This document shows positions 1 through 32,198 of a stretch of 32,198 bases of DNA, in pieces. A model generated the notes under the pieces. That model did not search any database and was not told the DNA's origin. It saw only the letters and a list, made by a program, of their open reading frames with translations. The first letter of the stretch is position 1. The number at the start of each line of letters is the position of its first letter. Made by a program: the position numbers and the translations under genes. This stretch comes from Spirochaetia bacterium (lineage in GTDB: Bacteria > Spirochaetota > Spirochaetia > Treponematales > UBA12059). The stretch spans positions 1 through 32,198 of the forward strand of contig JAVEXH010000001.1 of NCBI GenBank assembly GCA_034004175.1, read 5' to 3'.

Positions 1-416
1 ACCTTGGCAGTATCGACGATGTTGCTCCCTCATACTCATACACGGCGGGAAACTCGATTGGTCCTGTAACAATCAGATTCAGCGACAGCCTTGGCTTTAG
101 TACGAATGCCACGATAACTGTGCTGCTCCCAGCCCCTATAATACTCTCCGCAGAGAGAGTCCCTGGAGATACCTCGAAAGTCAGGATTGAGTGGTCATAC
201 CCGCCTCAGTACAAGATTCAAGGATTCCGGATACTACACAAAAGGGATACGGCAGAATTTGTCACTGCTGTCGGTGATGTCAGTGCTGAGTCTCTTCCGA
301 AGTCACCGACAGTGTTTGTTGCTTTCAATGCACAACCTGCTCAACCGAATACGTACAGGGTCTATGCTATTGCTGGCCCTTTTCAATCGACCTATGCCGA
401 AATAGTTGTCAACTAG
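1..416 (+). CDS. C-terminal fragment of a larger secreted/surface protein ending in a fibronectin-III/Ig-like beta-sandwich (5' end outside window)
   Basis: Reading frame 3 is open from the window edge (nt 3) to TAG at 414-416; the listed 120..416 ORF only begins at an internal GTG. The last ~90 aa (VRIEWSYPPQYKIQGFRILHK...YRVYAIAG) show the W...Y...YxVxA pattern typical of FN3 domains. Confidence 0.5.
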   Translation, partial: LGSIDDVAPSYSYTAGNSIGPVTIRFSDSLGFSTNATITVLLPAPIILSAERVPGDTSKVRIEWSYPPQYKIQGFRILHKRDTAEFVTAVGDVSAESLPKSPTVFVAFNAQPAQPNTYRVYAIAGPFQSTYAEIVVN

Positions 417-452
417 CTTATTCATTACTCCTGGGACAGCTTCCAGGCACTC

Positions 453-1364
453 TCATTCCTGGCTCAGTGCCTGCTGAAGTGGCTCCAAGGCCTTGGTGAC
501 TGCTGCATAGGTCTCGGCCTGACCCCTGAGTCGCTCCATGAGGGCCAGTTGCTCCACGTAGTGGTCCAGGGAGTCCAGTAGATCTGGATAATAGGCCCTG
601 ATTTCTGGTGAACTTGCGATTGCACGCAGAAGTACCTTTGTGTTCAGATCCAGCCCGAGAGCCTGCCTTTGAACGGCAATATCCTGGGAGCCGGCACTCA
701 GGGTTTCCAGCGCGCTTCTTCCTGCCGTGCTGAGCCTTTCAATTGCGGCATTCCTGGTGTCCAGCTCAGCCCTGAAGGTACGGATGGCCAGATCCCGATC
801 TTTTGATATGGTGTCCAGGGCAGTGCTCAAGGCCAGAGACAGAGCCCTCTCATCAGCCAACTGGGATTCCAGTACCATGATCCTGCTCTGGAATATTGTG
901 CTTGCAGAACCCGCCGGGGTGGATTGTTGGATTGCAGCTGGCTCTGCCGGCGATGGAGGATTTTCCTCCTCACTGGCTGTTGGGCTGGCCGGGACTTTCA
1001 GGCTGAGTGAAAGTATATCCCTCCGTTCTTCCTCTGCCTTCTGCAACTGGCTCCTGAGTATGGAAAGGCCTTGGGATGACTCAGGGTTCTGAACCAGTTG
1101 CAGGTATCGTCTCCGCAGTGCCAGGATTTCCTGCTCTTTGTCCATGAGTTGGCGGTCGGTATTTGCCTTCAGCGTCTGCATCAGGCTCCATTCGGTCGTG
1201 ACAAAACGGCTTTCCCTCAAAGATATTTCCGCCCCCTTCTCACGATAGAAGACTGAGGTAAACCAGATGAAGCCTGCAGCGAATACGACTAGAGCACTAT
1301 TGGAAACTATGAGGAAGACATCGAGACGGTTCTGCGGTTTGTGTTCCATCCCCGGATATTTCAT
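453..1364 (-). CDS. hypothetical membrane-anchored coiled-coil protein
   Basis: 303-aa ORF with one N-terminal hydrophobic helix (VFLIVSNSALVVFAAGFIWFTSVF), then long heptad-like Leu/Glu/Arg/Gln-rich segments and a Pro/Ser/Ala linker. No recognisable catalytic motif. Alternative ATG at 1349. Confidence 0.6.
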   Translation of the reverse strand: MKYPGMEHKPQNRLDVFLIVSNSALVVFAAGFIWFTSVFYREKGAEISLRESRFVTTEWSLMQTLKANTDRQLMDKEQEILALRRRYLQLVQNPESSQGLSILRSQLQKAEEERRDILSLSLKVPASPTASEEENPPSPAEPAAIQQSTPAGSASTIFQSRIMVLESQLADERALSLALSTALDTISKDRDLAIRTFRAELDTRNAAIERLSTAGRSALETLSAGSQDIAVQRQALGLDLNTKVLLRAIASSPEIRAYYPDLLDSLDHYVEQLALMERLRGQAETYAAVTKALEPLQQALSQE

Positions 1365-1426
1365 GTATGCTTATTCTATGATTAAACTCTCTGTTAATCC
1401 ACTATGCGTGATGCTATAGTGTACCC

Positions 1427-2860
1427 ATGAAAAAGAGCCTCCGCTTGCGATCACAGTTGTATCTGACGATCATCCCACTGGTTGCCGTCGTGGTTCTGCT
1501 GAGTGGTGTCCTTGCTGCTCTGGAATCACGATCTGCCATTACGGGAATTGCCAATAAGCACATAGCCTACAAGGCAGAACAGTTACGGGATTTTCTGTAC
1601 AGTGAATGGGACATGCTCAGTACCCTTGGGCTGGACTCACAGGCAGAATACCGGCTGTCCTCCCAGACATCCTTCCTGACCTATGCTTATTCGTTGTTGC
1701 GCAGCGAAACTGAATCGGTACTGGCCTTTGACAGCAATGGAACACTGATACTCCAGGCGGGATTGAGCTCCCAGCCCTTGGATGAACCTGATACCATGAC
1801 AGAAGAGAATGCGCAGGAGATATCTCCTGGATGGTTCGAGTCGGAACTCCTGGGTGAAGAACGGATCGGTGTCGCCTTCGTGTTCGAGCCCCTGGGCTGG
1901 ACCGTAGCGGTGACGGAATTGCAGTCTACTTTCTTTGTGGACATACAGAAAATCCAGTTCACATACCTTGTCATATTGCTCGTATCCATCATCACCGTCA
2001 CGCTGTTTCTGTCCATTTTCGTAGGTCATGTCATTGGTCCGGTGGAGCGGCTCTCCAGTACGATTTCTACCATAACTACCACAGGAGACTTGACCAGAAG
2101 AGTCTCCTCCGAGTTCACCGACGAAATCGGTAATCTGGCAACCAGGTTCAATGTCATGATCTCACGTCTGCATGGATATCAGCTTCAGCTGGAAGCTACC
2201 TTGGGCGCCGAGAAGCGGGCGAGGGACACCGCTGTAGCCCAGGAGGTGGAAACACTCTACATTCTGGGCAGGATATCGGATTATCGTGACGAGAAAACCG
2301 GGGAACACCTCAAACGCATTGGCACGCTCTCCACGTTCTTTTCGCAGTTGCTTGGACAGGATGAGCAGGAACAAAAAATCATGCTTCACAGTTCCGCTCT
2401 GCATGACATCGGAAAGATCGGCATACCGGATGCCATTCTGCACAAACCCGGAAAGCTGACTGCCGATGAGTTTGAAGAAATGAAACAGCATACGGTTATT
2501 GGCTTTGATCTTCTTAAGCATTCAAAGAGTGCATATCTGGTGGCAGGAGCATCCATAGCTCTGAGCCACCATGAGAACTGGGATGGCAGCGGTTATCCAC
2601 ATGGACTCGCCGGCGAGGAAATACCACTGAACAGCAGGATCGTGAGCATCCTCGATGTCTTTGACGCTCTGATCTCTGACCGTCCTTACAAGAAGGCCTG
2701 GTCCCATGATGCTGCTCTGGATATGTTGATCAGCCAGCGCGGCCTTAAATTCGATCCGCGCCTGGTTGACCTTTTCATCGAAAATTTCCAGCTGTTCAAC
2801 AAGGTCATGCATGATGGACTGAACATGCCGGATGCATATTTTCTTCCCGGAGCTTCCTGA
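1427..2860 (+). CDS. membrane sensor HD-GYP domain protein (probable c-di-GMP phosphodiesterase) with periplasmic Cache-like domain and HAMP
   Basis: N-terminal TM, ~150-aa extracytoplasmic region, second TM (FTYLVILLVSIITVTLFLSIFVG) and HAMP (PVERL...DEIGNLATRFNVM). HD-GYP signatures: HLKRIG, ALHDIGKIGIPD, HHENWDGSGYP, DVFDALISDRPYK. Confidence 0.9.
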   Translation: MKKSLRLRSQLYLTIIPLVAVVVLLSGVLAALESRSAITGIANKHIAYKAEQLRDFLYSEWDMLSTLGLDSQAEYRLSSQTSFLTYAYSLLRSETESVLAFDSNGTLILQAGLSSQPLDEPDTMTEENAQEISPGWFESELLGEERIGVAFVFEPLGWTVAVTELQSTFFVDIQKIQFTYLVILLVSIITVTLFLSIFVGHVIGPVERLSSTISTITTTGDLTRRVSSEFTDEIGNLATRFNVMISRLHGYQLQLEATLGAEKRARDTAVAQEVETLYILGRISDYRDEKTGEHLKRIGTLSTFFSQLLGQDEQEQKIMLHSSALHDIGKIGIPDAILHKPGKLTADEFEEMKQHTVIGFDLLKHSKSAYLVAGASIALSHHENWDGSGYPHGLAGEEIPLNSRIVSILDVFDALISDRPYKKAWSHDAALDMLISQRGLKFDPRLVDLFIENFQLFNKVMHDGLNMPDAYFLPGAS

Positions 2861-2863
2861 TTT

Positions 2864-4048
2864 TTATACGGTATGCTGGTGAGCTGCCAGTTCCAGTATT
2901 TTCCTGACTGCCTTGCTGTCCAGTTTCACGAACTGTCCTATGGTACGGACATCTCCGTCGGTGCTCTTGCGGGCCATCTCGTCAAGGCGGTCGATGCCTA
3001 TGTCCAGATCGGCAAGTCTGGTGCCCAGGCCCAGGGAATGATAATAGGCTTCCAGCCGGCGTATGCCCTCCCGTGCGGTGGCCTCCGGGTTGAAGTAGTC
3101 CATGTCAACATTCCAGACCCTGGCAGCCCACTGGGCAAAGCGGTTCACATCGTGGCTCAGGTTGTACTTCATCCACGCAGGGAATACCACAGCAAGGCCT
3201 GCGCCATGGGCCACATCGTAGATACCGCTGAGTTCGTGTTCTATGTCGTGGGAGGCCCAGTCAGCCAGCCTGCCGGTGTCCAGCAGGTTGTTGTGGGCCA
3301 CGGTCCCGGCCCACATGAACTCCGACCAAGCGTCGTAGTCAGCTGGATTGTCCAGGACCTTGGCAGCCATGTGGCTGACAGTCTTCATGGTGGCTTCAAG
3401 CAGGCGGTCGGTGTATTCCACATTCTTTGTGTTGGTGAAGTAGCGTTCCATGAGATGGGCCATGATGTCGGATGCGCCGCAGGCTATCTGGAAGCGGGGG
3501 AGGGTAAAGGTAAGCTCGGGATTCAGGATGGAGAAACGGGGGAAGAGGCAGTCGGCGTTCACTGCGCGCTTGAGCATGCCTTCGTCGTTGGTGATGACCG
3601 TGCCGGGGCTGGACTCGCTACCTGCAGCAGGAATGGTGAGAACCGTTGCCACGGGCAAGGCTCCTGCGGGCTGGCCCTTGCCGATGTAGTAGTTCCAGAC
3701 ATCGCCATCCATGACGGCGCCCATGGCAATGGCCTTGGCGGAGTCGATTACACTGCCGCCGCCCACGGCCAGGATCAGCTCAAGCTTGTTTTCCTTGCAT
3801 AGTTTTACACCTTGCTGAACCAGGGCCAGCCGTGGGTTGGGTACCACGCCGCCGAGCTCAACCCATTGCACGCCAGCTGCCTTCAGGGATGCACATACCC
3901 TGTCATACAGTCCGGACTTCTTTATGCTGCCGCTGCCGTAGTGGAGAAGGATCTTTTTTGCATGGGCGGCGGTCTCGGCGCCTACCTGGTTCTCTGCACC
4001 CTTGCCGAAGATGATTTTTGTGGGGTTCATGTACGTGAAATTGTTCAT
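2864..4048 (-). CDS. iron-containing (group III) alcohol dehydrogenase, butanol dehydrogenase/YqhD-like
   Basis: 394 aa. N-terminus MNNFTYMNPTKIIFGKGAE, GGGSVIDSAKAIA nucleotide-binding motif and metal-binding His cluster (HLMERYF...HDIEHELS...HGAGLA). AGGAGG Shine-Dalgarno 6 nt upstream of the ATG. Confidence 0.9.
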   Translation of the reverse strand: MNNFTYMNPTKIIFGKGAENQVGAETAAHAKKILLHYGSGSIKKSGLYDRVCASLKAAGVQWVELGGVVPNPRLALVQQGVKLCKENKLELILAVGGGSVIDSAKAIAMGAVMDGDVWNYYIGKGQPAGALPVATVLTIPAAGSESSPGTVITNDEGMLKRAVNADCLFPRFSILNPELTFTLPRFQIACGASDIMAHLMERYFTNTKNVEYTDRLLEATMKTVSHMAAKVLDNPADYDAWSEFMWAGTVAHNNLLDTGRLADWASHDIEHELSGIYDVAHGAGLAVVFPAWMKYNLSHDVNRFAQWAARVWNVDMDYFNPEATAREGIRRLEAYYHSLGLGTRLADLDIGIDRLDEMARKSTDGDVRTIGQFVKLDSKAVRKILELAAHQHTV

Positions 4049-4220
4049 TGCAGCCTCCTGTAAACACAGTAGATAGTACTATATATGCTTTGCCATGGGC
4101 AAACCGGCCTGTGAAGAAGACGCGACCGATCGACGAAGGGTATGGTGCCGCTCGTGGTGTATTTCCCCCGATCTGCATGCACTTCTGGTTGGCTTGGCAT
4201 TCCATCATACCTCACCAGCG

Positions 4221-4250
4221 TTGACCTCTGCCACCAGGGTGGCATAAAAT
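4221..4250 (+). promoter_or_regulatory. candidate sigma70-type promoter for the EIIC gene (TTGACC-N18-TAAAAT) with a GCCACC-AG-GGTGGC palindrome in the spacer
   Basis: TTGACC at 4221-4226 and TAAAAT at 4245-4250. The ATG at 4257 lies 6 nt downstream of the -10 and no SD is present, so the mRNA would be leaderless or nearly so. Palindrome at 4230-4243. Confidence 0.4.
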
Positions 4251-4256
4251 TGCACC

Positions 4257-5615
4257 ATGGAAACCATCATAACCAGTCTCTCGTCAGCCTTCGCGACCTT
4301 CTTCAGTTTCAAGGCCTATGTGATACTCCCCGTATTCATGCTCATCCTGGCCCTGGTTGCCAGGATGCGTCTGAAGGAAGCCCTGCTTGCCAGCATAAAG
4401 ATCGGTGTTGGCTTTTCAGGTGTATTTGTTGTCTTCAGCTTTTTTGTAACCCAGATAAGCCCTGCCATAGAGGCCATCATACAGGTGCGGGGCCTGAACT
4501 ATCCGGTGGCCGATGTGGGCTGGCCGCCCCTGGCTGCCATAACCTGGTCGTCGTCCCTGACGCCTTTGCTTATACCTCTGATCATGCTCCTGAACCTGGG
4601 CATGCTCATGACCAGGACCACGAAGACGCTGTATATCGACCTGTGGAACTACTGGCATTTTGCACTCATCGGCGTGTTGGTCCAGAACATGACCGGCAGC
4701 CTCTTGCTGGGCATAGCCGCCAGCCTCCTGATTGCCATCTATACCATCAAGAACTCCGACTGGTCGGCCCCGTACATCAAGCGGGAGATGGGTCTGGATG
4801 GCCTGGCCATAAGCCCTGTGTCGGTGGTGGGCCTCCTGCCTTACGCGGTGGCCATGAACAGCGTTTTTGACTCGGTTCCCGGATTGCGTCGACTGGGCTG
4901 GGATCCATCCAGAAAGGCCGCAACCAGCACCGGGCCCCACCTGATTCAGGAACCCATGGTCATCGGTATCCTGGTCGGCGTGTCCCTGTCGCTTCTGGCC
5001 GGCTATGACCTGAAGGCCACTCTGGAAACCTCCATCAATATTGCCGCCGTGATGTTCCTGCTGCCCAAGTGTGGTGGCCTCATAGGAGAGGGCATGAGTG
5101 CCGTATCGTCGGCCTTCAAGCAGTTGGTGGAGAAGCGCTTTGTAACCATGAAGGGGCTGGCCATAGCGGTTGATTCGGGCATCCTGATGACCCACCCCTC
5201 GGTGATCGCCACCGGGCTTATCCTGATACCTGTATCCCTGCTGATAGCCTTCATCATCCCGGGCAACCGGGTGATACCCCTGGGAGATCTGCCTAACCTC
5301 ATATCCATCATGTCCCTGACAACGCTGATAATGGGCGGCAATGTGCTGCGCGCCGTGCTTGCAGGCATCCCCGTTATTGCCACCTTCCTGCTCATAGCCT
5401 CTGACCTGGCTCCCCTGTACACCAGCCAGGCCTTGGCGGCCGGTATGGACTTTGACATAGGCGGGCGCGAGATTACCGCCTTTACCGACGGCGGCAACCA
5501 GGTTCGGTACTGGTTCTATCACCTATTCCAGGGCAACTGGATAGCCATTGCGATGGTGCCGGTTGTGCTTGCCCTGATGTGGTTTGCCTGGAAGAAATAC
5601 AGGAAGATGATATAG
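4257..5615 (+). CDS. PTS galactitol-family EIIC-type permease (GatC/SgcC-like), no cognate EIIA/EIIB in window
   Basis: 452-aa polytopic membrane protein colinear by eye with E. coli GatC: IKIGVGFSGVFVV, VADVGWP, LYIDLWNYWHF, IPGNRVIPLGDLPN. Confidence 0.8.
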   Translation: METIITSLSSAFATFFSFKAYVILPVFMLILALVARMRLKEALLASIKIGVGFSGVFVVFSFFVTQISPAIEAIIQVRGLNYPVADVGWPPLAAITWSSSLTPLLIPLIMLLNLGMLMTRTTKTLYIDLWNYWHFALIGVLVQNMTGSLLLGIAASLLIAIYTIKNSDWSAPYIKREMGLDGLAISPVSVVGLLPYAVAMNSVFDSVPGLRRLGWDPSRKAATSTGPHLIQEPMVIGILVGVSLSLLAGYDLKATLETSINIAAVMFLLPKCGGLIGEGMSAVSSAFKQLVEKRFVTMKGLAIAVDSGILMTHPSVIATGLILIPVSLLIAFIIPGNRVIPLGDLPNLISIMSLTTLIMGGNVLRAVLAGIPVIATFLLIASDLAPLYTSQALAAGMDFDIGGREITAFTDGGNQVRYWFYHLFQGNWIAIAMVPVVLALMWFAWKKYRKMI

Positions 5616-5656
5616 GAAACTGTTGCAGTCGGTTGCTATAAGTCGGTGCTAGTAAA

Positions 5657-5687
5657 AACGCCGGGCTGCGTGCGCAGGCCCGGCGTT
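5657..5687 (-). terminator. rho-independent terminator between convergent genes, strongest for the minus-strand ABC operon
   Basis: Perfect 10-bp GC-rich stem AACGCCGGGC / GCCCGGCGTT (5657-5666 / 5678-5687) with an 11-nt loop. On the minus strand it is followed by TTTTT (complement of 5654-5658). It lies 28 nt past the permease stop. Confidence 0.65.
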
Positions 5688-5714
5688 CTGTTCTGAGTCA
5701 GATCGTATAGTAGC

Positions 5715-6941
5715 TCAACCCAAACCGGCTTTGCGGCGGGTATACACGTCGTAGTAGACGGCAAACAACACAACCAGCGCCTTGACTACGTACTGGTAGT
5801 GCTGGCCAAGGTTCATCAGGGACATGCCGTTGTTTATGGCACTCATCACCAGGCCTCCGACTATCACACCGATCACCGTTCCTATGCCGCCGGCTGCCGA
5901 GACACCACCGATGTAGCAGGCCGCGATGGCATCCAGCTCGAAGTTTAGTCCGGCTTGTGGCAGGGCGGTATTCATATACCCTGTGGAAATGACACCCGCA
6001 AGCCCTGCCAGCATGCCCATGAAGCAGAACACGATGAAGGTGATGAATTCCGAATTGATGCCCGACAGTTTTGCCGACCGGGAGTTGCCACCCACTGCGT
6101 AGATGTAGCGGCCAAGGACGGTGTTGTTCAGGATGAACTGGAACACGAACACTGTTATGCCCACCACAAGGACGGCAATGGGAAGGCCGCGGTACTCGGC
6201 GAAGCGCTCTGCCAGGGCCAAGACCAATACACTGATGATGGCCAGCTTGCCGACGAAGATCGGTGTCGAGCTTACCGCAAAGTCATTGGTTATCTTCTTG
6301 TTCCGTGACATCACTTCGGAAATGATGAAGAGCACCACCAGAAGTACGCCCACAACAAGGGAAGCGGGATAGAGTCTGAAGCTGCCGGTGTCTACAAGCG
6401 GGCTCAGTTTGAGTACTTCGTCCACCGTACCGGTTGCGAGATAGGAATAGCCGGTGTCCCTCAGCGAAATGGGATTGATGTTGGTGACGAAATAGGTTAG
6501 CCCGCGGAACAGCATCATGCCAGCCAGGGTAACGATGAAGGCCGGTATTTTGGCATAGGCTACCCAGAGCCCCTGGAAGGCACCGATGGCAAGACCAATC
6601 GCCAGGCCGGAGACCACTGTCATGGGCATCCCGGCGCCTGAGTTGTAGATTATGGCCGTAAGTGCGCCAGTAAAAGCACAGACCGAACCGACCGAGAGGT
6701 CAATCCCGAGGATGATGATGGTCTGTACCATCCCGACTGCCAGAATCAGCACGTAGCTGTACTGGAAGAAGATGTTTGTCAGGTTGCGGGCGCCGAAATT
6801 GCGCCATCCGACCATGGGCGCAAAGATCAGCATGATCAGTGCAAGAATCAGGAACATCGAATAGTTGCGGATGTTGTTCCTGAAGATGGTCTTGAAGTCA
6901 GTTGTCCGTATTGTTTTTTCGCCCATGGTTCCCCCATCCAT
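5715..6941 (-). CDS. gguB: sugar ABC transporter permease, GguB/XylH-type
   Basis: 408 aa, ~10 TM, branched-chain/monosaccharide permease family look (GIDLSVGSV, GGNSRSAKLSGI). Follows the ATPase gene by 21 nt. Alternative ATG at 6926 is preceded by GGGGG. Confidence 0.85.
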   Translation of the reverse strand: MDGGTMGEKTIRTTDFKTIFRNNIRNYSMFLILALIMLIFAPMVGWRNFGARNLTNIFFQYSYVLILAVGMVQTIIILGIDLSVGSVCAFTGALTAIIYNSGAGMPMTVVSGLAIGLAIGAFQGLWVAYAKIPAFIVTLAGMMLFRGLTYFVTNINPISLRDTGYSYLATGTVDEVLKLSPLVDTGSFRLYPASLVVGVLLVVLFIISEVMSRNKKITNDFAVSSTPIFVGKLAIISVLVLALAERFAEYRGLPIAVLVVGITVFVFQFILNNTVLGRYIYAVGGNSRSAKLSGINSEFITFIVFCFMGMLAGLAGVISTGYMNTALPQAGLNFELDAIAACYIGGVSAAGGIGTVIGVIVGGLVMSAINNGMSLMNLGQHYQYVVKALVVLFAVYYDVYTRRKAGLG

Positions 6942-6962
6942 TGTTCATAGTGTATGCGGTCA

Positions 6963-8486
6963 TCAGCCGACCAGCGCCATATGCATGATTTTTTCCTGGG
7001 TTGCTTCCTCGCGGTTCAGCACGCCCTTTATCTTTCCTTCGTTCATGACATAGATCCTGTCAGCCATGCCGAGGGCTTCCGGAAGCTCTGAACTGACCAT
7101 GATTATGCTCTTGCCCTGGGCTGCCATGTCGTTGAGTATGGAGTAGATCTCCGACTTGGCACCTACATCGATTCCCCGTGTCGGTTCATCTACAATGAAT
7201 ATATCCGGATCAGCCATGAGGCTGCGGCTTACCACAACCTTCTGCTGGTTGCCGCCGGACAGGTTCCGGGTTATCTGATGTATCGAAGGGGTGCGTATAT
7301 TCAGGTCCTTGCGGTATTTCTCGGCCACAATGACTTCTTTGTGTCCATCCACGATGCCTGCCCGTGAAATCTTGCCCAGGCTGGAGTTGGAGATGTTGGT
7401 CTTTATGTCCTGGATCAGTATGAGCCCGAGGCTTTTACGGTCTTCGGAGATATACCCGAGCCCCGCCTTCATCGCGGCCCTGCAGGAGCCAAGATTGGGC
7501 TTCTTGCCATTGATTATTACTTCACCCTCGCTCCGGGATCCGTAGGATCTGCCGAAGATGCTCATCATCATTTCGGTACGCCCGGCACCCATGGGGCCGC
7601 AGAAGGCAAGTATCTCCCCCTTGCGCAGGAAGAAGGACACATCATCCACCACCTTTATGCTGTGGTAATCGGGATGGTAGACGGTCCAGTTCTTCACTTC
7701 CATCACCGTATCTCCCGGAACTGATTTACGCTCGGGGAAACGGTGGGTCAGATCACGGCCCACCATGTCGCGGATGATCCGCTCTTCGGTGAGCTTTTCT
7801 TCCTTCACACCGTAGGACGCCACGGACTTGCCATCCCGTAGCACCGTTACGGTATCGGCAACCTTCAGAACCTCGTTGAGTTTGTGGGAAATCATGACGC
7901 TGGTTATTCCCTGTTTCTTGAACTCAAGGATCAGGTTCAGCAGTTTCTCGCTCTCGTCATCGTTCAGGGAAGAGGTGGGCTCGTCCAGGATGAGAAGATC
8001 CGCCTTCTTGGACAGGGCCCTGGCTATCTCGACCAGTTGCTGCTTGCCTACGCCAAGCTTGCTTACAATGGTCTCCGGTGGTTCACCGAGCCCCACGATC
8101 TTCAGGTACTTGTTGGATTCCTTGATATAGTGATCCCAGTTGATGATGCCTAACTTGGTCTGCATATGTCCCAGGAAGATGTTTTCGTAGATTGATAGAT
8201 AGGGGCTCAGCGCAAGTTCCTGGTGGATGATGGCCAGGCCTTCCTTTTCGCTGTCTTTGACACTGTGGTATGCGGTCTCGTTGCCTTTGAATACTACTGT
8301 TCCCTCGTAACTGCCCTTGGGATATACCCCGCTGATGACACTCATGAGGGTCGATTTTCCCGCGCCGTTCTCTCCGCAGATGGAGTGGATTTCCCCGCGT
8401 CTGACCTTGAGGTCCACATTGTCCAGAGCCCTGACGCCGGGAAAGTCTTTTGTCAGGTTCTTGATTTCAAGGATGTACTCGTCCAC
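6963..8486 (-). CDS. gguA: sugar ABC transporter ATP-binding protein with duplicated ABC cassettes, GguA/XylG/MglA-type
   Basis: Two ABC cassettes: Walker A GENGAGKST plus LGVGKQQLVEIA/LLILDEPT, then CGPMGAGRTE plus LSGGNQQKV/IFIVDEPT. The track ORF extends to a TTG at 8594. I prefer GTG at 8486 (AAGGTGG 5 nt upstream), giving VDEYILEIKNLTK, the usual N-terminus of this family. Confidence 0.85.
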   Translation of the reverse strand: MDEYILEIKNLTKDFPGVRALDNVDLKVRRGEIHSICGENGAGKSTLMSVISGVYPKGSYEGTVVFKGNETAYHSVKDSEKEGLAIIHQELALSPYLSIYENIFLGHMQTKLGIINWDHYIKESNKYLKIVGLGEPPETIVSKLGVGKQQLVEIARALSKKADLLILDEPTSSLNDDESEKLLNLILEFKKQGITSVMISHKLNEVLKVADTVTVLRDGKSVASYGVKEEKLTEERIIRDMVGRDLTHRFPERKSVPGDTVMEVKNWTVYHPDYHSIKVVDDVSFFLRKGEILAFCGPMGAGRTEMMMSIFGRSYGSRSEGEVIINGKKPNLGSCRAAMKAGLGYISEDRKSLGLILIQDIKTNISNSSLGKISRAGIVDGHKEVIVAEKYRKDLNIRTPSIHQITRNLSGGNQQKVVVSRSLMADPDIFIVDEPTRGIDVGAKSEIYSILNDMAAQGKSIIMVSSELPEALGMADRIYVMNEGKIKGVLNREEATQEKIMHMALVG

Positions 8487-8621
8487 AAAGACCACCTTTT
8501 GCTGTATACAGGAATGCCACGGATGATCGGAATGTATTCCCACCCTCCGTGGCCTTTTTGCCCGCAGGCTGTTGAAAAAGCGGTAGCCCCTCAACAGCCT
8601 GCTCTTTCTACCGGAACACTA

Positions 8622-9752
8622 TTACTTTATTTTAGTCAATTCTTCAGCAGTGTAGAAGCCTGCATCAACAGGAACATTGGCGTTGGCCTTGGTTACGGCG
8701 ATGGGGTCCAGGAGGTATGCATTCACATACTTCTTGCCGGTATTGCCGATCTCCTTGAGGTCGCCGGAAGCGAGGACTGCACCGGGGATGCTCGGGGTCT
8801 GGCCCTTGGCAATGGCGTCGGCGAGGATGATTGCAGCCTCGGCGAGCTTGTTGGTGTCCTTGAATACCGTCATGTACTGCTCACCGTTGCGGATGGCAAC
8901 GAGGGAGTCGATTTCAGCATCCTGTCCGGAGACCATGGGAAGCTTGGTGCGGTATTTGGCATCTGCCTTGCAGGCTTCGATGATGGCCCTGGCAAGGGTG
9001 TCATTGGGAGCAAGCACTGCATCCAGGACTACGTCACGGGCGTCGTTGCTGAGCAGGTTTTCCATGCGGGTCTTGGCGTTGGGTGCCAGCCAGCCTTCAG
9101 TGGCAATGCGGGTGAAGTTGGCGGTGTCTTTGGAAGTCTTGGGATAGGGTCCCACTACCTTGAGAACGCCCTTCTCGATATAGGGATTGAGGACGCTCAT
9201 GGCGCCGTCAAAGAAGAAGAAGGCGTTGCCGTCAGTGGGGGAACCGGCGAACAGGGTTATGTTCTTGGGTGCGGTGGCAGTGGCATTCTTGAGATCAAGG
9301 GCGGTCTCGAGACCCTGACCCTGGAGTACACCGACCTTGAAGTTGTTGAAGGTGATGTAGTAGTCGTACTGGTCGGAGTTCTGGATGATGCGGTCGTAGG
9401 CAATGACTGCGACCTTGTCGCGGTTTGCTTCGGCTACTACCGATGCAACGCCGTCATTGAGGCAGCCGACGACGAGGACCTTGGCGCCCTGGGTCAGGAA
9501 GCTCTGGATCTGCTGGTTCTGCAAGGGCTGCTGTCCGTCTGCAAACTGGAGCTCGGCCTTGTAGCCGCGCTTCTCTGCTTCGGCCTTGAGCTGGTTGCCG
9601 TCTTTTACCCAGCGCTGCACAGTGGTCTCGGGCATGGCGATGCCGATGAGGGTCTGGCCCTCGGCTGCAGCGCCGCTATCCTGGCCACCCGCCGCAAAGG
9701 CGAACGAACCGACGATTGAGAGGATCATCAGAGTGACGATGATTTTCTTCAT
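8622..9752 (-). CDS. chvE: periplasmic multiple-sugar binding protein, ChvE-type
   Basis: Colinear by eye with Agrobacterium ChvE: IGIAMP, VIAYDR, YYITFNNFKVGVLQG, LFAGSPTDGNAFFFFDGAMSVLNPYI, VSGQDAE, GEQYMTVFKDT, YLLDPIAVTK. True start is ATG 9752 (GGAGGTAAGGAG upstream) with signal peptide MKKIIVTLMILSIVGSFAFA; the 39 upstream codons of the track ORF are non-coding. Confidence 0.9.
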   Translation of the reverse strand: MKKIIVTLMILSIVGSFAFAAGGQDSGAAAEGQTLIGIAMPETTVQRWVKDGNQLKAEAEKRGYKAELQFADGQQPLQNQQIQSFLTQGAKVLVVGCLNDGVASVVAEANRDKVAVIAYDRIIQNSDQYDYYITFNNFKVGVLQGQGLETALDLKNATATAPKNITLFAGSPTDGNAFFFFDGAMSVLNPYIEKGVLKVVGPYPKTSKDTANFTRIATEGWLAPNAKTRMENLLSNDARDVVLDAVLAPNDTLARAIIEACKADAKYRTKLPMVSGQDAEIDSLVAIRNGEQYMTVFKDTNKLAEAAIILADAIAKGQTPSIPGAVLASGDLKEIGNTGKKYVNAYLLDPIAVTKANANVPVDAGFYTAEELTKIK

Positions 9753-9788
9753 AATCTCCTTACCTCCGTTTGGTTGAAAACTTGCACC

Positions 9789-9817
9789 ATTATCACCCTG
9801 TTGTCCTGGTTTCTGAA
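9789..9817 (-). promoter_or_regulatory. candidate promoter of the chvE-gguAB transporter genes (TTCAGA-N17-GATAAT)
   Basis: On the minus strand, TTCAGA (9817-9812), a 17-nt spacer and GATAAT (9794-9789), ~37 nt upstream of the chvE ATG. The weak -35 would fit activator dependence on the adjacent AraC-type regulator. Sequence inspection only. Confidence 0.3.
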
Positions 9818-9896
9818 ATCGTAAACTTTTGACAATAAGCGGTACTTTCTGGAGAGTGTGCTGTCTCAAGCCAGCTGTATGGGTAAAAAAGCGATG

Positions 9897-10958
9897 TCAA
9901 TTTTCTACTTCACGGAGGATGTTCCGGTACACATCCTCACCGGAGTGAAAGCCGTCCCGGATGATGGTTCCATCCATGTTGTCCTTCCCGACAGGAAGTG
10001 GCGCCTCGATGTATGAAGGAATCATGGTACCGCTGTTGTTCTCCTGAAGGGTGTCATGGGGGAAGTCTGTGCCGGTTGCCAAGGCTACGGCAAGCCTGGC
10101 AGCCCGGGATGCCAGCTTGGCAAGGGGTTTGTACACGGTCATGAGCTGGGTACCTTCCACTATCCGCTGGCAGTTTATCAGATCCGCATCCTGACCCACC
10201 ACTGCCACTTTCCCGGCAAGGCGGCGTTCGGACAACAGCTGGATGGCAGCGTTGGCTATCTGGTCATTGCCGCAGGAGATGGCATCGAAGTCGGTGGATT
10301 CATCGAATATGGCGCCTATCTTTTCAAGGGCTTCATCAAAGCTCCACTCCTCCAGCCAGATTTCCTTGGCTACTTGAATCCTGCCTTCATTGATCAGGGG
10401 CTGAAGAACTTCATAGAGTCCGGCGTTGACCTGGTAGCTGTTGGTATCCCGGACCGAGCCGTTCACCACCAGGTATCTTCCCCGTGGAACCGCTGTGGTC
10501 AGGGCCCGGCCGAAAAGGCGGCCGACCTCCATATTGTCAAAGGAGATATAGGCGTCTATGGGCACACCCAGGATCATCCTGTCATAGGCTACCACCGGGA
10601 TGCCTGAATCCTTCACCTGCTTGATGGCGCCGGCTATCATCTCCGTGTCATGGGCAATGACCACCAGTACATCAATCTTGCGGTTCACCAGGAAGTTGAT
10701 CTGTGCAATTTGTTCCTTGGTGCCCCCTGCCGAGAGCTGGACCAGCACTTCCGCCCCCAGTTCCTTGGCGGCGCCAGTGAATATCTTCATATCCTTGTTC
10801 CACCGCTCGGTGACGAAAGTATCGGTGGCGATGGAGAAGCCGATGGTAACCGCCGGCTTTTCTCCACTGTCTGTTGTGGGAACTTTCTCCCGACTGCATG
10901 AGAGGGAGAGGATGGCCACAGCAATGATGATTGTCAGAACGAGGATACTATGTTTCAT
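9897..10958 (-). CDS. periplasmic sugar-binding lipoprotein (type I PBP, RbsB/XylF-like), probable ligand-sensing partner of the adjacent kinase
   Basis: 353 aa with lipoprotein signal (LSLSC). PBP-1 fold hallmarks: IGFSIAT..., VVAYDR, VVGQDAD. ATGA overlap with the upstream regulator gene. Arrangement resembles XylFII-LytS/YesMN-type three-component sugar sensors. Confidence 0.8.
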   Translation of the reverse strand: MKHSILVLTIIIAVAILSLSCSREKVPTTDSGEKPAVTIGFSIATDTFVTERWNKDMKIFTGAAKELGAEVLVQLSAGGTKEQIAQINFLVNRKIDVLVVIAHDTEMIAGAIKQVKDSGIPVVAYDRMILGVPIDAYISFDNMEVGRLFGRALTTAVPRGRYLVVNGSVRDTNSYQVNAGLYEVLQPLINEGRIQVAKEIWLEEWSFDEALEKIGAIFDESTDFDAISCGNDQIANAAIQLLSERRLAGKVAVVGQDADLINCQRIVEGTQLMTVYKPLAKLASRAARLAVALATGTDFPHDTLQENNSGTMIPSYIEAPLPVGKDNMDGTIIRDGFHSGEDVYRNILREVEN

Positions 10959-12433
10959 GTTATATCCTTTTCAGGCCGCCGCTGGGCCGCATACACCGTT
11001 GGCGGCATGCCGGTGGCCTTCCTGAAAATTTTGCTGAAATAATTGGGATCCTGGTAGCCCACGGCATAGGCCACCTCTTTTACATTCATACGGGCTTCCC
11101 GGATGAGCCGTTCTGCTTTCTCCACCCGCAGCTCCGTCAGGTAATCGATGAAGGTGGTTTTGAGGTGTTCGGAAAAGAGCCGGCTCAGGTAGGCACCGGT
11201 AACCTGGGCTGCTTCGGCCACGGTGGATAGTTGCAGCTGCTCTGCAAAATGTTCGTTCAGGTAATCCAGAGCCTTGGCAAGCGGCAGGGGGAAGTTGCCG
11301 GAGCGTTTGCGGGCCAGGGCGGCGTACAGGTTGTTGAAGGCCTGGAGGCTCCACTCAGCCCACTCGGCCAAATCCTTGATGGGCATGATCTCCTCGGCCG
11401 GGGAAAACAGGGGCTCCTCGTCGGTATGGATGCTGAAGCAGCCGGTACAGTCATCCACCATAAGGGTGAAGAAGGCTGCCATTTTGGCTTTGGCCACAGG
11501 GAAATCGTAGGATGCGAAGAGTTCTTCCCAGAGGGCAGTGAATATTTCACGCACCTCTTCCTGGGGGGCCAGACCTGTCTTGCGCCTGAGCTGTACCATC
11601 CTCATGCGTTCCCTGAGCCGTACGTCCGCATGACTTTTTTTCTTGTGCAGTTCCTCCAGGGCTTCGGTGCAGGAGAGATGAAGCTGCGTTCCGCTGTGTA
11701 CCTGACCTGCGGCGTAGGAGCGGAACAGGGTTTCCGGTACTGCCTTGGACACAGCCTCGGCCAGGTGCGAGAGCAGCAGGGTCCGGTCCACATCCTCGGG
11801 TATCAGGTACAGGCCCCGGTTCAGGTGCATGGTAAAGAGGCAACGATGGCGGAAGGACAACGCGGCTGCTATTTCCCGGCACCAGCGTTCAGCAGTCTCT
11901 GCCACCTCCACCAGACAGACGATACCCTTGTCGGAATGGAAGGAAAAGTAGTCTTTGAACTTTTCCCACTCCTCCCTGGATAATTCCTTCCAGATCGTTT
12001 CCTTGAGGAACTGCCGCTGGGCGAACTCCATCGACCCTGCCGCAGGTGCAGGTCTCCGCTTCTCCAGGGCTGTACGCAGTGAGTCCAGGGTGGCAAGGAA
12101 GGTCTTTTTTGACACTGGTTTGACCAGGTACGAGAAGATTCCCAGAGGTATGGCCCGCTGTACAAGGTCGAAGCGCTCATAGGCGGTAGAGAGTATGAAC
12201 ACCGTGCCGGGAACGCTGTCGTGGACTTCCGCGATCACCTGGATCCCGTCCATGCCGGGCATGTTGATGTCCATGAAAACCACATCGGGCCTTAGTTCGT
12301 GGATGGCCTTTATCGCTTCGAAGCCTGTGCGGGCCTTTCCTGCCAGGACGAAGTCCGTGCCCGCGGATTCCAGCAGGAAGGCATAGCTGTCCAGGACCGG
12401 CTCCTCGTCATCCACTATCAGGACGCTGTACAT
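10955..12433 (-). CDS. two-component response regulator, REC + AraC-type HTH (YesN family)
   Basis: REC domain (MYSVLIVDDEE...DVVFMDINMPGMDG). C-terminal AraC/XylS HTH (LSTVAEAAQVTGAYLSRLF...VAYAVGYQDPNYFSKIFRK). Overlaps the kinase gene by 16 nt. Confidence 0.9.
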   Translation of the reverse strand: MYSVLIVDDEEPVLDSYAFLLESAGTDFVLAGKARTGFEAIKAIHELRPDVVFMDINMPGMDGIQVIAEVHDSVPGTVFILSTAYERFDLVQRAIPLGIFSYLVKPVSKKTFLATLDSLRTALEKRRPAPAAGSMEFAQRQFLKETIWKELSREEWEKFKDYFSFHSDKGIVCLVEVAETAERWCREIAAALSFRHRCLFTMHLNRGLYLIPEDVDRTLLLSHLAEAVSKAVPETLFRSYAAGQVHSGTQLHLSCTEALEELHKKKSHADVRLRERMRMVQLRRKTGLAPQEEVREIFTALWEELFASYDFPVAKAKMAAFFTLMVDDCTGCFSIHTDEEPLFSPAEEIMPIKDLAEWAEWSLQAFNNLYAALARKRSGNFPLPLAKALDYLNEHFAEQLQLSTVAEAAQVTGAYLSRLFSEHLKTTFIDYLTELRVEKAERLIREARMNVKEVAYAVGYQDPNYFSKIFRKATGMPPTVYAAQRRPEKDIT

Positions 12434-13908
12434 GGTTCATGCTCCGTATCTATGCGTATGACGATGGTGGTTCCTTTGTCCTTCTCGCTGCGTATCCGGA
12501 CGACCTCCGGATCGTCGGGGTAGAAGAAATACAGCCGCTGGATCACATTCTCCAATCCCATGACCCGGGAGGAGGATTCATCAATGGGCAGGGGGTGTAG
12601 CAGCTTCTTGATGGTCTCATCTGCCATGCCCCGGCCATTGTCCGACACGGTAAGCACCAGGTCGGCCCGCTGCATCTCTGCACGCACAGAGATGGATCCC
12701 GGTCCTTCCATGTCCCTGAAGGCGTGGACGACACAGTTCTCAACCAGTGGCTGGAGTATGGCTACCGGCACCCGGTAGGCATCCCGGAATTCCTCGGCGC
12801 AATCCAGCGTCAGATCCAGGTTGATGGGGAAGCGTACTTTCAGGATGTAGAAGTAGTATTCGAGGCCTTCGATCTCATGCCTGAGGGGCACGATGATGTC
12901 CTTGTTGCGGATGTTGTGGCGGAACAGGCGGGCCAGGTATTCCATGTACTCCCCGGTCCGGTCCGCCCCTTCCACGATAGCCAGCTGCATGCCGGTATTC
13001 AGGGTATTGAAGAGGAAATGGGGGTTCATCTGGGCCTGGAGGGTGTAGATTTCCATGCGCCGCACCAGATCCTCCATCTTCAGGTTCCTCATACGCTCTT
13101 GCATGTATTCCTGTTTGAGGTTTTCCTGCCAGCGTATCTCGTCGATATAGCGGCTGATCTCGTGCTTCATCCGGTTGAAGGCGTCCACCACATGGTCTAT
13201 CTCGTAGACAGAGCTCATCTTGATGTCTTCTATGCCGAAATTCCCTGCTGATAGTTCCGTGGCCATGGCGGAGAGCCGCACCATGGGGTCCGTCATCTTT
13301 TCCACCGAGTGCAGGAGCAGGGAAATGGAGAACAAGGATACAAAGACGATGAACAGGAGGTTCCACGACAGGATGCTCCGGGAATCCGCTATGAACTCCC
13401 CATAGCGGTCCAGCTGGTTGCGGAAACGCTGGGTGCTGAGAGTGTCGATCTCTGCATTGATTTAGTCCAGAAGGGTGGTCATCTCGTCGTAGAGGCGTAT
13501 GTAGCCGGCGATGTTGCGGCCCCGCTTCTCCTCGGCCGCGGTGTCAGCCAGATCGAGGTAGGACTGTATCAGGGCGTAGACTGTCCGTTCCCTGAGCAGG
13601 GCTGGGTCCCGGGAGAGCGGCATTTCGTCCGGTATGCGGTTCCGCAGGATCTGGGAATCGATGAGGAGCTGGCCCATGGCGTTGGATGAGCGGGTGGACA
13701 GATACTCCAGCAACGGCTCCTGGTAGGACAGGAGGGATTCCTGGATGGATTTCAGGTAGCGCTCCTGCTGGAAGCTGTTGTCCGTGAGTTCCTGCATCTT
13801 GATGGTGGAATAGAGGATGTAGGTGGTGGAGAGGACCAGCAGGATGAAGACCCCGAATACGCTTGAGACCATCTGCACCCGGAAGGAGTTGCCGAAGCCG
13901 GATTTCAC
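12418..13908 (-). pseudogene. YesM/LytS-family sensor histidine kinase interrupted by one in-frame TAA (13462-13464)
   Basis: Track ORFs 13462..13908 and 12418..13335 are in the same frame. My translation of 13461->13336 is open: INAEIDTLSTQRFRNQLDRYGEFIADSRSILSWNLLFIVFVSLFS. It supplies TM2 ahead of the HAMP (MVRLSAMATELSAGNF), His_kinase (NPHFLFNTLN) and HATPase (DNGRGM) regions. GTG start at 13908 has AGGAG 7 nt upstream and a GTGA overlap with the preceding gene. Confidence 0.75.
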
Positions 13909-14855
13909 AGGCTGCTCCTGTCCACAATCTCCACGCCGGTATCCACGGAGGTGGAGGTATAGCCCGTGGTATACAACTCGGTCAGGGATCTGATTGCTTC
14001 GTACCCGATGCGCTCCGGATTGACTGCTACGCTTCCGACCAGTATTCCCTTGCGGATGTACTCCAGTATGGCAGGTTCCTTGCCGAAGCCGATGAGCTGC
14101 ACCCTGCCCACCAGGTTCATGTCGATGAGGGCCTGGGCTGCAGCGATGGTGTCTGCGGCATCCGTGAAGACGATGGTGTTTATCTTCGTGTCCGTGCGGA
14201 ACAGGCGGTAGATCAGTTCCTCGGCATCCAGAGGATTGAGTCCTGTCCGGAGTCCTGCGATTGGAGCTGCCAGGTTGCCTTCCAGCACCGCGGTGATGCC
14301 CATCTCCACCAGTTCCCTTTCTCCGAGTATGCCCGGAGATTTGTCACTGTACACTACCGCGAGACGCAGAGGGGTTGGCGCTGTGCTTGCAACGACGGCT
14401 CCCATGCGCCGGCCGATGTCAAAACTGTTGGTGCCTATGTAGAACCAGGGTTGGTCACTGGGGATGTTGTGGTTGATGAGCACCAGGGGAATCTTCCTGG
14501 CTGCCAGTTTTTCCAGCTGGACCAAGGCAAGGTTGTCGTCGATATAGGGACAGACCACCACACCATCCACACCGCTGTATGAAGCCATGGCAAGTTCATT
14601 CTTGTCTGGATCGATGGAATGGAATGACAGGACGGCGCCGGCCTCCTCTGCGGCCTGCTGGGCTCCCTGGATTATTCTAAGGAAGAAAGAGTCACGATTG
14701 TCCGGCAGGTACAGGGCAAAATGGTAGGCCGGGCCGGGCTCCGGTGGTTCCGAACCCCGGAGGTACAGGCGGCGTACCAGGGTGAGTGACATTGAAAGAG
14801 CCAGAACGGAAAGGAGGGCGAACAGGATGATGCCGACGCGGACGAGGTTTTTCAC
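13905..14855 (-). CDS. membrane-anchored periplasmic-binding-protein-like (PBP-1/LacI-type sugar-binding fold) protein
   Basis: One N-terminal TM (VRVGIILFALLSVLALSMSL) followed by a PBP-1-like domain (FALYLPD..., VDGVVVCP, PLVLINH, VGFGKEP). The track ORF start (14984) would overlap the upstream gene by 83 nt. I prefer GTG at ~14855 (or TTG/GTG at 14888-14894) after that gene's stop at 14902. Confidence 0.65.
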   Translation of the reverse strand: MKNLVRVGIILFALLSVLALSMSLTLVRRLYLRGSEPPEPGPAYHFALYLPDNRDSFFLRIIQGAQQAAEEAGAVLSFHSIDPDKNELAMASYSGVDGVVVCPYIDDNLALVQLEKLAARKIPLVLINHNIPSDQPWFYIGTNSFDIGRRMGAVVASTAPTPLRLAVVYSDKSPGILGERELVEMGITAVLEGNLAAPIAGLRTGLNPLDAEELIYRLFRTDTKINTIVFTDAADTIAAAQALIDMNLVGRVQLIGFGKEPAILEYIRKGILVGSVAVNPERIGYEAIRSLTELYTTGYTSTSVDTGVEIVDRSSL

Positions 14856-14901
14856 CGGGGCAGTATACCCCCCCTTTTTGGCGGGCACAAGCAAATGAAG
14901 A

Positions 14902-15924
14902 CTAGGGTCTGTGTCCGCGTGCGAAGGTTCCCATGGCCATGACATTGGCTTCAGGTGAATCGCCTGGCAGTTCGCAGCCTGCACCGACTATCCACTTCTG
15001 GTTGCCTGCATCGTGCAGGCAGTCCGACAGGGTCCGGTGGACATCCTCGGGTGTGCCTCCTCGGACCACCGAGACGGTATCGATGTTACCCAGGAGTATG
15101 CGGTCAGGACCAAGGGCAGCGCGCGCCTTGGCGACGGGAGAGAGGGTATCAAGGTCTATGATATCGTAGGGTACGTCCACAAGGAGGGGCATGAGTTCCA
15201 TGGTGTTTCCACAGATATGAAGTCTGGCCAGCGCACCGGCCTCATGGATCGCGGTTACGATGGTCTTATGGTGTTTCAGGGTGAATTCGACAAAGATATC
15301 CGGCCCCATCAGGGACGAAGCGGCATCTCCGACGCCGATCAGATCTGCCCCCGCCTGTATCTGGGCCAGGGCAAAGCTGATGGCCTGCCGGGTGGTAAAC
15401 TCGAAGAGTTCCCTGACAAAGTCCGGATCGTCGTAAAAGTCCATCATGAGCCGCGATAGTCCCCGGAGGTCGGCCCCTTCAGCGCAGGGGCCTTCGATCC
15501 AGCCCTCTACCAGCAGCGTTCCACTGACCGCGGAAGCCAGGCCGGCCACCGCTTCCAGCCGGTTGGACATACGCTTGCCCTCCCCGGGGTCGATGATCTT
15601 CAGGGAAGCCAGACGGCTCTTGTCCAGGAGGAAGGCCTTCGCATCATCATTGGCCGGGGGCTCGTCATCGTAGAAGATTACCCCTCCACCGAGGTCGGAG
15701 GCCTCCACCGCCGGATCGGAAATGGCGGATACATGATCCGCGCCATAGCGTTCTGCGAAGGCCAACTGCCCCTTGACCAGCGCATGGTGGTCTGTGGCGT
15801 AGAGCAGGTATGGAACACCGATGCCCCTGGCAGCGAAACTCATGGTGATGGGCATGAAGGGTATACGATCTCCCACACCTCCAGCGATGACTGATCTGAT
15901 CAGTCCAGCTCCGTTCATCGGCAT
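14902..15924 (-). CDS. uroporphyrinogen-decarboxylase-family protein, MtaA/MtbA/CmuA-like methylcobamide methyltransferase (MT2)
   Basis: 340 aa with the URO-D TIM-barrel family look. Putative Zn ligands as in MtaA-type enzymes: RLHICGNT (His-x-Cys) and GAGCELP. AAAGGGGA SD 5-6 nt upstream of the ATG. Confidence 0.75.
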   Translation of the reverse strand: MPMNGAGLIRSVIAGGVGDRIPFMPITMSFAARGIGVPYLLYATDHHALVKGQLAFAERYGADHVSAISDPAVEASDLGGGVIFYDDEPPANDDAKAFLLDKSRLASLKIIDPGEGKRMSNRLEAVAGLASAVSGTLLVEGWIEGPCAEGADLRGLSRLMMDFYDDPDFVRELFEFTTRQAISFALAQIQAGADLIGVGDAASSLMGPDIFVEFTLKHHKTIVTAIHEAGALARLHICGNTMELMPLLVDVPYDIIDLDTLSPVAKARAALGPDRILLGNIDTVSVVRGGTPEDVHRTLSDCLHDAGNQKWIVGAGCELPGDSPEANVMAMGTFARGHRP

Positions 15925-16157
15925 CTTTGTCCCCTTTCAGTATCTGCGCATGACTGTCTTCGGCATGTGGCTGTTGTTATACTGCGGAAATACCGGCTCT
16001 GCTCCTCGTTTATTGCTTGATTATAACGGAATGTTGCTGTCTTGGGTTGTCCTGCTGTGCTGCAAGCCAAGGAATCGGGATGATCAGTGGAGAATGAAGG
16101 TGCGGAGTAGGGGGTGTATGGCAGCCAGACCTCCGGATCCGGCTGCCATATTCCGGA

Positions 16158-16619
16158 TCAGATGGCTCCTGAACTCTTGCGTTCGTTCTGGCCTATCTCG
16201 AAGGCTTGCTGGGAAATGATGCGGCCTTGGCGCTCTATGAGGGCCTTTACCACGTCACCGATGGAGATGACACCGACCAGTTTGCCGTTCTCCTTGACCG
16301 GGAGGTGTCGGAAATGATGGGCAGTCATAAGATCCATGCAGTTTTCTATGGAATCCGAGGGGTCTGCATAGACGATTTTCTTGGTCATAACCTCTTTTAC
16401 TATGGTCGTATCACAGGAATTGGCCTTGAGTATTATCTTTCGGGCAAAATCACGCTCCGAGAAAATGCCGGCTACTTCACCTGAAGCATCAAGCACGAGG
16501 ATGGCCCCGATGTTGTGTTCTGCCATGACTTCAAGGGCTTTCATGATGCCGGTTTCCGGCGTGACGCTGACTACTTCTGTTCCCTTTGAAGCGAGGATGT
16601 CCTTTACCTTCTCCACCAT
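16158..16619 (-). CDS. stand-alone CBS-pair domain protein
   Basis: 153 aa with two CBS repeats (VVSVTPETGIMKALEVMAEHNIGAILVLD...GIFSERD and VYADPSDSIENCMDLMTAHHFRHLPV...GVISIGD). AGGAGG SD. Divergent from the 13-gene operon. Confidence 0.85.
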   Translation of the reverse strand: MVEKVKDILASKGTEVVSVTPETGIMKALEVMAEHNIGAILVLDASGEVAGIFSERDFARKIILKANSCDTTIVKEVMTKKIVYADPSDSIENCMDLMTAHHFRHLPVKENGKLVGVISIGDVVKALIERQGRIISQQAFEIGQNERKSSGAI

Positions 16620-16752
16620 GCATGCACCTCCTGTGCGGCCCTGAGGCCGGCATGTTCTACGAGAAAACCCTAGTTTCCCGATGTATAGTCTGATTCAATA
16701 TACTGTTTGGCGATCAATACTGCAAGGAAATAGCGTTTTTTACATATTTCTG

Positions 16753-16780
16753 TTTACATATGTTTAACCTGAGCTATACT
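16753..16780 (+). promoter_or_regulatory. candidate sigma70-type promoter of the 13-gene operon (TTTACA-N16-TATACT)
   Basis: TTTACA at 16753-16758 and TATACT at 16775-16780, ~50 nt upstream of ATG 16832. TTTACATAT occurs twice as a direct repeat (16739-16747, 16753-16761). Confidence 0.35.
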
Positions 16781-16831
16781 GTCATAGAAATTTTGACCCG
16801 CTCCGGCGGGTATGCATCGAGGGGGAATCCT

Positions 16832-17329
16832 ATGATGACGATCAAGGCTCGAGTGCTGGGTTTCCTGGGTTTGTGGGCTGTGTGGCTTCTGCTGACGGCT
16901 CCCTGGACCACCCAGGAGGCTGTTGCGGGTGCACTGGTAGCGCTTCTTGTCTCCCTGTTGCCACTGTCAGGGGCATCACCACTTGGTGACCTGAAGCTGA
17001 GTCCGAAGGCCTTGGCCTCCCTGGTGGTGTATGTGTTTGTCTTCATCAAAGCCCTGGTGCAGTCCAATCTTGATGTAGCCTTCCGGGTGCTTCATCCGAG
17101 ACTGCCTATCGATCCGGGCATCGTGAAGGTAAAGACCAGGCTGAAGACCCCCTTGGGACGCCTGTTGCTTGCCAATTCCATAACCCTGACTCCAGGGACC
17201 ATAACCGTGGAGATGCACGGTGATGATCTGTACATCCACTGGATAAAGGTGGCCGACCCGGATCCGGAGGCTGCAACCGCGGCCATCGTCGGGAACTTCG
17301 AGAAGTATCTGGAGGTGATCTGTGGCTGA
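16832..17329 (+). CDS. MrpE/MnhE-like subunit (MbhA/MbxA position)
   Basis: Two N-terminal TMs plus the family motif NSITLTPGTITVE. Preferred start is ATG 16832 (GAGGGGG 6 nt upstream) rather than track start 16760. Confidence 0.8.
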   Translation: MMTIKARVLGFLGLWAVWLLLTAPWTTQEAVAGALVALLVSLLPLSGASPLGDLKLSPKALASLVVYVFVFIKALVQSNLDVAFRVLHPRLPIDPGIVKVKTRLKTPLGRLLLANSITLTPGTITVEMHGDDLYIHWIKVADPDPEAATAAIVGNFEKYLEVICG

Positions 17330-17582
17330 TGCGGTGTTTTACGTGGCCGTTGGCATTGCCGTACTGGCCCTGCTGCTGTCCGGCATACGTTTTGCCCTCG
17401 GGCCCTGGGCTATCGACCGGACCGTTGCCCTGGATGCCATGACCATACTGGCAACCTCCCTGATAGTGGCCTTTGCGCTTCTGTCCGGCAGGCGGATCTA
17501 CATCGACGTAGCCATGGTCTATGGCTTGGTCGGCTTTGCCGGTGTGGTGGCGGTGGCCCGCTACCTGGAAGGAGGCTTGTGA
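17322..17582 (+). CDS. MrpF/PhaF-like subunit (MbxB position)
   Basis: 86 aa, 3 TM, typical MrpF length and pattern (LGPWAIDRTVALDAM...YIDVAMVYGLVGF). GTG start has GGAGG 6 nt upstream and overlaps the previous stop by 8 nt. Confidence 0.8.
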   Translation: MADAVFYVAVGIAVLALLLSGIRFALGPWAIDRTVALDAMTILATSLIVAFALLSGRRIYIDVAMVYGLVGFAGVVAVARYLEGGL

Positions 17583-17959
17583 TGCTTGCCGTCATCGGAG
17601 CCTTTGTCAGTCTGACCGGCGCGGTGTTCTTCCTGCTTGCGGCCATAGGCCTCTTGCGCATGCCTGATGCCCTCAACCGCATGCAGGCAGGCACCAAAGC
17701 CACTACCCTGGGATCGATCCTTTTCCTTTTCGGCATAGGCATGATGCAACCCGGTTATCTGGGCCGGGTATTCATTCTTGTGGTCTTCATAGTGCTTACC
17801 AACCCGGTCAGTTCCAACGCCCTTGCACGGGCCGCCCATGCCAACAGGAAGCGTATCGGTGCCAGCCTGTCGATCGACGCCCTGGCCGATGATGAAGCTG
17901 CCATAGCGGCTGAAGACAGGAAAGCCGGCGGAAACAAGGAGGCAGTCCATGGTGCTTGA
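17582..17959 (+). CDS. MrpG/MnhG-like subunit (MbxC position)
   Basis: MnhG signature LRMPDALNRMQAGTKATTLG. ATG 17582 lies 6 nt after GGAAGGAGG (TGATG overlap); GTG 17579 is an alternative. Confidence 0.8.
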   Translation: MLAVIGAFVSLTGAVFFLLAAIGLLRMPDALNRMQAGTKATTLGSILFLFGIGMMQPGYLGRVFILVVFIVLTNPVSSNALARAAHANRKRIGASLSIDALADDEAAIAAEDRKAGGNKEAVHGA

Positions 17960-18275
17960 TATCATGCTACTGTCCGCAGGAGCCATCATGGTCGCCGCAG
18001 GCATAGGCGCTGTCCTGGCGAGGAGCCTGCTCGTCTCCATCATATTGTCCGGCGGCGTAAGCCTGGTGGCCAGCCTGGTTTTCCTGCTCATCGGCGCTCC
18101 TGATGTAGCCATGACCGAGGCTGCAATCGGCTCGGGCCTGACCACCGTGGTCTTCCTGTATGCCCTGTCCCGGGCCAGGCAGGCCGATGACGAGGACTCC
18201 GATGCTGCCGAGATCGGTGCCTCGCCCGTAGTAGCTGAAACCGGGACAAACCAGGAACAGGGAGGCCGGACATGA
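17949..18275 (+). CDS. MbhD/DUF4040-like subunit (MrpA C-terminal-like; MbxD position)
   Basis: 108 aa, 3 TM, motif GAPDVAMTEAAIGSGLTTV characteristic of the MrpA-C/MbhD family. AAGGAGG SD. Confidence 0.75.
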   Translation: MVLDIMLLSAGAIMVAAGIGAVLARSLLVSIILSGGVSLVASLVFLLIGAPDVAMTEAAIGSGLTTVVFLYALSRARQADDEDSDAAEIGASPVVAETGTNQEQGGRT

Positions 18276-18970
18276 TGCGAAGATTCCTTGTTCTGGCTGT
18301 GATCATCGCCCTTGGTGTGGCGATGTGGCCTCTGGTGATGGGTGCCGGGGTTGTCGATGCACCTGCTGCCCTGCCTTCTGCCTACCTGGACGGCGCTCCG
18401 AAGGACTTCGGGGCGGCCAATGTGGTTACCGCCATTGTGGTCAGTTACCGCGGCTTTGATACCTTGGGAGAGGTGGCCGTGCTGTTCGCAGCTACCGCCG
18501 GTGTTGGTAGCCTGTTGTCGCGCAAGCGGCTTGGGACCGGCCTGCCGGCCAGCGGACGCAAGCACGGCACTGAGATCCTGGGAACCGCCAGCAGGCTGTT
18601 GTCCAGCCTCCTTGTCATGTTCGGTGTATACATCTTCATGCATGGACACCTGACCCCGGGCGGCGGTTTCCAGGGCGGTGTGGTCATAGCTACGGCCATG
18701 TTGCTGGCCTTGCTGTCCAACCCTGATTCCCACCTGGCCCACGGTGCCATGACCGCAGTTGAGTCGTTGTCCGGGGCGGCCTACGTAGCCCTGGCCTTGC
18801 TGGGAGCCTTCCTCGGGCTGGGCTTCCTGGATCCACGGATCCTTCCCCCGGGTTCCGTAGGTGCCCTGGTAAGTGCGGGAACCATTCCACTCATCTATTC
18901 TGTCATCGGGCTCAAGGTCGGCGCCGAGCTGTCCGGCATCCTGGATGCACTGAAAGGAGACAGGACATGA
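18272..18970 (+). CDS. MnhB/MrpB-domain subunit (MbxF position, with N-terminal MbhE-like helix)
   Basis: MnhB motifs NVVTAIVVSYRGFDTLGE and GHLTPGGGFQGG. ATGA-type overlap with the previous gene. GGAGG SD. Confidence 0.8.
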   Translation: MMRRFLVLAVIIALGVAMWPLVMGAGVVDAPAALPSAYLDGAPKDFGAANVVTAIVVSYRGFDTLGEVAVLFAATAGVGSLLSRKRLGTGLPASGRKHGTEILGTASRLLSSLLVMFGVYIFMHGHLTPGGGFQGGVVIATAMLLALLSNPDSHLAHGAMTAVESLSGAAYVALALLGAFLGLGFLDPRILPPGSVGALVSAGTIPLIYSVIGLKVGAELSGILDALKGDRT

Positions 18971-19338
18971 ACATGTTAGACTTCCTTGCCCAGCTGAACC
19001 CCGTTGCGGTTCCCGGTGCCATACTCATACTGGTGGGGCTGTGGGGCGTACTGGCCAGGCCCAACCTGTTCAAGATTGCCGTGGCCTTCTGCGTCCTTGA
19101 GACCGGTGTGAACATGCTGATCCTGTCCGTCGGGTACATCCGTGGCCGTACGGCACCCATCTACGATGCGGGTGCCCCGACCGCTGCGCGTATGACCGAT
19201 CCGGTGCCCCAGGCCCTGGTCCTGACTGCCATTGTCATCGGACTTGCGGTTACCGCCCTCATGCTCAGCTATGCAGTGCGCCTGCGCAGCGGCGGTGGCG
19301 CTTCTTCCATAGAAGCCTACGGAGAAGAAAAATGGTAA
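18967..19338 (+). CDS. MnhC/MrpC, NuoK-like subunit (MbxG position)
   Basis: 123 aa, 3 TM with an acidic residue in a TM (CVLETGVNMLIL), as in the NuoK/MrpC family. AAGGAG SD 7 nt upstream. Confidence 0.75.
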   Translation: MNMLDFLAQLNPVAVPGAILILVGLWGVLARPNLFKIAVAFCVLETGVNMLILSVGYIRGRTAPIYDAGAPTAARMTDPVPQALVLTAIVIGLAVTALMLSYAVRLRSGGGASSIEAYGEEKW

Positions 19339-22300
19339 ACCCCCTCTACTTCTTCGCCGCTTCCATGGCGGTAGCCTTCATCCTGCCCCTGGCTGACAAG
19401 CTTGGCAGACGGCTGTCCTTGTTCATACTGTATGCCGTAACGGCAGCCTGGGCAGCGGCTGGAGCCTCCTGGCTGCTGGCCCTGCTTCAGGATGGTTTCC
19501 AAAGTGCACTGCAGAGCGGCGCTGCCACCGACTTCGGTACTGCCGGCTTCGGCGCTCCCCTGGCCATTGTGCTCAGGGTAGGGCTGGTTGAGGCTGCAGC
19601 GGTACTGGCCATAGGTCTTGTAGGCCTGTTGTCCGCTGCCTTCATGCACCGCGACCTGCACAAGGCACCTCTGGGTGGCTCCATGGCCTTCATCATGGCA
19701 GTCATGGGCCTTGCAGGCATCGTCCTGACCAGGGACCTCTTAAACCTGTTCGTGTTCCTGGAAATCTCCGCCATTGCCACCTATGGACTCATAGGCTTTG
19801 ATGACCGCAGGCCTGCCCTGCGCTCGGCCTTCAAGTACATGATGGCCGGCGGCATTGCCAGCGCCCTGTACCTGATAGGCGTCATCTACGTGTACCGCTT
19901 CGGGGACACCCTGAACCTGGACATAGCCGCCGCCGCCTTGGCTGCAAGTGGCACCGCCGGCCTCGGCAGCGCCGCCGGTACGGTTGCCATCTTCTTCCTG
20001 CTGGCAGCCCTGCTGGTGGAGCTGAAGCCCTTCCCGGCCAATGGCTGGGGTATCGATGTCTACGAAACCGCCAATCCCGGTGTGGCTGCCCTGCTGTCCG
20101 GGGCCTCGGCTACCGCCCTGGTGGTGGCGCTCTGGAAGCTGCTGCCCATCCTGGGCACTGCCCACCTGGCCATAGTGGCAGGCAGCGGGCTGGCTACCTT
20201 TGCGGCTGCCAACCTGGCCGGTGCCCGCCAGAGCGGTACCAGGCGTATGCTTGGCTACTCCTCGGCCGCCCAGATAGGCCTCGTAACCGCAGTGGTGGCC
20301 CTGGTGAAGCTTTTGAACCTCGGCGACTCCGGCTTCATGCTGATGGTGGCCGGGGGTCTGACCCTGAACCACCTCCTGGCCAAGACCGGCCTCTTCCTGC
20401 TTTCCGGCATGTTGGGTGACGACGACAGCAAGGCTATCATGTCGCCCCTTACCCTGGCGGTGGCCGGCATGCTGGCCCTTGGCCTGGTAGGCCTGCCTCC
20501 CTTCTCCGGCTTCTGGGCCAAGTGGCAGTTGGTGCAGGCCCTGGCCTCCGGCGGGCATTTCTGGATCATCGTCATAGTACTGGGCGGAAGCCTGGTGGAA
20601 GCCTTCTATATATTCCGCTGGCTTGGCCGTCTTGCAAAAGCCAGGCAGGCTGCCGCTGATCCACTGGCTGCCAGTCTGGCCGATGCCGGCCTCCTGAGGG
20701 CTGGCCGGCAACTAGCCGGCCCGGCCCTGATGGCCGTGGCTCTGGCTGGCTTCGGTGTGCTGGCTGGCCTGGATGCGTTGGCTGGGTTGGAAGTGCTGAC
20801 TGGGGCCGGCGGGAATGCCGCTGTTGCCGGTCTTGCCGGATACCTCCTCTGGGCGCCTTACCTGGCCGTGGCGATGCTGTTCCTGGTGGACCGGGCTCCC
20901 GGCTGGTTCAAGGGGTTGTTGTCCCTCGCGGCGATTGCCGGTTTCGGCTGGCTGGCCTGGGACGGGCTGGATGCACTGCGGCAGTTCTTCGCGGTTATGC
21001 TGCTCGGGGGCGGGGCCATGTACGCTGTGGCTGCGCTCCGCAAGGGCGGAGCCAGACCGGGGCTGCATCCGCTGATGACCATGGTTACCCTGTCACTTGG
21101 TGCAGTGCTGGTGGCGCAGAGCCCTCTGGGCTTCTTCTTTGCCTGGGAAACGATGACGCTGTCCAGCTGGCTCCTGGTACTCCGGGGCCGCAGAGCCGAG
21201 AAGCCAGCCCTGGCCTACATAGTCTTTGGCCTCGGTGGTGCCTTCCTGTTGATGACCGGCCTGGCAGCTGGCGGGCTTGGGACAGCCGGACTCGGGATGG
21301 CCGGGATGGCTGCCGCAGGCAGTTCCGCAACCGCAGCCTGGCCCTTTGCGCTGGTGCTCGTAGGTATTCTGGTGAAGACCGGTGTGCTGGGCCTGCATGT
21401 GTGGCTGCCGGGCTCTTATGCCGAGGCAGACGACGAGGTGTCCGGCCTCCTGTCGGCTTCCCTGTCAAAAGCGGCGGTCTTTGCGCTCTTTGCCCTGGTT
21501 CTGGCCAATGGAGTACCTGGAGCCCTGGCTCTTGGTCCCTGGGCCTGGCGCGCCTTGGGCTGGGTAGGCCTTGTCACCGCCATGATAGGCGCCCTGTACG
21601 CCATCTACCAGGAAGACATCAAGCTTACCCTGGCCTGGTCTTCCATGGGACAGATAGGCTATGTGGTGCTGGCCTTTGCGGTGATGGACCACGCAGGCTG
21701 GACTACCGCACTGTACCTGGCCCTGAACCATTTCCTGTACAAGTCCATGCTGTTCCTGGCCATTGCCGGGGTCATCCAGCGGACGGGAACGCGCAACATG
21801 TACGAGATGGGCGGGCTCATCAAGAAGATGCCCCTGTCCTTCCTTACGGTGCTGATGGCCATCATCGCCCTGTCCGGTGTGCCGCCCCTCTCCGGCTTCG
21901 GAGCCAAGTGGCTGCTGTATTCCACCCTGATCAGCAAGGGCTGGTATCTTGAGGCTGCAGCTGCCTTCTTTGCCAGCGGTGTGGCCTTCCTGTACCTGTA
22001 TCGACTGATACACTCCATCTTCCTGGGCCAGCCCAAGTCGGAACACAAGGATATCCGGGAAGCTCCATTGGCCCTCATCCTGCCCCAGGTCGGCCTGATG
22101 GCCGTCCTGATGGCGGTGTCGGTCTTCCCGTCCCTTATGCTCAACCCGATACTGGCGATTGCCGGCAACAGCTTCGAGCCTATCTTCCGCTTCGCAGGTT
22201 CCGCCCTGCAGTCTCCCCTTGGCTACTGGAACGGCACCCTGACCATGGTGGTAACCGGCGTGGTCTTCGTCCTCTGCCTGGTGTGGATGATGGTCAACCT

Positions 22301-22583
22301 TCACAACCCGCAATCGGTGAAGCAGTTCAACATTGTGTTTGCAGCCGAGCGGCCCCTGAGGCCCAATACCACCCATTACGCCTGGGCCTTCTTCGAGCCA
22401 TACCGTGACGCACTGGGCTTTTTGACCAGATCCAGAGTCGAGCGCTTCTGGTCGACTTTTGGTACCGGTATCAACGGAATCGGAGGAGTCCTGCGAAGGC
22501 TGTACACGGGCAACGGCCAGACTTACGCACTCCACGTCGTCATCTATGTGGTGGCACTCTACTTTTTCATGGGGGCCTTCTGA
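19332..22583 (+). CDS. fusion of two antiporter-like (NuoN/MrpD-type + NuoL/M/HyfB-type) proton-pump modules (MbxH-MbxH' equivalent in one polypeptide)
   Basis: 1083 aa. Module 1 (~aa 1-455): LFVFLEISAIATYGLIGF, ELKPFPANGWGIDVYETANPGVAALLSG, PPFSGFWAKW. Module 2 (~aa 560-1083): WETMTLSSWLLV, LVKTGVLGLHVWLPGSY, WSSMGQIGYV, NHFLYKSMLFLAIAG, PPLSGFGAKW. No stop or frame change between them. Confidence 0.85.
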   Translation: MVNPLYFFAASMAVAFILPLADKLGRRLSLFILYAVTAAWAAAGASWLLALLQDGFQSALQSGAATDFGTAGFGAPLAIVLRVGLVEAAAVLAIGLVGLLSAAFMHRDLHKAPLGGSMAFIMAVMGLAGIVLTRDLLNLFVFLEISAIATYGLIGFDDRRPALRSAFKYMMAGGIASALYLIGVIYVYRFGDTLNLDIAAAALAASGTAGLGSAAGTVAIFFLLAALLVELKPFPANGWGIDVYETANPGVAALLSGASATALVVALWKLLPILGTAHLAIVAGSGLATFAAANLAGARQSGTRRMLGYSSAAQIGLVTAVVALVKLLNLGDSGFMLMVAGGLTLNHLLAKTGLFLLSGMLGDDDSKAIMSPLTLAVAGMLALGLVGLPPFSGFWAKWQLVQALASGGHFWIIVIVLGGSLVEAFYIFRWLGRLAKARQAAADPLAASLADAGLLRAGRQLAGPALMAVALAGFGVLAGLDALAGLEVLTGAGGNAAVAGLAGYLLWAPYLAVAMLFLVDRAPGWFKGLLSLAAIAGFGWLAWDGLDALRQFFAVMLLGGGAMYAVAALRKGGARPGLHPLMTMVTLSLGAVLVAQSPLGFFFAWETMTLSSWLLVLRGRRAEKPALAYIVFGLGGAFLLMTGLAAGGLGTAGLGMAGMAAAGSSATAAWPFALVLVGILVKTGVLGLHVWLPGSYAEADDEVSGLLSASLSKAAVFALFALVLANGVPGALALGPWAWRALGWVGLVTAMIGALYAIYQEDIKLTLAWSSMGQIGYVVLAFAVMDHAGWTTALYLALNHFLYKSMLFLAIAGVIQRTGTRNMYEMGGLIKKMPLSFLTVLMAIIALSGVPPLSGFGAKWLLYSTLISKGWYLEAAAAFFASGVAFLYLYRLIHSIFLGQPKSEHKDIREAPLALILPQVGLMAVLMAVSVFPSLMLNPILAIAGNSFEPIFRFAGSALQSPLGYWNGTLTMVVTGVVFVLCLVWMMVNLHNPQSVKQFNIVFAAERPLRPNTTHYAWAFFEPYRDALGFLTRSRVERFWSTFGTGINGIGGVLRRLYTGNGQTYALHVVIYVVALYFFMGAF

Positions 22584-23497
22584 TGGAAACTTCGATACTC
22601 GCCCGCATCGGCTATGCCCTGGTATCCCTGTTCGTCATAACCAACTACGGCCTGCTGCTCATAGGATCCATGGCGCGGATAAGTGCCAAGGTCCAGGGCC
22701 GTGTGGGCCAGCCGGTCTACCAGCCTTACCTGGACATCATCAAGAGCACGGCCAAACGCAACACCATAAGCCATGGCATCATGTTCTACCTGGGGCCTGT
22801 CTTCCGCCTGGCAGGCGGGGTAGGCACCTTCATGTTCATACCCATGGTGTACGGTTCGGTGCTGTTCCGGAACTTCAGCGATTCCGGTGACCTCCTGCTG
22901 GTGATGTACTTCATCTTCTTCGGCCAGCTTGGCATGGCCCTGGGAGCCAGTGAAGGCGGCCACCCCTACAGTGCCCTCGGCGTAAGCCGGGGCCTGGCCC
23001 AGATGACGGCCTTTGAAGTGCCCTTTGCCCTGTCGGTGATAGCGGTGGTCATACAGTACGGCACCCTGGATATTACCGCCATAGTTGGGGCCCAGCAGGG
23101 CGGGTTCATGAACTGGACCCTGTTTAACAACCCGGTGGCCGTGCTTGCCGCGATGATAGCCTTCCTGGGCATGTCGGGTCACAACCCTTTCAGTGTCGTC
23201 ATAGCACCCCAGGAAATACCCATAGGGCCGCCGACGGAATACCAGAGCAACCTCCTGGGCATGCTGCAGACCAACCGGGCCATCTTCAACGGCGCCAAGC
23301 TGGTTCTGTACATGAACCTCTTCTTCGGCGGTGGTACGAACATTGTCATTGTTGTGATAAAAACCTTCTTGATATATTTCGTGAATGTGTTCGTGGGGCA
23401 GGCCTTCCCACGGCTCCGGACCGACCAGTCGATCCGGTTCTTCCTCGGCGTGCCCACACTCATAGGCATTGCCGGCGTCATCATAGCTGTGCTGTAG
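22583..23497 (+). CDS. NuoH/HycD/MbhM-like membrane subunit
   Basis: 304 aa, ~8 TM. N-terminal pattern RISAKVQGRVGQPVYQPYLDIIK matches the R-x-A-x-Q-x-R-x-GP...QP-x-D-x-xK motif of the NuoH/HycD family. TGATG overlap with the preceding gene. Confidence 0.85.
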   Translation: METSILARIGYALVSLFVITNYGLLLIGSMARISAKVQGRVGQPVYQPYLDIIKSTAKRNTISHGIMFYLGPVFRLAGGVGTFMFIPMVYGSVLFRNFSDSGDLLLVMYFIFFGQLGMALGASEGGHPYSALGVSRGLAQMTAFEVPFALSVIAVVIQYGTLDITAIVGAQQGGFMNWTLFNNPVAVLAAMIAFLGMSGHNPFSVVIAPQEIPIGPPTEYQSNLLGMLQTNRAIFNGAKLVLYMNLFFGGGTNIVIVVIKTFLIYFVNVFVGQAFPRLRTDQSIRFFLGVPTLIGIAGVIIAVL

Positions 23498-23507
23498 GAG
23501 GCGCCTC

Positions 23508-24173
23508 GTGTCAGACAAACAAATCAAACCGGCGCCTTCGGCGACAACAAGAGCTGAATCCTTGACAACGCCGCTGGCCAACGAGGGCCTGCCGCCTGAA
23601 GAGCATGCGTACTTCTGCGATGTGCCGCCCCGGGAATACGAACCTGCCACCAAGGTGGTGGAGGATTTCTGGAACTGGGCCCGGGCCCAGAGCCTGTGGG
23701 TGCTGGGCTTCGGTACCGGCTGCGGCGCCGTGGAACTGCGGCCCCTGATGACCAGCCGCTTCGACATGTACCGCTATGGCATACAGCCGCGGCCAACGCC
23801 CAGACAGTCATCGGTCTTTGTCATCGGCGGCTACGCCTCGGTGAAGACCCTGAAGCGCATCGTCCGCAGCTACGAGCAGATGATGGGACCCAAGTTCGTG
23901 CTGGCCCTTGGCAGCTGCACCATCAACGGCGGCATGTACTGGGACAGCTACAACACCATCAAGCGCATAGACCAGTACATACCCGTGGATGTGTACATCG
24001 CGGGCTGCATGCCCAGGCCCGAGGCTCTGCTGGCAGGCTTCCAGGAGTTGAAGAAAATCATCCGGGCAGGCCAGGCAGACGGCCAGAACGAATACGCCCG
24101 GAACTTCGAATGGTACAAAGAGAACCAGAAGAAGGTCATCAAGGACTGGAACATGCCGGATTACAACTGGTAG
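23508..24173 (+). CDS. NuoB/HycG/MbhJ-like small subunit with incomplete Cys ligand set and an N-terminal extension
   Basis: Colinear by eye with E. coli NuoB: NWARAQSLWVLGFGTGCGAVE / TPRQSS / GSCTINGGMY / IPVDVYIAGCMPRPEA. GTG start has AGGAGG 6 nt upstream. Confidence 0.85.
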   Translation: MSDKQIKPAPSATTRAESLTTPLANEGLPPEEHAYFCDVPPREYEPATKVVEDFWNWARAQSLWVLGFGTGCGAVELRPLMTSRFDMYRYGIQPRPTPRQSSVFVIGGYASVKTLKRIVRSYEQMMGPKFVLALGSCTINGGMYWDSYNTIKRIDQYIPVDVYIAGCMPRPEALLAGFQELKKIIRAGQADGQNEYARNFEWYKENQKKVIKDWNMPDYNW

Positions 24174-24183
24174 GAGGCCGCAT

Positions 24184-24729
24184 ATGATCAAACTTGCTAC
24201 TGAACTGGCGGCCCGTTACGGCTCCCGGGGCTGGCGGAACCAGCGCCCGGATCTGGCCGTCGTGCAGATCGACCTTGCCAGGCTGCATGACGCCCTTGCC
24301 TGGCTCAGGGACAACGCGGGGTACACCCATCTGTCCTTCATGACCGCGATCGACAATATCGAACGCGGTGTCTTTACCCTGACCTACACCCTGCGTAACC
24401 ACGCCTGGAATGATGGCAAGGGCCACAGCCTGATGGTCCATGCCGATGTGGACCGCAGCAAGCCCGTGGTTGATTCCATCCACCGGCTCTGGGGCCAGGC
24501 CTGGACCTACCAGCGGGAGATGAAGGAATGGTTCGGCATCGACTTCCCCGGCAGCCCCAGGGTTGATGAGGAGTTCGTGCTGGAAGGCTGGCAGGGACCG
24601 CCCATGATGCGCCGCGATTTTGACAGCCTGGTCTACAGCGAAGCCACCTATACCGAGCGTCCCGGCCGGGTTACCCACGACCCCGAAACCTACATGAAAG
24701 AGAAGCTGTACCCGGAGGCCCAGGCATGA
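24184..24729 (+). CDS. NuoC/30-kDa/MbhK-like subunit
   Basis: 181 aa. C-terminal family motif WTYQREMKEWFGIDFPGSP (ERE-x-x-D-x-FGI-x-F-x-GHP type). AGGAGG SD. Confidence 0.8.
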   Translation: MIKLATELAARYGSRGWRNQRPDLAVVQIDLARLHDALAWLRDNAGYTHLSFMTAIDNIERGVFTLTYTLRNHAWNDGKGHSLMVHADVDRSKPVVDSIHRLWGQAWTYQREMKEWFGIDFPGSPRVDEEFVLEGWQGPPMMRRDFDSLVYSEATYTERPGRVTHDPETYMKEKLYPEAQA

Positions 24730-25889
24730 AAAAGCAAACTCAACACATTGTGCCTCCTGCCGAACGCGCTGACATTGACCTGGACTCAGGCAAGTACCTG
24801 GTTATGTGGCAGGGGCCCAACCACCCCGGCATAACCGGCAACATGTCCCTGCGGCTGGTAATTGAAGGAGACACCGTAGTCGACTGCGAGACCCACGTGG
24901 GCTACCTGCACCGGGGTTTCGAGAAGCTCATGGAACGACGGTTGTGGATGCAGAACTTCCCGCTGGTGTGCCGCATCGCGGTGCCCGAGCCTGACTTCAA
25001 CGAATACTGCTACGCTGCCGCGCTGGAGGAACTCGCTGGCGTGGAGGTTCCCGACAAGGCCATATGGCTGCGCACCCTGTCCCTGGAGATGATACGCCTG
25101 GCCAGCTTCCTGATGTGGATAGGCGGGCAGGCCGGCGCCTTCGGGCACGGCACCATTGGCCAGTGGACAGTAACCATGCGCGACTACGTGCTGGACCTCT
25201 TCGAGGAACTGACCGGCGGCCGCATCTACCACATGTATATCATACCCGGCGGTGTCCGTGGCGATGTGCCTCCCGGTTTCCTGAAGCATGTGCTACAGAC
25301 CATGGACATCATCCAGAAAAACCTGGATGACATTGAACTGGTAATGTTCCATAACGTGGTCTACAAGATGCGTGCCCAGGGCCTGGGCTACATACCGCCG
25401 GAATGGATCGACCAGTACGGCATCACCGGGCCCAATGCCAGGGCTGCAGGTGTCAATCGTGACCTGCGCAAAGACCTTGGCTATCTGGCCTATCCGCGGC
25501 TCGACTTCCAGCCCATAACCAGCACGGTCTCCGATGCCTACGAGCGGTCCAGGCTGCGTCTGCTGGAAACGCATCAGGCTATCGACCTGATACGCCAGAT
25601 AGTGGCCAACCTGCCGTCAGATGGCCCCTTCCGGGAGAAGCTGCCCAACCCCTTGTACTGGAAGATACCCGCCGGCGAGACCTATGTGGCAGCCGAATGC
25701 ACCCGGGGTGAGTACGGTTTCTATGTGGTTTCCGATGGCTCGGACAAGCCCCGGCGGGTCGCGGTGCGAGGACCCAGCTATACCCATGCGGTGTCTGTGA
25801 TGGAGCGCCTGGTGCGGGGCGTGAACATAGCAGACGTGGCCGGCCTGATGGTCAGCCTTCATACCTATCCGCCCGAAGTCGAGAGGTGA
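24726..25889 (+). CDS. NuoD/49-kDa/[NiFe]-hydrogenase-large-subunit-like protein lacking all Ni-Fe cysteine ligands
   Basis: 387 aa. Family motifs: GPNHPG, HVGYLHRGFEKLME, GGRIYHMYIIPGGVR, ECTRGEYGFYVVSDG, RVAVRGPSYTH. Ends ...SLHTYPPEVER. ATGA overlap with the NuoC-like gene. Confidence 0.85.
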   Translation: MKKQTQHIVPPAERADIDLDSGKYLVMWQGPNHPGITGNMSLRLVIEGDTVVDCETHVGYLHRGFEKLMERRLWMQNFPLVCRIAVPEPDFNEYCYAAALEELAGVEVPDKAIWLRTLSLEMIRLASFLMWIGGQAGAFGHGTIGQWTVTMRDYVLDLFEELTGGRIYHMYIIPGGVRGDVPPGFLKHVLQTMDIIQKNLDDIELVMFHNVVYKMRAQGLGYIPPEWIDQYGITGPNARAAGVNRDLRKDLGYLAYPRLDFQPITSTVSDAYERSRLRLLETHQAIDLIRQIVANLPSDGPFREKLPNPLYWKIPAGETYVAAECTRGEYGFYVVSDGSDKPRRVAVRGPSYTHAVSVMERLVRGVNIADVAGLMVSLHTYPPEVER

Positions 25890-25893
25890 GGCA

Positions 25894-27750
25894 ATGGATA
25901 TAAAGGACTTCATCGCGCCCTTTGCGGTGTGGAAGCGGGCTTTCGAGAAACCCTTCACGGTAAAGAAGCCCATAGACGAGCGCCCTGGCGCACCACGGTA
26001 CCGGGGCTTCCATATAAACGATTCAGCCAGGTGTGTGGGTTGCGGTACCTGCGAAGCCATCTGCATGAACAATGCCATAGATATGGTTCCGGTTGACGAT
26101 TTGTTGCCGGATGGTGGTGATTCGGGCCTGCGGCCCCGGGTGGACTACGGCCGCTGCTGCTGGTGTGCCCTCTGCGTGGACATCTGTCCCTCGGGCTCTC
26201 TTGGCATGAGCAATGAGTATGTCTGGGTAGACCGCGACCCCGAAGTATTCCGCTACACCCCCGGTGTGGAGGCCAAGCCCTGGGACGGCGCCGAACTGGG
26301 TTACCGCCGGGCCGATGGCTACCGCCTGCTTGAAGAAGAACGAGTGGACATGCCCGAGCTGGACCACCACGAAGCAGTGAAATCCTTCCTTGAACTGGTT
26401 CGGGGCTACTCCCGGGAGCAGGCCGAGAAGGAAGCCGACCGCTGCGTATCCTGCGGGGTCTGCGTGGCATCCTGCCCGGCCCATATGGACATACCAGGCT
26501 ACATCCGGGCTGTGCGTGAGGGCGATCTGGAGGAAGGCCTGCGGCTGCTGTACGAGACCAATCCCTTTCCCGAGGCCTGTGGCCGCATCTGTACCCACCT
26601 CTGCGAGGCCGCTTGTTCAGTAGGATCGGGGATGAATGCCGACGGAACTCCGACAGACCCGGTGGCTATACGCTGGCTGAAACGCTACATAGCCGACCAG
26701 GTGGAGCTGGCCGATTACGGCAAGGCCCTGCCCAGGGCCGAAGCTCCCACCGGCAAGAAGATTGCCATAATCGGTGCAGGACCCGGCGGCTTGGCCGCAG
26801 CCTATTATCTGGCCCTGCTTGGCCATGGCGTTACGGTATTCGAGAAAGACGAAGCCGCCGGCGGCATGCTGCGCTACGGCATCCCTGAATACCGCCTGCC
26901 GTACCCCGCCCTGGACAAGGACATAGCCTGGATCACCTCCCTGGGTGTAGAGATACGTTACGGAACGGCAGTGGGCAAGGATCTGAGCCTGGCGTCCCTG
27001 TACAGCGACTACGATGCCGTATTCCTGTCCACCGGCCTTACGGTGGCCTACAAGCTGGATGTGCCTGGCGACAGCCACCCCCGGGTGCTGGACGGCGTGG
27101 CTGTACTTGCCGCCGCAACCAGAGGCGAGCCCCTAGGGCTTGGCCAGAAAGTGGCTGTGGTCGGCGGCGGCAACGTCGCCATGGACGCCGCACGGACGGC
27201 CCTGCGCAACGGCGCCGAGGTGGACATAGTCTACCGCCGCCGGGAAGTGGACATGCCAGCGGACCCCGAAGAGATCATGGAAGCCAAGGCCGAAGGTGCC
27301 ACTCTCATAGCCCAGGCAATTCCCCTGGAAGTGAAGCCCGCAACCGGTCCCGGTGCCGGGCCGGTTGCTGCCGACAAGGCCGGGTCGGATGCCGCCGGCG
27401 AGACCGCCACCAAGGCAACTTTCGTCTGGAACCTGGCGGAGATGGTGCAGAAGGAGCCGGGCAAGCGCCCCGTTCCCGAGCCCATACCCGGTGCAGTGGT
27501 CGAGAAGACATACGACTCCATCATAGCCGCCATAGGCCAAGGCCCGGACCTGTCGTACGTGGCCGAATCCGATGGCATAGAGCTGCGTCGATACAAACCG
27601 GTGATCGGTCCCGATGGCCGCACCAGCCGTGCCACCGTTTTTGCCGGCGGAGACCTGACCAACGACCGCAAGGACGCCATCTCTGCCATAGCCGACGGCC
27701 ACCGCGCCGCCCTGGCCATGGATCGCCTCCTTGCCGGAAAGGAAGCCTGA
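25894..27750 (+). CDS. fusion protein: NuoI/MbhN-like 2x[4Fe-4S] ferredoxin domain + GltD/SudA/NfnB-like NAD(P)H-dependent FAD oxidoreductase
   Basis: aa 47-57 CVGCGTCEAIC and aa 88-99 CCWCALCVDICP (NuoI-type). aa 184-195 CVSCGVCVASCP and 229-241 CGRICTHLCEAAC (GltD N-terminal Fe-S region). KKIAIIGAGPGGLAAAYYL...EKDEAAGGMLRYGIPEYRLP (FAD site). KVAVVGGGNVAMDAART...VYRRR (NAD(P)H site). VFAGGDL...AIADGHRAALAMD. Confidence 0.85.
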   Translation: MDIKDFIAPFAVWKRAFEKPFTVKKPIDERPGAPRYRGFHINDSARCVGCGTCEAICMNNAIDMVPVDDLLPDGGDSGLRPRVDYGRCCWCALCVDICPSGSLGMSNEYVWVDRDPEVFRYTPGVEAKPWDGAELGYRRADGYRLLEEERVDMPELDHHEAVKSFLELVRGYSREQAEKEADRCVSCGVCVASCPAHMDIPGYIRAVREGDLEEGLRLLYETNPFPEACGRICTHLCEAACSVGSGMNADGTPTDPVAIRWLKRYIADQVELADYGKALPRAEAPTGKKIAIIGAGPGGLAAAYYLALLGHGVTVFEKDEAAGGMLRYGIPEYRLPYPALDKDIAWITSLGVEIRYGTAVGKDLSLASLYSDYDAVFLSTGLTVAYKLDVPGDSHPRVLDGVAVLAAATRGEPLGLGQKVAVVGGGNVAMDAARTALRNGAEVDIVYRRREVDMPADPEEIMEAKAEGATLIAQAIPLEVKPATGPGAGPVAADKAGSDAAGETATKATFVWNLAEMVQKEPGKRPVPEPIPGAVVEKTYDSIIAAIGQGPDLSYVAESDGIELRRYKPVIGPDGRTSRATVFAGGDLTNDRKDAISAIADGHRAALAMDRLLAGKEA

Positions 27751-27751
27751 C

Positions 27752-28207
27752 ATGAACCAGACAGATTTTGCCGGGGCCCTTGAACTGGCCCTGGCCAGGG
27801 AAGAAGCAGCGGTTGCCTTCTACGAAGAATTGATGGGCATGGCCTCTTTTGCCGCCCAGAAGTCCACACTCCGGGAGTTCAGGCTCATGGAAGAAGGACA
27901 TGTGGCCATGGTCAAGTCCATGCAGGCCAAAGGCAGGGTAAACCTGTCACCCGATGCCGCCGTGGACCTTGGCCTGGCCCGCCGCCTGGCGGCCGAAGAA
28001 AAACCAGCCGCCGGCATGAGCTACCAGCAGATCCTGTCAGCCGCCATAAAGAAGGAAGAGCGCAGCAGCGACTTGTACCGTGACCTGGCCGCCGCTGCGG
28101 TTGACGGCGAGATACACCTGGTGTTCGAGCGCCTGGCAGCCGAAGAAAGCAGGCACAAGCACTACTTCGAGGAACTGTACGAGAACGAGGTGAGTAGAGA
28201 TAATTAG
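27752..28207 (+). CDS. rubrerythrin/ferritin-like diiron four-helix-bundle protein without rubredoxin domain
   Basis: 151 aa with no Cys. Ligand pattern E...ExxH twice (REEAAVAFYEE, MEEGH, KKEERSSDLY, AEESRH). ATG at 27752 lies 1 nt after the TGA of the upstream gene, with GGAAAGGAAG upstream; track start 27731 rejected. Confidence 0.7.
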   Translation: MNQTDFAGALELALAREEAAVAFYEELMGMASFAAQKSTLREFRLMEEGHVAMVKSMQAKGRVNLSPDAAVDLGLARRLAAEEKPAAGMSYQQILSAAIKKEERSSDLYRDLAAAAVDGEIHLVFERLAAEESRHKHYFEELYENEVSRDN

Positions 28208-28314
28208 GTTGAGCAGGCAAGCCTTCATCAAGCTGTGGATCAGTGAACGCCTCAAGGAAGAGTTGCGGTTCAAGCAGTCGTCTTGAATGATGGAAGCATA
28301 CATTTCTTTTTAGG

Positions 28315-28348
28315 TGCCATAAATGCAGAAATACTTGCATTTATGGCA
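28315..28348. repeat. perfect 13-bp inverted repeat (TGCCATAAATGCA-N8-TGCATTTATGGCA): terminator of the long operon and/or operator of the downstream gene
   Basis: Arms at 28315-28327 and 28336-28348 are exact reverse complements. It lies 108 nt after the rubrerythrin-like stop and 27 nt before the ATG at 28375. The stem is AT-rich with no clean U-tract. Confidence 0.6.
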
Positions 28349-28374
28349 GATATTATGTTCCAAGGGGTATATCC

Positions 28375-29694
28375 ATGGAACGATTGCTTGTAAAGGAACT
28401 TGAGGCATGGAAAAGCCGACAAGGCAGGAAACCCCTGCTTCTCAAGGGCGTACGCCAATGTGGCAAGACGTATCTGCTCAGGGAGTTCGGCAAAGCACAT
28501 TTCAGTGATGTCGCATACTTCAATTTCGAGCTTACCCCAGCCCTTTCAGGTCTCTTTGAAATTGATCTGGATCCATCCCGCATCATCACTGAACTGGGTA
28601 TCCTGCAAGGGCAGAAGATCGAGACTGAGACAACCCTGATCATCTGGGATGAGGTACAGTTCTGCCCTAAGGCTCTGACCGCCCTCAAGTATTTCTCGGA
28701 GCTGGCCCCAGGGTATGCCTTGGCCTGTGCTGGCTCACTTCTGGGTGTGGCCTTGTCGAAACCCTCCTCTTTTCCGGTGGGTAAGGTTGATATCCTGGTT
28801 CTGCGGCCGATGGATTTCCGTGAGTTCCTGGTAGCAAGCCAGGAGAAGCAACTCATCGACTATGCAGCCGGTTTGCCTCCGGATGGGCAGCTTTCCCAAG
28901 CGTTGATTGACAAGTTTTTGGTAGCCCTCAGGATGTTCCAGATAATCGGCGGAATGCCTGAAGCAGTCTCAGCATGGCTACAGAACCGGAATATGGCTGA
29001 GGTGGAGAGAATACAGGATGCCATCCTGGCTAGCTATGAGCTTGATTTTGCCAAATATGCCCCTCCTGCGGATTTTCCGAAGCTCAAGCTGATATGGAAG
29101 AGCATCCCTGCCCAGTTATCCAGGGAAAGCGGGAAATTCCTGTACGGCCACGCAAAGCCGGGGGCACGGGCCAAGGATCTGAAGGACGCCCTGGGCTGGC
29201 TTACCGAGGCAGGCCTTGCATACAAGGTAGGAAGGGTAGAGAAACCAGCCTTCCCCTTGTCCGCCTATATGGACCAGAAAGCCTTCAAGCTGTACCTGGC
29301 GGATATCGGGTTGCTGCGCCGTCTGGCAGGAGTGCCGGGTTCTGTCATGCTCGACGGGAATACCCTGTACAGCGAGTTCAAAGGTGCTCTGATGGAAAAC
29401 TTTGTCCTGAATGAGTTGCTGCGCTTTCTGGGAGACCTGCCCAGCTACTGGACTTCCGGGAATCAGGCAGAGGTGGATTTTGTCTTCCAGTACCATGACA
29501 GCATCCTGCCCCTGGAAGTAAAAGCAGCGACGAATATTCGCTCCCGAAGTTTGGCTGCCTACAGGGAAAAGTACCGACCGCAACTGGCCTTGCGGACCTC
29601 ACTGATGGCGTGCAAGTCCGAGGATGGGCTGTTGAACATTCCGTTGTATCTCTTATGGAACATGGCTGTGTATGTGAGGAAGGTGCTTTCCTGA
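28375..29694 (+). CDS. AAA+ ATPase with C-terminal DUF4143 / PD-(D/E)xK nuclease-like domain
   Basis: Walker A GVRQCGKTYL and Walker B LIIWDEVQ. C-terminal EVDFVF...LPLEVKAA resembles a D...ExK restriction-endonuclease-fold motif. AAGGGG SD 8 nt upstream. Confidence 0.8.
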   Translation: MERLLVKELEAWKSRQGRKPLLLKGVRQCGKTYLLREFGKAHFSDVAYFNFELTPALSGLFEIDLDPSRIITELGILQGQKIETETTLIIWDEVQFCPKALTALKYFSELAPGYALACAGSLLGVALSKPSSFPVGKVDILVLRPMDFREFLVASQEKQLIDYAAGLPPDGQLSQALIDKFLVALRMFQIIGGMPEAVSAWLQNRNMAEVERIQDAILASYELDFAKYAPPADFPKLKLIWKSIPAQLSRESGKFLYGHAKPGARAKDLKDALGWLTEAGLAYKVGRVEKPAFPLSAYMDQKAFKLYLADIGLLRRLAGVPGSVMLDGNTLYSEFKGALMENFVLNELLRFLGDLPSYWTSGNQAEVDFVFQYHDSILPLEVKAATNIRSRSLAAYREKYRPQLALRTSLMACKSEDGLLNIPLYLLWNMAVYVRKVLS

Positions 29695-29723
29695 GATACC
29701 TTGGAGTAATGCGTGGGTCCAGT

Positions 29724-30323
29724 TCACCGGAACCACAGAACCACGGCTGGTATGTCAGGCTTGTAGACCATCAGCGCGAACACGATTACCAGGGGAGCTA
29801 CGCCAGCCAGCCCTACCCACCAGCGCAACCTGAACAGCCGGACAAGCTCCTCCGGTAGTGCCTGATCAGCGGGATCAAGAGCGGCCATGAGACTCTTAAC
29901 CTTGTACTGGGTTGGGATATCGCTTAATACCCAGATGAGGCCGGAAAGCAGGAACAGGAGAAACGCCAGGGACAGCCAGCCAATCTCCCACAGATCGCCC
30001 ATCATGAAGCTTAGCGAGAGGCCCGCGACAAGGGACAGGACGATCAGGGGTGACGAGAAGCGGGCGTCCAGCCAGGCCACGGTGGCGTAGGTATGCAGAA
30101 TCACTTCCTTGCGGCCGGAGGCCAGGCTCCTGCTTTCCCAGAGCATGCCCATAACGGCGTTGGCAAAGAACAGGGTAGCCGCCGCGATATGGATGAAGAG
30201 CATATGGCCATGCAGTGTCGGCTGATCAAGCAGTTCGATGAATTGTGCCCGGAAGAATATGGCAAAGGCAATCAGGCCCGCCATTGCAGCCAGAAAACCG
30301 GACAGGACGTACTTTGTCTTCAT
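29724..30323 (-). CDS. hypothetical integral membrane protein (about 5 TM)
   Basis: 199-aa ORF made of hydrophobic helices (LAAMAGLIAFAIFF, MLFIHIAAATLFFANAVMGML, LIVLSLVAGLSLSFMM, WLSLAFLLFLLSGLIWVL, VGLAGVAPLVIVFALMV). I cannot assign a family with confidence. Confidence 0.6.
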   Translation of the reverse strand: MKTKYVLSGFLAAMAGLIAFAIFFRAQFIELLDQPTLHGHMLFIHIAAATLFFANAVMGMLWESRSLASGRKEVILHTYATVAWLDARFSSPLIVLSLVAGLSLSFMMGDLWEIGWLSLAFLLFLLSGLIWVLSDIPTQYKVKSLMAALDPADQALPEELVRLFRLRWWVGLAGVAPLVIVFALMVYKPDIPAVVLWFR

Positions 30324-30453
30324 GATACATCATTGGAACACATTTGATGGCAGATGGCAAGAACACTGATCATAGACTATTCCATCAGCTATTTCGTTTG
30401 CCCGGAGGGCTCTGAATAGCTACAATTACTGTACAACCCGTGAGGAGTTCCGC

Positions 30454-31419
30454 ATGACACAGGGTGCGATGCGGCGGTACTGGCCGCAGTATGAATGGTC
30501 GAATGTCTTCGCCATGATGAAAAACATGAAAAAGGAGACAAAAGTATGCCTTGAGCCTTTCCACGGAAGGCTGGTTGTCATCACCGGGGCAAGCTCGGGC
30601 ATAGGCTACCATACGGCACGGAAGTACGCCTCCCTGGGTGCCCGCATCATCATGATCAACAGGAACGAAGAGAAATCGGAACGTGTCCGCAAGGAAATAG
30701 CCGATGGATCCGGTGTACCGGTGGAGTATCTGATAGCTGATCTCTCTGTACTTGCTGATATGCAGCGGGCAGGGGCGTATCTTGCGGGGCTCGGTCGGCC
30801 GATTGATGTGCTGATACACAATGCGGGGCTTCACCTGGAAACGCGAACTTTTTCCCCCGACGGTCTGGAGCTTAATTTTGCGCTGCACTATCTGGCACCC
30901 TTCGTCATGACCAACATGCTTGTACCGAAGCTGAAGCGCGACAGGATCAGCAGGATCATCTTTGTGGGATCCGAGAGCTACCGTTTTGCGGTCTGGGGCC
31001 TGGACCTGGATGACCTTCAGTGGGAGCGCAGGCGGTATTCGGGGCTCAAGGGCTACGGGGCGGGTAAGCTGGCACAGCTTCTGTCAATGCATCTTTTCGC
31101 TGAAGAGCTGAAACCTTATGGTGTGTCGGTGAACGCCATGCACCCAGGCATGGTCAGGACGGAGACGGGCAAGGACAACGGCAGGTTTTATCAGTGGTAC
31201 AAAAAAAATATCATCGACAGGAATTCAGCTTCGGCCGAGATCTCTGCCGAGGCACTTTATTATCTGGGAGCTTCGGACGAAGTAGCCGGAACAAGTGACA
31301 CTTTCTTTCACCTGACAACGGAGGAAGTGCTGACTCCGCCTGCCCTGGACCTGGAAGCCGCGGAGGCACTCTGGGCGAAGACTATGGAAATCCTGCATGG
31401 GAAAGGGATCGTTCTGTGA
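30454..31419 (+). CDS. short-chain dehydrogenase/reductase (classical SDR)
   Basis: TGASSGIG cofactor motif, NAG, and catalytic YGAGK (YxxxK). GAGGAG SD 6 nt upstream of ATG 30454. Confidence 0.85.
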   Translation: MTQGAMRRYWPQYEWSNVFAMMKNMKKETKVCLEPFHGRLVVITGASSGIGYHTARKYASLGARIIMINRNEEKSERVRKEIADGSGVPVEYLIADLSVLADMQRAGAYLAGLGRPIDVLIHNAGLHLETRTFSPDGLELNFALHYLAPFVMTNMLVPKLKRDRISRIIFVGSESYRFAVWGLDLDDLQWERRRYSGLKGYGAGKLAQLLSMHLFAEELKPYGVSVNAMHPGMVRTETGKDNGRFYQWYKKNIIDRNSASAEISAEALYYLGASDEVAGTSDTFFHLTTEEVLTPPALDLEAAEALWAKTMEILHGKGIVL

Positions 31420-31476
31420 TGCAGGGACTCACATTGTGATGAAAAAGCTTGCTATGTAATGCAGGGGGATCAATCT

Positions 31477-32198
31477 GTGATACAGAAAGATATCATCGTG
31501 GTCGGCGGAGGTATAGCGGGGCTTACCGCAGCTTTGAGCCTTGCCCACAAGGGAAGAGATGTGCTCCTTGTCGAGAAGAATGTGTCCTGTGGCGGGCTCA
31601 TGAATTCTTTCGTACGCGACGGTTTCCGTTTTGAAGGCGGTGCCCGGGCTCTGGTCAATGCCGGCCTCGTGAAGCCCCTGATCAAGAAATTCGGGCTTGA
31701 TATAAAAGTATTGCCCAATCCTATCACCCTTGGCATCGAAGACAGGATGCTTGTCATCCATGGGGAAGAAAGCCTGAACGACTACGCCGGACTGCTCAAG
31801 GATCTGTATCCACAAAGTGTTGACGAGGTGGACAGGATCATCCAGGCCATACACAACATCATCGAGGATATGAAGGTCCTGTACGGTGTTGACAATCCTT
31901 TGTTCACCCAGAAGAAAAAAAACATCCTCACCCTTGCGCCATCAGTGATAGCCTGGACACTGAAATTCTTCAGGACGATGTACCGCATCTCGAAGATGGA
32001 TACGCCCTTCGAGGACTACCTGGACGCGATCTCGTCAAACCAATCCCTGAAGGACATCATCGGCCAGCACTTCTTCAGGAAGACGCCTGTGTTCTTTGCC
32101 CTGAGCTATTTTGCGCTCTACAACGATTACATTTACCCTAAGGGAGGAGTTGGGGCCTTCATCGAAGCTTTGGTCGACGCGATACGCACGCATGGCGG
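31477..32198 (+). CDS. FAD/NAD(P)-dependent oxidoreductase, phytoene-desaturase (CrtI/COG1233-like) family; 3' end outside window
   Basis: Not in the ORF track because it has no stop. My translation from GTG 31477 (AGGGGGA 7 nt upstream) is open to the window edge and begins VIQKDIIVVGGGIAGLTAALSLAHKGRDVLLVEKNVSCGGL, a dinucleotide-binding GxGxxG...E motif. Confidence 0.7.
   Translation, partial: MIQKDIIVVGGGIAGLTAALSLAHKGRDVLLVEKNVSCGGLMNSFVRDGFRFEGGARALVNAGLVKPLIKKFGLDIKVLPNPITLGIEDRMLVIHGEESLNDYAGLLKDLYPQSVDEVDRIIQAIHNIIEDMKVLYGVDNPLFTQKKKNILTLAPSVIAWTLKFFRTMYRISKMDTPFEDYLDAISSNQSLKDIIGQHFFRKTPVFFALSYFALYNDYIYPKGGVGAFIEALVDAIRTHG

Follow-up and report, generated by a model that had tools for sequence, protein, structure and literature searches.

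A probable bacterial member of the MBS/Mbx family with a fused NfnB/GltD-like flavoprotein module in a Spirochaetia bacterium

Which electron donor and which acceptor would be connected by a membrane complex that is encoded by thirteen consecutive genes of an uncultured Spirochaetia bacterium? The genes lie in a stretch of 32,198 nucleotides (assembly GCA_034004175.1, contig JAVEXH010000001.1, positions 1-32,198, forward strand), hereafter called the window. The original prediction described them as compact plus-strand genes colinear with archaeal mbx/mbs and assigned the product to the poorly understood energy-converting hydrogenase-related (Ehr) class, whose substrate in bacteria has not been established by experiment. 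The last point we share. The features are as follows.

16753..16780, plus strand: promoter-like site upstream of gene 1, TTTACA-16 nt-TATACT, 10/12 match
16832..17329, plus strand: gene 1, MrpE/MbsA-like membrane subunit (Pfam MNHE, E 1.4e-39)
17322..17582, plus strand: gene 2, MrpF/MbsB-like (Pfam MrpF_PhaF, E 5e-17; 8-nt overlap with gene 1)
17579..17959, plus strand: gene 3, MrpG/MbsC-like (Pfam PhaG_MnhG_YufB, E 3.8e-23)
17949..18275, plus strand: gene 4, MbhD/MbsD-like (Pfam MbhD, E 3.9e-20)
18272..18970, plus strand: gene 5, MbsE-like, MbhE and MnhB domains in a single protein (Pfam; PDB 6u8y_E)
18967..19338, plus strand: gene 6, MnhC/NuoK/MbsG-like (Pfam Oxidored_q2, E 3.4e-18)
19332..22583, plus strand: gene 7, fusion of two antiporter-like pump subunits, MbsH-like and MbsH'-like (Pfam, two Proton_antipo_M; PDB)
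22583..23497, plus strand: gene 8, NuoH/MbsM-like, anchors the peripheral arm in the membrane (Pfam NADHdh, E 4.8e-47)
23508..24173, plus strand: gene 9, NuoB/MbsJ-like small subunit (Pfam Oxidored_q6; PDB 6u8y_J)
24184..24729, plus strand: gene 10, NuoC/MbsK-like (Pfam Complex1_30kDa, E 1.6e-21)
24726..25889, plus strand: gene 11, NuoD/MbsL-like large subunit (Pfam Complex1_49kDa; PDB 6u8y_L)
25894..27750, plus strand: gene 12, MbsN/NuoI-like and NfnB/GltD-like fusion, 618 aa (Pfam Fer4_7, Fer4_20, Pyr_redox_2)
27752..28207, plus strand: gene 13, small ferritin/rubrerythrin-like four-helix protein (Pfam Rubrerythrin, E 3.6e-9)
28315..28348, plus strand: perfect 14-bp hairpin downstream of gene 13, weak T-tail

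The genes span 16832 (or 16760) to 28207, with junctions between -11 and +10 nt. Overlaps occur at nine junctions, and eight of these are ATGA/GTGA or TGATG overlaps. All starts but that of gene 8 (12 of 13) have a Shine-Dalgarno-like motif upstream; in gene 8 the ATG overlaps the stop codon of gene 7. The longest ORF of gene 1 begins at 16760, but the ATG at 16832 has a Shine-Dalgarno-like motif and sits downstream of the promoter-like site, whose -35/-10 pair is conserved in sequence and distance in the spirochaete loci L003, L007, L009 and L010. TTTACATAT occurs twice here, at 16739-16747 and 16753-16761. For gene 13 the most likely start is the ATG at 27752, 1 nt past the stop of gene 12, and TTG 27731 is less likely. 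The hairpin is a possible terminator and, like the promoter-like site, fits one predicted transcription unit, as had been supposed from the tight junctions and the ribosome-binding sites.

All Pfam families named beforehand matched above the gathering score in a profile search of the 13 ORFs (MNHE, MrpF_PhaF, PhaG_MnhG_YufB, MbhD, MbhE plus MnhB, Oxidored_q2, twice Proton_antipo_M, NADHdh, Oxidored_q6, Complex1_30kDa, Complex1_49kDa, Fer4 and Rubrerythrin). The gene order corresponds to A-B-C-D-E-G-H-H'-M-J-K-L-N of Pyrococcus mbs/mbx, and the view that this is neither nuo, hyc/hyf/ech nor a stand-alone mrp operon is upheld. It recurs in 80 related loci from Spirochaetota, Cloacimonadota, Bacteroidales, Gammaproteobacteria and others; synteny was judged only in those long enough to show order, and since every one of these has the same order, the arrangement is far beyond chance.

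The assignment to the Ehr class proved too coarse. The MBS of P. furiosus (6U8Y) is, by wide margins, the best solved relative of the E, H, H', M, J, L and N subunits. Gene 5 matches 6u8y_E over its full length (158 bits, versus 53 bits for MBH) and gene 8 matches 6u8y_M (158 bits, versus 60 bits for NDH-1); only the PDB matches of gene 10 are all weak and, with 6u8y_K third in rank, non-discriminating. Gene 7 encodes one protein of 1083 aa, and 56 of 67 loci likewise have the two halves in one ORF of ~1000 aa or more. Its N-terminal half is closest to 6u8y_H and its C-terminal half to 6u8y_X, aligned up to residue 613/618 and including the C-terminal lateral helix region. E144, E230, K232 and K397 of the first half and E606, K682, K713, H800 and K804 of the second are kept in 57/57 orthologues, H347 and K351 in 56/57 (one gap), and residue 859 is lysine in 52 and arginine in five. 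A lysine at the position of MbsH K250 was found in none of the 57 aligned orthologues. Very probably, then, the thirteen genes specify a bacterial complex of the MBS/Mbx family, with an Mrp-antiporter-type membrane arm and a complex-I-like peripheral arm.

Both catalytic-site subunits had been considered degenerate. This does not apply to the small subunit. In MBS, cryo-EM placed catalysis at a proximal [4Fe-4S] cluster held by just three cysteines of MbsJ, C28, C93 and C123, whereas MbsJ C25 is a non-ligand and dispensable, as are MbsL C85 and C385 (PMC7684303). Gene 9 has 6u8y_J as its top match (E 9e-67, 55% identity), and its C72, C137 and C167 align with the three ligands in a gap-free loop of equal length. 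Gly69 stands at the position of C25, and this glycine and the three cysteines are invariant in 53/53 orthologues. Since the ligand set of MBS is retained exactly, the subunit is not degenerate; by sequence it carries a proximal cluster site of the functional MBS pattern. The cysteines that gene 11 lacks relative to MbsL are likewise those dispensable in MBS.

Gene 12 had been described as NuoI-like, which is correct for its N terminus only. Residues 1 to ~125 are MbsN/NuoI-like with two [4Fe-4S] sites (6u8y_N over residues 5-120), but residues ~150-616 form an NfnB/GltD-like module with two further [4Fe-4S] sites, FAD and an NAD(P)H site, which had been missed. Residues 151-615 match NfnB of T. 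maritima (4ylf_B, E 5e-77), and a YRRR motif lies at 447-450 in the predicted NAD(P)H site. All 17 cysteines are invariant across 69 orthologues, and the glycine motifs for FAD and NAD(P)H are conserved among orthologues. The fusion is one ORF in 68 of 79 loci; of the other 11, nine end at a contig edge and two (L015, L052) are interrupted inside the contig. An AlphaFold model (pLDDT 79.5) gave NfnB as top Foldseek match (TM 0.79), with a linker between the two parts at a pLDDT of ~45, so that the cluster-to-cluster geometry is not fixed by the model, a point against the electron path proposed below. The fusion co-varies with the glycine substitution in gene 9 and is also present in the deep-branching locus L081, whereas in the MbsL-type locus L083 the N subunit is unfused (197 aa) and C25 is kept. 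The operon would thus belong to a subfamily whose ferredoxin-accepting subunit, MbsN, continues into an NfnB/GltD-like flavoprotein, and this module is the strongest pointer to one substrate, predicted to be NAD(P)H.

Taken together, we arrive at a path from NAD(P)H via FAD and five [4Fe-4S] clusters to sulfane sulfur or a comparable acceptor, with ions transported in the process; we give this whole reading a probability of roughly 0.45. The FAD of gene 12 would be reduced by a nicotinamide nucleotide, in this host probably NADPH, and single electrons would then cross the two clusters of the NfnB-like module. In Nfn, the equivalent two clusters pass electrons to free ferredoxin. Here the MbsN-like pair of clusters would take them over and pass them to the proximal cluster of gene 9; that NAD(P)H is wired to this cluster we consider fairly likely. 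With three cysteine ligands only, one iron would be open, as in P. furiosus MBS, and a hydrophobic acceptor would be reduced there, in a cavity among the L-, J- and M-like subunits. Sulfane sulfur, as polysulfide, persulfide or organic trisulfide, is the most likely acceptor, tentative as this choice is. Its reduction would drive H+ or Na+ across the membrane by way of the Mrp module and the H and H' pumps that are joined in gene 7. By textbook potentials of about -320 mV for NAD(P)H and about -260 mV for polysulfide, only ~10-12 kJ per two electrons are available, a low yield for a complex with two pump-type subunits, which we count against this reading. With so small a driving force, the overall reaction is possibly reversible.

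The energetics would be better matched by an ion-translocating ferredoxin:NAD(P)+ oxidoreductase, the original Mbx model, which would be functionally analogous to Rnf. Ferredoxin in its reduced form would donate at the NuoI-like domain, NAD(P)+ would be reduced at the flavoprotein, and the gap of ~130-180 mV would pump ions through two modules; in reverse, an ion gradient would power ferredoxin reduction by NAD(P)H. NfnB-type modules normally trade electrons with ferredoxin. This function was proposed for gltD-containing mbx-like operons (PMC4758237) and for bacterial Mbx (PMC4596419), it accommodates fermentative carriers without sulfur respiration (PMC11129491), and in Endoriftia the Mrp-Mbx genes are expressed together with the rTCA cycle, which requires ferredoxin (PMC11636981). 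However, a route from ferredoxin over the NuoI-like clusters to FAD skips the proximal cluster and the L/J/M cavity and leaves the invariance of the three-cysteine site and of the pocket residues unexplained. In P. furiosus, moreover, the Fd:NADP+ scheme was superseded by direct polysulfide reduction (PMC7684303, PMC9431562). We regard this explanation as unlikely.

The large subunit raises another alternative. Gene 11 has 6u8y_L as top match (E 1e-93, 43% identity; 317 bits, versus 212 bits for Nqo4 and 125 bits for MbhL), but a neighbour-joining tree puts it beside the MbsL clade, as its sister, and not within it. The cluster ligands are identical to those of the characterised enzyme, but the large-subunit pocket is different: all 81 orthologues have C82, H379 and Y381, and 79 of them have C325, in place of L82, A, D and C385 of MbsL. 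By homology with NiFe hydrogenases, they may lie within 2-3 residues of those lining the metal site. The acceptor may thus differ from that of MBS, which we count against the preferred reading. These residues could form a new site or provide a fourth cluster ligand; alternatively, the FAD could bifurcate electrons to ferredoxin and to a site coupled to the membrane arm, as do all of the enzymes of solved structure that are nearest to the flavoprotein module (NfnB, NfnABC and StnC). The variation of the terminal accessory gene among lineages also speaks for a chemistry other than that of MBS. On the other hand, the deep-branching homologue P0121 lacks C325 and has MbsL-like C85/C385, yet already contains the fusion. 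An NfnA-like partner was not found within the window and is adjacent in only about seven related loci, and the gene neighbourhood yields no candidate for another substrate. Such chemistry is therefore rather improbable.

Public annotation labels the subunits as NADH-quinone oxidoreductase, and a nucleotide-oxidising flavoprotein that replaces NuoEFG and is joined to a NuoB/D/H-type site would follow the logic of complex I. We find this very hard to accept: the quinone residues H38 and Y87 of Nqo4 are Thr and Val in 81/81 orthologues, as in MbsL, the gene 9 alignment lacks the tandem Cys-Cys of cluster N2, and complex I subunits score well below those of MBS. Equally implausible is a former active site with undefined or no redox chemistry in degenerate Ehr-type subunits; all four NiFe cysteines are indeed missing in gene 11, as predicted, but the small-subunit pattern is invariant and functional in MBS, and the motifs for five clusters, flavin and nucleotide are strictly conserved across phyla.

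The extra diiron protein expected as last gene agrees with two ExxH motifs (putative diiron) in gene 13. Its top PDB match (E 0.002) is the ferritin-like TM1526, a diiron-carboxylate protein, and Pfam profiles detected no rubredoxin domain. A gene with two ExxH motifs directly follows gene 12 in at least 26 of 70 loci of several phyla; depending on the lineage, the terminal accessory gene is ferritin-like, DHO_dh-like or missing. The product would be accessory and possibly shields the oxygen-labile cluster from peroxide. The architecture, including the terminal rubrerythrin, has been known since 2015 from genome comparisons, in which Degli Esposti described an mbx-like operon with a gltD-like subunit, often ending in rubrerythrin (PMC4758237).

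As to the preferred reading with sulfane sulfur as acceptor, Oceanispirochaeta has the operon (P0029, L068), and O. piezotolerans is reported not to use elemental sulfur or thiosulfate as terminal acceptor (PMC11129491), which we count against it. T. maritima and Prolixibacter bellariivorans are further cultured carriers. Also against it, no conserved sulfur-handling neighbour was found in the gene neighbourhoods of the related loci. In its favour, the mbx-like operons of Thermotoga reportedly also include a gltD-like subunit (PMC4758237), and mbxA of T. maritima is upregulated 4.4-fold on S0 (PMC9431562). Likewise in its favour, anaerobes of sulfidic habitats and symbionts that store sulfur, for example Thiodiazotropha and Sedimenticolaceae, are among the carriers of the operon.

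On this 32,198-bp contig, which belongs to a metagenome-assembled bacterium of the Spirochaetia, the operon of 13 plus-strand ORFs between 16832 and 28207 (g1 to g13) follows the gene order MbsA-B-C-D-E-G-H-H'-M-J-K-L-N, an Mrp module and then homologues of NuoH/B/C/D/I (Pfam). The original prediction of a 13-gene operon that joins an Mrp antiporter to a complex I core is borne out by the agreement of ORFs, junctions, Pfam families, promoter and 3' hairpin, and so is the postulated colinearity with archaeal mbx/mbs, with the qualification that one gene covers both H and H' and that N carries an extra module. Every Pfam family that had been predicted was recovered by profile annotation: MNHE, MrpF_PhaF, PhaG_MnhG_YufB, MbhD, MbhE+MnhB and Oxidored_q2 in g1 to g6, two Proton_antipo_M domains within the single 1083-aa protein of g7, and NADHdh, Oxidored_q6, Complex1_30kDa, Complex1_49kDa, a 4Fe-4S dicluster domain and Rubrerythrin in g8 to g13. 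Neighbouring genes overlap by up to 11 nt or are separated by up to 10 nt. Twelve of the 13 starts have a Shine-Dalgarno-like motif in front of them, the exception being g8, which starts on the stop codon of g7; g1 to g13 are likely transcribed as a single unit.

A PDB search gave the membrane-bound sulfane reductase of P. furiosus (MBS, PDB 6U8Y) as the closest solved relative of seven subunits or domains, by wide margins.

Closest solved relatives of operon subunits and domains
g11, L-like: 6u8y_L, 317 bits (Nqo4 212, MbhL 125)
g9, J-like: 6u8y_J, 228 bits (NdhK 141)
g8, M-like: 6u8y_M, 158 bits (next-best 60)
g5, E-like: 6u8y_E, 158 bits (next-best 53)
g7, N-terminal half: 6u8y_H (MbsH) as best match
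g7, C-terminal half: 6u8y_X (MbsH') as best match, through to the end of the C-terminal helix region
g12, N-terminal domain: 6u8y_N (MbsN) as best match

The NuoC-like g10 gave weak matches throughout and is too divergent to separate MBS from complex I; the A-, B-, C-, D- and G-like subunits were assigned from Pfam alone. In a neighbour-joining tree of the large subunit, for which 1.8 billion proteins supplied the 50%-identity cluster representatives, the window, 11 related loci and the representative P0121 form one clade. This clade is sister to the one with P. furiosus MbsL, and both stand apart from NuoD-type and NiFe-hydrogenase-type sequences. We therefore regard it as very likely (probability about 0.9) that the operon encodes a complex of the MBS/Mbx family. 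The phylogeny upholds the Mbx-like part of the class proposed at the outset; the other part, the "energy-converting hydrogenase-related" (Ehr) label, is a catch-all term that describes the complex less precisely than MBS/Mbx does. The definition of Ehr as group 4 hydrogenase relatives that lack the Ni/Fe-coordinating residues (PMC6349859) fits the window complex in a broad sense only.

The complex shares with MBS the 13-subunit gene order, an Mrp-type membrane arm with two pump subunits (H and H'), an identity of 55% to MbsJ and 43% to MbsL, and a proximal [4Fe-4S] site of three cysteines with the same shortened loop; the quinone-binding His/Tyr are absent from both. In contrast to MBS, which receives its electrons from free ferredoxin, the window complex has its N subunit joined to an NfnB/GltD-like FAD/NAD(P)H module, and the stand-alone MbsN that characterizes the family is thus missing. 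H and H' are fused as well, the fourth cysteine of the small subunit is replaced by Gly, the two vestigial NiFe cysteines of MbsL by Ala and Tyr, and the large subunit has conserved C82, C325, H379 and Y381. Moreover, the operon carries an extra ferritin-like gene and its host is a mesophilic bacterium.

Complex I/NDH-1 and the group 4 [NiFe] hydrogenases (MBH, FHL, Ech) have a common ancestry with the window complex in the NuoB/C/D/H/I-type module and the antiporter-like subunits, but the window has in addition subunits of the Mrp E/F/G type. An assignment to respiratory complex I fails on the lack of NuoE/F/G, on GTGCG in place of the tandem CC of N2 and on Thr37 and Val86 at the quinone positions, and a group 4 hydrogenase (MBH/Ech/Hyc) on Ala85, Glu88, Tyr381 and Glu384 at the positions of RxCGxC/DPCxxC. 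By these motif tests quinone reduction and hydrogen metabolism are ruled out. A stand-alone Mrp antiporter is dismissed, the redox-arm genes being translationally coupled to the mrp-like genes.

In MBS, the proximal [4Fe-4S] cluster has only three Cys ligands in MbsJ, C28, C93 and C123; C25 is too distant for ligation, the MbsJ loop having three residues fewer than that of MBH, and the open iron is the proposed catalytic site of polysulfide reduction (PMC7684303). The C25A mutant and the MbsL C85A/C385A mutant are still active (PMC7684303). Our alignments match the published MbsJ/MbsL numbering exactly. In g9 the ligand positions are occupied by C72, C137 and C167, Gly69 is found at the position of C25, and the alignment with the MbsJ loop is free of gaps; these features, loop length included, are invariant in 53 of 53 orthologues. 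The predicted ligation of the proximal cluster is therefore by three cysteines, and this state is, to judge by the alignments, hard-wired in the bacterial clade. The small subunit had been considered degenerate; on the contrary, its MBS-type catalytic ligand set is invariant (53/53). In g11, Ala stands at the position of C85 (Cys in 46, Ala in 32 and Thr in 3 of 81 orthologues) and Tyr at that of C385 (81/81), and the quinone ligands of complex I, His38 and Tyr87 (Nqo4 numbering), are Thr and Val, likewise in MbsL. Since the three-Cys pattern is retained and C25, C85 and C385 are replaced, the residues required for catalysis in MBS are kept and the dispensable ones alone are lost. The pocket that once held NiFe is nevertheless not identical to that of MBS, because C82, H379 and Y381 (81/81) and C325 (79/81) are absent from MbsL.

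Gene 12 had been called NuoI-like. This is correct for residues 5-120 of the 618-aa protein, which match MbsN/NuoI (best NuoI-type structure 6u8y_N), but the fused NfnB/GltD-like module was missed, in a prediction that otherwise described the gene content well and interpreted it in part rightly. Residues 150-616 constitute a complete iron-sulfur flavoprotein of the NfnB/GltD type, with T. maritima NfnB (4ylf_B, E 5e-77) scoring above the glutamate synthase small chain. An AlphaFold model (pLDDT 79.5) likewise had NfnB as top fold match (TM 0.79), followed by NfnABC, StnC, GltD and DPD, and a fold search with this model found zero solved chains spanning both halves; the linker at about 141-175 between them has a pLDDT of about 45. 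With the NfnB family (4YLF, 9N5U, 9BOV, 8OH5, 6S6T), the part from about 150 to 616 shares the fold, two [4Fe-4S] motifs and the sites for FAD and NAD(P)H, the latter with a YRR motif, but the N terminus differs in being a NuoI/MbsN-like domain that docks to the membrane complex. All 17 cysteines and the FAD and NAD(P)H glycine motifs are invariant in 69 orthologues, the NuoI-like part having two CxxCxxCxxxC motifs and the Fer4_20 part one CxxCxxCxxxC and one Cx3Cx3Cx3C motif.

In g12, Y-R-R-R follows the second Rossmann strand (residues 446-451, window 27229-27246), as it does in 49 of the 69 orthologues. The other 20, from Bacteroidales, Gammaproteobacteria and Marinimicrobia, have x-L-E instead. 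The motif thus splits by lineage: YRRR is found in Spirochaetota, Cloacimonadota and Zixibacteria, and x-L-E in Bacteroidales, thiotrophic Gammaproteobacteria, Marinimicrobia and the deep-branching related locus L081 (loci compared for the split: L053, L054, L057, L061-L073, L076-L078, L080 and L081). YRRR is the NADPH-type pattern of NfnB/GltD, and x-L-E presents the classical acidic residue of the NADH type; by this general rule the coenzyme would be NADPH in the former and NADH in the latter. The flavoprotein domain also has Ala/Gly/Pro-rich insertions specific to the window, at 27328-27408 (residues 479-505) and 26632-26646, which account for the length of 618 aa compared to about 591 aa in most orthologues; the latter lack them, and the model has a pLDDT below 50 at residues 495-502.

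By their residues, both pump halves of g7 appear to be functional. The canonical Glu/Lys/Lys/His/Lys/Lys set is complete in the H'-like half: five of its positions are invariant in 57 of 57 orthologues, and the sixth, K859 in TM12, is Lys in 52 and Arg in 5. In the H-like half the TM5 Glu, the TM7 Glu-x-Lys pair, within the invariant Glu230-Leu-Lys232-Pro, and the TM12 Lys are found in 57 of 57 and the TM11 His/Lys in 56. The TM8 Lys is never present: the position of MbsH K250 (residues 256-264, window about 20097-20123) is Thr, Ala, Ser or Gly in the 57 orthologues. This pattern suggests that one of the pump modules has a rearranged proton path.

Scanning one genome per species yielded 406 related loci, and gene order was assessed in the best 80. 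The order g1 to g12 is the same in all sufficiently long loci among these 80. Their carriers are Spirochaetota, Cloacimonadota, Zixibacteria, Marinimicrobia, Caldisericales, Bacteroidales (among them the isolate Prolixibacter bellariivorans) and thiotrophic Gammaproteobacteria, for example Thiodiazotropha and Sedimenticolaceae. In 68 of 79 loci a single ORF encodes the N-GltD fusion; of the remaining 11, nine end at a contig edge and two (L015, L052) are interrupted inside the contig. In the deeper-branching locus L081, the source of P0121, both fusions (H-H' and N-GltD) and the Gly substitution are already present, whereas in L083, a bacterial locus of the MbsL type, H and H' are separate, the N subunit (197 aa) is unfused and a cysteine of the C25 type is found. 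Both fusions and the Gly signature thus define a subfamily.

Operons of this kind have been described before. Degli Esposti (2015) reported mbx-like operons in Thermotoga and proteobacteria with a gltD-related flavoprotein at the NuoI position, often ending in rubrerythrin, and proposed NAD(P)+ reduction at the gltD-related subunit (PMC4758237). The window operon has the Mrp module, the NuoH/B/C/D homologues, the gltD-like flavoprotein at this very position and, with g13, a rubrerythrin-like last gene; however, NuoI is not "substituted", as described there, but its 2x[4Fe-4S] domain is kept and fused to the flavoprotein. The sole experimental datum on a gltD-type bacterial mbx is the 4.4-fold induction of T. 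maritima mbxA on S0 (PMC9431562). The "Mrp-Mbx" of Endoriftia is co-expressed with the rTCA cycle, its function being listed as unknown (PMC11636981), and our search of the accessible literature found zero biochemical or structural studies of the GltD-fused bacterial complex. The window operon is therefore a further member, from Spirochaetia, of a known, widespread MBS/Mbx-like subfamily and not a new class. What we add is the fused NAD(P)H module at this locus, the invariant ligand set of the small subunit, the clade residues of the large subunit and the NADPH/NADH split.

How might such a complex work? In Nfn, the flavin is reduced by NADPH and two [4Fe-4S] clusters hand the electrons to ferredoxin; in MBS, the MbsN-like dicluster domain feeds the proximal cluster. 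In the most economical reading, the NfnB-like module would stand in for free ferredoxin in its supply role, and the covalently attached dicluster domain would be the "ferredoxin" of that module. Electrons would then flow from NAD(P)H to FAD and on through five [4Fe-4S] clusters, ending at the open-iron cluster in the L/J/M cavity, where a hydrophobic acceptor would be reduced in a reaction coupled to the membrane arm. We consider it rather probable that NAD(P)H is wired to the proximal cluster. The best-supported acceptor is sulfane sulfur, which is favoured by the homology to MBS, by the response of Thermotoga to S0 and by the carriers' ecology. The gap between the potentials of NAD(P)H and polysulfide is small, about 50-60 mV by textbook values, which counts against it. 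Oceanispirochaeta carries the operon and O. piezotolerans has been reported not to use S0 or thiosulfate as terminal acceptor, and among the neighbours of the 80 loci there were zero consistently linked sulfur-handling or other informative genes, only lineage-specific ones for an ArsR-like regulator, CRP-like regulators, DHO_dh-like and NfnAB-like proteins. For these reasons, and because of the differing pocket, sulfane sulfur as acceptor stays tentative, at somewhat less than even odds.

The main rival is an ion-linked ferredoxin:NAD(P)+ oxidoreductase, similar to Rnf, as published for the gltD-type mbx operons before the mechanism of MBS was described. It fits the energetics and the fermentative carriers better, but it gives the invariant coupling site nothing to do. 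Thirdly, a different acceptor might be used at the new Cys/His/Tyr pocket, or the flavin might bifurcate electrons. The NfnAB transhydrogenase itself is not encoded: an NfnB-like module is present, with zero NfnA-like ORFs among the window ORFs scanned.

The last gene, g13, and the regions flanking the operon contain the following features.

Features around the operon
5715-6941, minus strand: ABC permease, sugar cluster
6963-8594, minus strand: ABC ATPase, sugar cluster
8622-9869, 9897-10958 and 13905-14984, minus strand: three Peripla_BP_4 binding proteins, sugar cluster
10955-12433, minus strand: AraC-type response regulator, sugar cluster
12418-13335, minus strand: His_kinase/HAMP sensor, sugar cluster
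14902-15924, minus strand: URO-D family protein gene, divergent, just upstream of the operon
16158-16619, minus strand: tandem-CBS-domain protein gene, divergent, just upstream of the operon
16753-16780: predicted sigma-70-like promoter, TTTACA-16-TATACT, in the same place in related spirochaete loci
16796-16812: small GC-rich hairpin, CCCGC-N4-GCGGG, in the g1 5'-UTR between promoter and Shine-Dalgarno motif
27752-28207, plus strand: g13, 151 aa, small four-helix protein with two ExxH motifs
28315-28348: perfect 14-bp inverted repeat, TGCCATAAATGCAG…TGCATTTATGGCA, between g13 and the AAA_14/DUF4143 gene
28375-29694: AAA_14/DUF4143 ATPase gene, downstream of the operon

The product of g13 matches Pfam Rubrerythrin (E 3.6e-9), and its best solved relative, a weak match, is the ferritin-like diiron protein TM1526 (E 0.002). 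At least 26 of 70 loci, spread over several phyla, have such a gene directly 3' of the fusion gene, and a preprint describes a GltD-named, NADH-dependent flavoprotein of C. difficile with a rubredoxin domain that stimulates the peroxidase activity of rubrerythrin. On both grounds it is a reasonable guess, by analogy, that g13 could protect the oxygen-labile three-Cys cluster from peroxide and be fed by the same flavoprotein. Other lineages have a DHO_dh-family flavoprotein or nothing at this position; the former directly follows the N-GltD fusion in the related loci L081 (13074-14054) and L082 (3676-4656) and in about 8 loci of the Bacteroidales type, e.g. L065. This family resembles dihydroorotate/dihydropyrimidine dehydrogenases, and together with the GltD-like module it recalls the domain set of dihydropyrimidine dehydrogenase.

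The position of the promoter makes ATG 16832 the preferred first start of the operon. The element TTTACATAT occurs twice, 14 nt apart (16739-16761), the second copy being the -35 region, and may serve as an operator that overlaps the promoter; related spirochaete loci have an AT-rich element resembling it, …ATATTTTG(C/T)TTTACATATAT…, in the same place. Hairpins of differing sequence occupy the g1 5'-UTR position in L003, L010, L014 and L017; as an RNA element the hairpin was rejected, since RNAalifold gave no consensus structure and single-sequence z-scores were insignificant (best -1.8). An Rfam scan of the entire window gave zero matches. The inverted repeat downstream of g13 could be a terminator or a protein-binding site. 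A CBS protein upstream of the operon is also found in L010 only and is not a conserved neighbour, and the sugar-uptake and sensing cluster at 5715-14984 is apparently unrelated to the operon.

Automated annotation hides the complex. At NCBI, the NuoD-like protein is MDX9956819.1, "NADH-quinone oxidoreductase subunit D", and the GltD-like protein MDX9956820.1, "FAD-dependent oxidoreductase"; the NCBIfam model nearest to the fusion, PRK13984 "putative oxidoreductase", matches under its cut-off. Owing to such routine labels, "glutamate synthase small chain" among them, metabolic reconstructions ignore the complex or assign it by analogy, and yet it occurs in many anaerobic and sulfur-cycling bacteria: Spirochaetota, Cloacimonadota, Zixibacteria, Marinimicrobia, Bacteroidales, Thermotoga and thiotrophic symbionts. 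The window itself adds nothing unique; its value is that of one clean, complete example together with signatures that hold across the family.

It is tempting to speculate, even if we think it unlikely on balance, that the GltD/NfnB-fused clade is a distinct respiratory enzyme and not a copy of MBS, reversible, ion-motive and NAD(P)H-linked, with an active site made up of a genetically fixed open-iron [4Fe-4S] cluster and a new Cys82/Cys325/His379/Tyr381 pocket. Fermenters could use it to get rid of NAD(P)H, with sulfane sulfur or some other hydrophobic compound as acceptor, and in sulfur-storing autotrophs it could work in reverse, drawing on the ion gradient to make NAD(P)H or low-potential electrons from sulfide; the split between YRRR and x-L-E across phyla would then reflect differing physiological roles. 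If NAD(P)H is indeed wired to the open iron, the complex would link the pyridine-nucleotide pool to sulfane sulfur, or to another acceptor, by an energy-conserving route parallel to complex I and Rnf, and would need a place in models of fermentation, of sulfur reduction and of reverse electron flow.

Follow-up and report, generated by a model that had tools for sequence, protein, structure and literature searches.

In the window, that is, the whole stretch of 32,198 nucleotides of Spirochaetia DNA that was analysed, one gene very probably encodes a single 30-helix chain made of an MbsH/MrpD-like unit (module 1), an MbsH'/MrpA-N-like unit (module 2) and the MbsH' tail, and this chain would form the central membrane arm of a bacterial MBS/MBX-type complex (Table 1). 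The fused protein is a real fusion of H and H' of a bacterial MBS relative. The complex type is already known and the fusion is a modest variant of a known machine, one that overturns no current view. We found no mention of an H-H' fusion in the literature on this complex type, and an earlier mention may still exist.

Table 1. Features of the fused gene and its operon in the window
Feature	Positions	Strand	Basis
Fused H-H' gene, 1083 aa	19332..22583	+	ORF and overlaps with neighbouring genes
Module 1, aa 1-484, MbsH/MrpD-like antiporter-like unit, 14 TM	19332..20783	+	Homology, AF2 model, conservation
Junction loop, aa 485-495, GLEVLTGAGGN	20784..20816	+	AF2 model, alignment, charge bias
Module 2 core, aa 496-945, MbsH'/MrpA-N-like, TM1'-TM14'	20817..22166	+	Homology, AF2 model, conservation
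Acidic stretch YAEADDE, aa 696-702, predicted cytoplasmic TM7b'-TM8' turn	21417..21437	+	Alignment, charge bias
TM15', aa 968-989	22233..22298	+	Alignment to 6u8y_X, AF2
TM15'-HL loop, aa 990-1015, motif VKQFNIVFAAERPLRPNTTH	22299..22376	+	Alignment, conservation
Lateral helix HL, aa 1016-1058	22377..22505	+	Alignment, AF2
TM16', aa 1062-1079, C-terminal anchor after HL	22515..22568	+	Alignment, AF2
Upstream Mrp-type genes: MnhE, MrpF, MnhG, MbhD, MbhE/MnhB, NuoK-like	16760..19338	+	Annotation of operon
Downstream redox genes: NuoH-like, NuoB-like, NuoC-like, NuoD-like, NuoI-like::GltD-like fusion	22583..27750	+	Annotation of operon

Two modules and a tail in one reading frame

The fused gene was a single open reading frame without any stop codon. 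It shared 7 nt, including its ATG, with the 3' end of the NuoK/MbsG-like gene upstream, and 1 nt of its TGA with the start codon of the NuoH/MbsM-like gene (TGATG). PF00361 (Proton_antipo_M; gathering cut-off 21.5 bits) was scored on each half separately and matched aa 134 to 419 in the N-half (103.7 bits, E 1.4e-29) and aa 598 to 882 in the C-half (142.3 bits, E 2.4e-41). These results bear out the earlier note on this DNA, which had described one uninterrupted frame with two full modules of this type.

The AlphaFold2 (AF2) model of the whole chain had a pLDDT of 88.2 and a pTM of 0.90 and contained 14 helices in module 1 and 16 in module 2. Transmembrane helices were taken from the model with DSSP, and hydropathy windows gave overlapping segments. 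Each module of the model had the 14-TM core with broken TM7 and TM12; module 1 was interrupted at residues 231-237 and 387-391, module 2 at 684-691 and 849-853. Inside loops carried 26 Lys or Arg residues versus 3 in outside loops, with the bias in the same direction in both modules. By the model the junction has an even number of helices, and by the charge bias the two modules share one membrane orientation, which the earlier note had proposed to check. The placement of module 1 relative to module 2 is a prediction from the pTM and a single-chain Foldseek match.

The earlier description of aa 455-560 as an Ala/Gly/Leu-rich linker did not hold. In the AF2 model this region consisted of TM14 (460-484), an 11-residue loop (485-495) and TM1' to TM3' (496-570). 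Extra helices were ruled out here by the 14 + 16 helices of the model and also by the lengths of split H and H', which sum to 1100-1163 aa versus 1083 aa in the fused protein. The loop contained no Lys or Arg, was predicted to lie on the outer side and connected TM14 of module 1 to TM1' of module 2. As modelled, the fusion would be a hairpin on the outer face from TM14 of H to TM1 of H', with zero added helices. Such a covalent tandem suggests that the C-terminus of an MrpD-like TM14 can be joined to the N-terminus of an MrpA-like TM1 by almost no loop on the outer face, a useful constraint for complex-I-like arms. Because it is one gene with a fixed order, it may also be of practical use when such arms are to be expressed and their structures solved. 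A gain in 1:1 stoichiometry, which the earlier note had attributed to the fusion, would have to be seen against MBS already containing one H and one H'.

The nearest solved relative of module 1 was MbsH (6u8y_H; E 3.5e-36, aa 9-433), and its best NCBIfam model was the MbxH-type NF006241, with 172.8 bits, below the equivalog cut-off of 645. The charged residues of this module were E144 in TM5, E230 and K232 in TM7, H347 and K351 in TM11, and K397 in TM12; together with E423, they were invariant or nearly so in the homologue alignment (residue conservation was scored over 54 aligned full-length homologues). Compared with the MbsH axis of E138, E219, K250, H330 and K393, module 1 has E144, K232 in place of the Glu, H347 and K397. 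The canonical mid-membrane TM8 lysine, K250 of MbsH, corresponds by sequence alignment only to T261, a position occupied by A, T, G or S in all 54 homologues. Since this lysine is missing, module 1 may not be a fully autonomous pump.

Module 2 as a whole (aa 496-1083) was closest to MbsH' among solved structures, with aa 558-1076 aligned to residues 83-613 of 6u8y_X (E 1e-54). The same chain was the top Foldseek match of the model, with a TM score of 0.79 over 623 columns, HL and TM16 included. The charged axis of MbsH' comprises a Glu in TM5, a Lys in TM7, a Lys in TM8, a His in TM11 and a Lys in TM12 (PMC8165549). Module 2 carries the charged set E606, K682, K713, H800, K804 and K859, and the MbsH' axis was complete in it, with E606, K682, K713, H800 and K859 invariant in the 54 sequences. 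The TM5 Glu and TM7 Lys motifs that had been recognised from the sequence in both modules (E144/E606 and K232/K682) were thus invariant in 54/54. The PPxSGFxAKW motif was also present in both, with K397 and K859 equally invariant, but it lies in TM12 and is not C-terminal as had been stated. With 348 bits (C-half) against the MbxH'-type NF006419, below the equivalog cut-off of 617, module 2 appears by its sequence to be a distant relative of that family and no equivalog. The acidic stretch after the HxWLP motif, which the earlier note had found unusual, was real and conserved across the 54 homologues (Y696 in 54, E698 in 52 and D701 in 50, with D/E at 700 and 702), and in the alignment it is a signature of the fused clade.

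The alignment of module 2 with 6u8y_X extended to residue 613 of 618 and thereby covered the tail of TM15, loop, HL and TM16. Eleven positions of the loop motif were invariant in the 54 sequences. The TM15'-HL loop is the counterpart of LoopTMH15-16 ("loop 1") of MbsH' and, by analogy, is presumed to be the coupling element to the redox module. The loop was kept wherever a redox module was present and lost in Mrp-only relatives, and these Mrp-only derivatives, by comparison, point to it as the element tied to the redox module.

Operon type and distribution

The operon combined Mrp-type genes, the two antiporter-like modules and NuoH/B/C/D/I-like genes in mbx order. The NuoB-like subunit showed the three-Cys TGCG motif (GTGCGAVE versus FCTGCGGIE of MbsJ; E 9.1e-67), as opposed to SCC in NDH subunit K; a single Cys replaces the CC pair and leaves three Cys for the proximal [4Fe-4S] cluster. 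No NiFe CxxC pairs were present in the NuoD-like protein, and the window lacked the set that marks an MBH-type hydrogenase, namely four NiFe cysteines in the large subunit, MbhI as a protein of its own and a single antiporter-like subunit. A stand-alone Mrp antiporter was excluded for the window, as the NuoH/B/C/D/I::GltD genes come directly after the fused gene. The arm is of the two-pump MBS-like and not the one-pump MBH-like type, as the earlier note had favoured, because the modules are nearest to MbsH and MbsH', the operon has the MBS/MBX layout and the NuoB-like subunit is of the three-Cys MbsJ type. The activity that marks an MBS/MBX-type complex is ferredoxin-dependent reduction of sulfane sulfur with coupled ion pumping; for bacterial members of the type, the literature covered here infers the function.

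A database search, which the earlier note had called for, returned more than 100 full-length fused-type homologues of 1005-1170 aa with 40-99% identity. The stop-free fused frame was found in 61 of 76 bacterial loci, which represent 61 independent assemblies from many phyla; of the remaining loci, all but one were truncated at a contig end, and that one had a break within module 1. The 12-gene operon order was common to nearly all fused loci, and the mbx order of the window recurred in about 40 related loci. The H-H' fusion is common in anaerobic bacteria and, far from being rare, is standard across one large bacterial clade, and the fused gene is a clean marker of this clade of MBS-like complexes. 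Its cultured carriers include Saccharicrinis, Draconibacterium orientale and Caldithrix abyssi. An apparent second double-module frame of 1181 aa in a relative (G021) resolved into two distinct genes, each ~560 aa long, and a spurious frame rich in GC.

Split H and H' genes also occurred, one operon (L083) being in the window's own genus. In split operons H had 478-496 aa and H' 622-667 aa; the two genes were separated by 9 nt in L083 and L082 and overlapped in L081. In the module-2 tree, the fused sequences lay on one side of a branch (SH-aLRT 99) and split H' on the other, and the fusion is compatible with a single origin. The 9-nt gap between the H stop and the H' start in a split relative suggests that the fusion may have arisen by loss of the H stop codon and the short spacer.

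Alternative readings and proposed working

The fused frame could be an assembly or sequencing artefact in which separate H and H' genes were merged by an error hiding a stop/start pair, the case that the earlier note had named as fatal to its reading. Split operons with a spacer of only 9 nt do exist in the same genus and family, and the window comes from a fragmented genome that is roughly 74% complete. However, because both modules are read in one frame, a merger would take two compensating errors, and the frame is continuous across the independent assemblies. Between close relatives, the junction varies through indels that keep the frame and through changes that are mostly synonymous: compared with an independent assembly of ~88% identity (L007), the codons for aa 441-570 had 34 synonymous against 18 non-synonymous differences, and every indel was in frame. 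Furthermore, fused and split proteins are only ~28-30% identical and fall into separate clades, and the gene is therefore no mis-read split gene. The fusion thus stands, and a sequencing error behind it is very unlikely, with a chance that we regard as close to nil. It is also decidedly improbable, if less so, that the single frame yields two polypeptides, by cleavage of the junction loop or by internal initiation, giving a mature complex like archaeal MBS. The junction loop is the least confident stretch between the modules (pLDDT 63-69 around aa 481-500), and it carries a 13-residue Gly/Ala-rich insertion in the window's lineage. Most family members, however, have essentially no TM14-TM1' loop (the connector at aa 484-496 has a median of 0 residues in aligned columns) and hence nothing to cleave, the tight hairpin is kept across phyla, and no in-frame start with a ribosome-binding site was evident in the junction DNA.

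A reading that accepts the fusion takes module 1 as a degenerate relay or scaffold, so that the chain would in effect hold one pump and, on the side of the Na+ module, a structural spacer. The replacement of the TM8 lysine by A, T, G or S throughout the homologues agrees with this, and TM7 and TM8 are also variable in the H subunits of other clades, the split clade having E/A and E at these positions. We nevertheless consider it rather unlikely: the other charged residues of module 1 are invariant or nearly so, the full 14-TM fold with broken TM7 and TM12 is predicted with confidence, and the TM8 correspondence comes from sequence alignment only.

For the two-pump chain that we prefer, a working can be proposed by homology with 6U8Y. 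The tail would consist of TM15, an ND3/NuoA-type loop, the lateral helix and TM16. Module 2 would adjoin the NuoH-like subunit, with its loop reaching the three-cysteine proximal cluster, while the lateral helix would clamp module 1, which in turn would abut the Mrp-type Na+ module. Along the charged axis, ion translocation through both modules would then be driven by redox turnover of the peripheral arm, on the NAD(P)H or ferredoxin side via NuoI::GltD. For this chain the analysis shows sequence, domain identity, topology model, conservation and clade structure; that it pumps, its ion specificity and any benefit of being fused are what we infer. A wider reading is tentative, and we would sooner doubt it than accept it: the fusion would mark a bacterial MBS-like lineage that may have arisen once, whose two linked pumps have diverged in function (the TM8 lysine lost in module 1, YAE-x-DD gained in module 2) and whose arm is detachable. 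On this reading the YAE-x-DD patch, at the cytoplasmic mouth of the input half-channel of module 2, would suggest changed ion handling or stoichiometry. Some Alphaproteobacteria, alone in this respect, carry descendants of the fused gene in operons of the Mrp-only kind, with no redox module in operon or genome; if the wider reading is true, the loss of precisely the ND3-like coupling loop from these genes would make them a natural experiment for mapping the redox-to-pump coupling element.

Comparison with known systems

The MBS of Pyrococcus furiosus (6U8Y), an archaeal sulfur-reducing complex, shares with the window the order of H and H' modules, the TM15, loop, HL and TM16 on H', the operon order, the MbsJ-like three-Cys proximal cluster and the E/K/K/H/K charged residues of H'. 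However, H and H' are separate polypeptides in MBS and one chain in the window. In addition, MbsH has a Glu at TM7 where module 1 has K232, module 1 lacks the TM8 Lys, MbsH' has YSETNQS where module 2 has YAEADDE, and the window's NuoI-like subunit is fused to a GltD-like flavoprotein; the identity is only ~25%. The split bacterial MBX-like operons (L083, L082, L081) have the same 12-13 gene layout and the NuoI::GltD fusion but keep separate H and H' genes in a separate clade, with a TM8' Arg instead of Lys and AS(T)ET where the fused proteins have AE(A)DD. The MBX of T. maritima is a 13-subunit MBS homologue (PMC9431562) and probably belongs with these split operons.

MrpD and the N-terminal domain of MrpA in Mrp antiporters (6Z16, 7QRU, 7D3U) have the same fold, and there too an MrpD-like/MrpA-like pair is clamped by HL. 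In contrast, the window's arm is attached to a redox module, and an MbhD/MbhE-like gene of its own stands for the MrpA C-terminal domain. The Mrp systems that have been characterised make MrpA and MrpD as two proteins. MBH (MbhH and MbhI, 6CFW) likewise links an antiporter-like unit through an HL-bearing element to a NuoH-like subunit, but MBH has a single antiporter-like subunit, keeps MbhI apart and retains an intact NiFe site, whereas the window has two modules, carries the tail within the fused chain and lacks NiFe cysteines. [quoted passage not shown] In the literature covered here, the only fusions reported for complex I are NuoCD and NuoBCD (PMC12361115). Its antiporter-like proteins are three separate subunits and the NuoA/ND3 loop belongs to a separate protein, whereas in the window this loop is part of the fused chain.

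Reading frame of the fused gene and the artefact question

The fused gene has an ATG start codon, with GGAG nine bases ahead of it. Its first 7 nt also belong to the NuoK-like gene before it, and its TGA overlaps the ATG of the next gene, which is NuoH-like (TGATG). Pfam matched Proton_antipo_M twice in the protein; scanned singly, the halves gave matches at aa 134-419 (E 1.4e-29) and aa 598-882 (E 2.4e-41). The uninterrupted frame thus holds two antiporter modules, as the earlier note had claimed: module 1 (aa 1-484, MbsH/MrpD-like) and module 2 (aa 496-1083, MbsH'/MrpA-N-like). All the motifs quoted there were found, and E144/E606 (TM5), K232/K682 (TM7) and K397/K859 (TM12) were invariant in 54 aligned full-length homologues. 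Judged from the alignment, the presence of the motifs and the invariance of these residues are far beyond chance.

We considered whether the fused frame could be an assembly or sequencing artefact merging H and H', which we regard as very improbable. Both modules share one frame, so an artefact would require a pair of compensating errors that recurred across dozens of assemblies. A protein search returned more than 100 full-length homologues of 1005 to 1170 aa (40 to 99% identity). At the genomic loci of the fused gene, the 12-gene order was identical wherever the contig was long enough, except in three alphaproteobacterial Mrp-only loci. Of the 80 loci obtained by scanning species genomes, 76 were bacterial, and a stop-free frame of at least 1000 aa ran across both modules in 61/76, which argues against a stop/start pair hidden at the junction. 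The remaining bacterial loci were cut by contig ends (14/76) or, in one case (L009, a Treponemataceae MAG), broken inside module 1 and not at the junction, probably by an assembly error or as a pseudogene. Between the window and L007, the closest independent assembly (about 88% identity), the junction codons (aa 441-570) showed 34 synonymous changes and 18 non-synonymous ones, and all indels were in-frame. The fused H-H' feature is real and conserved.

Features of the window and of related loci
Locus	Positions	Strand	Feature
Window	19332-22583	+	Fused H-H' gene; single ORF, 1083 codons, 0 internal stops
Window	20112-20114		Codon of T261 (module 1)
Window	27731-28207		ORF after the NuoI::GltD gene
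Window	28375-29694		AAA_14/DUF4143 ATPase gene
L083 (G001, window's genus)	6057-9389		Split operon; H 484 aa, H' 622 aa; spacer TGATAGGAAGGTATG
L082			Split operon; H 478 aa, H' 622 aa
L081			Split operon; H 496 aa, H' 667 aa
L055 (Mesorhizobium sp. 1B3)	7418-13129		Mrp-only locus
L054 (alphaproteobacterial MAG)			Mrp-only locus
L074 (Pseudochelatococcus lubricantis)			Mrp-only locus
L085 (distant proteobacterial relative)	6488-7868		Swapped MbhD-like and MnhG-like genes
L085	17488-17934		Small rubrerythrin-family gene (Pfam)
L009 (Treponemataceae MAG)	7786-10775		Fused gene with frame break in module 1; longest frame 860 aa

Topology and charged residues

The 54-sequence alignment was the input for an AlphaFold2 model (mean pLDDT 88.2, pTM 0.90), in which module 1 had 14 TM helices, the last (TM14) at aa 460-484, and was followed by an 11-residue junction loop (aa 485-495). 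Module 2 ran from TM1' (496-518) through TM14' (913-945) to TM15' (968-989); after TM15' came a long loop, then HL, the lateral helix (1016-1058), and finally TM16' (1062-1079). The Ala/Gly/Leu-rich stretch at aa 455-560, previously taken for a linker, is in this model TM14 plus TM1'-TM3'. With the N-terminus outside, the inside and outside loops contained 26 and 3 K+R, respectively (5 vs 2 in module 1, 21 vs 1 in module 2), and the junction loop contained none. The even number of helices across aa 455-560 (four) and the charge bias indicate that the two modules share one orientation, which answers the topology question raised earlier. TM14 leads to TM1' essentially without a loop in most relatives; in the window's lineage, a Gly/Ala-rich stretch of 13 residues is inserted at this point. 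The top Foldseek match of the model was MbsH' of the Pyrococcus furiosus MBS complex (6u8y_X; TM 0.79 over 623 columns, HL and TM16 included), and this match indirectly supports a placement of module 1 under HL, like MbsH.

The charged set of module 2 was complete, with E606, K682, K713, H800 and K859 corresponding to E128, K217, K248, H336 and K399 of MbsH'. Module 1 carried E144, E230/K232, H347/K351 and K397, and its T261, which is A/T/G/S in 54/54 fused homologues, aligned by sequence with K250 of MbsH. Antiporter-like subunits canonically have a mid-membrane TM8 lysine at this position; because the sequence alignment shows none in module 1, this module may be a modified pump or relay. K269, invariant in module 1, lies two turns past T261 and aligns with an Arg near the TM8 end of MbsH, and the H subunits of the split clade differ again in their charged residues.

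The acidic stretch of module 2 (HVWLPGSYAEADDEVSGLLSASLSK) was kept across the fused clade, with H689, W691, Y696 and K713 invariant, E698 in 52/54, D701 in 50/54 and D/E at positions 700 and 702. MbsH' has HVWAPDAYSETNQSYT at this position; in the bacterial H' clade of split type the motif is HxWLPxAYAS(T)ET...ISTR, where the TM8 position holds an Arg. These comparisons show that the acid run, reported as unusual, is real and specific to the fused clade, but that Tyr in place of the Met of complex-I 'AMEGPTP' is general to the MBS H'-type. By helix count, the stretch is predicted at the cytoplasmic TM7b'-TM8' turn; in canonical antiporter-like subunits the TM7b-TM8 turn is the mouth of the input half-channel. 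We speculate that it serves as a cation or proton antenna.

Operon context, relatives and Mrp-only derivatives

The closest solved structure to aa 9-433 was MbsH (6u8y_H, E 3.5e-36), and the NCBIfam assignment agreed (NF006241 MbxH-type plus NF006419 MbxH'-type), with both scores below the equivalog cut-offs. The operon reads MnhE, MrpF, MnhG, MbhD, MbhE/MnhB, NuoK-like, H-H', NuoH-like, NuoB-like, NuoC-like, NuoD-like and NuoI::GltD-like. The NuoB-like protein strongly matched MbsJ (E 9e-67). It carries the TGCG motif with a single Cys, to which MBS owes its three-cysteine proximal cluster (PMC8165549); the NuoD-like protein had no NiFe CxxC pairs. Module identities, operon and these motifs bear out the proposal of an MBS/MBX-like complex with two pump modules. 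The ATPase gene directly 3' of the operon is apparently unrelated to it. In L085 the gene right after NuoI::GltD is the rubrerythrin-family gene, at the position taken by the ORF at that place in the window. If that ORF also encodes a rubrerythrin-like protein, the link to the operon looks conserved. The proteobacterial branch (L085 and the Mrp-only loci) has the order E-F-D-G, as opposed to E-F-G-D in the window.

Fused genes occurred in Spirochaetota (including several genera of the window's family), Cloacimonadota, Calditrichota, Bacteroidales (Saccharicrinis, Draconibacterium), Krumholzibacteriia, Balneolales, one Deltaproteobacteria MAG and Alphaproteobacteria, the closest named record being Spirochaetes bacterium RIFOXYC1_FULL_54_7. 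A second MBX-like operon type with split H and H', also containing NuoI::GltD (L081-L083), was present in the window's genus and family, so relatives can carry both versions; its H/H' proteins shared only 28-30% identity with the fused protein. In a quick maximum-likelihood search on module 2 (92 sequences, with limited sampling and rooting), 47/47 fused sequences fell on one side of a branch (SH-aLRT 99) and every split H' on the other. The tree is compatible with one fusion event followed by wide spread. From the 9-nt spacer in split operons such as L083, loss of the stop codon and of such a spacer is a plausible route.

The fused gene comes last in the Mrp-only operons of Mesorhizobium sp. 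1B3, the alphaproteobacterial MAG and Pseudochelatococcus lubricantis, with no NuoH/B/C/D genes after it in 3/3 loci; an AraC-type regulator came next in L055, the one locus scanned downstream. The whole genomes of Mesorhizobium sp. 1B3 and Pseudochelatococcus contained no MbsJ-like protein, only NuoB (about 40% identity). These sequences nested within the fused clade, beside a relative whose operon is complete and is accompanied by rubrerythrin, and kept every pump residue, HL and TM16. The TM15-HL motif VKQFNIVFAAERPxRPETTH, much of it invariant elsewhere, was deleted or replaced. In MBS the corresponding 'loop 1' adjoins the proximal cluster, connecting the redox site with the pumps (PMC7684303). 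This pattern favours the idea that the coupling element, too, is part of the fused chain, and that the arm can serve again as a stand-alone antiporter; the gene of the Mrp-only loci appears to encode such an MrpD::MrpA antiporter, descended from an MBS-like arm. This loop-loss control, the corrected topology (30 helices, no linker) and the clade signature (acidic patch, module 1 without the TM8 Lys) are the most useful by-products.

Proposed mechanism and comparison with known complexes

By homology with 6U8Y, the spatial order would mirror the gene order: Na+ module, module 1, module 2, NuoH-like subunit and peripheral arm. Transfer of electrons within this arm, from the NuoI::GltD clusters to the three-Cys cluster, would alter the loop cluster where module 2 meets the NuoH-like subunit, and the signal would run down the charged axis, first in module 2 and then in module 1, with ions translocated. 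All that the fusion would add is a covalent hairpin between H and H'; plausible benefits are a fixed order, co-insertion and expression at 1:1.

A literature search, with one key review outside its scope, found no mention of an H-H' fusion, and the feature appears undescribed in print. The complex I fusions given in a recent survey are NuoCD and NuoBCD only (PMC12361115). A genome-based description of the bacterial 'mbx-like' operon, including its gltD-related flavoprotein, dates from 2015 (PMC4758237), and T. maritima MBX has been termed a 13-subunit MBS homologue (PMC9431562), a number consistent with separate H and H'. The H-H' fusion is a variant of a known complex and is ordinary within bacteria.

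Follow-up and report, generated by a model that had tools for sequence, protein, structure and literature searches.

The window, i.e., the whole 32,198-nucleotide stretch of DNA that was analyzed, carries at 16760–27750 an operon of 12 co-directional genes that abut or overlap, and annotation with Pfam and NCBIfam found all of its open reading frames intact. A full MBS/Mbx subunit set is encoded: an Mrp-type module, two antiporter-like units and the M, J, K, L and N subunits (Table 1). The gene for the small Fe–S subunit starts with a GTG codon, six bases downstream of an AGGAGG sequence (23496–23501) that overlaps the TAG stop codon (23495–23497) of the preceding NuoH-like gene.

Table 1. Features of the operon and residues of its Fe–S and large subunits, numbered along the window.
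Feature	Position	Strand	Basis or remark
Mrp-type module: MrpE, MrpF, MrpG, MbhD-like, MbhE/MnhB-like, NuoK/MrpC-like	16760–19338	+	Pfam
Fused double antiporter-like subunit, 1083 aa (MbsH + MbsH')	19332–22583	+	PF00361 in two stretches; NCBIfam
MbsM/NuoH-like membrane anchor	22583–23497	+	PF00146
MbsJ/NuoB-like small Fe–S subunit, 221 aa	23508–24173	+	PF01058; 6u8y_J match
N-terminal extension, aa 1–49	23508–23654	+	variable save [FY]36-C37-x3-P41-x4-P46
Cys37 codon TGC, in YFCDVPP	23616–23618	+	read from sequence
Cluster loop G69-T70-G71-C72-G73-A74, then V-E	23712–23729	+	sequence and alignments
Gly69 codon GGT	23712–23714	+	
Cys72 codon	23721–23723	+	
Gly73 codon GGC	23724–23726	+	
TPRQSS, aa 97–102	23796–23813	+	SPRQAD/SPRQSD in complex-I-type subunits
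Cys137 codon (GSC), equivalent of MbsJ ligand C93	23916–23918	+	alignment, PMC7684303
Cys167 codon (AGC), equivalent of MbsJ ligand C123	24006–24008	+	alignment, PMC7684303
MbsK/NuoC-like subunit	24184–24729	+	PF00329
MbsL/NuoD-like large subunit, 387 aa	24726–25889	+	6u8y_L, E = 1e-93
Large-subunit Cys82 codon, in VC82RIA85VPE88PD	24969–24971	+	Cys in 71/72 orthologues
MbsN/NuoI-like + NfnB/GltD-like fusion, 618 aa	25894–27750	+	Fer4_7, Fer4_20, Pyr_redox_2

In the 618-aa fusion, the MbsN/NuoI-like 2x[4Fe-4S] domain occupies aa 5–120, and aa ~147–616 (~470 aa) form an NfnB/GltD-like part with FAD, a NAD(P)H site and 2x[4Fe-4S]. PDB matches of this protein were 6u8y_N (1e-23), Thermotoga maritima NfnB (4ylf_B, 5e-77) and GltD (3e-49). 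Judged by cysteine motifs and homology, a continuous set of cluster-binding motifs links the proximal cluster with the FAD/NAD(P)H site of the NfnB-like part. The flanks encode a sugar ABC transporter, a two-component system, an Fe-ADH, a PTS EIIC, a URO-D-like protein, a CBS protein, an AAA/DUF4143 ATPase and an SDR. No sulfur-metabolism genes were found beside the operon within the window flanks, and the window's flanking genes offered no substrate clue.

Translation confirmed the ligand region that the earlier note had described for the small subunit, namely Cys72–Gly73 in GTGCGAVEL, GSC137, AGC167 and TPRQSS, as well as a lone Cys37 in the N-terminal arm (YFCDVPP). The 221-aa protein contains exactly four cysteines, at positions 37, 72, 137 and 167. 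Gly69 occupies the place of the first Cys of hydrogenase- and MbsJ-type subunits (C25 in MbsJ), and Gly73 that of the second Cys of complex I. As read from the sequence, neither of the known arrangements for a fourth thiolate, the CC tandem or CxxC, is present in the window protein. An AF2 monomer model of the J subunit, built on 23 aligned sequences, was of poor quality (mean pLDDT 58.7; 52–59 in the extension) and was not used for geometry.

Assignment of the small subunit to the MBS/Mbx family

The closest PDB relative of the small subunit is Pyrococcus furiosus MbsJ (6u8y_J, E = 9e-67), and Thermococcus kodakarensis MbsJ aligns to it over 163 residues with 54% identity and zero gaps. By homology, the gene product is an MbsJ orthologue of a bacterial MBS/Mbx-like complex, not a degenerate NuoB. 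The comparison with Escherichia coli NuoB in the earlier note hid the MBS/Mbx assignment. The operon as a whole, with Mrp and NuoH/B/C/D genes followed by a NuoI-GltD-type gene, is by its gene content a member of the bacterial mbx-like group.

In the P. furiosus MBS, the proximal cluster is ligated only by MbsJ C28, C93 and C123; the MbsJ cluster loop is three residues shorter than that of MBH, hence C25 is too distant to ligate, and subcomplexes with C25A or MbsL C85A/C385A are still active (PMC7684303). Polysulfide reduction was proposed to occur at the iron without a cysteine ligand (PMC7684303), which matches the site-differentiated proximal cluster that the earlier note had named as the place of sulfane reduction. 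C72, C137 and C167 of the window protein align to these three ligands in that order, Gly69 aligns to C25, and the gapless MbsJ alignment indicates that the shortened cluster loop is retained. Taken together, the ligand alignment and the equal loop length identify the three-Cys site as an established MBS hallmark and not a NuoB defect. On the alignment, this site is plainer in the window protein than in MbsJ, the vestigial Cys being gone. By analogy with the solved and mutated MBS, a cluster held by three cysteines with its open iron as catalyst is already known, and the MbsJ homology supports the suggestion that such a cluster could be the catalytic centre here.

Conservation of the cluster loop and the N-terminal arm

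For a survey of the cluster site, 297 NuoB/MbsJ-like proteins were aligned. Positions 69-72-73 are G-C-G in 138 proteins, the main bacterial clade to which the window protein belongs, and C-C-G (CxxC) in 39 proteins from Thermococcales, Thermotogota and a Chitinispirillaceae/Deltaproteobacteria group. V-C-G was found in 6 WOR-3 proteins and F-C-G in 2 others (P0140, P0141). The complex-I type, with x-C-C within G-x-S-C-C and with SPRQAD or SPRQSD, accounts for about 100 proteins; the contrast with CC and SPRQAD drawn in the earlier note was borne out in these and in NdhK alignments. Among the G-C-G proteins having the N-terminal region, no variation occurs at G69, T70, G71, C72 and G73, and 135/137 keep A74. 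A second Cys at position 73 was sought in these 137 relatives, and Gly73 was found in every one.

A scan of one genome per species gave at least 592 related loci, and the GTGCGA motif is also present in the best 80 of these at least 592 species-level genomes. The closest among the matches listed are Treponema and Spirochaetes MAGs (80–91% identity), and the best 80 of the at least 592 include Spirochaetota, Cloacimonadota, Bacteroidota, Magnetococcales, Magnetospirillum, Magnetovibrio, Thiothrix, Thiocapsa, Thiodiazotropha, Rhodoferax and Methylococcales. Operon order is identical in all related loci with enough flank, including those of Spirochaetota, Cloacimonadota, Bacteroidota, Proteobacteria, Thermotogota, WOR-3 and other lineages. 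Culturable hosts of orthologues are Spirochaeta isovalerica, Salinispira pacifica, Magnetovibrio blakemorei, Magnetospirillum sp. UT-4 and Thiothrix caldifontis.

A sequencing or assembly error, or a decaying gene, has practically no chance of accounting for the loop, being refuted by its recurrence in 137 relatives and 80 independent genomes, by the intact open reading frames and by purifying selection; no evidence for sequencing error or gene decay was found. Several natural proteins, P0061, P0070, P0094 and the WOR-3 proteins (including P0127), possess only the three ligand cysteines in their entire length. In those lineages, therefore, no J-subunit cysteine can be the fourth ligand, and these sequences support the view that three-Cys coordination would be the functional state across the family.

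Homology to MbsJ begins at residue 49/50, so that ~49 residues precede the conserved core, and not 55 as the earlier note had it; compared with E. coli NuoB, the extension is ~9 aa longer (query residue 51 aligns to chain residue 42). Compared with 20 relatives, the extension shows 102 substitutions at first, 147 at second and 288 at third codon positions, and this third-position excess indicates that it is indeed translated and under selection. Over the 137 relatives, the arm retains F/Y36 (100%), C37 (96%, with Ser in 4%), P41 (100%) and P46 (94%), the other columns being 20–60% conserved and the length variable as well. Of the two residues for which conservation in orthologues had been in question, Gly73 is thus without exception and Cys37 is not. 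The spacing between Cys37 and Cys72 is fixed at 35 residues. [FY]C[DEQN] is kept in Spirochaetota, Cloacimonadota, Bacteroidota and Proteobacteria, where the proteobacterial form is Y[YF]C[ED] with a conserved GPDGxEFEVEPL segment before the motif. The database entry of P0064 begins at the V50-equivalent residue, a start that, given the conservation of the arm, appears to be mis-called. No mention of the N-terminal Cys motif was found in the literature searched.

Ser replaces Cys37 in P0061, P0070, P0094, P0114 and Thiogranum L055. At least three lineages show this change, whereas Cloacimonadota L051 has Ala; both L055 and L051 carry a Cys at position 58. The entire N-terminal arm is missing from WOR-3 members, and one CxxC lineage (P0129, P0136) has an N-terminal Cys at a comparable place. 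These variants bear on the possibility, raised in the earlier note, that Cys37 folds back as the fourth thiolate and completes an ordinary four-Cys proximal cluster for electron transfer. As the sole non-ligand Cys of the window protein, 96% conserved in an otherwise variable arm, 35 residues from Cys72 and near the invariant Pro41, it is a candidate, and it is found mostly in lineages that lost the C25 equivalent. However, the natural Ser and Ala variants make Cys37 unlikely to be an obligatory cluster ligand, P0061, P0070 and P0094 have three Cys in total, and the P. furiosus MBS works with three ligands (PMC7684303). The role of a simple replacement for C25 is likewise weakened by P0129 and P0136, where the residue stands alongside CxxC, and by the Ser/Ala variants. 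We therefore regard Cys37 as a very unlikely fourth ligand. That five of the six replacements are Ser suggests, at the level of sequence, that the position calls for a side chain that is small and polar; this would agree with an accessory thiol or with a contact of the hydrogen-bonding or hemilabile kind, and less well with an essential nucleophile.

The large-subunit pocket and Cys82

At the NiFe ligand positions, the window large subunit has A85, E88, Y381 and E384, where MbsL has C85, E88, C385 and D388. Of the 72 orthologues, 71 keep E88 and 71 keep E384; at position 85, 40 have Cys and 31 have Ala, and at position 381, 69 have Tyr and 3 have Cys. The complex-I quinone-binding residues are also replaced, His by Thr37 and Tyr by Val86 in an alignment to complex-I NuoD; the quinone-headgroup residues are H38 and Y87 of Nqo4 (PMC7684303). 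The earlier note had pictured this pocket as Cys-free, which is correct for the four NiFe positions but overlooks Cys82, kept in 71/72 orthologues.

Cys82 sits three residues before the first NiFe ligand position (85); in the alignment, its counterpart in the large subunits of group-1 hydrogenases is residue 73 (V-E73-R-I-C76; E/Q73). Its near-complete conservation in orthologues, its presence in WOR-3, which has no other ligand candidate, and its alignment to a residue between the NiFe site and the proximal cluster would agree with a role as an inter-subunit fourth ligand. Yet hydrogenase residue 73 is described in papers as close to the cluster and not as a ligand, and at position 82 P. furiosus MbsL has Leu and the Thermotogota have Pro, although the MbsJ cluster loop is the same in these two. 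In the CxxC-lineage locus L084, moreover, Cys82 stands alongside an intact CxxC, and we give ligation by Cys82 little credence. Its presence in both WOR-3 and L084 points to a bacterial acquisition without a strict link to the loss of the J-subunit cysteine at position 69. Compensation for that loss was considered as well; it fits Thermococcales, Thermotogota, WOR-3 and the main clade but fails in L084, and as a strict rule it was rejected.

Proposed function and comparison with known systems

We consider it probable, at roughly 0.65, that the window protein is the MbsJ-type subunit of a bacterial MBS/Mbx-like, Mrp-linked ion-translocating oxidoreductase whose open-iron three-Cys cluster is the reactive site. 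As in MBS, one iron of the proximal cluster would lack a cysteine from the J subunit and would be the point of reaction, placed atop a chamber shared with the large subunit and the NuoH-like anchor; the likeliest type of substrate would be the S–S bond of a sulfane or polysulfide. Electrons would enter via two MbsN-type clusters wired to the fused NfnB/GltD-like FAD module, a fusion that makes NAD(P)H a likely redox partner, possibly beside ferredoxin. Turnover would then power the H+/Na+ translocating Mrp-type arm. The Cys37 arm and the large-subunit Cys82 may be lineage-specific additions that line or approach the pocket, probably tuning or assisting the site rather than completing a four-Cys cluster. 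Three points count against this explanation: electron transfer from NAD(P)H to polysulfide leaves little driving force for ion pumping, the operon has no sulfur-metabolism genes beside it in the window, and J-Cys37 and L-Cys82, as placed by sequence, could in principle reach the open iron.

The main rival for the overall function is an Rnf-like ion-translocating ferredoxin:NAD(P)+ oxidoreductase, in which electrons would pass only among ferredoxin, the MbsN clusters and the NfnB-like FAD, the three-Cys cluster being a coupling or vestigial element without catalysis. The fused NfnB/GltD-like NAD(P)H module and the lack of sulfur genes near the operon are in line with it, and a ferredoxin:NAD(P)+ function is assumed in several genome papers (PMC4758237; bioRxiv 10.1101/322537). 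The literature on bacterial Mbx/MBS-like complexes gave genome-based assignments only, no biochemical or structural study being found, and it names the bacterial members either ferredoxin:NAD(P)+ oxidoreductases or putative sulfur reductases (PMC4758237; bioRxiv 10.1101/322537; PMC9431562). The Gly69/Gly73 state, the Cys37 motif and L-Cys82 are mentioned in neither PMC4758237 nor PMC9431562. However, mbxA of T. maritima is induced 4.4-fold by S0 (PMC9431562), and the earlier ferredoxin:NADP+ assignment of the Pyrococcus Mbx has been superseded by sulfane reduction (PMC7684303). MBH, MBS and complex I all link coupling to the chemistry of the chamber beside the proximal cluster (PMC7684303). 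Purifying selection is strong on the cluster loop and on E88, Y381, E384 and C82 of the pocket, and such conservation argues against a vestigial site. We consider the Rnf-like function unlikely and retain the open-iron cluster as the preferred reactive site.

In a more speculative version of the preferred reading, the open iron would act together with J-Cys37 on a mobile arm and L-Cys82 in an NAD(P)H-linked, ion-pumping and possibly bifurcating sulfane/disulfide reductase. Cluster-assisted reduction of an S–S bond or persulfide with these two thiols would resemble ferredoxin:thioredoxin reductase or heterodisulfide reductase. We think it quite unlikely that this version holds in full; if it did, a widespread bacterial clade would possess an ion-pumping, NAD(P)H-linked sulfane/disulfide reductase with two recruited thiols. 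Since the complex occurs in Thiothrix, Thiocapsa, Thiodiazotropha and magnetotactic bacteria, it could, speculatively, explain how stored sulfur would be reduced anaerobically in bacteria of this kind.

Until now, the site-differentiated [4Fe-4S] cluster as a catalyst of sulfane reduction rested on one archaeal enzyme that still has the fourth cysteine. What is new here is that a large bacterial clade has lost the vestigial fourth Cys altogether, that some natural J subunits have just three cysteines, and that the [FY]-C-x3-P-x4-P arm and the large-subunit Cys82 are conserved. The hundreds of bacterial genomes, mostly of mesophiles, in which the fourth cysteine is gone lend independent evolutionary support to the three-Cys state. 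The bacterial enzymes differ from MBS both in the pocket, with two conserved cysteines near the site, and at the donor end, with a module for NAD(P)H input.

Compared with the P. furiosus MBS, the window complex shares the subunit set, the Mrp-type membrane arm, the three ligating cysteines, the gapless loop TGCG(G/A)(I/V)E and a large subunit that lacks the NiFe site and the quinone-binding His and Tyr. MbsJ keeps the non-ligating C25 where the window protein has Gly69, and MbsL keeps the vestigial NiFe cysteines C85 and C385, whereas the window large subunit has Ala85 and Tyr381 plus the conserved Cys82. The window J subunit carries ~35–44 N-terminal residues more than MbsJ, with a conserved Cys among them. 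MbsH and MbsH' are separate in MBS and one fused ORF in the window. MbsN is a stand-alone 2x[4Fe-4S] subunit that accepts electrons from ferredoxin, while the MbsN-like domain of the window is fused to an NfnB/GltD-like flavoprotein, so that ferredoxin may not be its only electron donor. The host here is a mesophilic bacterium, unlike that of the P. furiosus MBS.

Among bacteria, the mbx-like operons of Thermotoga, Magnetococcus and other proteobacteria have a GltD-like flavoprotein fused to or replacing NuoI (PMC4758237, Degli Esposti 2015). The Thermotogota differ from the window in having a J subunit with CxxC and without the N-terminal Cys arm, and a large subunit with Pro at position 82 and Cys at positions 85 and 381. 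With complex I (NuoB/Nqo6/PSST, cluster N2), the window protein shares the PF01058 fold family and the second and third Cys ligands, at E-values of ~1e-30 to 1e-35 for NuoB/Nqo6/PSST and ~1e-40 for cyanobacterial/plastid NdhK. Complex I has the tandem CC, SPRQAD and the NuoEFG module, in contrast to C72-G73, TPRQSS and the lack of NuoEFG in the window. The small subunits of group 4 [NiFe]-hydrogenases, MbhJ (6cfw_J, 1.6e-22) and HycG (7z0s_G, 3e-16), are also homologous; they differ from the window protein in the first Cys of CxxC, absent here (G69-x-x-C72), and in the cluster loop, which here is of MBS length, and the window large subunit lacks all four NiFe cysteines.

Cysteines of the J and large subunits

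The conserved Cys37 of the N-terminal arm of the J subunit, the MbsJ/NuoB-like Fe-S protein of the Mbx-like operon, is replaced by Ser in the Thiogranum locus (L055) and by Ala in the Cloacimonadota locus (L051), and in both loci the first helix of the J subunit contains Cys58, within the sequence NWCRA. Cys58 occurs in 14 of the 137 aligned relatives, among them the library protein P0123 and its relatives; some of its carriers have Cys37 as well. Cys58 may be an alternative location for the accessory thiol of the J subunit.

Beyond Cys82, the large subunit contains further cysteines at residues 54, 95 and 325, whose conservation is variable: Cys325 is kept in 65 of 72 orthologues (Ser in 6/72), Cys54 in 45/72 and Cys95 in 40/72.

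Two further proteins were noted in the protein library. P0134 (668 aa) is a natural triple fusion, NuoI–NuoB–NuoD, with a CC motif of the complex I type; its large-subunit domain ends in CPADHDR. P0128 (533 aa) is plant NdhK-like and contains one block of ~200 aa repeatedly, which looks like an artefact of assembly or gene calling.

Antiporter-like fusion and flanking genes

The MbsH and MbsH' antiporter-like subunits are encoded as a single ORF of 1083 aa; their counterparts are two separate genes in the loci of Thermotogota (L081) and WOR-3 (L082) and in two further related loci, L083, where the longer gene comes first, and L084. In the window, the operon is flanked by genes for a sugar ABC transporter and its three periplasmic binding proteins, a PTS EIIC-GAT, a histidine kinase with an AraC-type response regulator, an AAA_14/DUF4143 ATPase, an SDR, an Fe-ADH, a DUF2269 membrane protein, and URO-D-like, CBS-pair and HAMP-HD proteins.

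Coordinates of the features discussed
Feature	Sequence	Positions	Strand	Remark
MbsH–MbsH' fusion	window	19332-22583	+	
Large subunit	window	24726-25889		
Operon flank	window	28375-29694	+	no relation to operon
Operon flank	window	1-16700		no relation to operon
Rubrerythrin gene	L081	11476-11973		
Genes following the NuoI–NfnB-like gene	L084	12152-14070		

Genes downstream of related operons

A rubrerythrin gene, absent from the whole 32,198-nt window, lies directly 3' of the Mbx-like operon in Thermotogota, an adjacency already reported (Degli Esposti 2015, PMC4758237). At the Chitinispirillaceae/Deltaproteobacteria-type locus L084, a NuoI–NfnB-like gene is followed by genes for a Fer4 protein and an NfnA/PyrK-like protein (domains FAD_binding_6, NAD_binding_1 and DHODB_Fe-S_bind), after which come genes for a molybdopterin oxidoreductase and for a ferredoxin. 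This arrangement hints that some Mbx-like complexes contain a complete Nfn-type, possibly bifurcating, module.

Follow-up and report, generated by a model that had tools for sequence, protein, structure and literature searches.

Gene content and operon layout

The window analyzed here, a 32,198-nucleotide stretch of DNA from a Spirochaetia bacterium, contains a 13-gene operon (positions 16760-28207) in which all genes are co-directional and adjacent genes overlap or abut. The operon is composed of the following genes:

16760-17329, + strand: MnhE-type subunit (MbsA position), first gene of the operon (Pfam MNHE, E=1.4e-39)
17322-17582, + strand: MrpF/PhaF-type subunit (MbsB position) (Pfam MrpF_PhaF, E=5e-17)
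17579-17959, + strand: MnhG-type subunit (MbsC position) (Pfam PhaG_MnhG_YufB, E=3.8e-23)
17949-18275, + strand: MbhD-type membrane subunit (Pfam MbhD, E=3.9e-20)
18272-18970, + strand: MbhE/MnhB-type membrane subunit (Pfam MnhB, E=1.8e-21; MbhE, E=9.6e-11)
18967-19338, + strand: NuoK/MnhC-type subunit (MbsG position) (Pfam Oxidored_q2, E=3.4e-18)
19332-22583, + strand: two fused antiporter-like (NuoL/M/N, MrpD) modules, 1083 aa (Pfam Proton_antipo_M, two stretches)
22583-23497, + strand: NuoH/MbsM-type membrane anchor of the peripheral arm (Pfam NADHdh, E=4.8e-47)
23508-24173, + strand: NuoB/MbsJ-type small subunit (best solved match 6u8y_J, E=9e-67)
24184-24729, + strand: NuoC/MbsK-type subunit (Pfam Complex1_30kDa, E=1.6e-21)
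24726-25889, + strand: NuoD/MbsL-type large subunit, 387 aa (Pfam Complex1_49kDa, E=1.6e-62)
25894-27750, + strand: NuoI/MbsN-type domain fused to an NfnB/GltD-type domain, 618 aa (Pfam Fer4_7, Fer4_20, Pyr_redox_2)
27731-28207, + strand: rubrerythrin/ferritin-like diiron protein (Pfam Rubrerythrin, E=3.6e-9)

The stop codon of the NuoC-type gene overlaps the start of the large-subunit gene (24726-24729), and the diiron gene overlaps the end of the fusion gene by 20 nt. Within the 1083-aa antiporter fusion, NCBIfam matches fall at residues 8-432 and 547-1079, corresponding to the separate MbsH and MbsH' of Pyrococcus furiosus. MnhE/F/G/B/C, two MrpD-like modules and the NuoH/B/C/D/I homologs, the subunit types of an MBS/MBX operon, all lie on one strand between 16760 and 27750, while NuoE, NuoF and NuoG gave no match when the operon genes and the window's other main long ORFs were scanned with Pfam; a copy may lie elsewhere in the genome.

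The occurrence of a full Mrp and Mbx subunit set in one operon, together with three redox subunits of the peripheral arm that match MBS best, supports identification of the locus as a bacterial Mrp-Mbx complex. It is near certain that the ORF at 24726-25889 encodes the MbsL/MbxL-type large subunit of such a complex, a complex-I-like membrane oxidoreductase, predicted to translocate ions, that descends from group-4 [NiFe] hydrogenases.

Former [NiFe] site of the large subunit

Three short segments of the large subunit correspond to the metal-binding and quinone-binding positions of its relatives:

24834-24836, + strand: Thr37 of the beta1-beta2 loop, opposite Nqo4 His38 (HMMER alignment to Nqo4)
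24972-24989, + strand: R83-I-A85-V86-P-E88, remnant of R-x-C-G-x-C, with Val86 opposite Nqo4 Tyr87 (translation, alignments)
25860-25886, + strand: H379-T-Y381-P-P-E384-V-E-R387, remnant of D-P-C-x-x-C-x-x-R (translation, alignments)

The original prediction held that the four [NiFe] cysteines are missing from this protein, and both the translation and a 272-sequence alignment agree. The four positions are occupied by Ala85, Glu88, Tyr381 and Glu384 (A85-E88 at nt 24978-24989; Y381-E384 at nt 25866-25877), so that neither the N-terminal R-x-C-G-x-C nor the C-terminal D-P-C-x-x-C-x-x-R/H, each of which provides two metal ligands, is retained. The ligand columns were set by one MAFFT alignment of the 272 sequences, in which genuine group-4 hydrogenases carry R-x-C-G-x-C and D-P-C-x-x-C-x-x-R in the columns of the two remnants, complex I NuoD carries R-x-D-Y and D-x-x-x-G-E-x-D-R, and MBS-type sequences carry R-I-C-V-P-E and D-x-C-P-P-D-I-D-R. 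Judged from these sequences, the column assignment is sound. The remaining cysteines of the large subunit (C54, C82, C95 and C325) lie outside the ligand columns; an alignment moving C82 and C95 to ligand positions, which the original prediction had named as the case against it, was rejected, as the columns are fixed by the hydrogenases, NuoD and MbsL, and these two residues are also poorly conserved (Cys in 61/80 and 41/80 relatives).

The quinone-site His and Tyr of complex I were likewise predicted to be absent, and an HMMER alignment to Thermus Nqo4, gapless across the key residues, places Thr37 opposite His38 and Val86 opposite Tyr87. With 0/4 ligand cysteines the large subunit is unable to bind a [NiFe] center and is not a hydrogenase; lacking the His/Tyr quinone pair, it is not a standard quinone reductase either, as had been proposed.

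An AlphaFold2 model of the large subunit (pLDDT 84, pTM 0.88) gave its highest TM-scores with P. furiosus MbsL (6u8y_L, 0.88/0.91); the least confident parts of this monomer model are the chamber-lining segments 31-40, 81-90 and 382-387. MbsL, which belongs to the archaeal sulfane reductase MBS, is also the closest solved structure by sequence (6U8Y, E=1e-93, 43% identity), with A85, E88, Y381 and E384 mapping to C85, E88, C385 and D388. Equivalents of Nqo4 H38 and Y87 are absent from MbsL, which keeps only two vestigial cysteines, C85 and C385 (PMC7684303), and the former [NiFe] site of MBS is described as a vestige no longer able to bind a [NiFe] center (PMC7684303, PMC8165549). The absence of both the nickel-iron cysteines and the quinone-binding residues is normal for the MBS/Mbx family; that it is a known condition of this branch had been missed by the original prediction. 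Neither vestigial cysteine is found in the spirochaete protein; because the MbsL C85A/C385A mutant keeps full activity (PMC7684303), however, the two-cysteine criterion of MBS/MBX is descriptive and not functional.

Conservation and history of the remnant residues

Conservation was scored in 80 species-level relatives, with some positions scored in 79. V86, E88 and T37 are invariant in 80/80 relatives, R83 is invariant as well, and E384, E386 and R387 are present in 79/79, whereas position 85 is Cys in 55, Ala in 23 and Ser in two (n=80) and position 381 is Tyr in 57 and Cys in 22 (n=79). Ala or Ser at position 85 was found only alongside Tyr381. Ala85 is thus not conserved, and lack of conservation among orthologs is one of the outcomes that the original prediction had named as speaking against it. 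Both vestigial cysteines are present in 22 relatives, one in 33 and none in 25; by these counts, they are a variable rather than a defining feature of the bacterial mbx-like family. The beta1-beta2 chamber loop, HPG[IV]TGNM, is invariant and identical in the Cys381 and Tyr381 clades.

The 80 fetched loci represent Spirochaetota, Cloacimonadota and Bacteroidales as well as Alpha-, Beta- and Gammaproteobacteria, and the family is also found in Rhodobacterales, Burkholderiales, Gallionellaceae and sulfur-oxidizing Gammaproteobacteria. In a rough neighbor-joining tree, the Ala/Ser85 sequences form three separate clades derived from C85/Y381 lineages. The cysteine-free state is shared by descent across a large family, so that comparison with chance expectation is not the appropriate test for it. 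Glu/Asp at two of the four former ligand positions was already present in the common ancestor with archaeal MBS, and the last two vestigial cysteines would have been lost stepwise in the bacterial clade, first C385 to Tyr and then C85 to Ala/Ser several times. Such stepwise loss fits the experimentally shown dispensability of C85 and C385.

Loss of all four metal ligands could also be expected of a decaying, non-functional hydrogenase remnant, but this reading is effectively refuted by the conservation seen here. The ORF is intact inside a complete 13-gene operon with overlapping or abutting genes, about 110 columns are invariant among nine family members with 41-87% identity to the query, relatives are encoded in at least 595 stretches of species-representative genomes, and the cofactor ligands of the partner subunits are all invariant.

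The original prediction had further read the two carboxylates and the Tyr as a sign of a different ligand or a different metal. A new site formed by Glu88, Glu384 and Tyr381 in the former [NiFe] pocket would agree with the invariance of both Glu residues and the frequency of Tyr381, and iron and other hard metals can be bound at sites that combine carboxylates with a Tyr. Both carboxylates, however, already occur in P. furiosus MbsL as E88 and D388 and are ancestral to the MBS/Mbx family, in which the site is vestigial (PMC7684303, PMC8165549); position 381 is Cys in 22/79 relatives, position 85 varies freely, and mutation of residues at these positions leaves MBS activity unchanged (PMC7684303). 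A new metal or ligand site is therefore highly improbable, and the purely coupling role is the best supported of the three options that had been offered. Most likely, the large subunit has no catalytic part and serves as a scaffold and in coupling.

Small subunit and proximal cluster

The small subunit aligns without gaps to 6u8y_J over 164 residues, and its C72, C137 and C167 correspond to MbsJ C28, C93 and C123, the ligands of the MBS proximal cluster. All three are invariant in 71/71 small-subunit relatives. Together with the shortened loop, they predict an MBS/MBX-type proximal cluster. Position 69, corresponding to MbsJ C25, is Gly here and in 70/71 relatives, and the MbsJ C25A mutant stays active (PMC7684303). 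The tandem Cys-Cys of cluster N2 is not present; the motif is G-T-G-C72-G, with a single Cys. Additionally, an N-terminal extension of about 49 residues carries a semi-conserved Cys37 (Cys in 56/71 relatives), which was rejected as an obligatory fourth cluster ligand, being Ser, Leu or Ala in 14 other relatives (n=71).

These features bear on the idea that the complex is a minimal NADPH:quinone oxidoreductase, in which Tyr381 would convergently replace complex I Tyr87 as headgroup binder and proton donor. Among the residues now in the former [NiFe] pocket, Tyr381 alone is specific to the clade (Y57/C22), and Alpha-, Beta- and Gammaproteobacteria, which have quinones, are among the clades with Tyr at this position. 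The MBS chamber opens as widely as the complex I chamber does (PMC7684303). In opposition to this idea, the His38 and Tyr87 equivalents are an invariant Thr and an invariant Val, the NuoB homolog lacks the tandem Cys-Cys of quinone-reducing enzymes, and the chamber loop does not differ between Cys381 and Tyr381 clades. Tyr381 also occurs in Spirochaetota and Cloacimonadota, whose anaerobic fermenters are usually without quinones. Combined, these points make quinone reduction improbable.

NuoI-GltD fusion, diiron protein and proposed electron path

The 618-aa fusion consists of a NuoI part with a two-[4Fe-4S] domain (about residues 1-125) and a GltD/NfnB part (about residues 145-618) with two further [4Fe-4S] clusters, FAD and a putative NADPH site. 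NCBIfam matches are PRK13984, NuoI and gltA, and solved relatives are 4ylf_B, 5jca_L, 9n5u_A and 6u8y_N, the best solved match of the NuoI part being P. furiosus MBS (E=1e-23). The NADPH-site assignment is a reading of the GxGxxA...YRR motif, which lines up with the corresponding part of NfnB (4ylf_B); NfnB binds NADPH. The fusion is a complete single ORF in 69/80 related loci, and 17/17 of its cysteines are invariant in 72 relatives. Electron bifurcation at the GltD flavin was considered unlikely, as no NfnA-type partner ([2Fe-2S] plus a second flavin) was found in the window or among the recurrent neighbors of related loci.

The terminal diiron protein is cysteine-free, with two E...ExxH motifs and no rubredoxin domain. 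Of the 63 related loci with enough downstream DNA, 36 have its gene as the next one after the fusion gene: 34/45 Tyr381 loci vs. 2/18 Cys381 loci, in counts uncorrected for shared ancestry.

From the observed fold, operon, ligand patterns and conservation, we infer an order of electron transfer, a substrate and a mode of ion coupling. NADPH would bind the fused GltD/NfnB-type domain, and electrons would pass from FAD through the two [4Fe-4S] clusters of the GltD N-terminal domain and the two of the NuoI domain to the proximal cluster; this path assumes a linear wire, with GltD suitably placed relative to the NuoI clusters. The proximal cluster would have three cysteine ligands and one open iron, which by analogy with MBS would be the catalytic site. 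The large subunit itself would contribute neither a cofactor nor a catalytic residue, and would instead wall, with the NuoB-like and NuoH-like subunits, a chamber beneath the proximal [4Fe-4S] cluster. Redox-linked conformational changes would pass via the beta1-beta2 loop to the two antiporter-like pumps and the Mrp-type Na+/H+ module.

The three-cysteine cluster is the probable site of chemistry, with NADPH as the source or the recipient of its electrons. The most likely substrate, a best guess by analogy with MBS, is sulfane sulfur (polysulfide or persulfide), with a reaction direction that would depend on the organism. In MBS, ferredoxin donates electrons at the distal cluster of the NuoI-type subunit, and the open iron of its proximal cluster is where polysulfide is held to be reduced (PMC7684303). 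In Thermotoga maritima, elemental sulfur induces mbxA 4.4-fold (PMC9431562). Taken as a whole, the explanation comprising Mrp-Mbx identity, a scaffold role, an NADPH path and sulfane chemistry at the three-cysteine cluster is favored with moderate confidence.

Several considerations count against the sulfane reading. On standard potentials, NADPH lies at about -320 mV and polysulfide at about -260 to -270 mV; transfer between them yields only about 10-12 kJ per electron pair, which is marginal for two pumps and an Mrp module. Additionally, Rhodobacterales, Burkholderiales, Gallionellaceae and sulfur-oxidizing Gammaproteobacteria include aerobes and microaerophiles, for which sulfur respiration with NADPH answers no obvious need. 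The physiological partner could also be ferredoxin.

In a rival explanation, which we regard as tentative and less likely, the complex would be a reversible ferredoxin:NAD(P)+ oxidoreductase that translocates ions and does an Rnf-like job, in which the large subunit and chamber would serve only as a coupling device, with no substrate. Electrons would pass from ferredoxin to the NuoI clusters, and the GltD domain would reduce NADP+; in autotrophs the ion gradient would push the reaction in reverse and so yield reduced ferredoxin. The driving force of about 130 mV (standard potentials) would exceed that from NADPH to polysulfide, the sulfur induction in Thermotoga fits equally well, and the family is present in fermenters and in sulfur-oxidizing autotrophs. 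The reverse TCA cycle consumes reduced ferredoxin. In Endoriftia, a putative Mrp-Mbx is co-expressed with this cycle (PMC11636981). An NADPH-binding flavoprotein is fused here to the very subunit that in MBS takes ferredoxin electrons (PMC7684303), and the same function was assumed for Mbx in a Mesotoga preprint (10.1101/322537) and in PMC4758237. The path from ferredoxin to NADP+ would, however, skip the proximal cluster entirely, despite strict conservation of the three-cysteine cluster, of the chamber loop and of the NuoH homolog. Energy coupling in complex I relatives is tied to the proximal-cluster site. Complex I, NDH, MBH and MBS all react at or beneath this cluster (PMC7684303, PMC8165549), and the archaeal prototype, first given the same ferredoxin:NAD(P)+ activity, is now assigned electron transfer from ferredoxin to polysulfide (PMC7684303). 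Sulfane chemistry at the three-cysteine cluster remains the preferred reading.

Implications of the cysteine-free enzyme

The cysteine-free enzyme is a natural counterpart to the published MBS mutagenesis: the three leftover cysteines around the MBS active site (MbsL C85 and C385; MbsJ C25), dispensable in vitro, are all absent here. Their repeated, stepwise loss across a large bacterial family fits chemistry at the three-cysteine cluster, and also fits a scenario in which complex I arose through gradual loss of the [NiFe] site. Bacterial Mbx-like complexes of the GltD-fused kind are widespread, with carriers ranging over fermenters, symbionts, sulfur oxidizers and marine Alphaproteobacteria, and our literature searches found no purified enzyme or biochemical assay of this type. 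The match to PRK06075 explains why relatives are routinely named 'NADH-quinone oxidoreductase subunit D' in public records, a label that could make metabolic reconstructions assume quinone reduction.

The association of the diiron gene with Tyr381 loci suggests a more speculative and, in our estimate, rather unlikely extension, in which the Tyr381 clades, usually with a Cys-free diiron gene, are a functionally distinct class of complex-I-like machine. Such a class may be a reversible, ion-gradient-driven sulfide/sulfane:NADP+ oxidoreductase, or may be a reversible, gradient-driven ferredoxin:NADP+ oxidoreductase by which sulfur- and iron-oxidizing bacteria would obtain reductant to fix carbon or nitrogen. 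It may also be an oxygen-tolerant form that has exchanged the oxidation-prone thiols close to the open-iron cluster and gained a partner that scavenges peroxide. Each of these versions, if true, would represent a new type of respiratory or reverse-electron-flow enzyme in hundreds of species.

Comparison with known systems

The group 4 hydrogenases (MbhL, HycE, EchE) share with the spirochaete large subunit a homologous fold (E=4e-35 to MbhL, 6cfw_L; 5e-26 to HycE, 7z0s_E) and the same place in a complex-I-like peripheral arm, but differ in having the metal-binding cysteines. Complex I NuoD/Nqo4/49-kDa is also homologous in fold, with TM-scores of about 0.85, and NCBIfam PRK06075 (NuoD) scores above its cut-off on the spirochaete protein; the differences lie in Thr37/Val86 in place of the quinone-site His38/Tyr87, in a partner NuoB with Cys-Gly instead of tandem Cys-Cys, in the lack of a NuoE, F or G match among the scanned ORFs, and in an Mrp-type membrane arm. 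The spirochaete complex also falls under Ehr as summarized in PMC6349859, where the term covers group-4 hydrogenase relatives that lack the Ni/Fe-coordinating residues and have Mrp antiporter-like subunits; Ehr is, however, a loose umbrella term, with Mbx being one type within these hydrogenase-related complexes (PMC6349859).

P. furiosus MBS agrees with the spirochaete complex in large-subunit fold (43% identity), in the subunit types of the operon, in having Glu/Asp in place of the second and fourth [NiFe] ligands, in lacking any counterpart to the His or Tyr of the complex I quinone site, and in a small subunit with a predicted three-cysteine proximal cluster and the same loop length. It differs in that MbsL has C85 and C385 where the spirochaete large subunit has Ala85 and Tyr381, MbsJ C25 is replaced by Gly, and MbsH and MbsH' are fused in the spirochaete operon. 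Moreover, MbsN is stand-alone and ferredoxin-fed, whereas the spirochaete NuoI-type subunit is fused to a GltD/NfnB-type NADPH flavoprotein; the spirochaete small subunit has its N-terminal extension of about 49 residues, and a gene for a diiron protein is added at the end of the operon.

The bacterial mbx-like operons, an architecture described in 2015 and known from Thermotoga and proteobacteria, carry a gltD-like flavoprotein and a terminal rubrerythrin (PMC4758237). In the spirochaete operon, likewise, the NuoI position is taken by a gltD-type NAD(P)H flavoprotein and the last gene is rubrerythrin-like, with the fusion common to the related loci fetched; by published description the Mbx of Thermotoga maritima (PMC9431562) and the Mrp-Mbx of Endoriftia (PMC11636981) belong to the same group of operons. 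The NuoD homologs of these operons were reported to keep the vestigial cysteines (PMC4758237), whereas the spirochaete sequence, like 25/79 relatives, has none.

Operon context and partner subunits

The NuoD homologue is encoded by the eleventh of 13 co-directional genes (16760-28207), neighbouring members of which overlap or lie within ~10 bases of each other. The gene products, in order, are as follows.

Gene 1: MnhE-type subunit
Gene 2: MrpF-type subunit
Gene 3: MnhG-type subunit
Gene 4: MbhD-type subunit
Gene 5: MbhE/MnhB-type subunit
Gene 6: NuoK/MnhC-type subunit
Gene 7, 19332-22583 (+): two fused antiporter-like modules, 1083 aa
Gene 8: NuoH homologue
Gene 9: NuoB homologue
Gene 10: NuoC homologue
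Gene 11, 24726-25889 (+): NuoD homologue
Gene 12, 25894-27750 (+): NuoI-type two-cluster domain fused to an iron-sulfur flavoprotein of the NfnB/GltD type (NuoI-GltD), 618 aa
Gene 13, 27731-28207 (+): rubrerythrin/ferritin-like diiron protein, 158 aa, cysteine-free, its start overlapping gene 12 by 20 nt

For NuoI-GltD, the best solved relative of residues 5-120 was MbsN (6u8y_N), a subunit of the membrane-bound sulfane sulfur reductase of Pyrococcus furiosus (MBS, 6U8Y), and those of residues ~150-616 were NfnB-type subunits (4ylf_B, 5jca_L and 9n5u_A). Its second nucleotide-binding motif (33 residues) aligned with the corresponding segment of NfnB from Thermotoga, an NADPH-binding subunit. 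The alignment of the NuoB homologue with MbsJ of MBS spanned 164 residues and was gap-free (E=9e-67), such that C72, C137 and C167 correspond to MbsJ C28, C93 and C123, whereas MbsJ C25 is replaced by Gly69. MbsH and MbsH' are separate proteins in MBS but a single protein here (gene 7). Overall, the architecture is the same as that of the mbx-like operon described for Thermotoga and proteobacteria, with a gltD-related flavoprotein in place of NuoI and a rubrerythrin often last (PMC4758237).

The NuoB homologue also carries an N-terminal extension of ~49 residues (23508-23654) that has no counterpart in P. furiosus MbsJ and bears, in the bacterial NuoB homologues, the motif [DE]-Y-[FY]-C37-x-x-x-P. 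Cys37 was conserved in 56 of 71 relatives and was rejected as an obligatory cluster ligand, being Ser, Leu or Ala in 14.

Family assignment of the large subunit

The 387-aa translation of ORF 24726-25889 (+) belongs to the NuoD/49-kDa family (PF00346, E=1.6e-62) and contains four cysteines only (C54, C82, C95 and C325). In an alignment of 272 sequences (the query, 120 close homologues, 150 cluster representatives and MbsL, the large subunit of MBS), the columns of 83-RIAVPE-88 (nt 24972-24989) corresponded to R-x-C-G-x-C of genuine group-4 hydrogenase large subunits and to R-x-D-Y of complex I NuoD, and those of 379-HTYPPEVER-387 (nt 25860-25886) to D-P-C-x-x-C-x-x-R and D-x-x-x-G-E-x-D-R, respectively. 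C82 and C95 fell outside the ligand columns and were rejected as metal ligands. A HMMER alignment to Thermus Nqo4, counted along a gap-free stretch, placed His38 opposite Thr37 and Tyr87 opposite Val86. Therefore, the original prediction that the [NiFe] cysteines and the quinone-site Tyr and His are absent was correct in every residue and coordinate.

None of the four cysteines expected of a [NiFe] hydrogenase is present. The features of a quinone-reducing NuoD are likewise missing, as the protein is without His38 and Tyr87 and its partner NuoB is without the tandem Cys-Cys; additionally, no NuoE, NuoF or NuoG was found among the scanned ORFs of the window. The structural features of the MBS/Mbx family and of its bacterial GltD-fused subgroup were found, with the vestigial cysteines mentioned in earlier descriptions as the sole departure. 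The NuoD homologue is therefore a member of the MBS/Mbx family and, within it, of the bacterial GltD-fused subgroup. The best solved relative was by a wide margin MbsL (6U8Y chain L, E=1e-93, 43% identity), followed by Thermus Nqo4 (8e-62) and MbhL (4e-35). An AlphaFold2 model (pLDDT 84, pTM 0.88) gave its top TM-scores with 6u8y_L (0.88/0.91, rmsd 3.0), compared to ~0.85 for all complex I 49-kDa subunits.

Against MbsL, A85 and Y381 replace C85 and C385, E88 is retained as E88, and E384 stands for D388. Equivalents of Nqo4 H38 and Y87 are absent in MbsL, which keeps two of the four [NiFe] cysteines, C85 and C385, beside a proximal [4Fe-4S] cluster held by only three cysteine ligands (MbsJ C28, C93 and C123); the open iron of this cluster is the proposed catalytic site, and wild-type activity with dimethyltrisulfide is retained in mutants carrying either MbsL C85A/C385A or MbsJ C25A (PMC7684303). 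The same points are made again in a review (PMC8165549). In the MBS/Mbx branch, the absence of [NiFe] and quinone-site residues is already known.

Conservation and loss of the last cysteines

Close homologues (66-94% identity) came from Spirochaetota, Cloacimonadota and Sphaerochaeta; across the 120 sequences, position 85 was Cys in 77, Ala in 42 and Ser in 1, and position 381 was Tyr in 119 and Asn in 1. Scanning a single genome from each species revealed at least 595 stretches encoding relatives, of which the best 80 were kept. These belonged to Spirochaetota, Cloacimonadota, Bacteroidales, Calditrichaceae, Chlorobiota, Acidobacteria, Aminicenantes, sulfur-oxidising Gammaproteobacteria (Thiodiazotropha, Sedimenticola, Thiosymbion, Chromatiales), Gallionellaceae, Rhodocyclales, Burkholderiales and Rhodobacterales (Tropicimonas, Aliiruegeria, Celeribacter, Sinisalibacter). 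Within the best 80 loci, R83, V86, E88 and the loop residues H33, T37, G38 and M40 were invariant, and each of the 79 sequences extending to the C-terminus had E384, E386 and R387. Position 85 was Cys in 55, Ala in 23 and Ser in 2, and position 381 was Tyr in 57 and Cys in 22 of the 79; Ala or Ser at 85 occurred only with Tyr381, and Cys381 only with Cys85. In the partner proteins, NuoB C72, C137 and C167 were invariant (71/71), position 69 was Gly in 70 of 71, and all 17 cysteines of NuoI-GltD were invariant in 72 sequences; one complete ORF encodes the fusion in 69 of the 80 loci.

The original prediction went on to infer that the protein is not a hydrogenase, nor a quinone reductase of the standard kind, and this part holds, given 0/4 cysteines and the missing His38 and Tyr87. 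Its further suggestion, that two carboxylates and a Tyr hold a different ligand or metal, is unsupported, because the carboxylates are shared with MbsL, position 85 varies freely, and the site is described in MBS as a vestige unable to bind [NiFe], where mutating neighbouring residues leaves activity unaffected (PMC7684303, PMC8165549).

A rough neighbour-joining tree of the NuoD homologues with midpoint rooting assigned the sequences with both cysteines to two deep groups, Cys85/Tyr381 to derived groups, and the Ala/Ser85 sequences to three separate clades. It follows that the loss ran from Cys,Cys to Cys,Tyr to Ala/Ser,Tyr and that the final step occurred more than once.

The residue at position 381 was also associated with gene content. 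Of the 63 loci whose downstream DNA is long enough, 36 have the diiron gene directly after the fusion gene, comprising 34 of 45 Tyr381 loci vs. 2 of 18 Cys381 loci (Fisher's exact p=3e-6, shared ancestry ignored). The Cys381 loci, in which both vestigial cysteines persist, come mostly from Bacteroidales; 8 of the 18 encode a dihydroorotate-dehydrogenase-like protein 3' of NuoI-GltD, 10 have a Crp/Fnr-type regulator upstream, and 6 carry a CBS-pair protein (example neighbours in two of the scanned loci: L041 6967-7953, L068 1222-1917 and L068 13991-14452). The pairing of GltD with a dihydroorotate-dehydrogenase-like protein recalls dihydropyrimidine dehydrogenase and, by this analogy, hints at a different terminal module in the both-cysteine clade.

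Proposed electron path

The NuoD homologue is best understood as a coupling element that holds no cofactor and walls the substrate chamber. Electrons would likely pass from NADPH to FAD, then through the two clusters of the GltD N-domain and the two clusters of the NuoI domain, and would end at the three-cysteine proximal cluster, an order that is inferred. By analogy with MBS, sulfane sulfur is the favoured substrate at the open iron, because the signature of the small subunit matches the MBS one exactly, the residues of the quinone site are lacking, and mbxA of Thermotoga maritima is induced 4.4-fold by elemental sulfur (PMC9431562). The main rival explanation is an Rnf-like, ion-coupled ferredoxin:NADP+ oxidoreductase, a function assumed in earlier work (10.1101/322537, PMC4758237) that fits the taxonomic spread of the relatives and the expression, in Endoriftia, of a putative Mrp-Mbx complex together with the reverse TCA cycle (PMC11636981). 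Its weak point is the mechanism: electrons would not pass through the proximal cluster and chamber, which are strictly conserved and are the site of the redox reaction in those relatives that have been studied. A literature search found no paper with assays of the bacterial GltD-fused enzyme.

Annotation and surrounding genes

The NuoD homologue scores 388.8 bits against NCBIfam PRK06075 ('NADH-quinone oxidoreductase subunit D', cut-off 360), and its relatives are named NuoD in public records. Since the sequence lacks the quinone-binding residues, this name is probably incorrect.

Immediately 5' of the operon, a divergent gene (16158-16619, -) encodes a CBS-pair protein. CBS-pair genes adjoin related operons in 7 loci, and a regulatory link may exist. 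Directly 3' lies an AAA_14 + DUF4143 ATPase (28375-29694, +), around which G+C is ~0.54 vs. 0.60-0.64 in the operon. The genes at 1-15924 are apparently unrelated to the operon; among their products are an HD-GYP/HAMP signalling protein, an iron-type alcohol dehydrogenase, a PTS EIIC permease, a sugar ABC transporter with three periplasmic binding proteins, an AraC-type response regulator with a histidine kinase, and a URO-D-family protein.

Comparison with known systems

The cysteine-free state of the NuoD homologue is ordinary for the MBS/Mbx family, and the GltD-fused complex is widespread. New relative to the earlier descriptions are the family-wide statistics on the stepwise and repeated loss of the last cysteines, the absence of the non-ligating MbsJ C25 throughout the bacterial family, and the association of Tyr381 with the diiron gene.

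Follow-up and report, generated by a model that had tools for sequence, protein, structure and literature searches.

A fusion of an MbxN-type ferredoxin subunit and an NfnB-type flavoprotein in a spirochete Mrp-Mbx operon, a possible NADPH entry point into an MBS-type ion pump

Composition of the Mrp-Mbx operon

The stretch of DNA analyzed here (32,198 nt from a Spirochaetia bacterium, hereafter the window) contains a tightly packed Mrp-Mbx operon of 13 genes at positions 16760-28207, all on the forward strand and either overlapping or no more than 10 nt apart. The first of them encodes an MbxA/MnhE-like protein (16760-17329; Pfam MNHE, 1.4e-39) and is kept upstream of the fusion gene described below in all related loci with enough DNA. 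It is followed by an MbxB/MnhF-like ORF of 86 aa with a GTG start (17322-17582) that overlaps its neighbors by 8 and 4 nt and is the only operon gene without Pfam or NCBIfam support; we placed it by position and size, and MrpF_PhaF is found at the equivalent place in the related loci L061 and L063. Next come genes for MbxC/MnhG-like (17579-17959; Pfam PhaG_MnhG_YufB, 3.8e-23), MbhD-type MbxD (17949-18275; Pfam MbhD, 3.9e-20), MbxE with MbhE and MnhB domains (18272-18970; Pfam MnhB, 1.8e-21, and MbhE, 9.6e-11) and MnhC/NuoK-like MbxG (18967-19338; Pfam Oxidored_q2, 3.4e-18; Na+/H+ antiporter subunit C by NCBIfam). The antiporter-like pump subunits MbxH and MbxH' are fused into one protein of 1083 aa (19332-22583) with two Pfam Proton_antipo_M stretches, matching NuoN-type NCBIfam models on residues 8-432 and NuoM-type models on residues 547-1079.

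The membrane genes are completed by NuoH-like MbxM, the anchor of the peripheral arm (22583-23497; Pfam NADHdh, 4.8e-47), and followed by NuoB-like MbxJ, which would hold the proximal [4Fe-4S] cluster and has just three Cys available to ligate it (23508-24173), NuoC-like MbxK (24184-24729; Pfam Complex1_30kDa, 1.6e-21) and MbxL, which resembles NuoD and hydrogenase large subunits and lacks a NiFe site (24726-25889). The last catalytic gene is the MbxN-flavoprotein fusion (25894-27750), and the operon ends with a gene for a ferritin/rubrerythrin-like di-iron-type protein (27752-28207; Pfam Rubrerythrin, 3.6e-9). The full MBS subunit set is present (Mrp-like A-G, H and H', M, J, K, L and N), and there is no NuoEFG in the operon or window, in line with the earlier note on this DNA, which had described the fusion as the N subunit of an Mbx-type complex that lacks these subunits. 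A hairpin with a 14-bp stem downstream (28315-28348, forward strand) is a candidate operon terminator from a consensus scan only; neither promoter nor terminator scans of the window gave matches above shuffled expectation.

Architecture and integrity of the fusion protein

The fusion gene is a single uninterrupted ORF of 618 codons with an ATG start and no internal stop, just as it had first been read. Its product begins with an MbsN/NuoI-type domain with two [4Fe-4S] sites (residues 1-120; 25894-26253) whose best PDB match is 6u8y_N, followed by a conserved, family-specific linker (residues ~121-147; 26254-26334). Next is an NfnB/GltD-type Fe-S domain with another two [4Fe-4S] sites (residues ~148-275; 26335-26718) that matches Fer4_20 and aligns with the Fe-S domain of Thermotoga maritima NfnB, and the FAD and NADPH-type dinucleotide domains, recognized by Pyr_redox_2, motifs and Foldseek, occupy the remainder (residues 276-618; 26719-27750, stop codon included). 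Pfam places Fer4_7 at residues 46-101, Fer4_20 at 163-270 (3.4e-28) and Pyr_redox_2 from residue 289 onward (1e-25), while NuoI-type NCBIfam models match residues 4-122 and GltD/NfnB-type models residues 145-617; the E-values of these predicted domains are far beyond chance.

All 17 Cys of the protein fall within Fe-S motifs, namely C47/50/53/57 (followed by Met instead of Pro), C88(89)/91/94/98 and C184/187/190/194 (each followed by Pro), and C229/233/237/241. The FAD motif GAGPGG lies at residues 294-299, residues 323-336 read GGMLRYGIPEYRLP, and the second dinucleotide site consists of GGGNVAMD (424-431) and VYRRR (446-450). Across an alignment of 62 homologs, 16 cluster Cys, the FAD motif (GxGxxG, 294-299), GGGN (424-427) and YRRR (Y447-R450) are invariant, so that the loss of FAD or NAD(P)H motifs upon proper alignment that had been named as a possible outcome did not occur. 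The Cys of the third and fourth motif stay invariant even in a second alignment that includes sequences of 39-61% identity. By these motifs, one polypeptide holds an NADPH-type site, an FAD site and four predicted [4Fe-4S] sites.

The linker is shorter than the ~60 aa initially described, since homology to NfnB already starts at residues ~147-151 and leaves only ~25-30 aa (~121-147). Its residues W130, G136 and Y137 are invariant in the 62 homologs, and the mean pLDDT of successive 10-residue blocks is 93 (121-130), 84 (131-140) and 77 (141-150). An Ala/Gly-rich disordered insertion is found at residues 481-507 (27334-27414), where mean pLDDT falls from 78 to 52 over the two blocks of residues 481-500. 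The predicted single-chain model as a whole reaches a pLDDT of 87.9 and a pTM of 0.85, values that indicate that the N domain is packed in a defined way against the flavoprotein. This anatomy, together with the 16 invariant Cys and conserved synteny, fits the proposal that a pyridine-nucleotide site is wired to the Fe-S chain of the complex.

Third-position GC content is uniform across the three parts of the gene (0.70, 0.73 and 0.74) and gives no hint of a chimeric join. Neither did we find the stop or frameshift between two genes that had been considered as a way to undo the fusion, and more than 120 homologous protein clusters span the query from end to end. Given the uniform GC3, the conserved linker and the many independent full-length homologs, we rejected a chimera or misassembly of the fusion gene.

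The peripheral arm resembles P. furiosus MBS

The closest PDB matches of MbxJ, MbxL and the N domain are all chains of Pyrococcus furiosus MBS (6U8Y). MbxJ aligns without gaps to MbsJ (6u8y_J, 9e-67), with the motif FC25TGC28G of MbsJ corresponding to FGTGCG in the window and the equivalents of C28, C93 and C123 retained. The residue numbering and the definition of the three-Cys site follow PMC7684303, where this proximal cluster was proposed as the catalytic site of MBS. Gly at the position of the non-ligating Cys25 and the gap-free, shortened loop of the MBS type suggest that the three-Cys cluster site is retained in MbxJ; complex I instead has a tandem-Cys N2 site in NuoB, whereas the window protein reads GTGCG without CC. 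The three-Cys signature is kept in nearly all loci, and in most of the distant ones the conservation of J exceeds that of M, K, L and the fusion protein, which argues that catalysis or coupling still takes place at the J site.

MbxL matches MbsL over its full length (6u8y_L, 1e-93) and better than Nqo4 (8e-62) or MbhL (4e-35). Its motifs, VC82RIAVPEPD with C82 as sole vestigial Cys and a C-terminus HTYPPEVER without Cys, show that the complete set of NiFe ligands is absent. MbsL itself keeps C85 and C385, which are both absent from MbxL; mutations of these two residues were neutral in MBS (PMC7684303). The N domain likewise ranks 6u8y_N (1.2e-24) before NuoI (5e-13) and MbhN (1e-8), and all eight MbsN Cys are aligned and kept, which bears out the NuoI/MbhN-type dicluster N-terminus initially described. 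By sequence, all three subunits match the 6u8y chains far better than those of complex I or MBH. Equivalog cutoffs of Nuo models are missed by the N domain (NuoI TIGR01971, 76.5 versus 113; 1e-21) and by MbxL (NuoD TIGR01962, 296 versus 459); MbxL passes the broad NuoD model NF004739 (389 versus 360) because of shared ancestry with NuoD. J and L are clearly of the MBS type and not of the Nuo type, and a quinone-reducing, complex-I-like function is disfavored. No Rnf-type domains (RnfABCDEG) were detected in any operon gene using Pfam and NCBIfam.

Besides the equal-length proximal-cluster loop with three Cys, the complex shares two antiporter-like subunits and a full Mrp module with P. furiosus MBS (PMC7684303). 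However, P. furiosus encodes H and H' separately while the window has them fused, and MbsN carries no flavoprotein and receives electrons from ferredoxin only. Sulfane reduction is an activity of P. furiosus MBS and would be a predicted one for the bacterial fused complexes.

The flavoprotein module is closer to NfnB than to GltD

Residues ~147-616 align over the full length of Nfn-type subunits (5e-77 and 3e-68), and the top Foldseek matches are 5jca_L (P. furiosus NfnI, from an entry titled NADP(H)-bound) and 4ylf_B (T. maritima NfnB) with a target-normalised TM-score of 0.87. The NfnB-type fold, two [4Fe-4S] sites, FAD site and NADPH site are all present in the module. The earlier note had rightly called it complete, but its description as glutamate-synthase-small-subunit-type needs adjusting, since the protein is nearer to NfnB/SudA (4ylf_B, 5e-77) than to GltD (3e-49). 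We rejected a true GltD given these weaker PDB matches, scores below the GltD model cutoffs (TIGR01317, 194 versus 447.7; TIGR01318, 252 versus 483) and the lack of a GltB gene in the window. A stand-alone NfnB was rejected as well, because there is no NfnA/NfnS-like partner ([2Fe-2S] plus FAD, PyrK-like) among the scanned ORFs of operon and window.

The same Fe-S motifs, FAD site and YRR site are shared with NfnB, NfnI-L and SudA-type proteins (4YLF_B, 5JCA_L and 5VJ7; larger fusions in 9BOV, 8OH5 and 9N5U). The earlier view that the Arg pair indicates NADPH holds for the clade of the window protein, in which the invariant Y447-R448-R449-R450 aligns with the YRR of 4ylf_B and 5jca_L. Unlike in these relatives, the module is covalently joined to a subunit of a membrane complex and has no NfnA/NfnS, and bifurcation would be energetically doubtful. 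A SudA/GltD-type NADPH module linked to an Mbh/Mbx-type complex was previously described for Thermosphaera aggregans (Tagg_0050-0059), and an NADPH dehydrogenase-linked MBX that reduces protons or sulfur was proposed for such operons of Desulfurococcaceae (PMC3035292). There, compared by description, sudA is a separate gene that takes the place of fdhA of formate-hydrogenlyase-type clusters, and the core belongs to a different, Mbh/FHL-like lineage (PMC3035292). NuoEFG of complex I provides an analogous route from a flavin site for pyridine nucleotides via an Fe-S chain to the NuoB cluster, and the N domain is a homolog of NuoI, but the flavoproteins are unrelated (NfnB-type with FAD versus NuoF-type with FMN).

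Distribution and variation of the family

The NCBIfam model PRK13984 (NF010590, "putative oxidoreductase", 611 positions) matches the architecture of the fusion from end to end. Residues 2-480 of the window protein align with profile positions 7-493, followed by a second matching stretch past the insertion, while homologs without insertion cover positions ~6-610 in one stretch and every representative of the fusion covers ~1-611. At 635 bits the protein scores below the equivalog cutoff of 946, which is exceeded only by the Thermosipho-type representative (P0139, 1195; compare 909 for P0136 of locus L061). By these scores the window protein belongs to the wider family with PRK13984 architecture and lies outside the narrow equivalog. 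The clusters that cover it end to end are 54-94% identical, and full-length fusions are found in at least 10 phyla and ~50 genome loci, isolates included, always behind the same operon, which answers affirmatively whether the fusion exists elsewhere and always beside mbx-like genes. In all ~45 loci with enough upstream DNA it directly follows MnhE-G, MbhD/E, MnhC, H/H', NuoH, B, C and D, and it is also directly 3' of mrp-mbx genes in L061 and L063.

Carriers include Spirochaetota, Cloacimonadota, WOR-3, Zixibacteria, Marinimicrobia, Fibrobacterota and Thermotogota as well as Chlorobiota and some sulfur-oxidizing Gammaproteobacteria, with full-length fusions in MAGs of Chlorobiota and Methylococcales and in the purple sulfur bacterium Thiohalocapsa marina. 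Cultured carriers are Thermosipho, Thermotoga, Oceanispirochaeta sp. M2 and T. marina DSM 19078. One metagenome contig (L060) shows an apparent split into N (131 aa) and flavoprotein (442 aa) with the linker largely deleted. A ~1000-aa ORF at L041 was rejected as a further fusion, since its reading frame passes from the gene through a masked stretch of N into an unrelated ORF downstream; a long ORF is also seen at L042. The fusion is common and not new, being catalogued as PRK13984 and published before: a gltD-like flavoprotein in place of NuoI was described for mbx-like operons ending in rubrerythrin (Degli Esposti 2015, PMC4758237), and the fused N subunit is seen in the Thermosipho operon, which is related to the MBX operon of T. 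maritima. Our full-text literature search turned up neither biochemistry nor a structure for the fused subunit, and earlier descriptions may exist.

The locus of Thermosipho melanesiensis (ABR31076.1) has the same gene order, MnhE, F, G, MbhD, MbhE/MnhB, MnhC, H, H', NuoH, B, C, D, fusion and rubrerythrin-like gene, and its fusion protein is ~45% identical to that of the window with the same domain architecture from end to end. Compared to this type, the window clade is by sequence a derived variant with fused H-H', the VYRRR site (NADPH-type, versus an insertion and TSLE in Thermosipho), Gly at the MbsJ-Cys25 equivalent, and an L subunit with a shifted vestigial Cys and no C385 equivalent. 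Most related loci share the H-H' fusion, and two separate genes are seen in L049, L051, L055/56, L061 and L063. In T. maritima, mbxA is 4.4-fold upregulated with S0 (PMC9431562), an indirect hint at a link to sulfur reduction.

The rubrerythrin-like gene begins 1 nt past the stop codon of the fusion and encodes a protein with two ExxH half-sites and no rubredoxin domain. A gene at the equivalent position is present in Thermosipho (L063), and in the lineage of L061 (P0136) such a domain is joined to the C-terminus of the N-flavoprotein. The description of NCBIfam PRK12775 likewise combines a glutamate-synthase-beta-like part with a ferritin domain, and rubrerythrin was noted to close mbx-like operons (Degli Esposti 2015, PMC4758237). 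The window protein has weak pairwise similarity to its Thermosipho and L061 counterparts, and no such gene was detected beside the fusion in about half of the loci, whereas the flavoprotein fusion is constant. It probably is a partner of the fusion protein and might serve as an accessory scavenger of peroxide or O2 fed by the same flavoprotein.

Proposed mechanism and alternatives

From sequence and by analogy to MBS, we judge the chances about even that the fusion protein is the N subunit through which electrons enter an MBS/Mbx-type complex of Mrp descent that couples NADPH-dependent reduction of sulfane sulfur to ion translocation. NADPH would donate a hydride to FAD, from where single electrons would pass through the two NfnB-type clusters and the distal and medial N-type clusters to the proximal cluster of MbxJ. 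The free iron of this cluster would then reduce sulfane sulfur, either polysulfide or an organic equivalent, in the manner of P. furiosus MBS, and the redox step at the J/L/M interface would drive the fused H-H' pumps and the Mrp Na+/H+ module. The flavoprotein would thereby stand in for NuoEFG of complex I after independent recruitment, the Fe-S chain may still accept electrons from reduced ferredoxin, and the reaction could perhaps run in both directions. Between the two options of the earlier note, NAD(P)H as donor for an acceptor at the NuoB/D site or an Rnf-like ferredoxin:NAD(P)+ oxidoreductase, we favor the former with a sulfane-type acceptor that is suggested only by similarity to MBS. 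From textbook potentials we estimate that electron transfer from NAD(P)H to polysulfide yields ~10-12 kJ per 2 electrons, which we count in its favor since this is similar to the 12 kJ per 2 electrons from which MBH conserves energy (PMC8165549). However, it is far below the 42 kJ per 2 electrons of ferredoxin-driven MBS (PMC8165549) and meagre for two pumps plus an antiporter module. The absence of both vestigial MbsL Cys from MbxL also speaks against this proposal, even though they are dispensable in MBS, as does the cultured Salinispira pacifica, which did not use S0 or thiosulfate (PMC4511686); the operon is seen in MAGs of this genus.

The main rival reading, although unlikely in our view, is that the complex works as an ion-pumping analogue of Rnf, with electrons running from ferredoxin through the Fe-S chain and FAD to NADP+ and ~25-35 kJ per 2 electrons driving ion export. 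This role has been assigned to mbx-like operons with a gltD-like subunit (PMC4758237) and by several genome papers on bacterial Mbx, but the assignment was taken over from an older model of P. furiosus Mbx, an enzyme that later work established as a sulfane reductase fed by ferredoxin (PMC7684303, PMC8165549). NfnB-type modules work in both directions and mostly produce NADPH, and the energy span would better suit a complex with several pumps; yet electrons moving straight from ferredoxin to NADP+ by way of the N clusters and FAD would skip the MbxJ cluster and the J/L/M coupling site, at odds with the strong conservation of J and its MBS catalytic signature. Furthermore, at least one carrier, T. 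maritima, has Rnf too (PMC9431562).

Reverse operation, in which the membrane potential would push electrons uphill to NADP+ from sulfide, polysulfide or another weak donor bound at the J/L site and so supply NADPH, appears quite improbable, with sulfur oxidizers as the best candidates. Complex-I-type machines are reversible, and the fusions of T. marina and of Chlorobiota and Methylococcales MAGs would fit, but most carriers are fermentative anaerobes (Spirochaetota, Thermotogota, WOR-3, Cloacimonadota and Fibrobacterota) that need electron sinks and not reverse electron flow. In the Riftia symbiont, a putative Mrp-Mbx complex is co-expressed with the rTCA cycle (PMC11636981), which would fit this direction.

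Flavin-based bifurcation or confurcation at the NfnB-type FAD, combining NADPH, ferredoxin and a membrane-arm acceptor in one reaction, is very improbable in our view. The closest solved relatives by sequence are the NADPH-binding subunits of the bifurcating NfnAB, NfnI, NfnABC and StnABC; by fold, the related Xfn is the only further bifurcating enzyme, and all of them rank ahead of GltD. However, GltD and DPD have the same fold and do not bifurcate. The operon and window lack an NfnA/NfnS-like partner among scanned ORFs, and we estimate that a polysulfide-type acceptor (~-260 mV) would leave too little energy for both ferredoxin reduction and pumping.

Protection from oxidative stress, with NADPH reducing the ferritin/rubrerythrin-like partner so that the surroundings of the exposed catalytic cluster are cleared of H2O2 or O2, is suggested by the proximity of this gene, its recurrence in Thermosipho, its fusion in L061 and the PRK12775 description. 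We regard it as a highly improbable main function, because the gene goes undetected in about half of the loci while the flavoprotein is constant, the rubrerythrin-like proteins are only weakly similar, and joining to the N subunit specifically would stay unexplained. Finally, two genes merged by sequencing or assembly error, for which the separate genes of L060 could be cited, are a negligible prospect given the open frame, which is also seen in more than 120 independent protein clusters and in ~50 loci of many phyla including isolates, and the conserved linker.

Biological significance

Complex-I-like machines such as MBH, MBS, Fpo, NDH-1 and Nuo share a common pump and differ mainly in their input and output modules. 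The family described here, widespread in uncultured anaerobes, joins an NfnB-type NAD(P)H flavoprotein straight onto the ferredoxin-entry subunit of an MBS-type pump. Genome papers have modeled the complex either as an oxidoreductase between ferredoxin and NADP+ or as a sulfur reductase that depends on ferredoxin; particularly the latter model omits the flavoprotein domain. With the architecture already catalogued and published, the value here is in a defined experiment and not in a discovery. Tentatively, and with somewhat less than even confidence, we propose that the family comprises NAD(P)H-driven, ion-pumping reductases of sulfane sulfur (or another non-quinone acceptor) in which an NfnB-type FAD module replaces NuoEFG as a second, independent way to couple pyridine nucleotides to a complex-I-type pump, using NADPH (YRRR) or NADH (SLE) depending on the lineage and assisted by a di-iron ferritin-like partner. 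If NAD(P)H-driven reduction of sulfane sulfur with ion pumping is true, it would be a natural example of an alternative N-module and would change what is predicted for many fermenters in terms of energy yield and sulfur cycling.

Architecture of the fusion protein

The fusion described in the earlier note holds as one 618-codon ORF (25894-27750, + strand) that is open from its ATG start onwards, with no internal stop that would split it into two genes. GC3 is even across the three parts of the gene and thus gives no hint of a chimeric join. All 17 cysteines of the protein lie within four Fe-S motifs (C47/50/53/57, C88(89)/91/94/98, C184/187/190/194, and C229/233/237/241). The two N-domain motifs had been written as CxxCxxCxxxC(P), and their cysteine pattern stands, but the first is followed by Met instead of Pro. 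The FAD motif GAGPGG (residues 294-299), the GGMLRYGIPEYRLP segment (323-336), the second dinucleotide motif GGGNVAMD (424-431), and VYRRR (446-450) are all where they had been reported.

Pfam recognizes Fer4_7 (residues 46-101), Fer4_20 (163-270; 3e-28), and Pyr_redox_2 (from residue 289; 1e-25), and NCBIfam assigns residues 4-122 to NuoI-type and 145-617 to GltD/NfnB-type models. As homology to NfnB begins at around residue 147-151, the linker comprises only about 25-30 residues and not the approximately 60 proposed previously. It is conserved, with W130, G136, and Y137 invariant among 62 homologs of 55-95% identity, and is mostly predicted with good confidence by AlphaFold2. The overall model, built with 62 homologs, has a mean pLDDT of 87.9 and poor confidence only at residues 1-35 and 481-507; its high pTM (0.85) indicates a predicted packing of the N domain against the flavoprotein in a defined manner. 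Residues 481-507 (27334-27414) form an Ala/Gly-rich insertion of approximately 27 residues inside the NADPH domain, with predicted disorder (mean pLDDT of 78 and 52 for the two 10-residue blocks of 481-500); homologs of approximately 590 aa lack it.

An Nfn-type flavoprotein with a putative NADPH site

Among solved structures, the flavoprotein half most resembles the NADPH-binding subunits of Nfn-type enzymes (Thermotoga maritima NfnB, 4YLF_B, 5e-77; Pyrococcus furiosus NfnI-L, 5JCA_L, 3e-68), and the large NfnABC and StnABC fusions likewise rank above true GltD (3e-49). The module, described in the earlier note as a GltD/SudA-like NAD(P)H flavoprotein, lies nearer to the NfnB/SudA type than to GltD proper. 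The order is similar in a Foldseek comparison, where 5JCA_L, 4YLF_B, and Xfn lead (target-normalised TM-score 0.87) ahead of NfnABC/Stn, GltD, and DPD.

The FAD motif, Y447-R448-R449-R450, and all 16 cluster cysteines are invariant in the 62 homologs, so the flavin and nucleotide motifs withstand proper alignment. Since YRRR is invariant and its YRR segment lines up with that of T. maritima NfnB and P. furiosus NfnI-L, the sequences support NADPH as the probable nucleotide of the window clade, in agreement with what the arginine pair had suggested. An alignment of divergent fusions reveals two types of nucleotide site at this position (residues 447-450; 27232-27243): VYRRR, also seen in Nfn NADPH-binding subunits, is the form of the window clade, while the Thermosipho/PRK13984-core and WOR-3 members carry an insertion (RLQK..Y.G) and (T/C)SLE. 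Under the usual Rossmann-fold specificity rules, the acidic SLE and the basic YRRR suggest NADH-type and NADPH-type variants, respectively.

The operon encodes an MBS/Mbx-type complex

The fusion gene is the 12th of 13 co-directional genes (16760 to 28207) that overlap or lie at most 10 nt apart. Their order is MnhE, MnhF, MnhG, MbhD, MbhE/MnhB, and MnhC, then a 1083-aa fusion of the two antiporter-like pump subunits H and H' (19332-22583, + strand), NuoH-, NuoB-, NuoC-, and NuoD-like subunits, the N-flavoprotein fusion, and a ferritin/rubrerythrin-like protein. A domain scan of ORFs found no NuoEFG, NfnA, or GltB gene in the operon or the remainder of the window, which bears out the view of an Mbx-type pump without NuoEFG.

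Comparison to solved structures consistently places P. furiosus membrane-bound sulfane reductase (MBS; 6U8Y) first for the N domain (6U8Y_N 1e-24; complex I 5e-13; the hydrogenase MBH 1e-8), the NuoB-like subunit J (6U8Y_J 9e-67; complex I Nqo6 2e-30; MBH 2e-22), and the NuoD-like subunit L (6U8Y_L 1e-93; complex I 8e-62; MBH 4e-35). The runner-up matches of J overall are NDH-1 subunit K at approximately 1e-40. The catalytic signature of MBS was set out with its structure: In MbsJ, the proximal [4Fe-4S] cluster has a shortened loop and only three cysteine ligands (C28, C93, and C123), while C25 is too distant from the cluster and dispensable (PMC7684303). J of the window aligns to MbsJ without gaps and keeps the equivalents of the three ligands, with Gly at the C25 position, and the N domain keeps all eight MbsN cysteines. 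Based on the best matches of N, J, and L and on their cysteines, the complex belongs to the MBS/Mbx type and is neither a hydrogenase nor of the Nuo type.

MbsL retains two vestigial NiFe-site cysteines that are likewise dispensable (PMC7684303). L of the window (24726-25889) has one vestigial cysteine (C82), located three residues upstream, with Ala and Tyr at the C85 and C385 positions of MbsL. These residues differ by clade (CRIA…TYPPE in the window clade, CRIC…TYPPE, CRIC…TCPPE, and PRIC…VCAPE in Thermosipho), and the complete N-terminal CxxC is kept in many bacterial members but lost in P. furiosus MbsL.

Downstream of the operon, a hairpin without a clear T-tract (28315-28348, + strand; 14-bp stem), approximately 100 nt past the rubrerythrin-like ORF, may be its terminator, and a gene for an AAA_14 and DUF4143 ATPase follows directly (28375-29694, + strand). 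Upstream, the minus-strand genes at 9897-15924 and 16158-16619 encode two periplasmic sugar-binding-type proteins, a His_kinase/HAMP sensor, an AraC-type response regulator, a URO-D-family protein, and, just ahead of the operon, a tandem-CBS-domain protein; none has an evident link to the Mbx operon.

A common and previously catalogued fusion family

The best NCBIfam match of the fusion protein is NF010590/PRK13984 ("putative oxidoreductase"), a full-length model of the same architecture. Its cutoff is 946 bits; the window protein reaches 635, in a match broken into two stretches by the 481-507 insertion, while Thermosipho melanesiensis ABR31076.1 (P0139) reaches 1195 bits and all divergent fusions match end to end. 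At the T. melanesiensis locus, a rubrerythrin-like gene likewise comes after the operon; this locus differs from the window clade in its separate H and H' genes, its J motif (YCTGCG instead of FGTGCG), its L motifs (PRIC…VCAPE instead of VCRIA…TYPPE), and its nucleotide site (insertion and TSLE instead of VYRRR). Previous work described a gltD-like flavoprotein that takes the place of NuoI in mbx-like operons, read it as an NAD(P)+ reduction site, and remarked that such an operon "often terminates with rubrerythrin" (PMC4758237), and SudA-linked MBX operons of Thermosphaera were discussed as NADPH-dehydrogenase-linked complexes (PMC3035292). S0 induces mbxA 4.4-fold in T. maritima, in a study whose model treats the complex as a ferredoxin-dependent sulfur reductase (PMC9431562). 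The window protein is therefore a further, somewhat derived member of an already catalogued and published family; the literature searched contained neither biochemical nor structural work on the fused subunit.

The N-flavoprotein fusion is common: Its whole length is spanned by more than 120 protein clusters of 54-94% identity, annotated as "FAD-dependent oxidoreductase" or "glutamate synthase small chain", and species-representative genomes yielded 59 loci. Clustering at 50% leaves about 12 representatives that are full-length fusions (39-61% identity), and lower-scoring ones are NfnB-type modules within other architectures. Spirochaetes bacterium RIFOXYC1_FULL_54_7 shares 92% identity with the window, and the fusion is present at full length in Spirochaetota, Zixibacteria, Marinimicrobia, Deltaproteobacteria, Thiohalocapsa marina DSM 19078, Methylococcales, Krumholzibacteria, Chlorobiota, Fibrobacteraceae, Bacteroidales, and WOR-3. 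Cultured carriers include T. melanesiensis, T. maritima, Oceanispirochaeta sp. M2, and Thiohalocapsa marina. Association with mbx-like genes is consistent: Wherever a locus extends far enough upstream, the fusion comes directly after the same Mrp-Mbx genes. In most of the distant loci, J surpasses M, K, L, and the fusion in conservation. The H-H' fusion co-occurs with the N-flavoprotein fusion in most loci; separate H and H' genes are found in Bacteroidales (L049), WOR-3 (L051), locus L061, Thermosipho (L063), and the Sulfurovum loci with unfused N.

Sulfurovum and Sulfurimonas loci have an operon of this type in which the N subunit is unfused and approximately 135 aa long. Across four such loci (L055-L058; Sulfurovum, Sulfurimonas, and an Epsilonproteobacteria MAG), N has approximately 135-146 aa and no flavoprotein domain, three keep the three-Cys J motif (YGTGCG), and two (L055 and L056) have the MnhE-like gene after N and not at the operon start. 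An apparent split form on a single 2.3-kb metagenome contig (L060) has a 131-aa N gene (59-454), a 25-nt gap, and a 442-aa flavoprotein gene in another frame (480-1808), and lacks most of the linker; either a true split or an assembly error could account for it.

The ferritin/rubrerythrin-like ORF (27752-28207, + strand) starts 1 nt past the fusion stop codon and encodes two ExxH half-sites and no rubredoxin domain. Thermosipho has a gene at the same position (L063, 11853-12356), and in one lineage the N-flavoprotein itself carries such a domain at its C-terminus (P0136, 764 aa; L061, 10001-12295), Rosetta-stone-type evidence that the ORF product is a probable partner of the fusion protein. 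Pairwise similarity among these proteins is weak, and the gene was undetected in about half of the loci compared.

A possible NADPH-driven sulfane reductase

Judged by its motifs, a single chain combines four [4Fe-4S] sites with FAD and NADPH-type sites, next to a J subunit with an MBS-type three-Cys proximal cluster site and a complete pump module. The anatomy envisaged in the earlier note, a pyridine-nucleotide site joined to the Fe-S chain of an Mbx-type pump, is thus well supported by sequence. Electrons from NADPH would enter at FAD and pass through the two NfnB-type clusters and the distal and medial clusters of N to the proximal cluster of J, which might reduce a sulfane-sulfur-type acceptor, proposed from the likeness to MBS, with coupling to ion translocation.

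The same chain could also run as a Rnf-like ferredoxin:NADP+ oxidoreductase. However, a route from ferredoxin to FAD would skip the J/L/M coupling site, the best-conserved part of the complex, and this assignment is inherited from an older, now superseded model of P. furiosus Mbx; we therefore favor electron flow from NADPH to sulfane sulfur. Electron bifurcation at the flavoprotein, to which the relatives of this module point, is disfavored by the lack of an NfnA-type partner in the operon and window and by unfavorable energetics.

From textbook potentials, we estimate that electron transfer from NAD(P)H to polysulfide would yield only approximately 10-12 kJ per 2 electrons, comparable to the 12 kJ quoted for MBH and far under the 42 kJ of ferredoxin-driven MBS (PMC8165549). 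As a caveat, Salinispira pacifica did not reduce S0 or thiosulfate (PMC4511686); the operon is known from MAGs of this genus. We tentatively propose, at somewhat less than an even chance, that the complex uses NAD(P)H to reduce sulfane sulfur while pumping ions, the flavoprotein serving as an alternative N-module. If this mechanism is true, the flavoprotein would be a functional analogue of the N-module of complex I.
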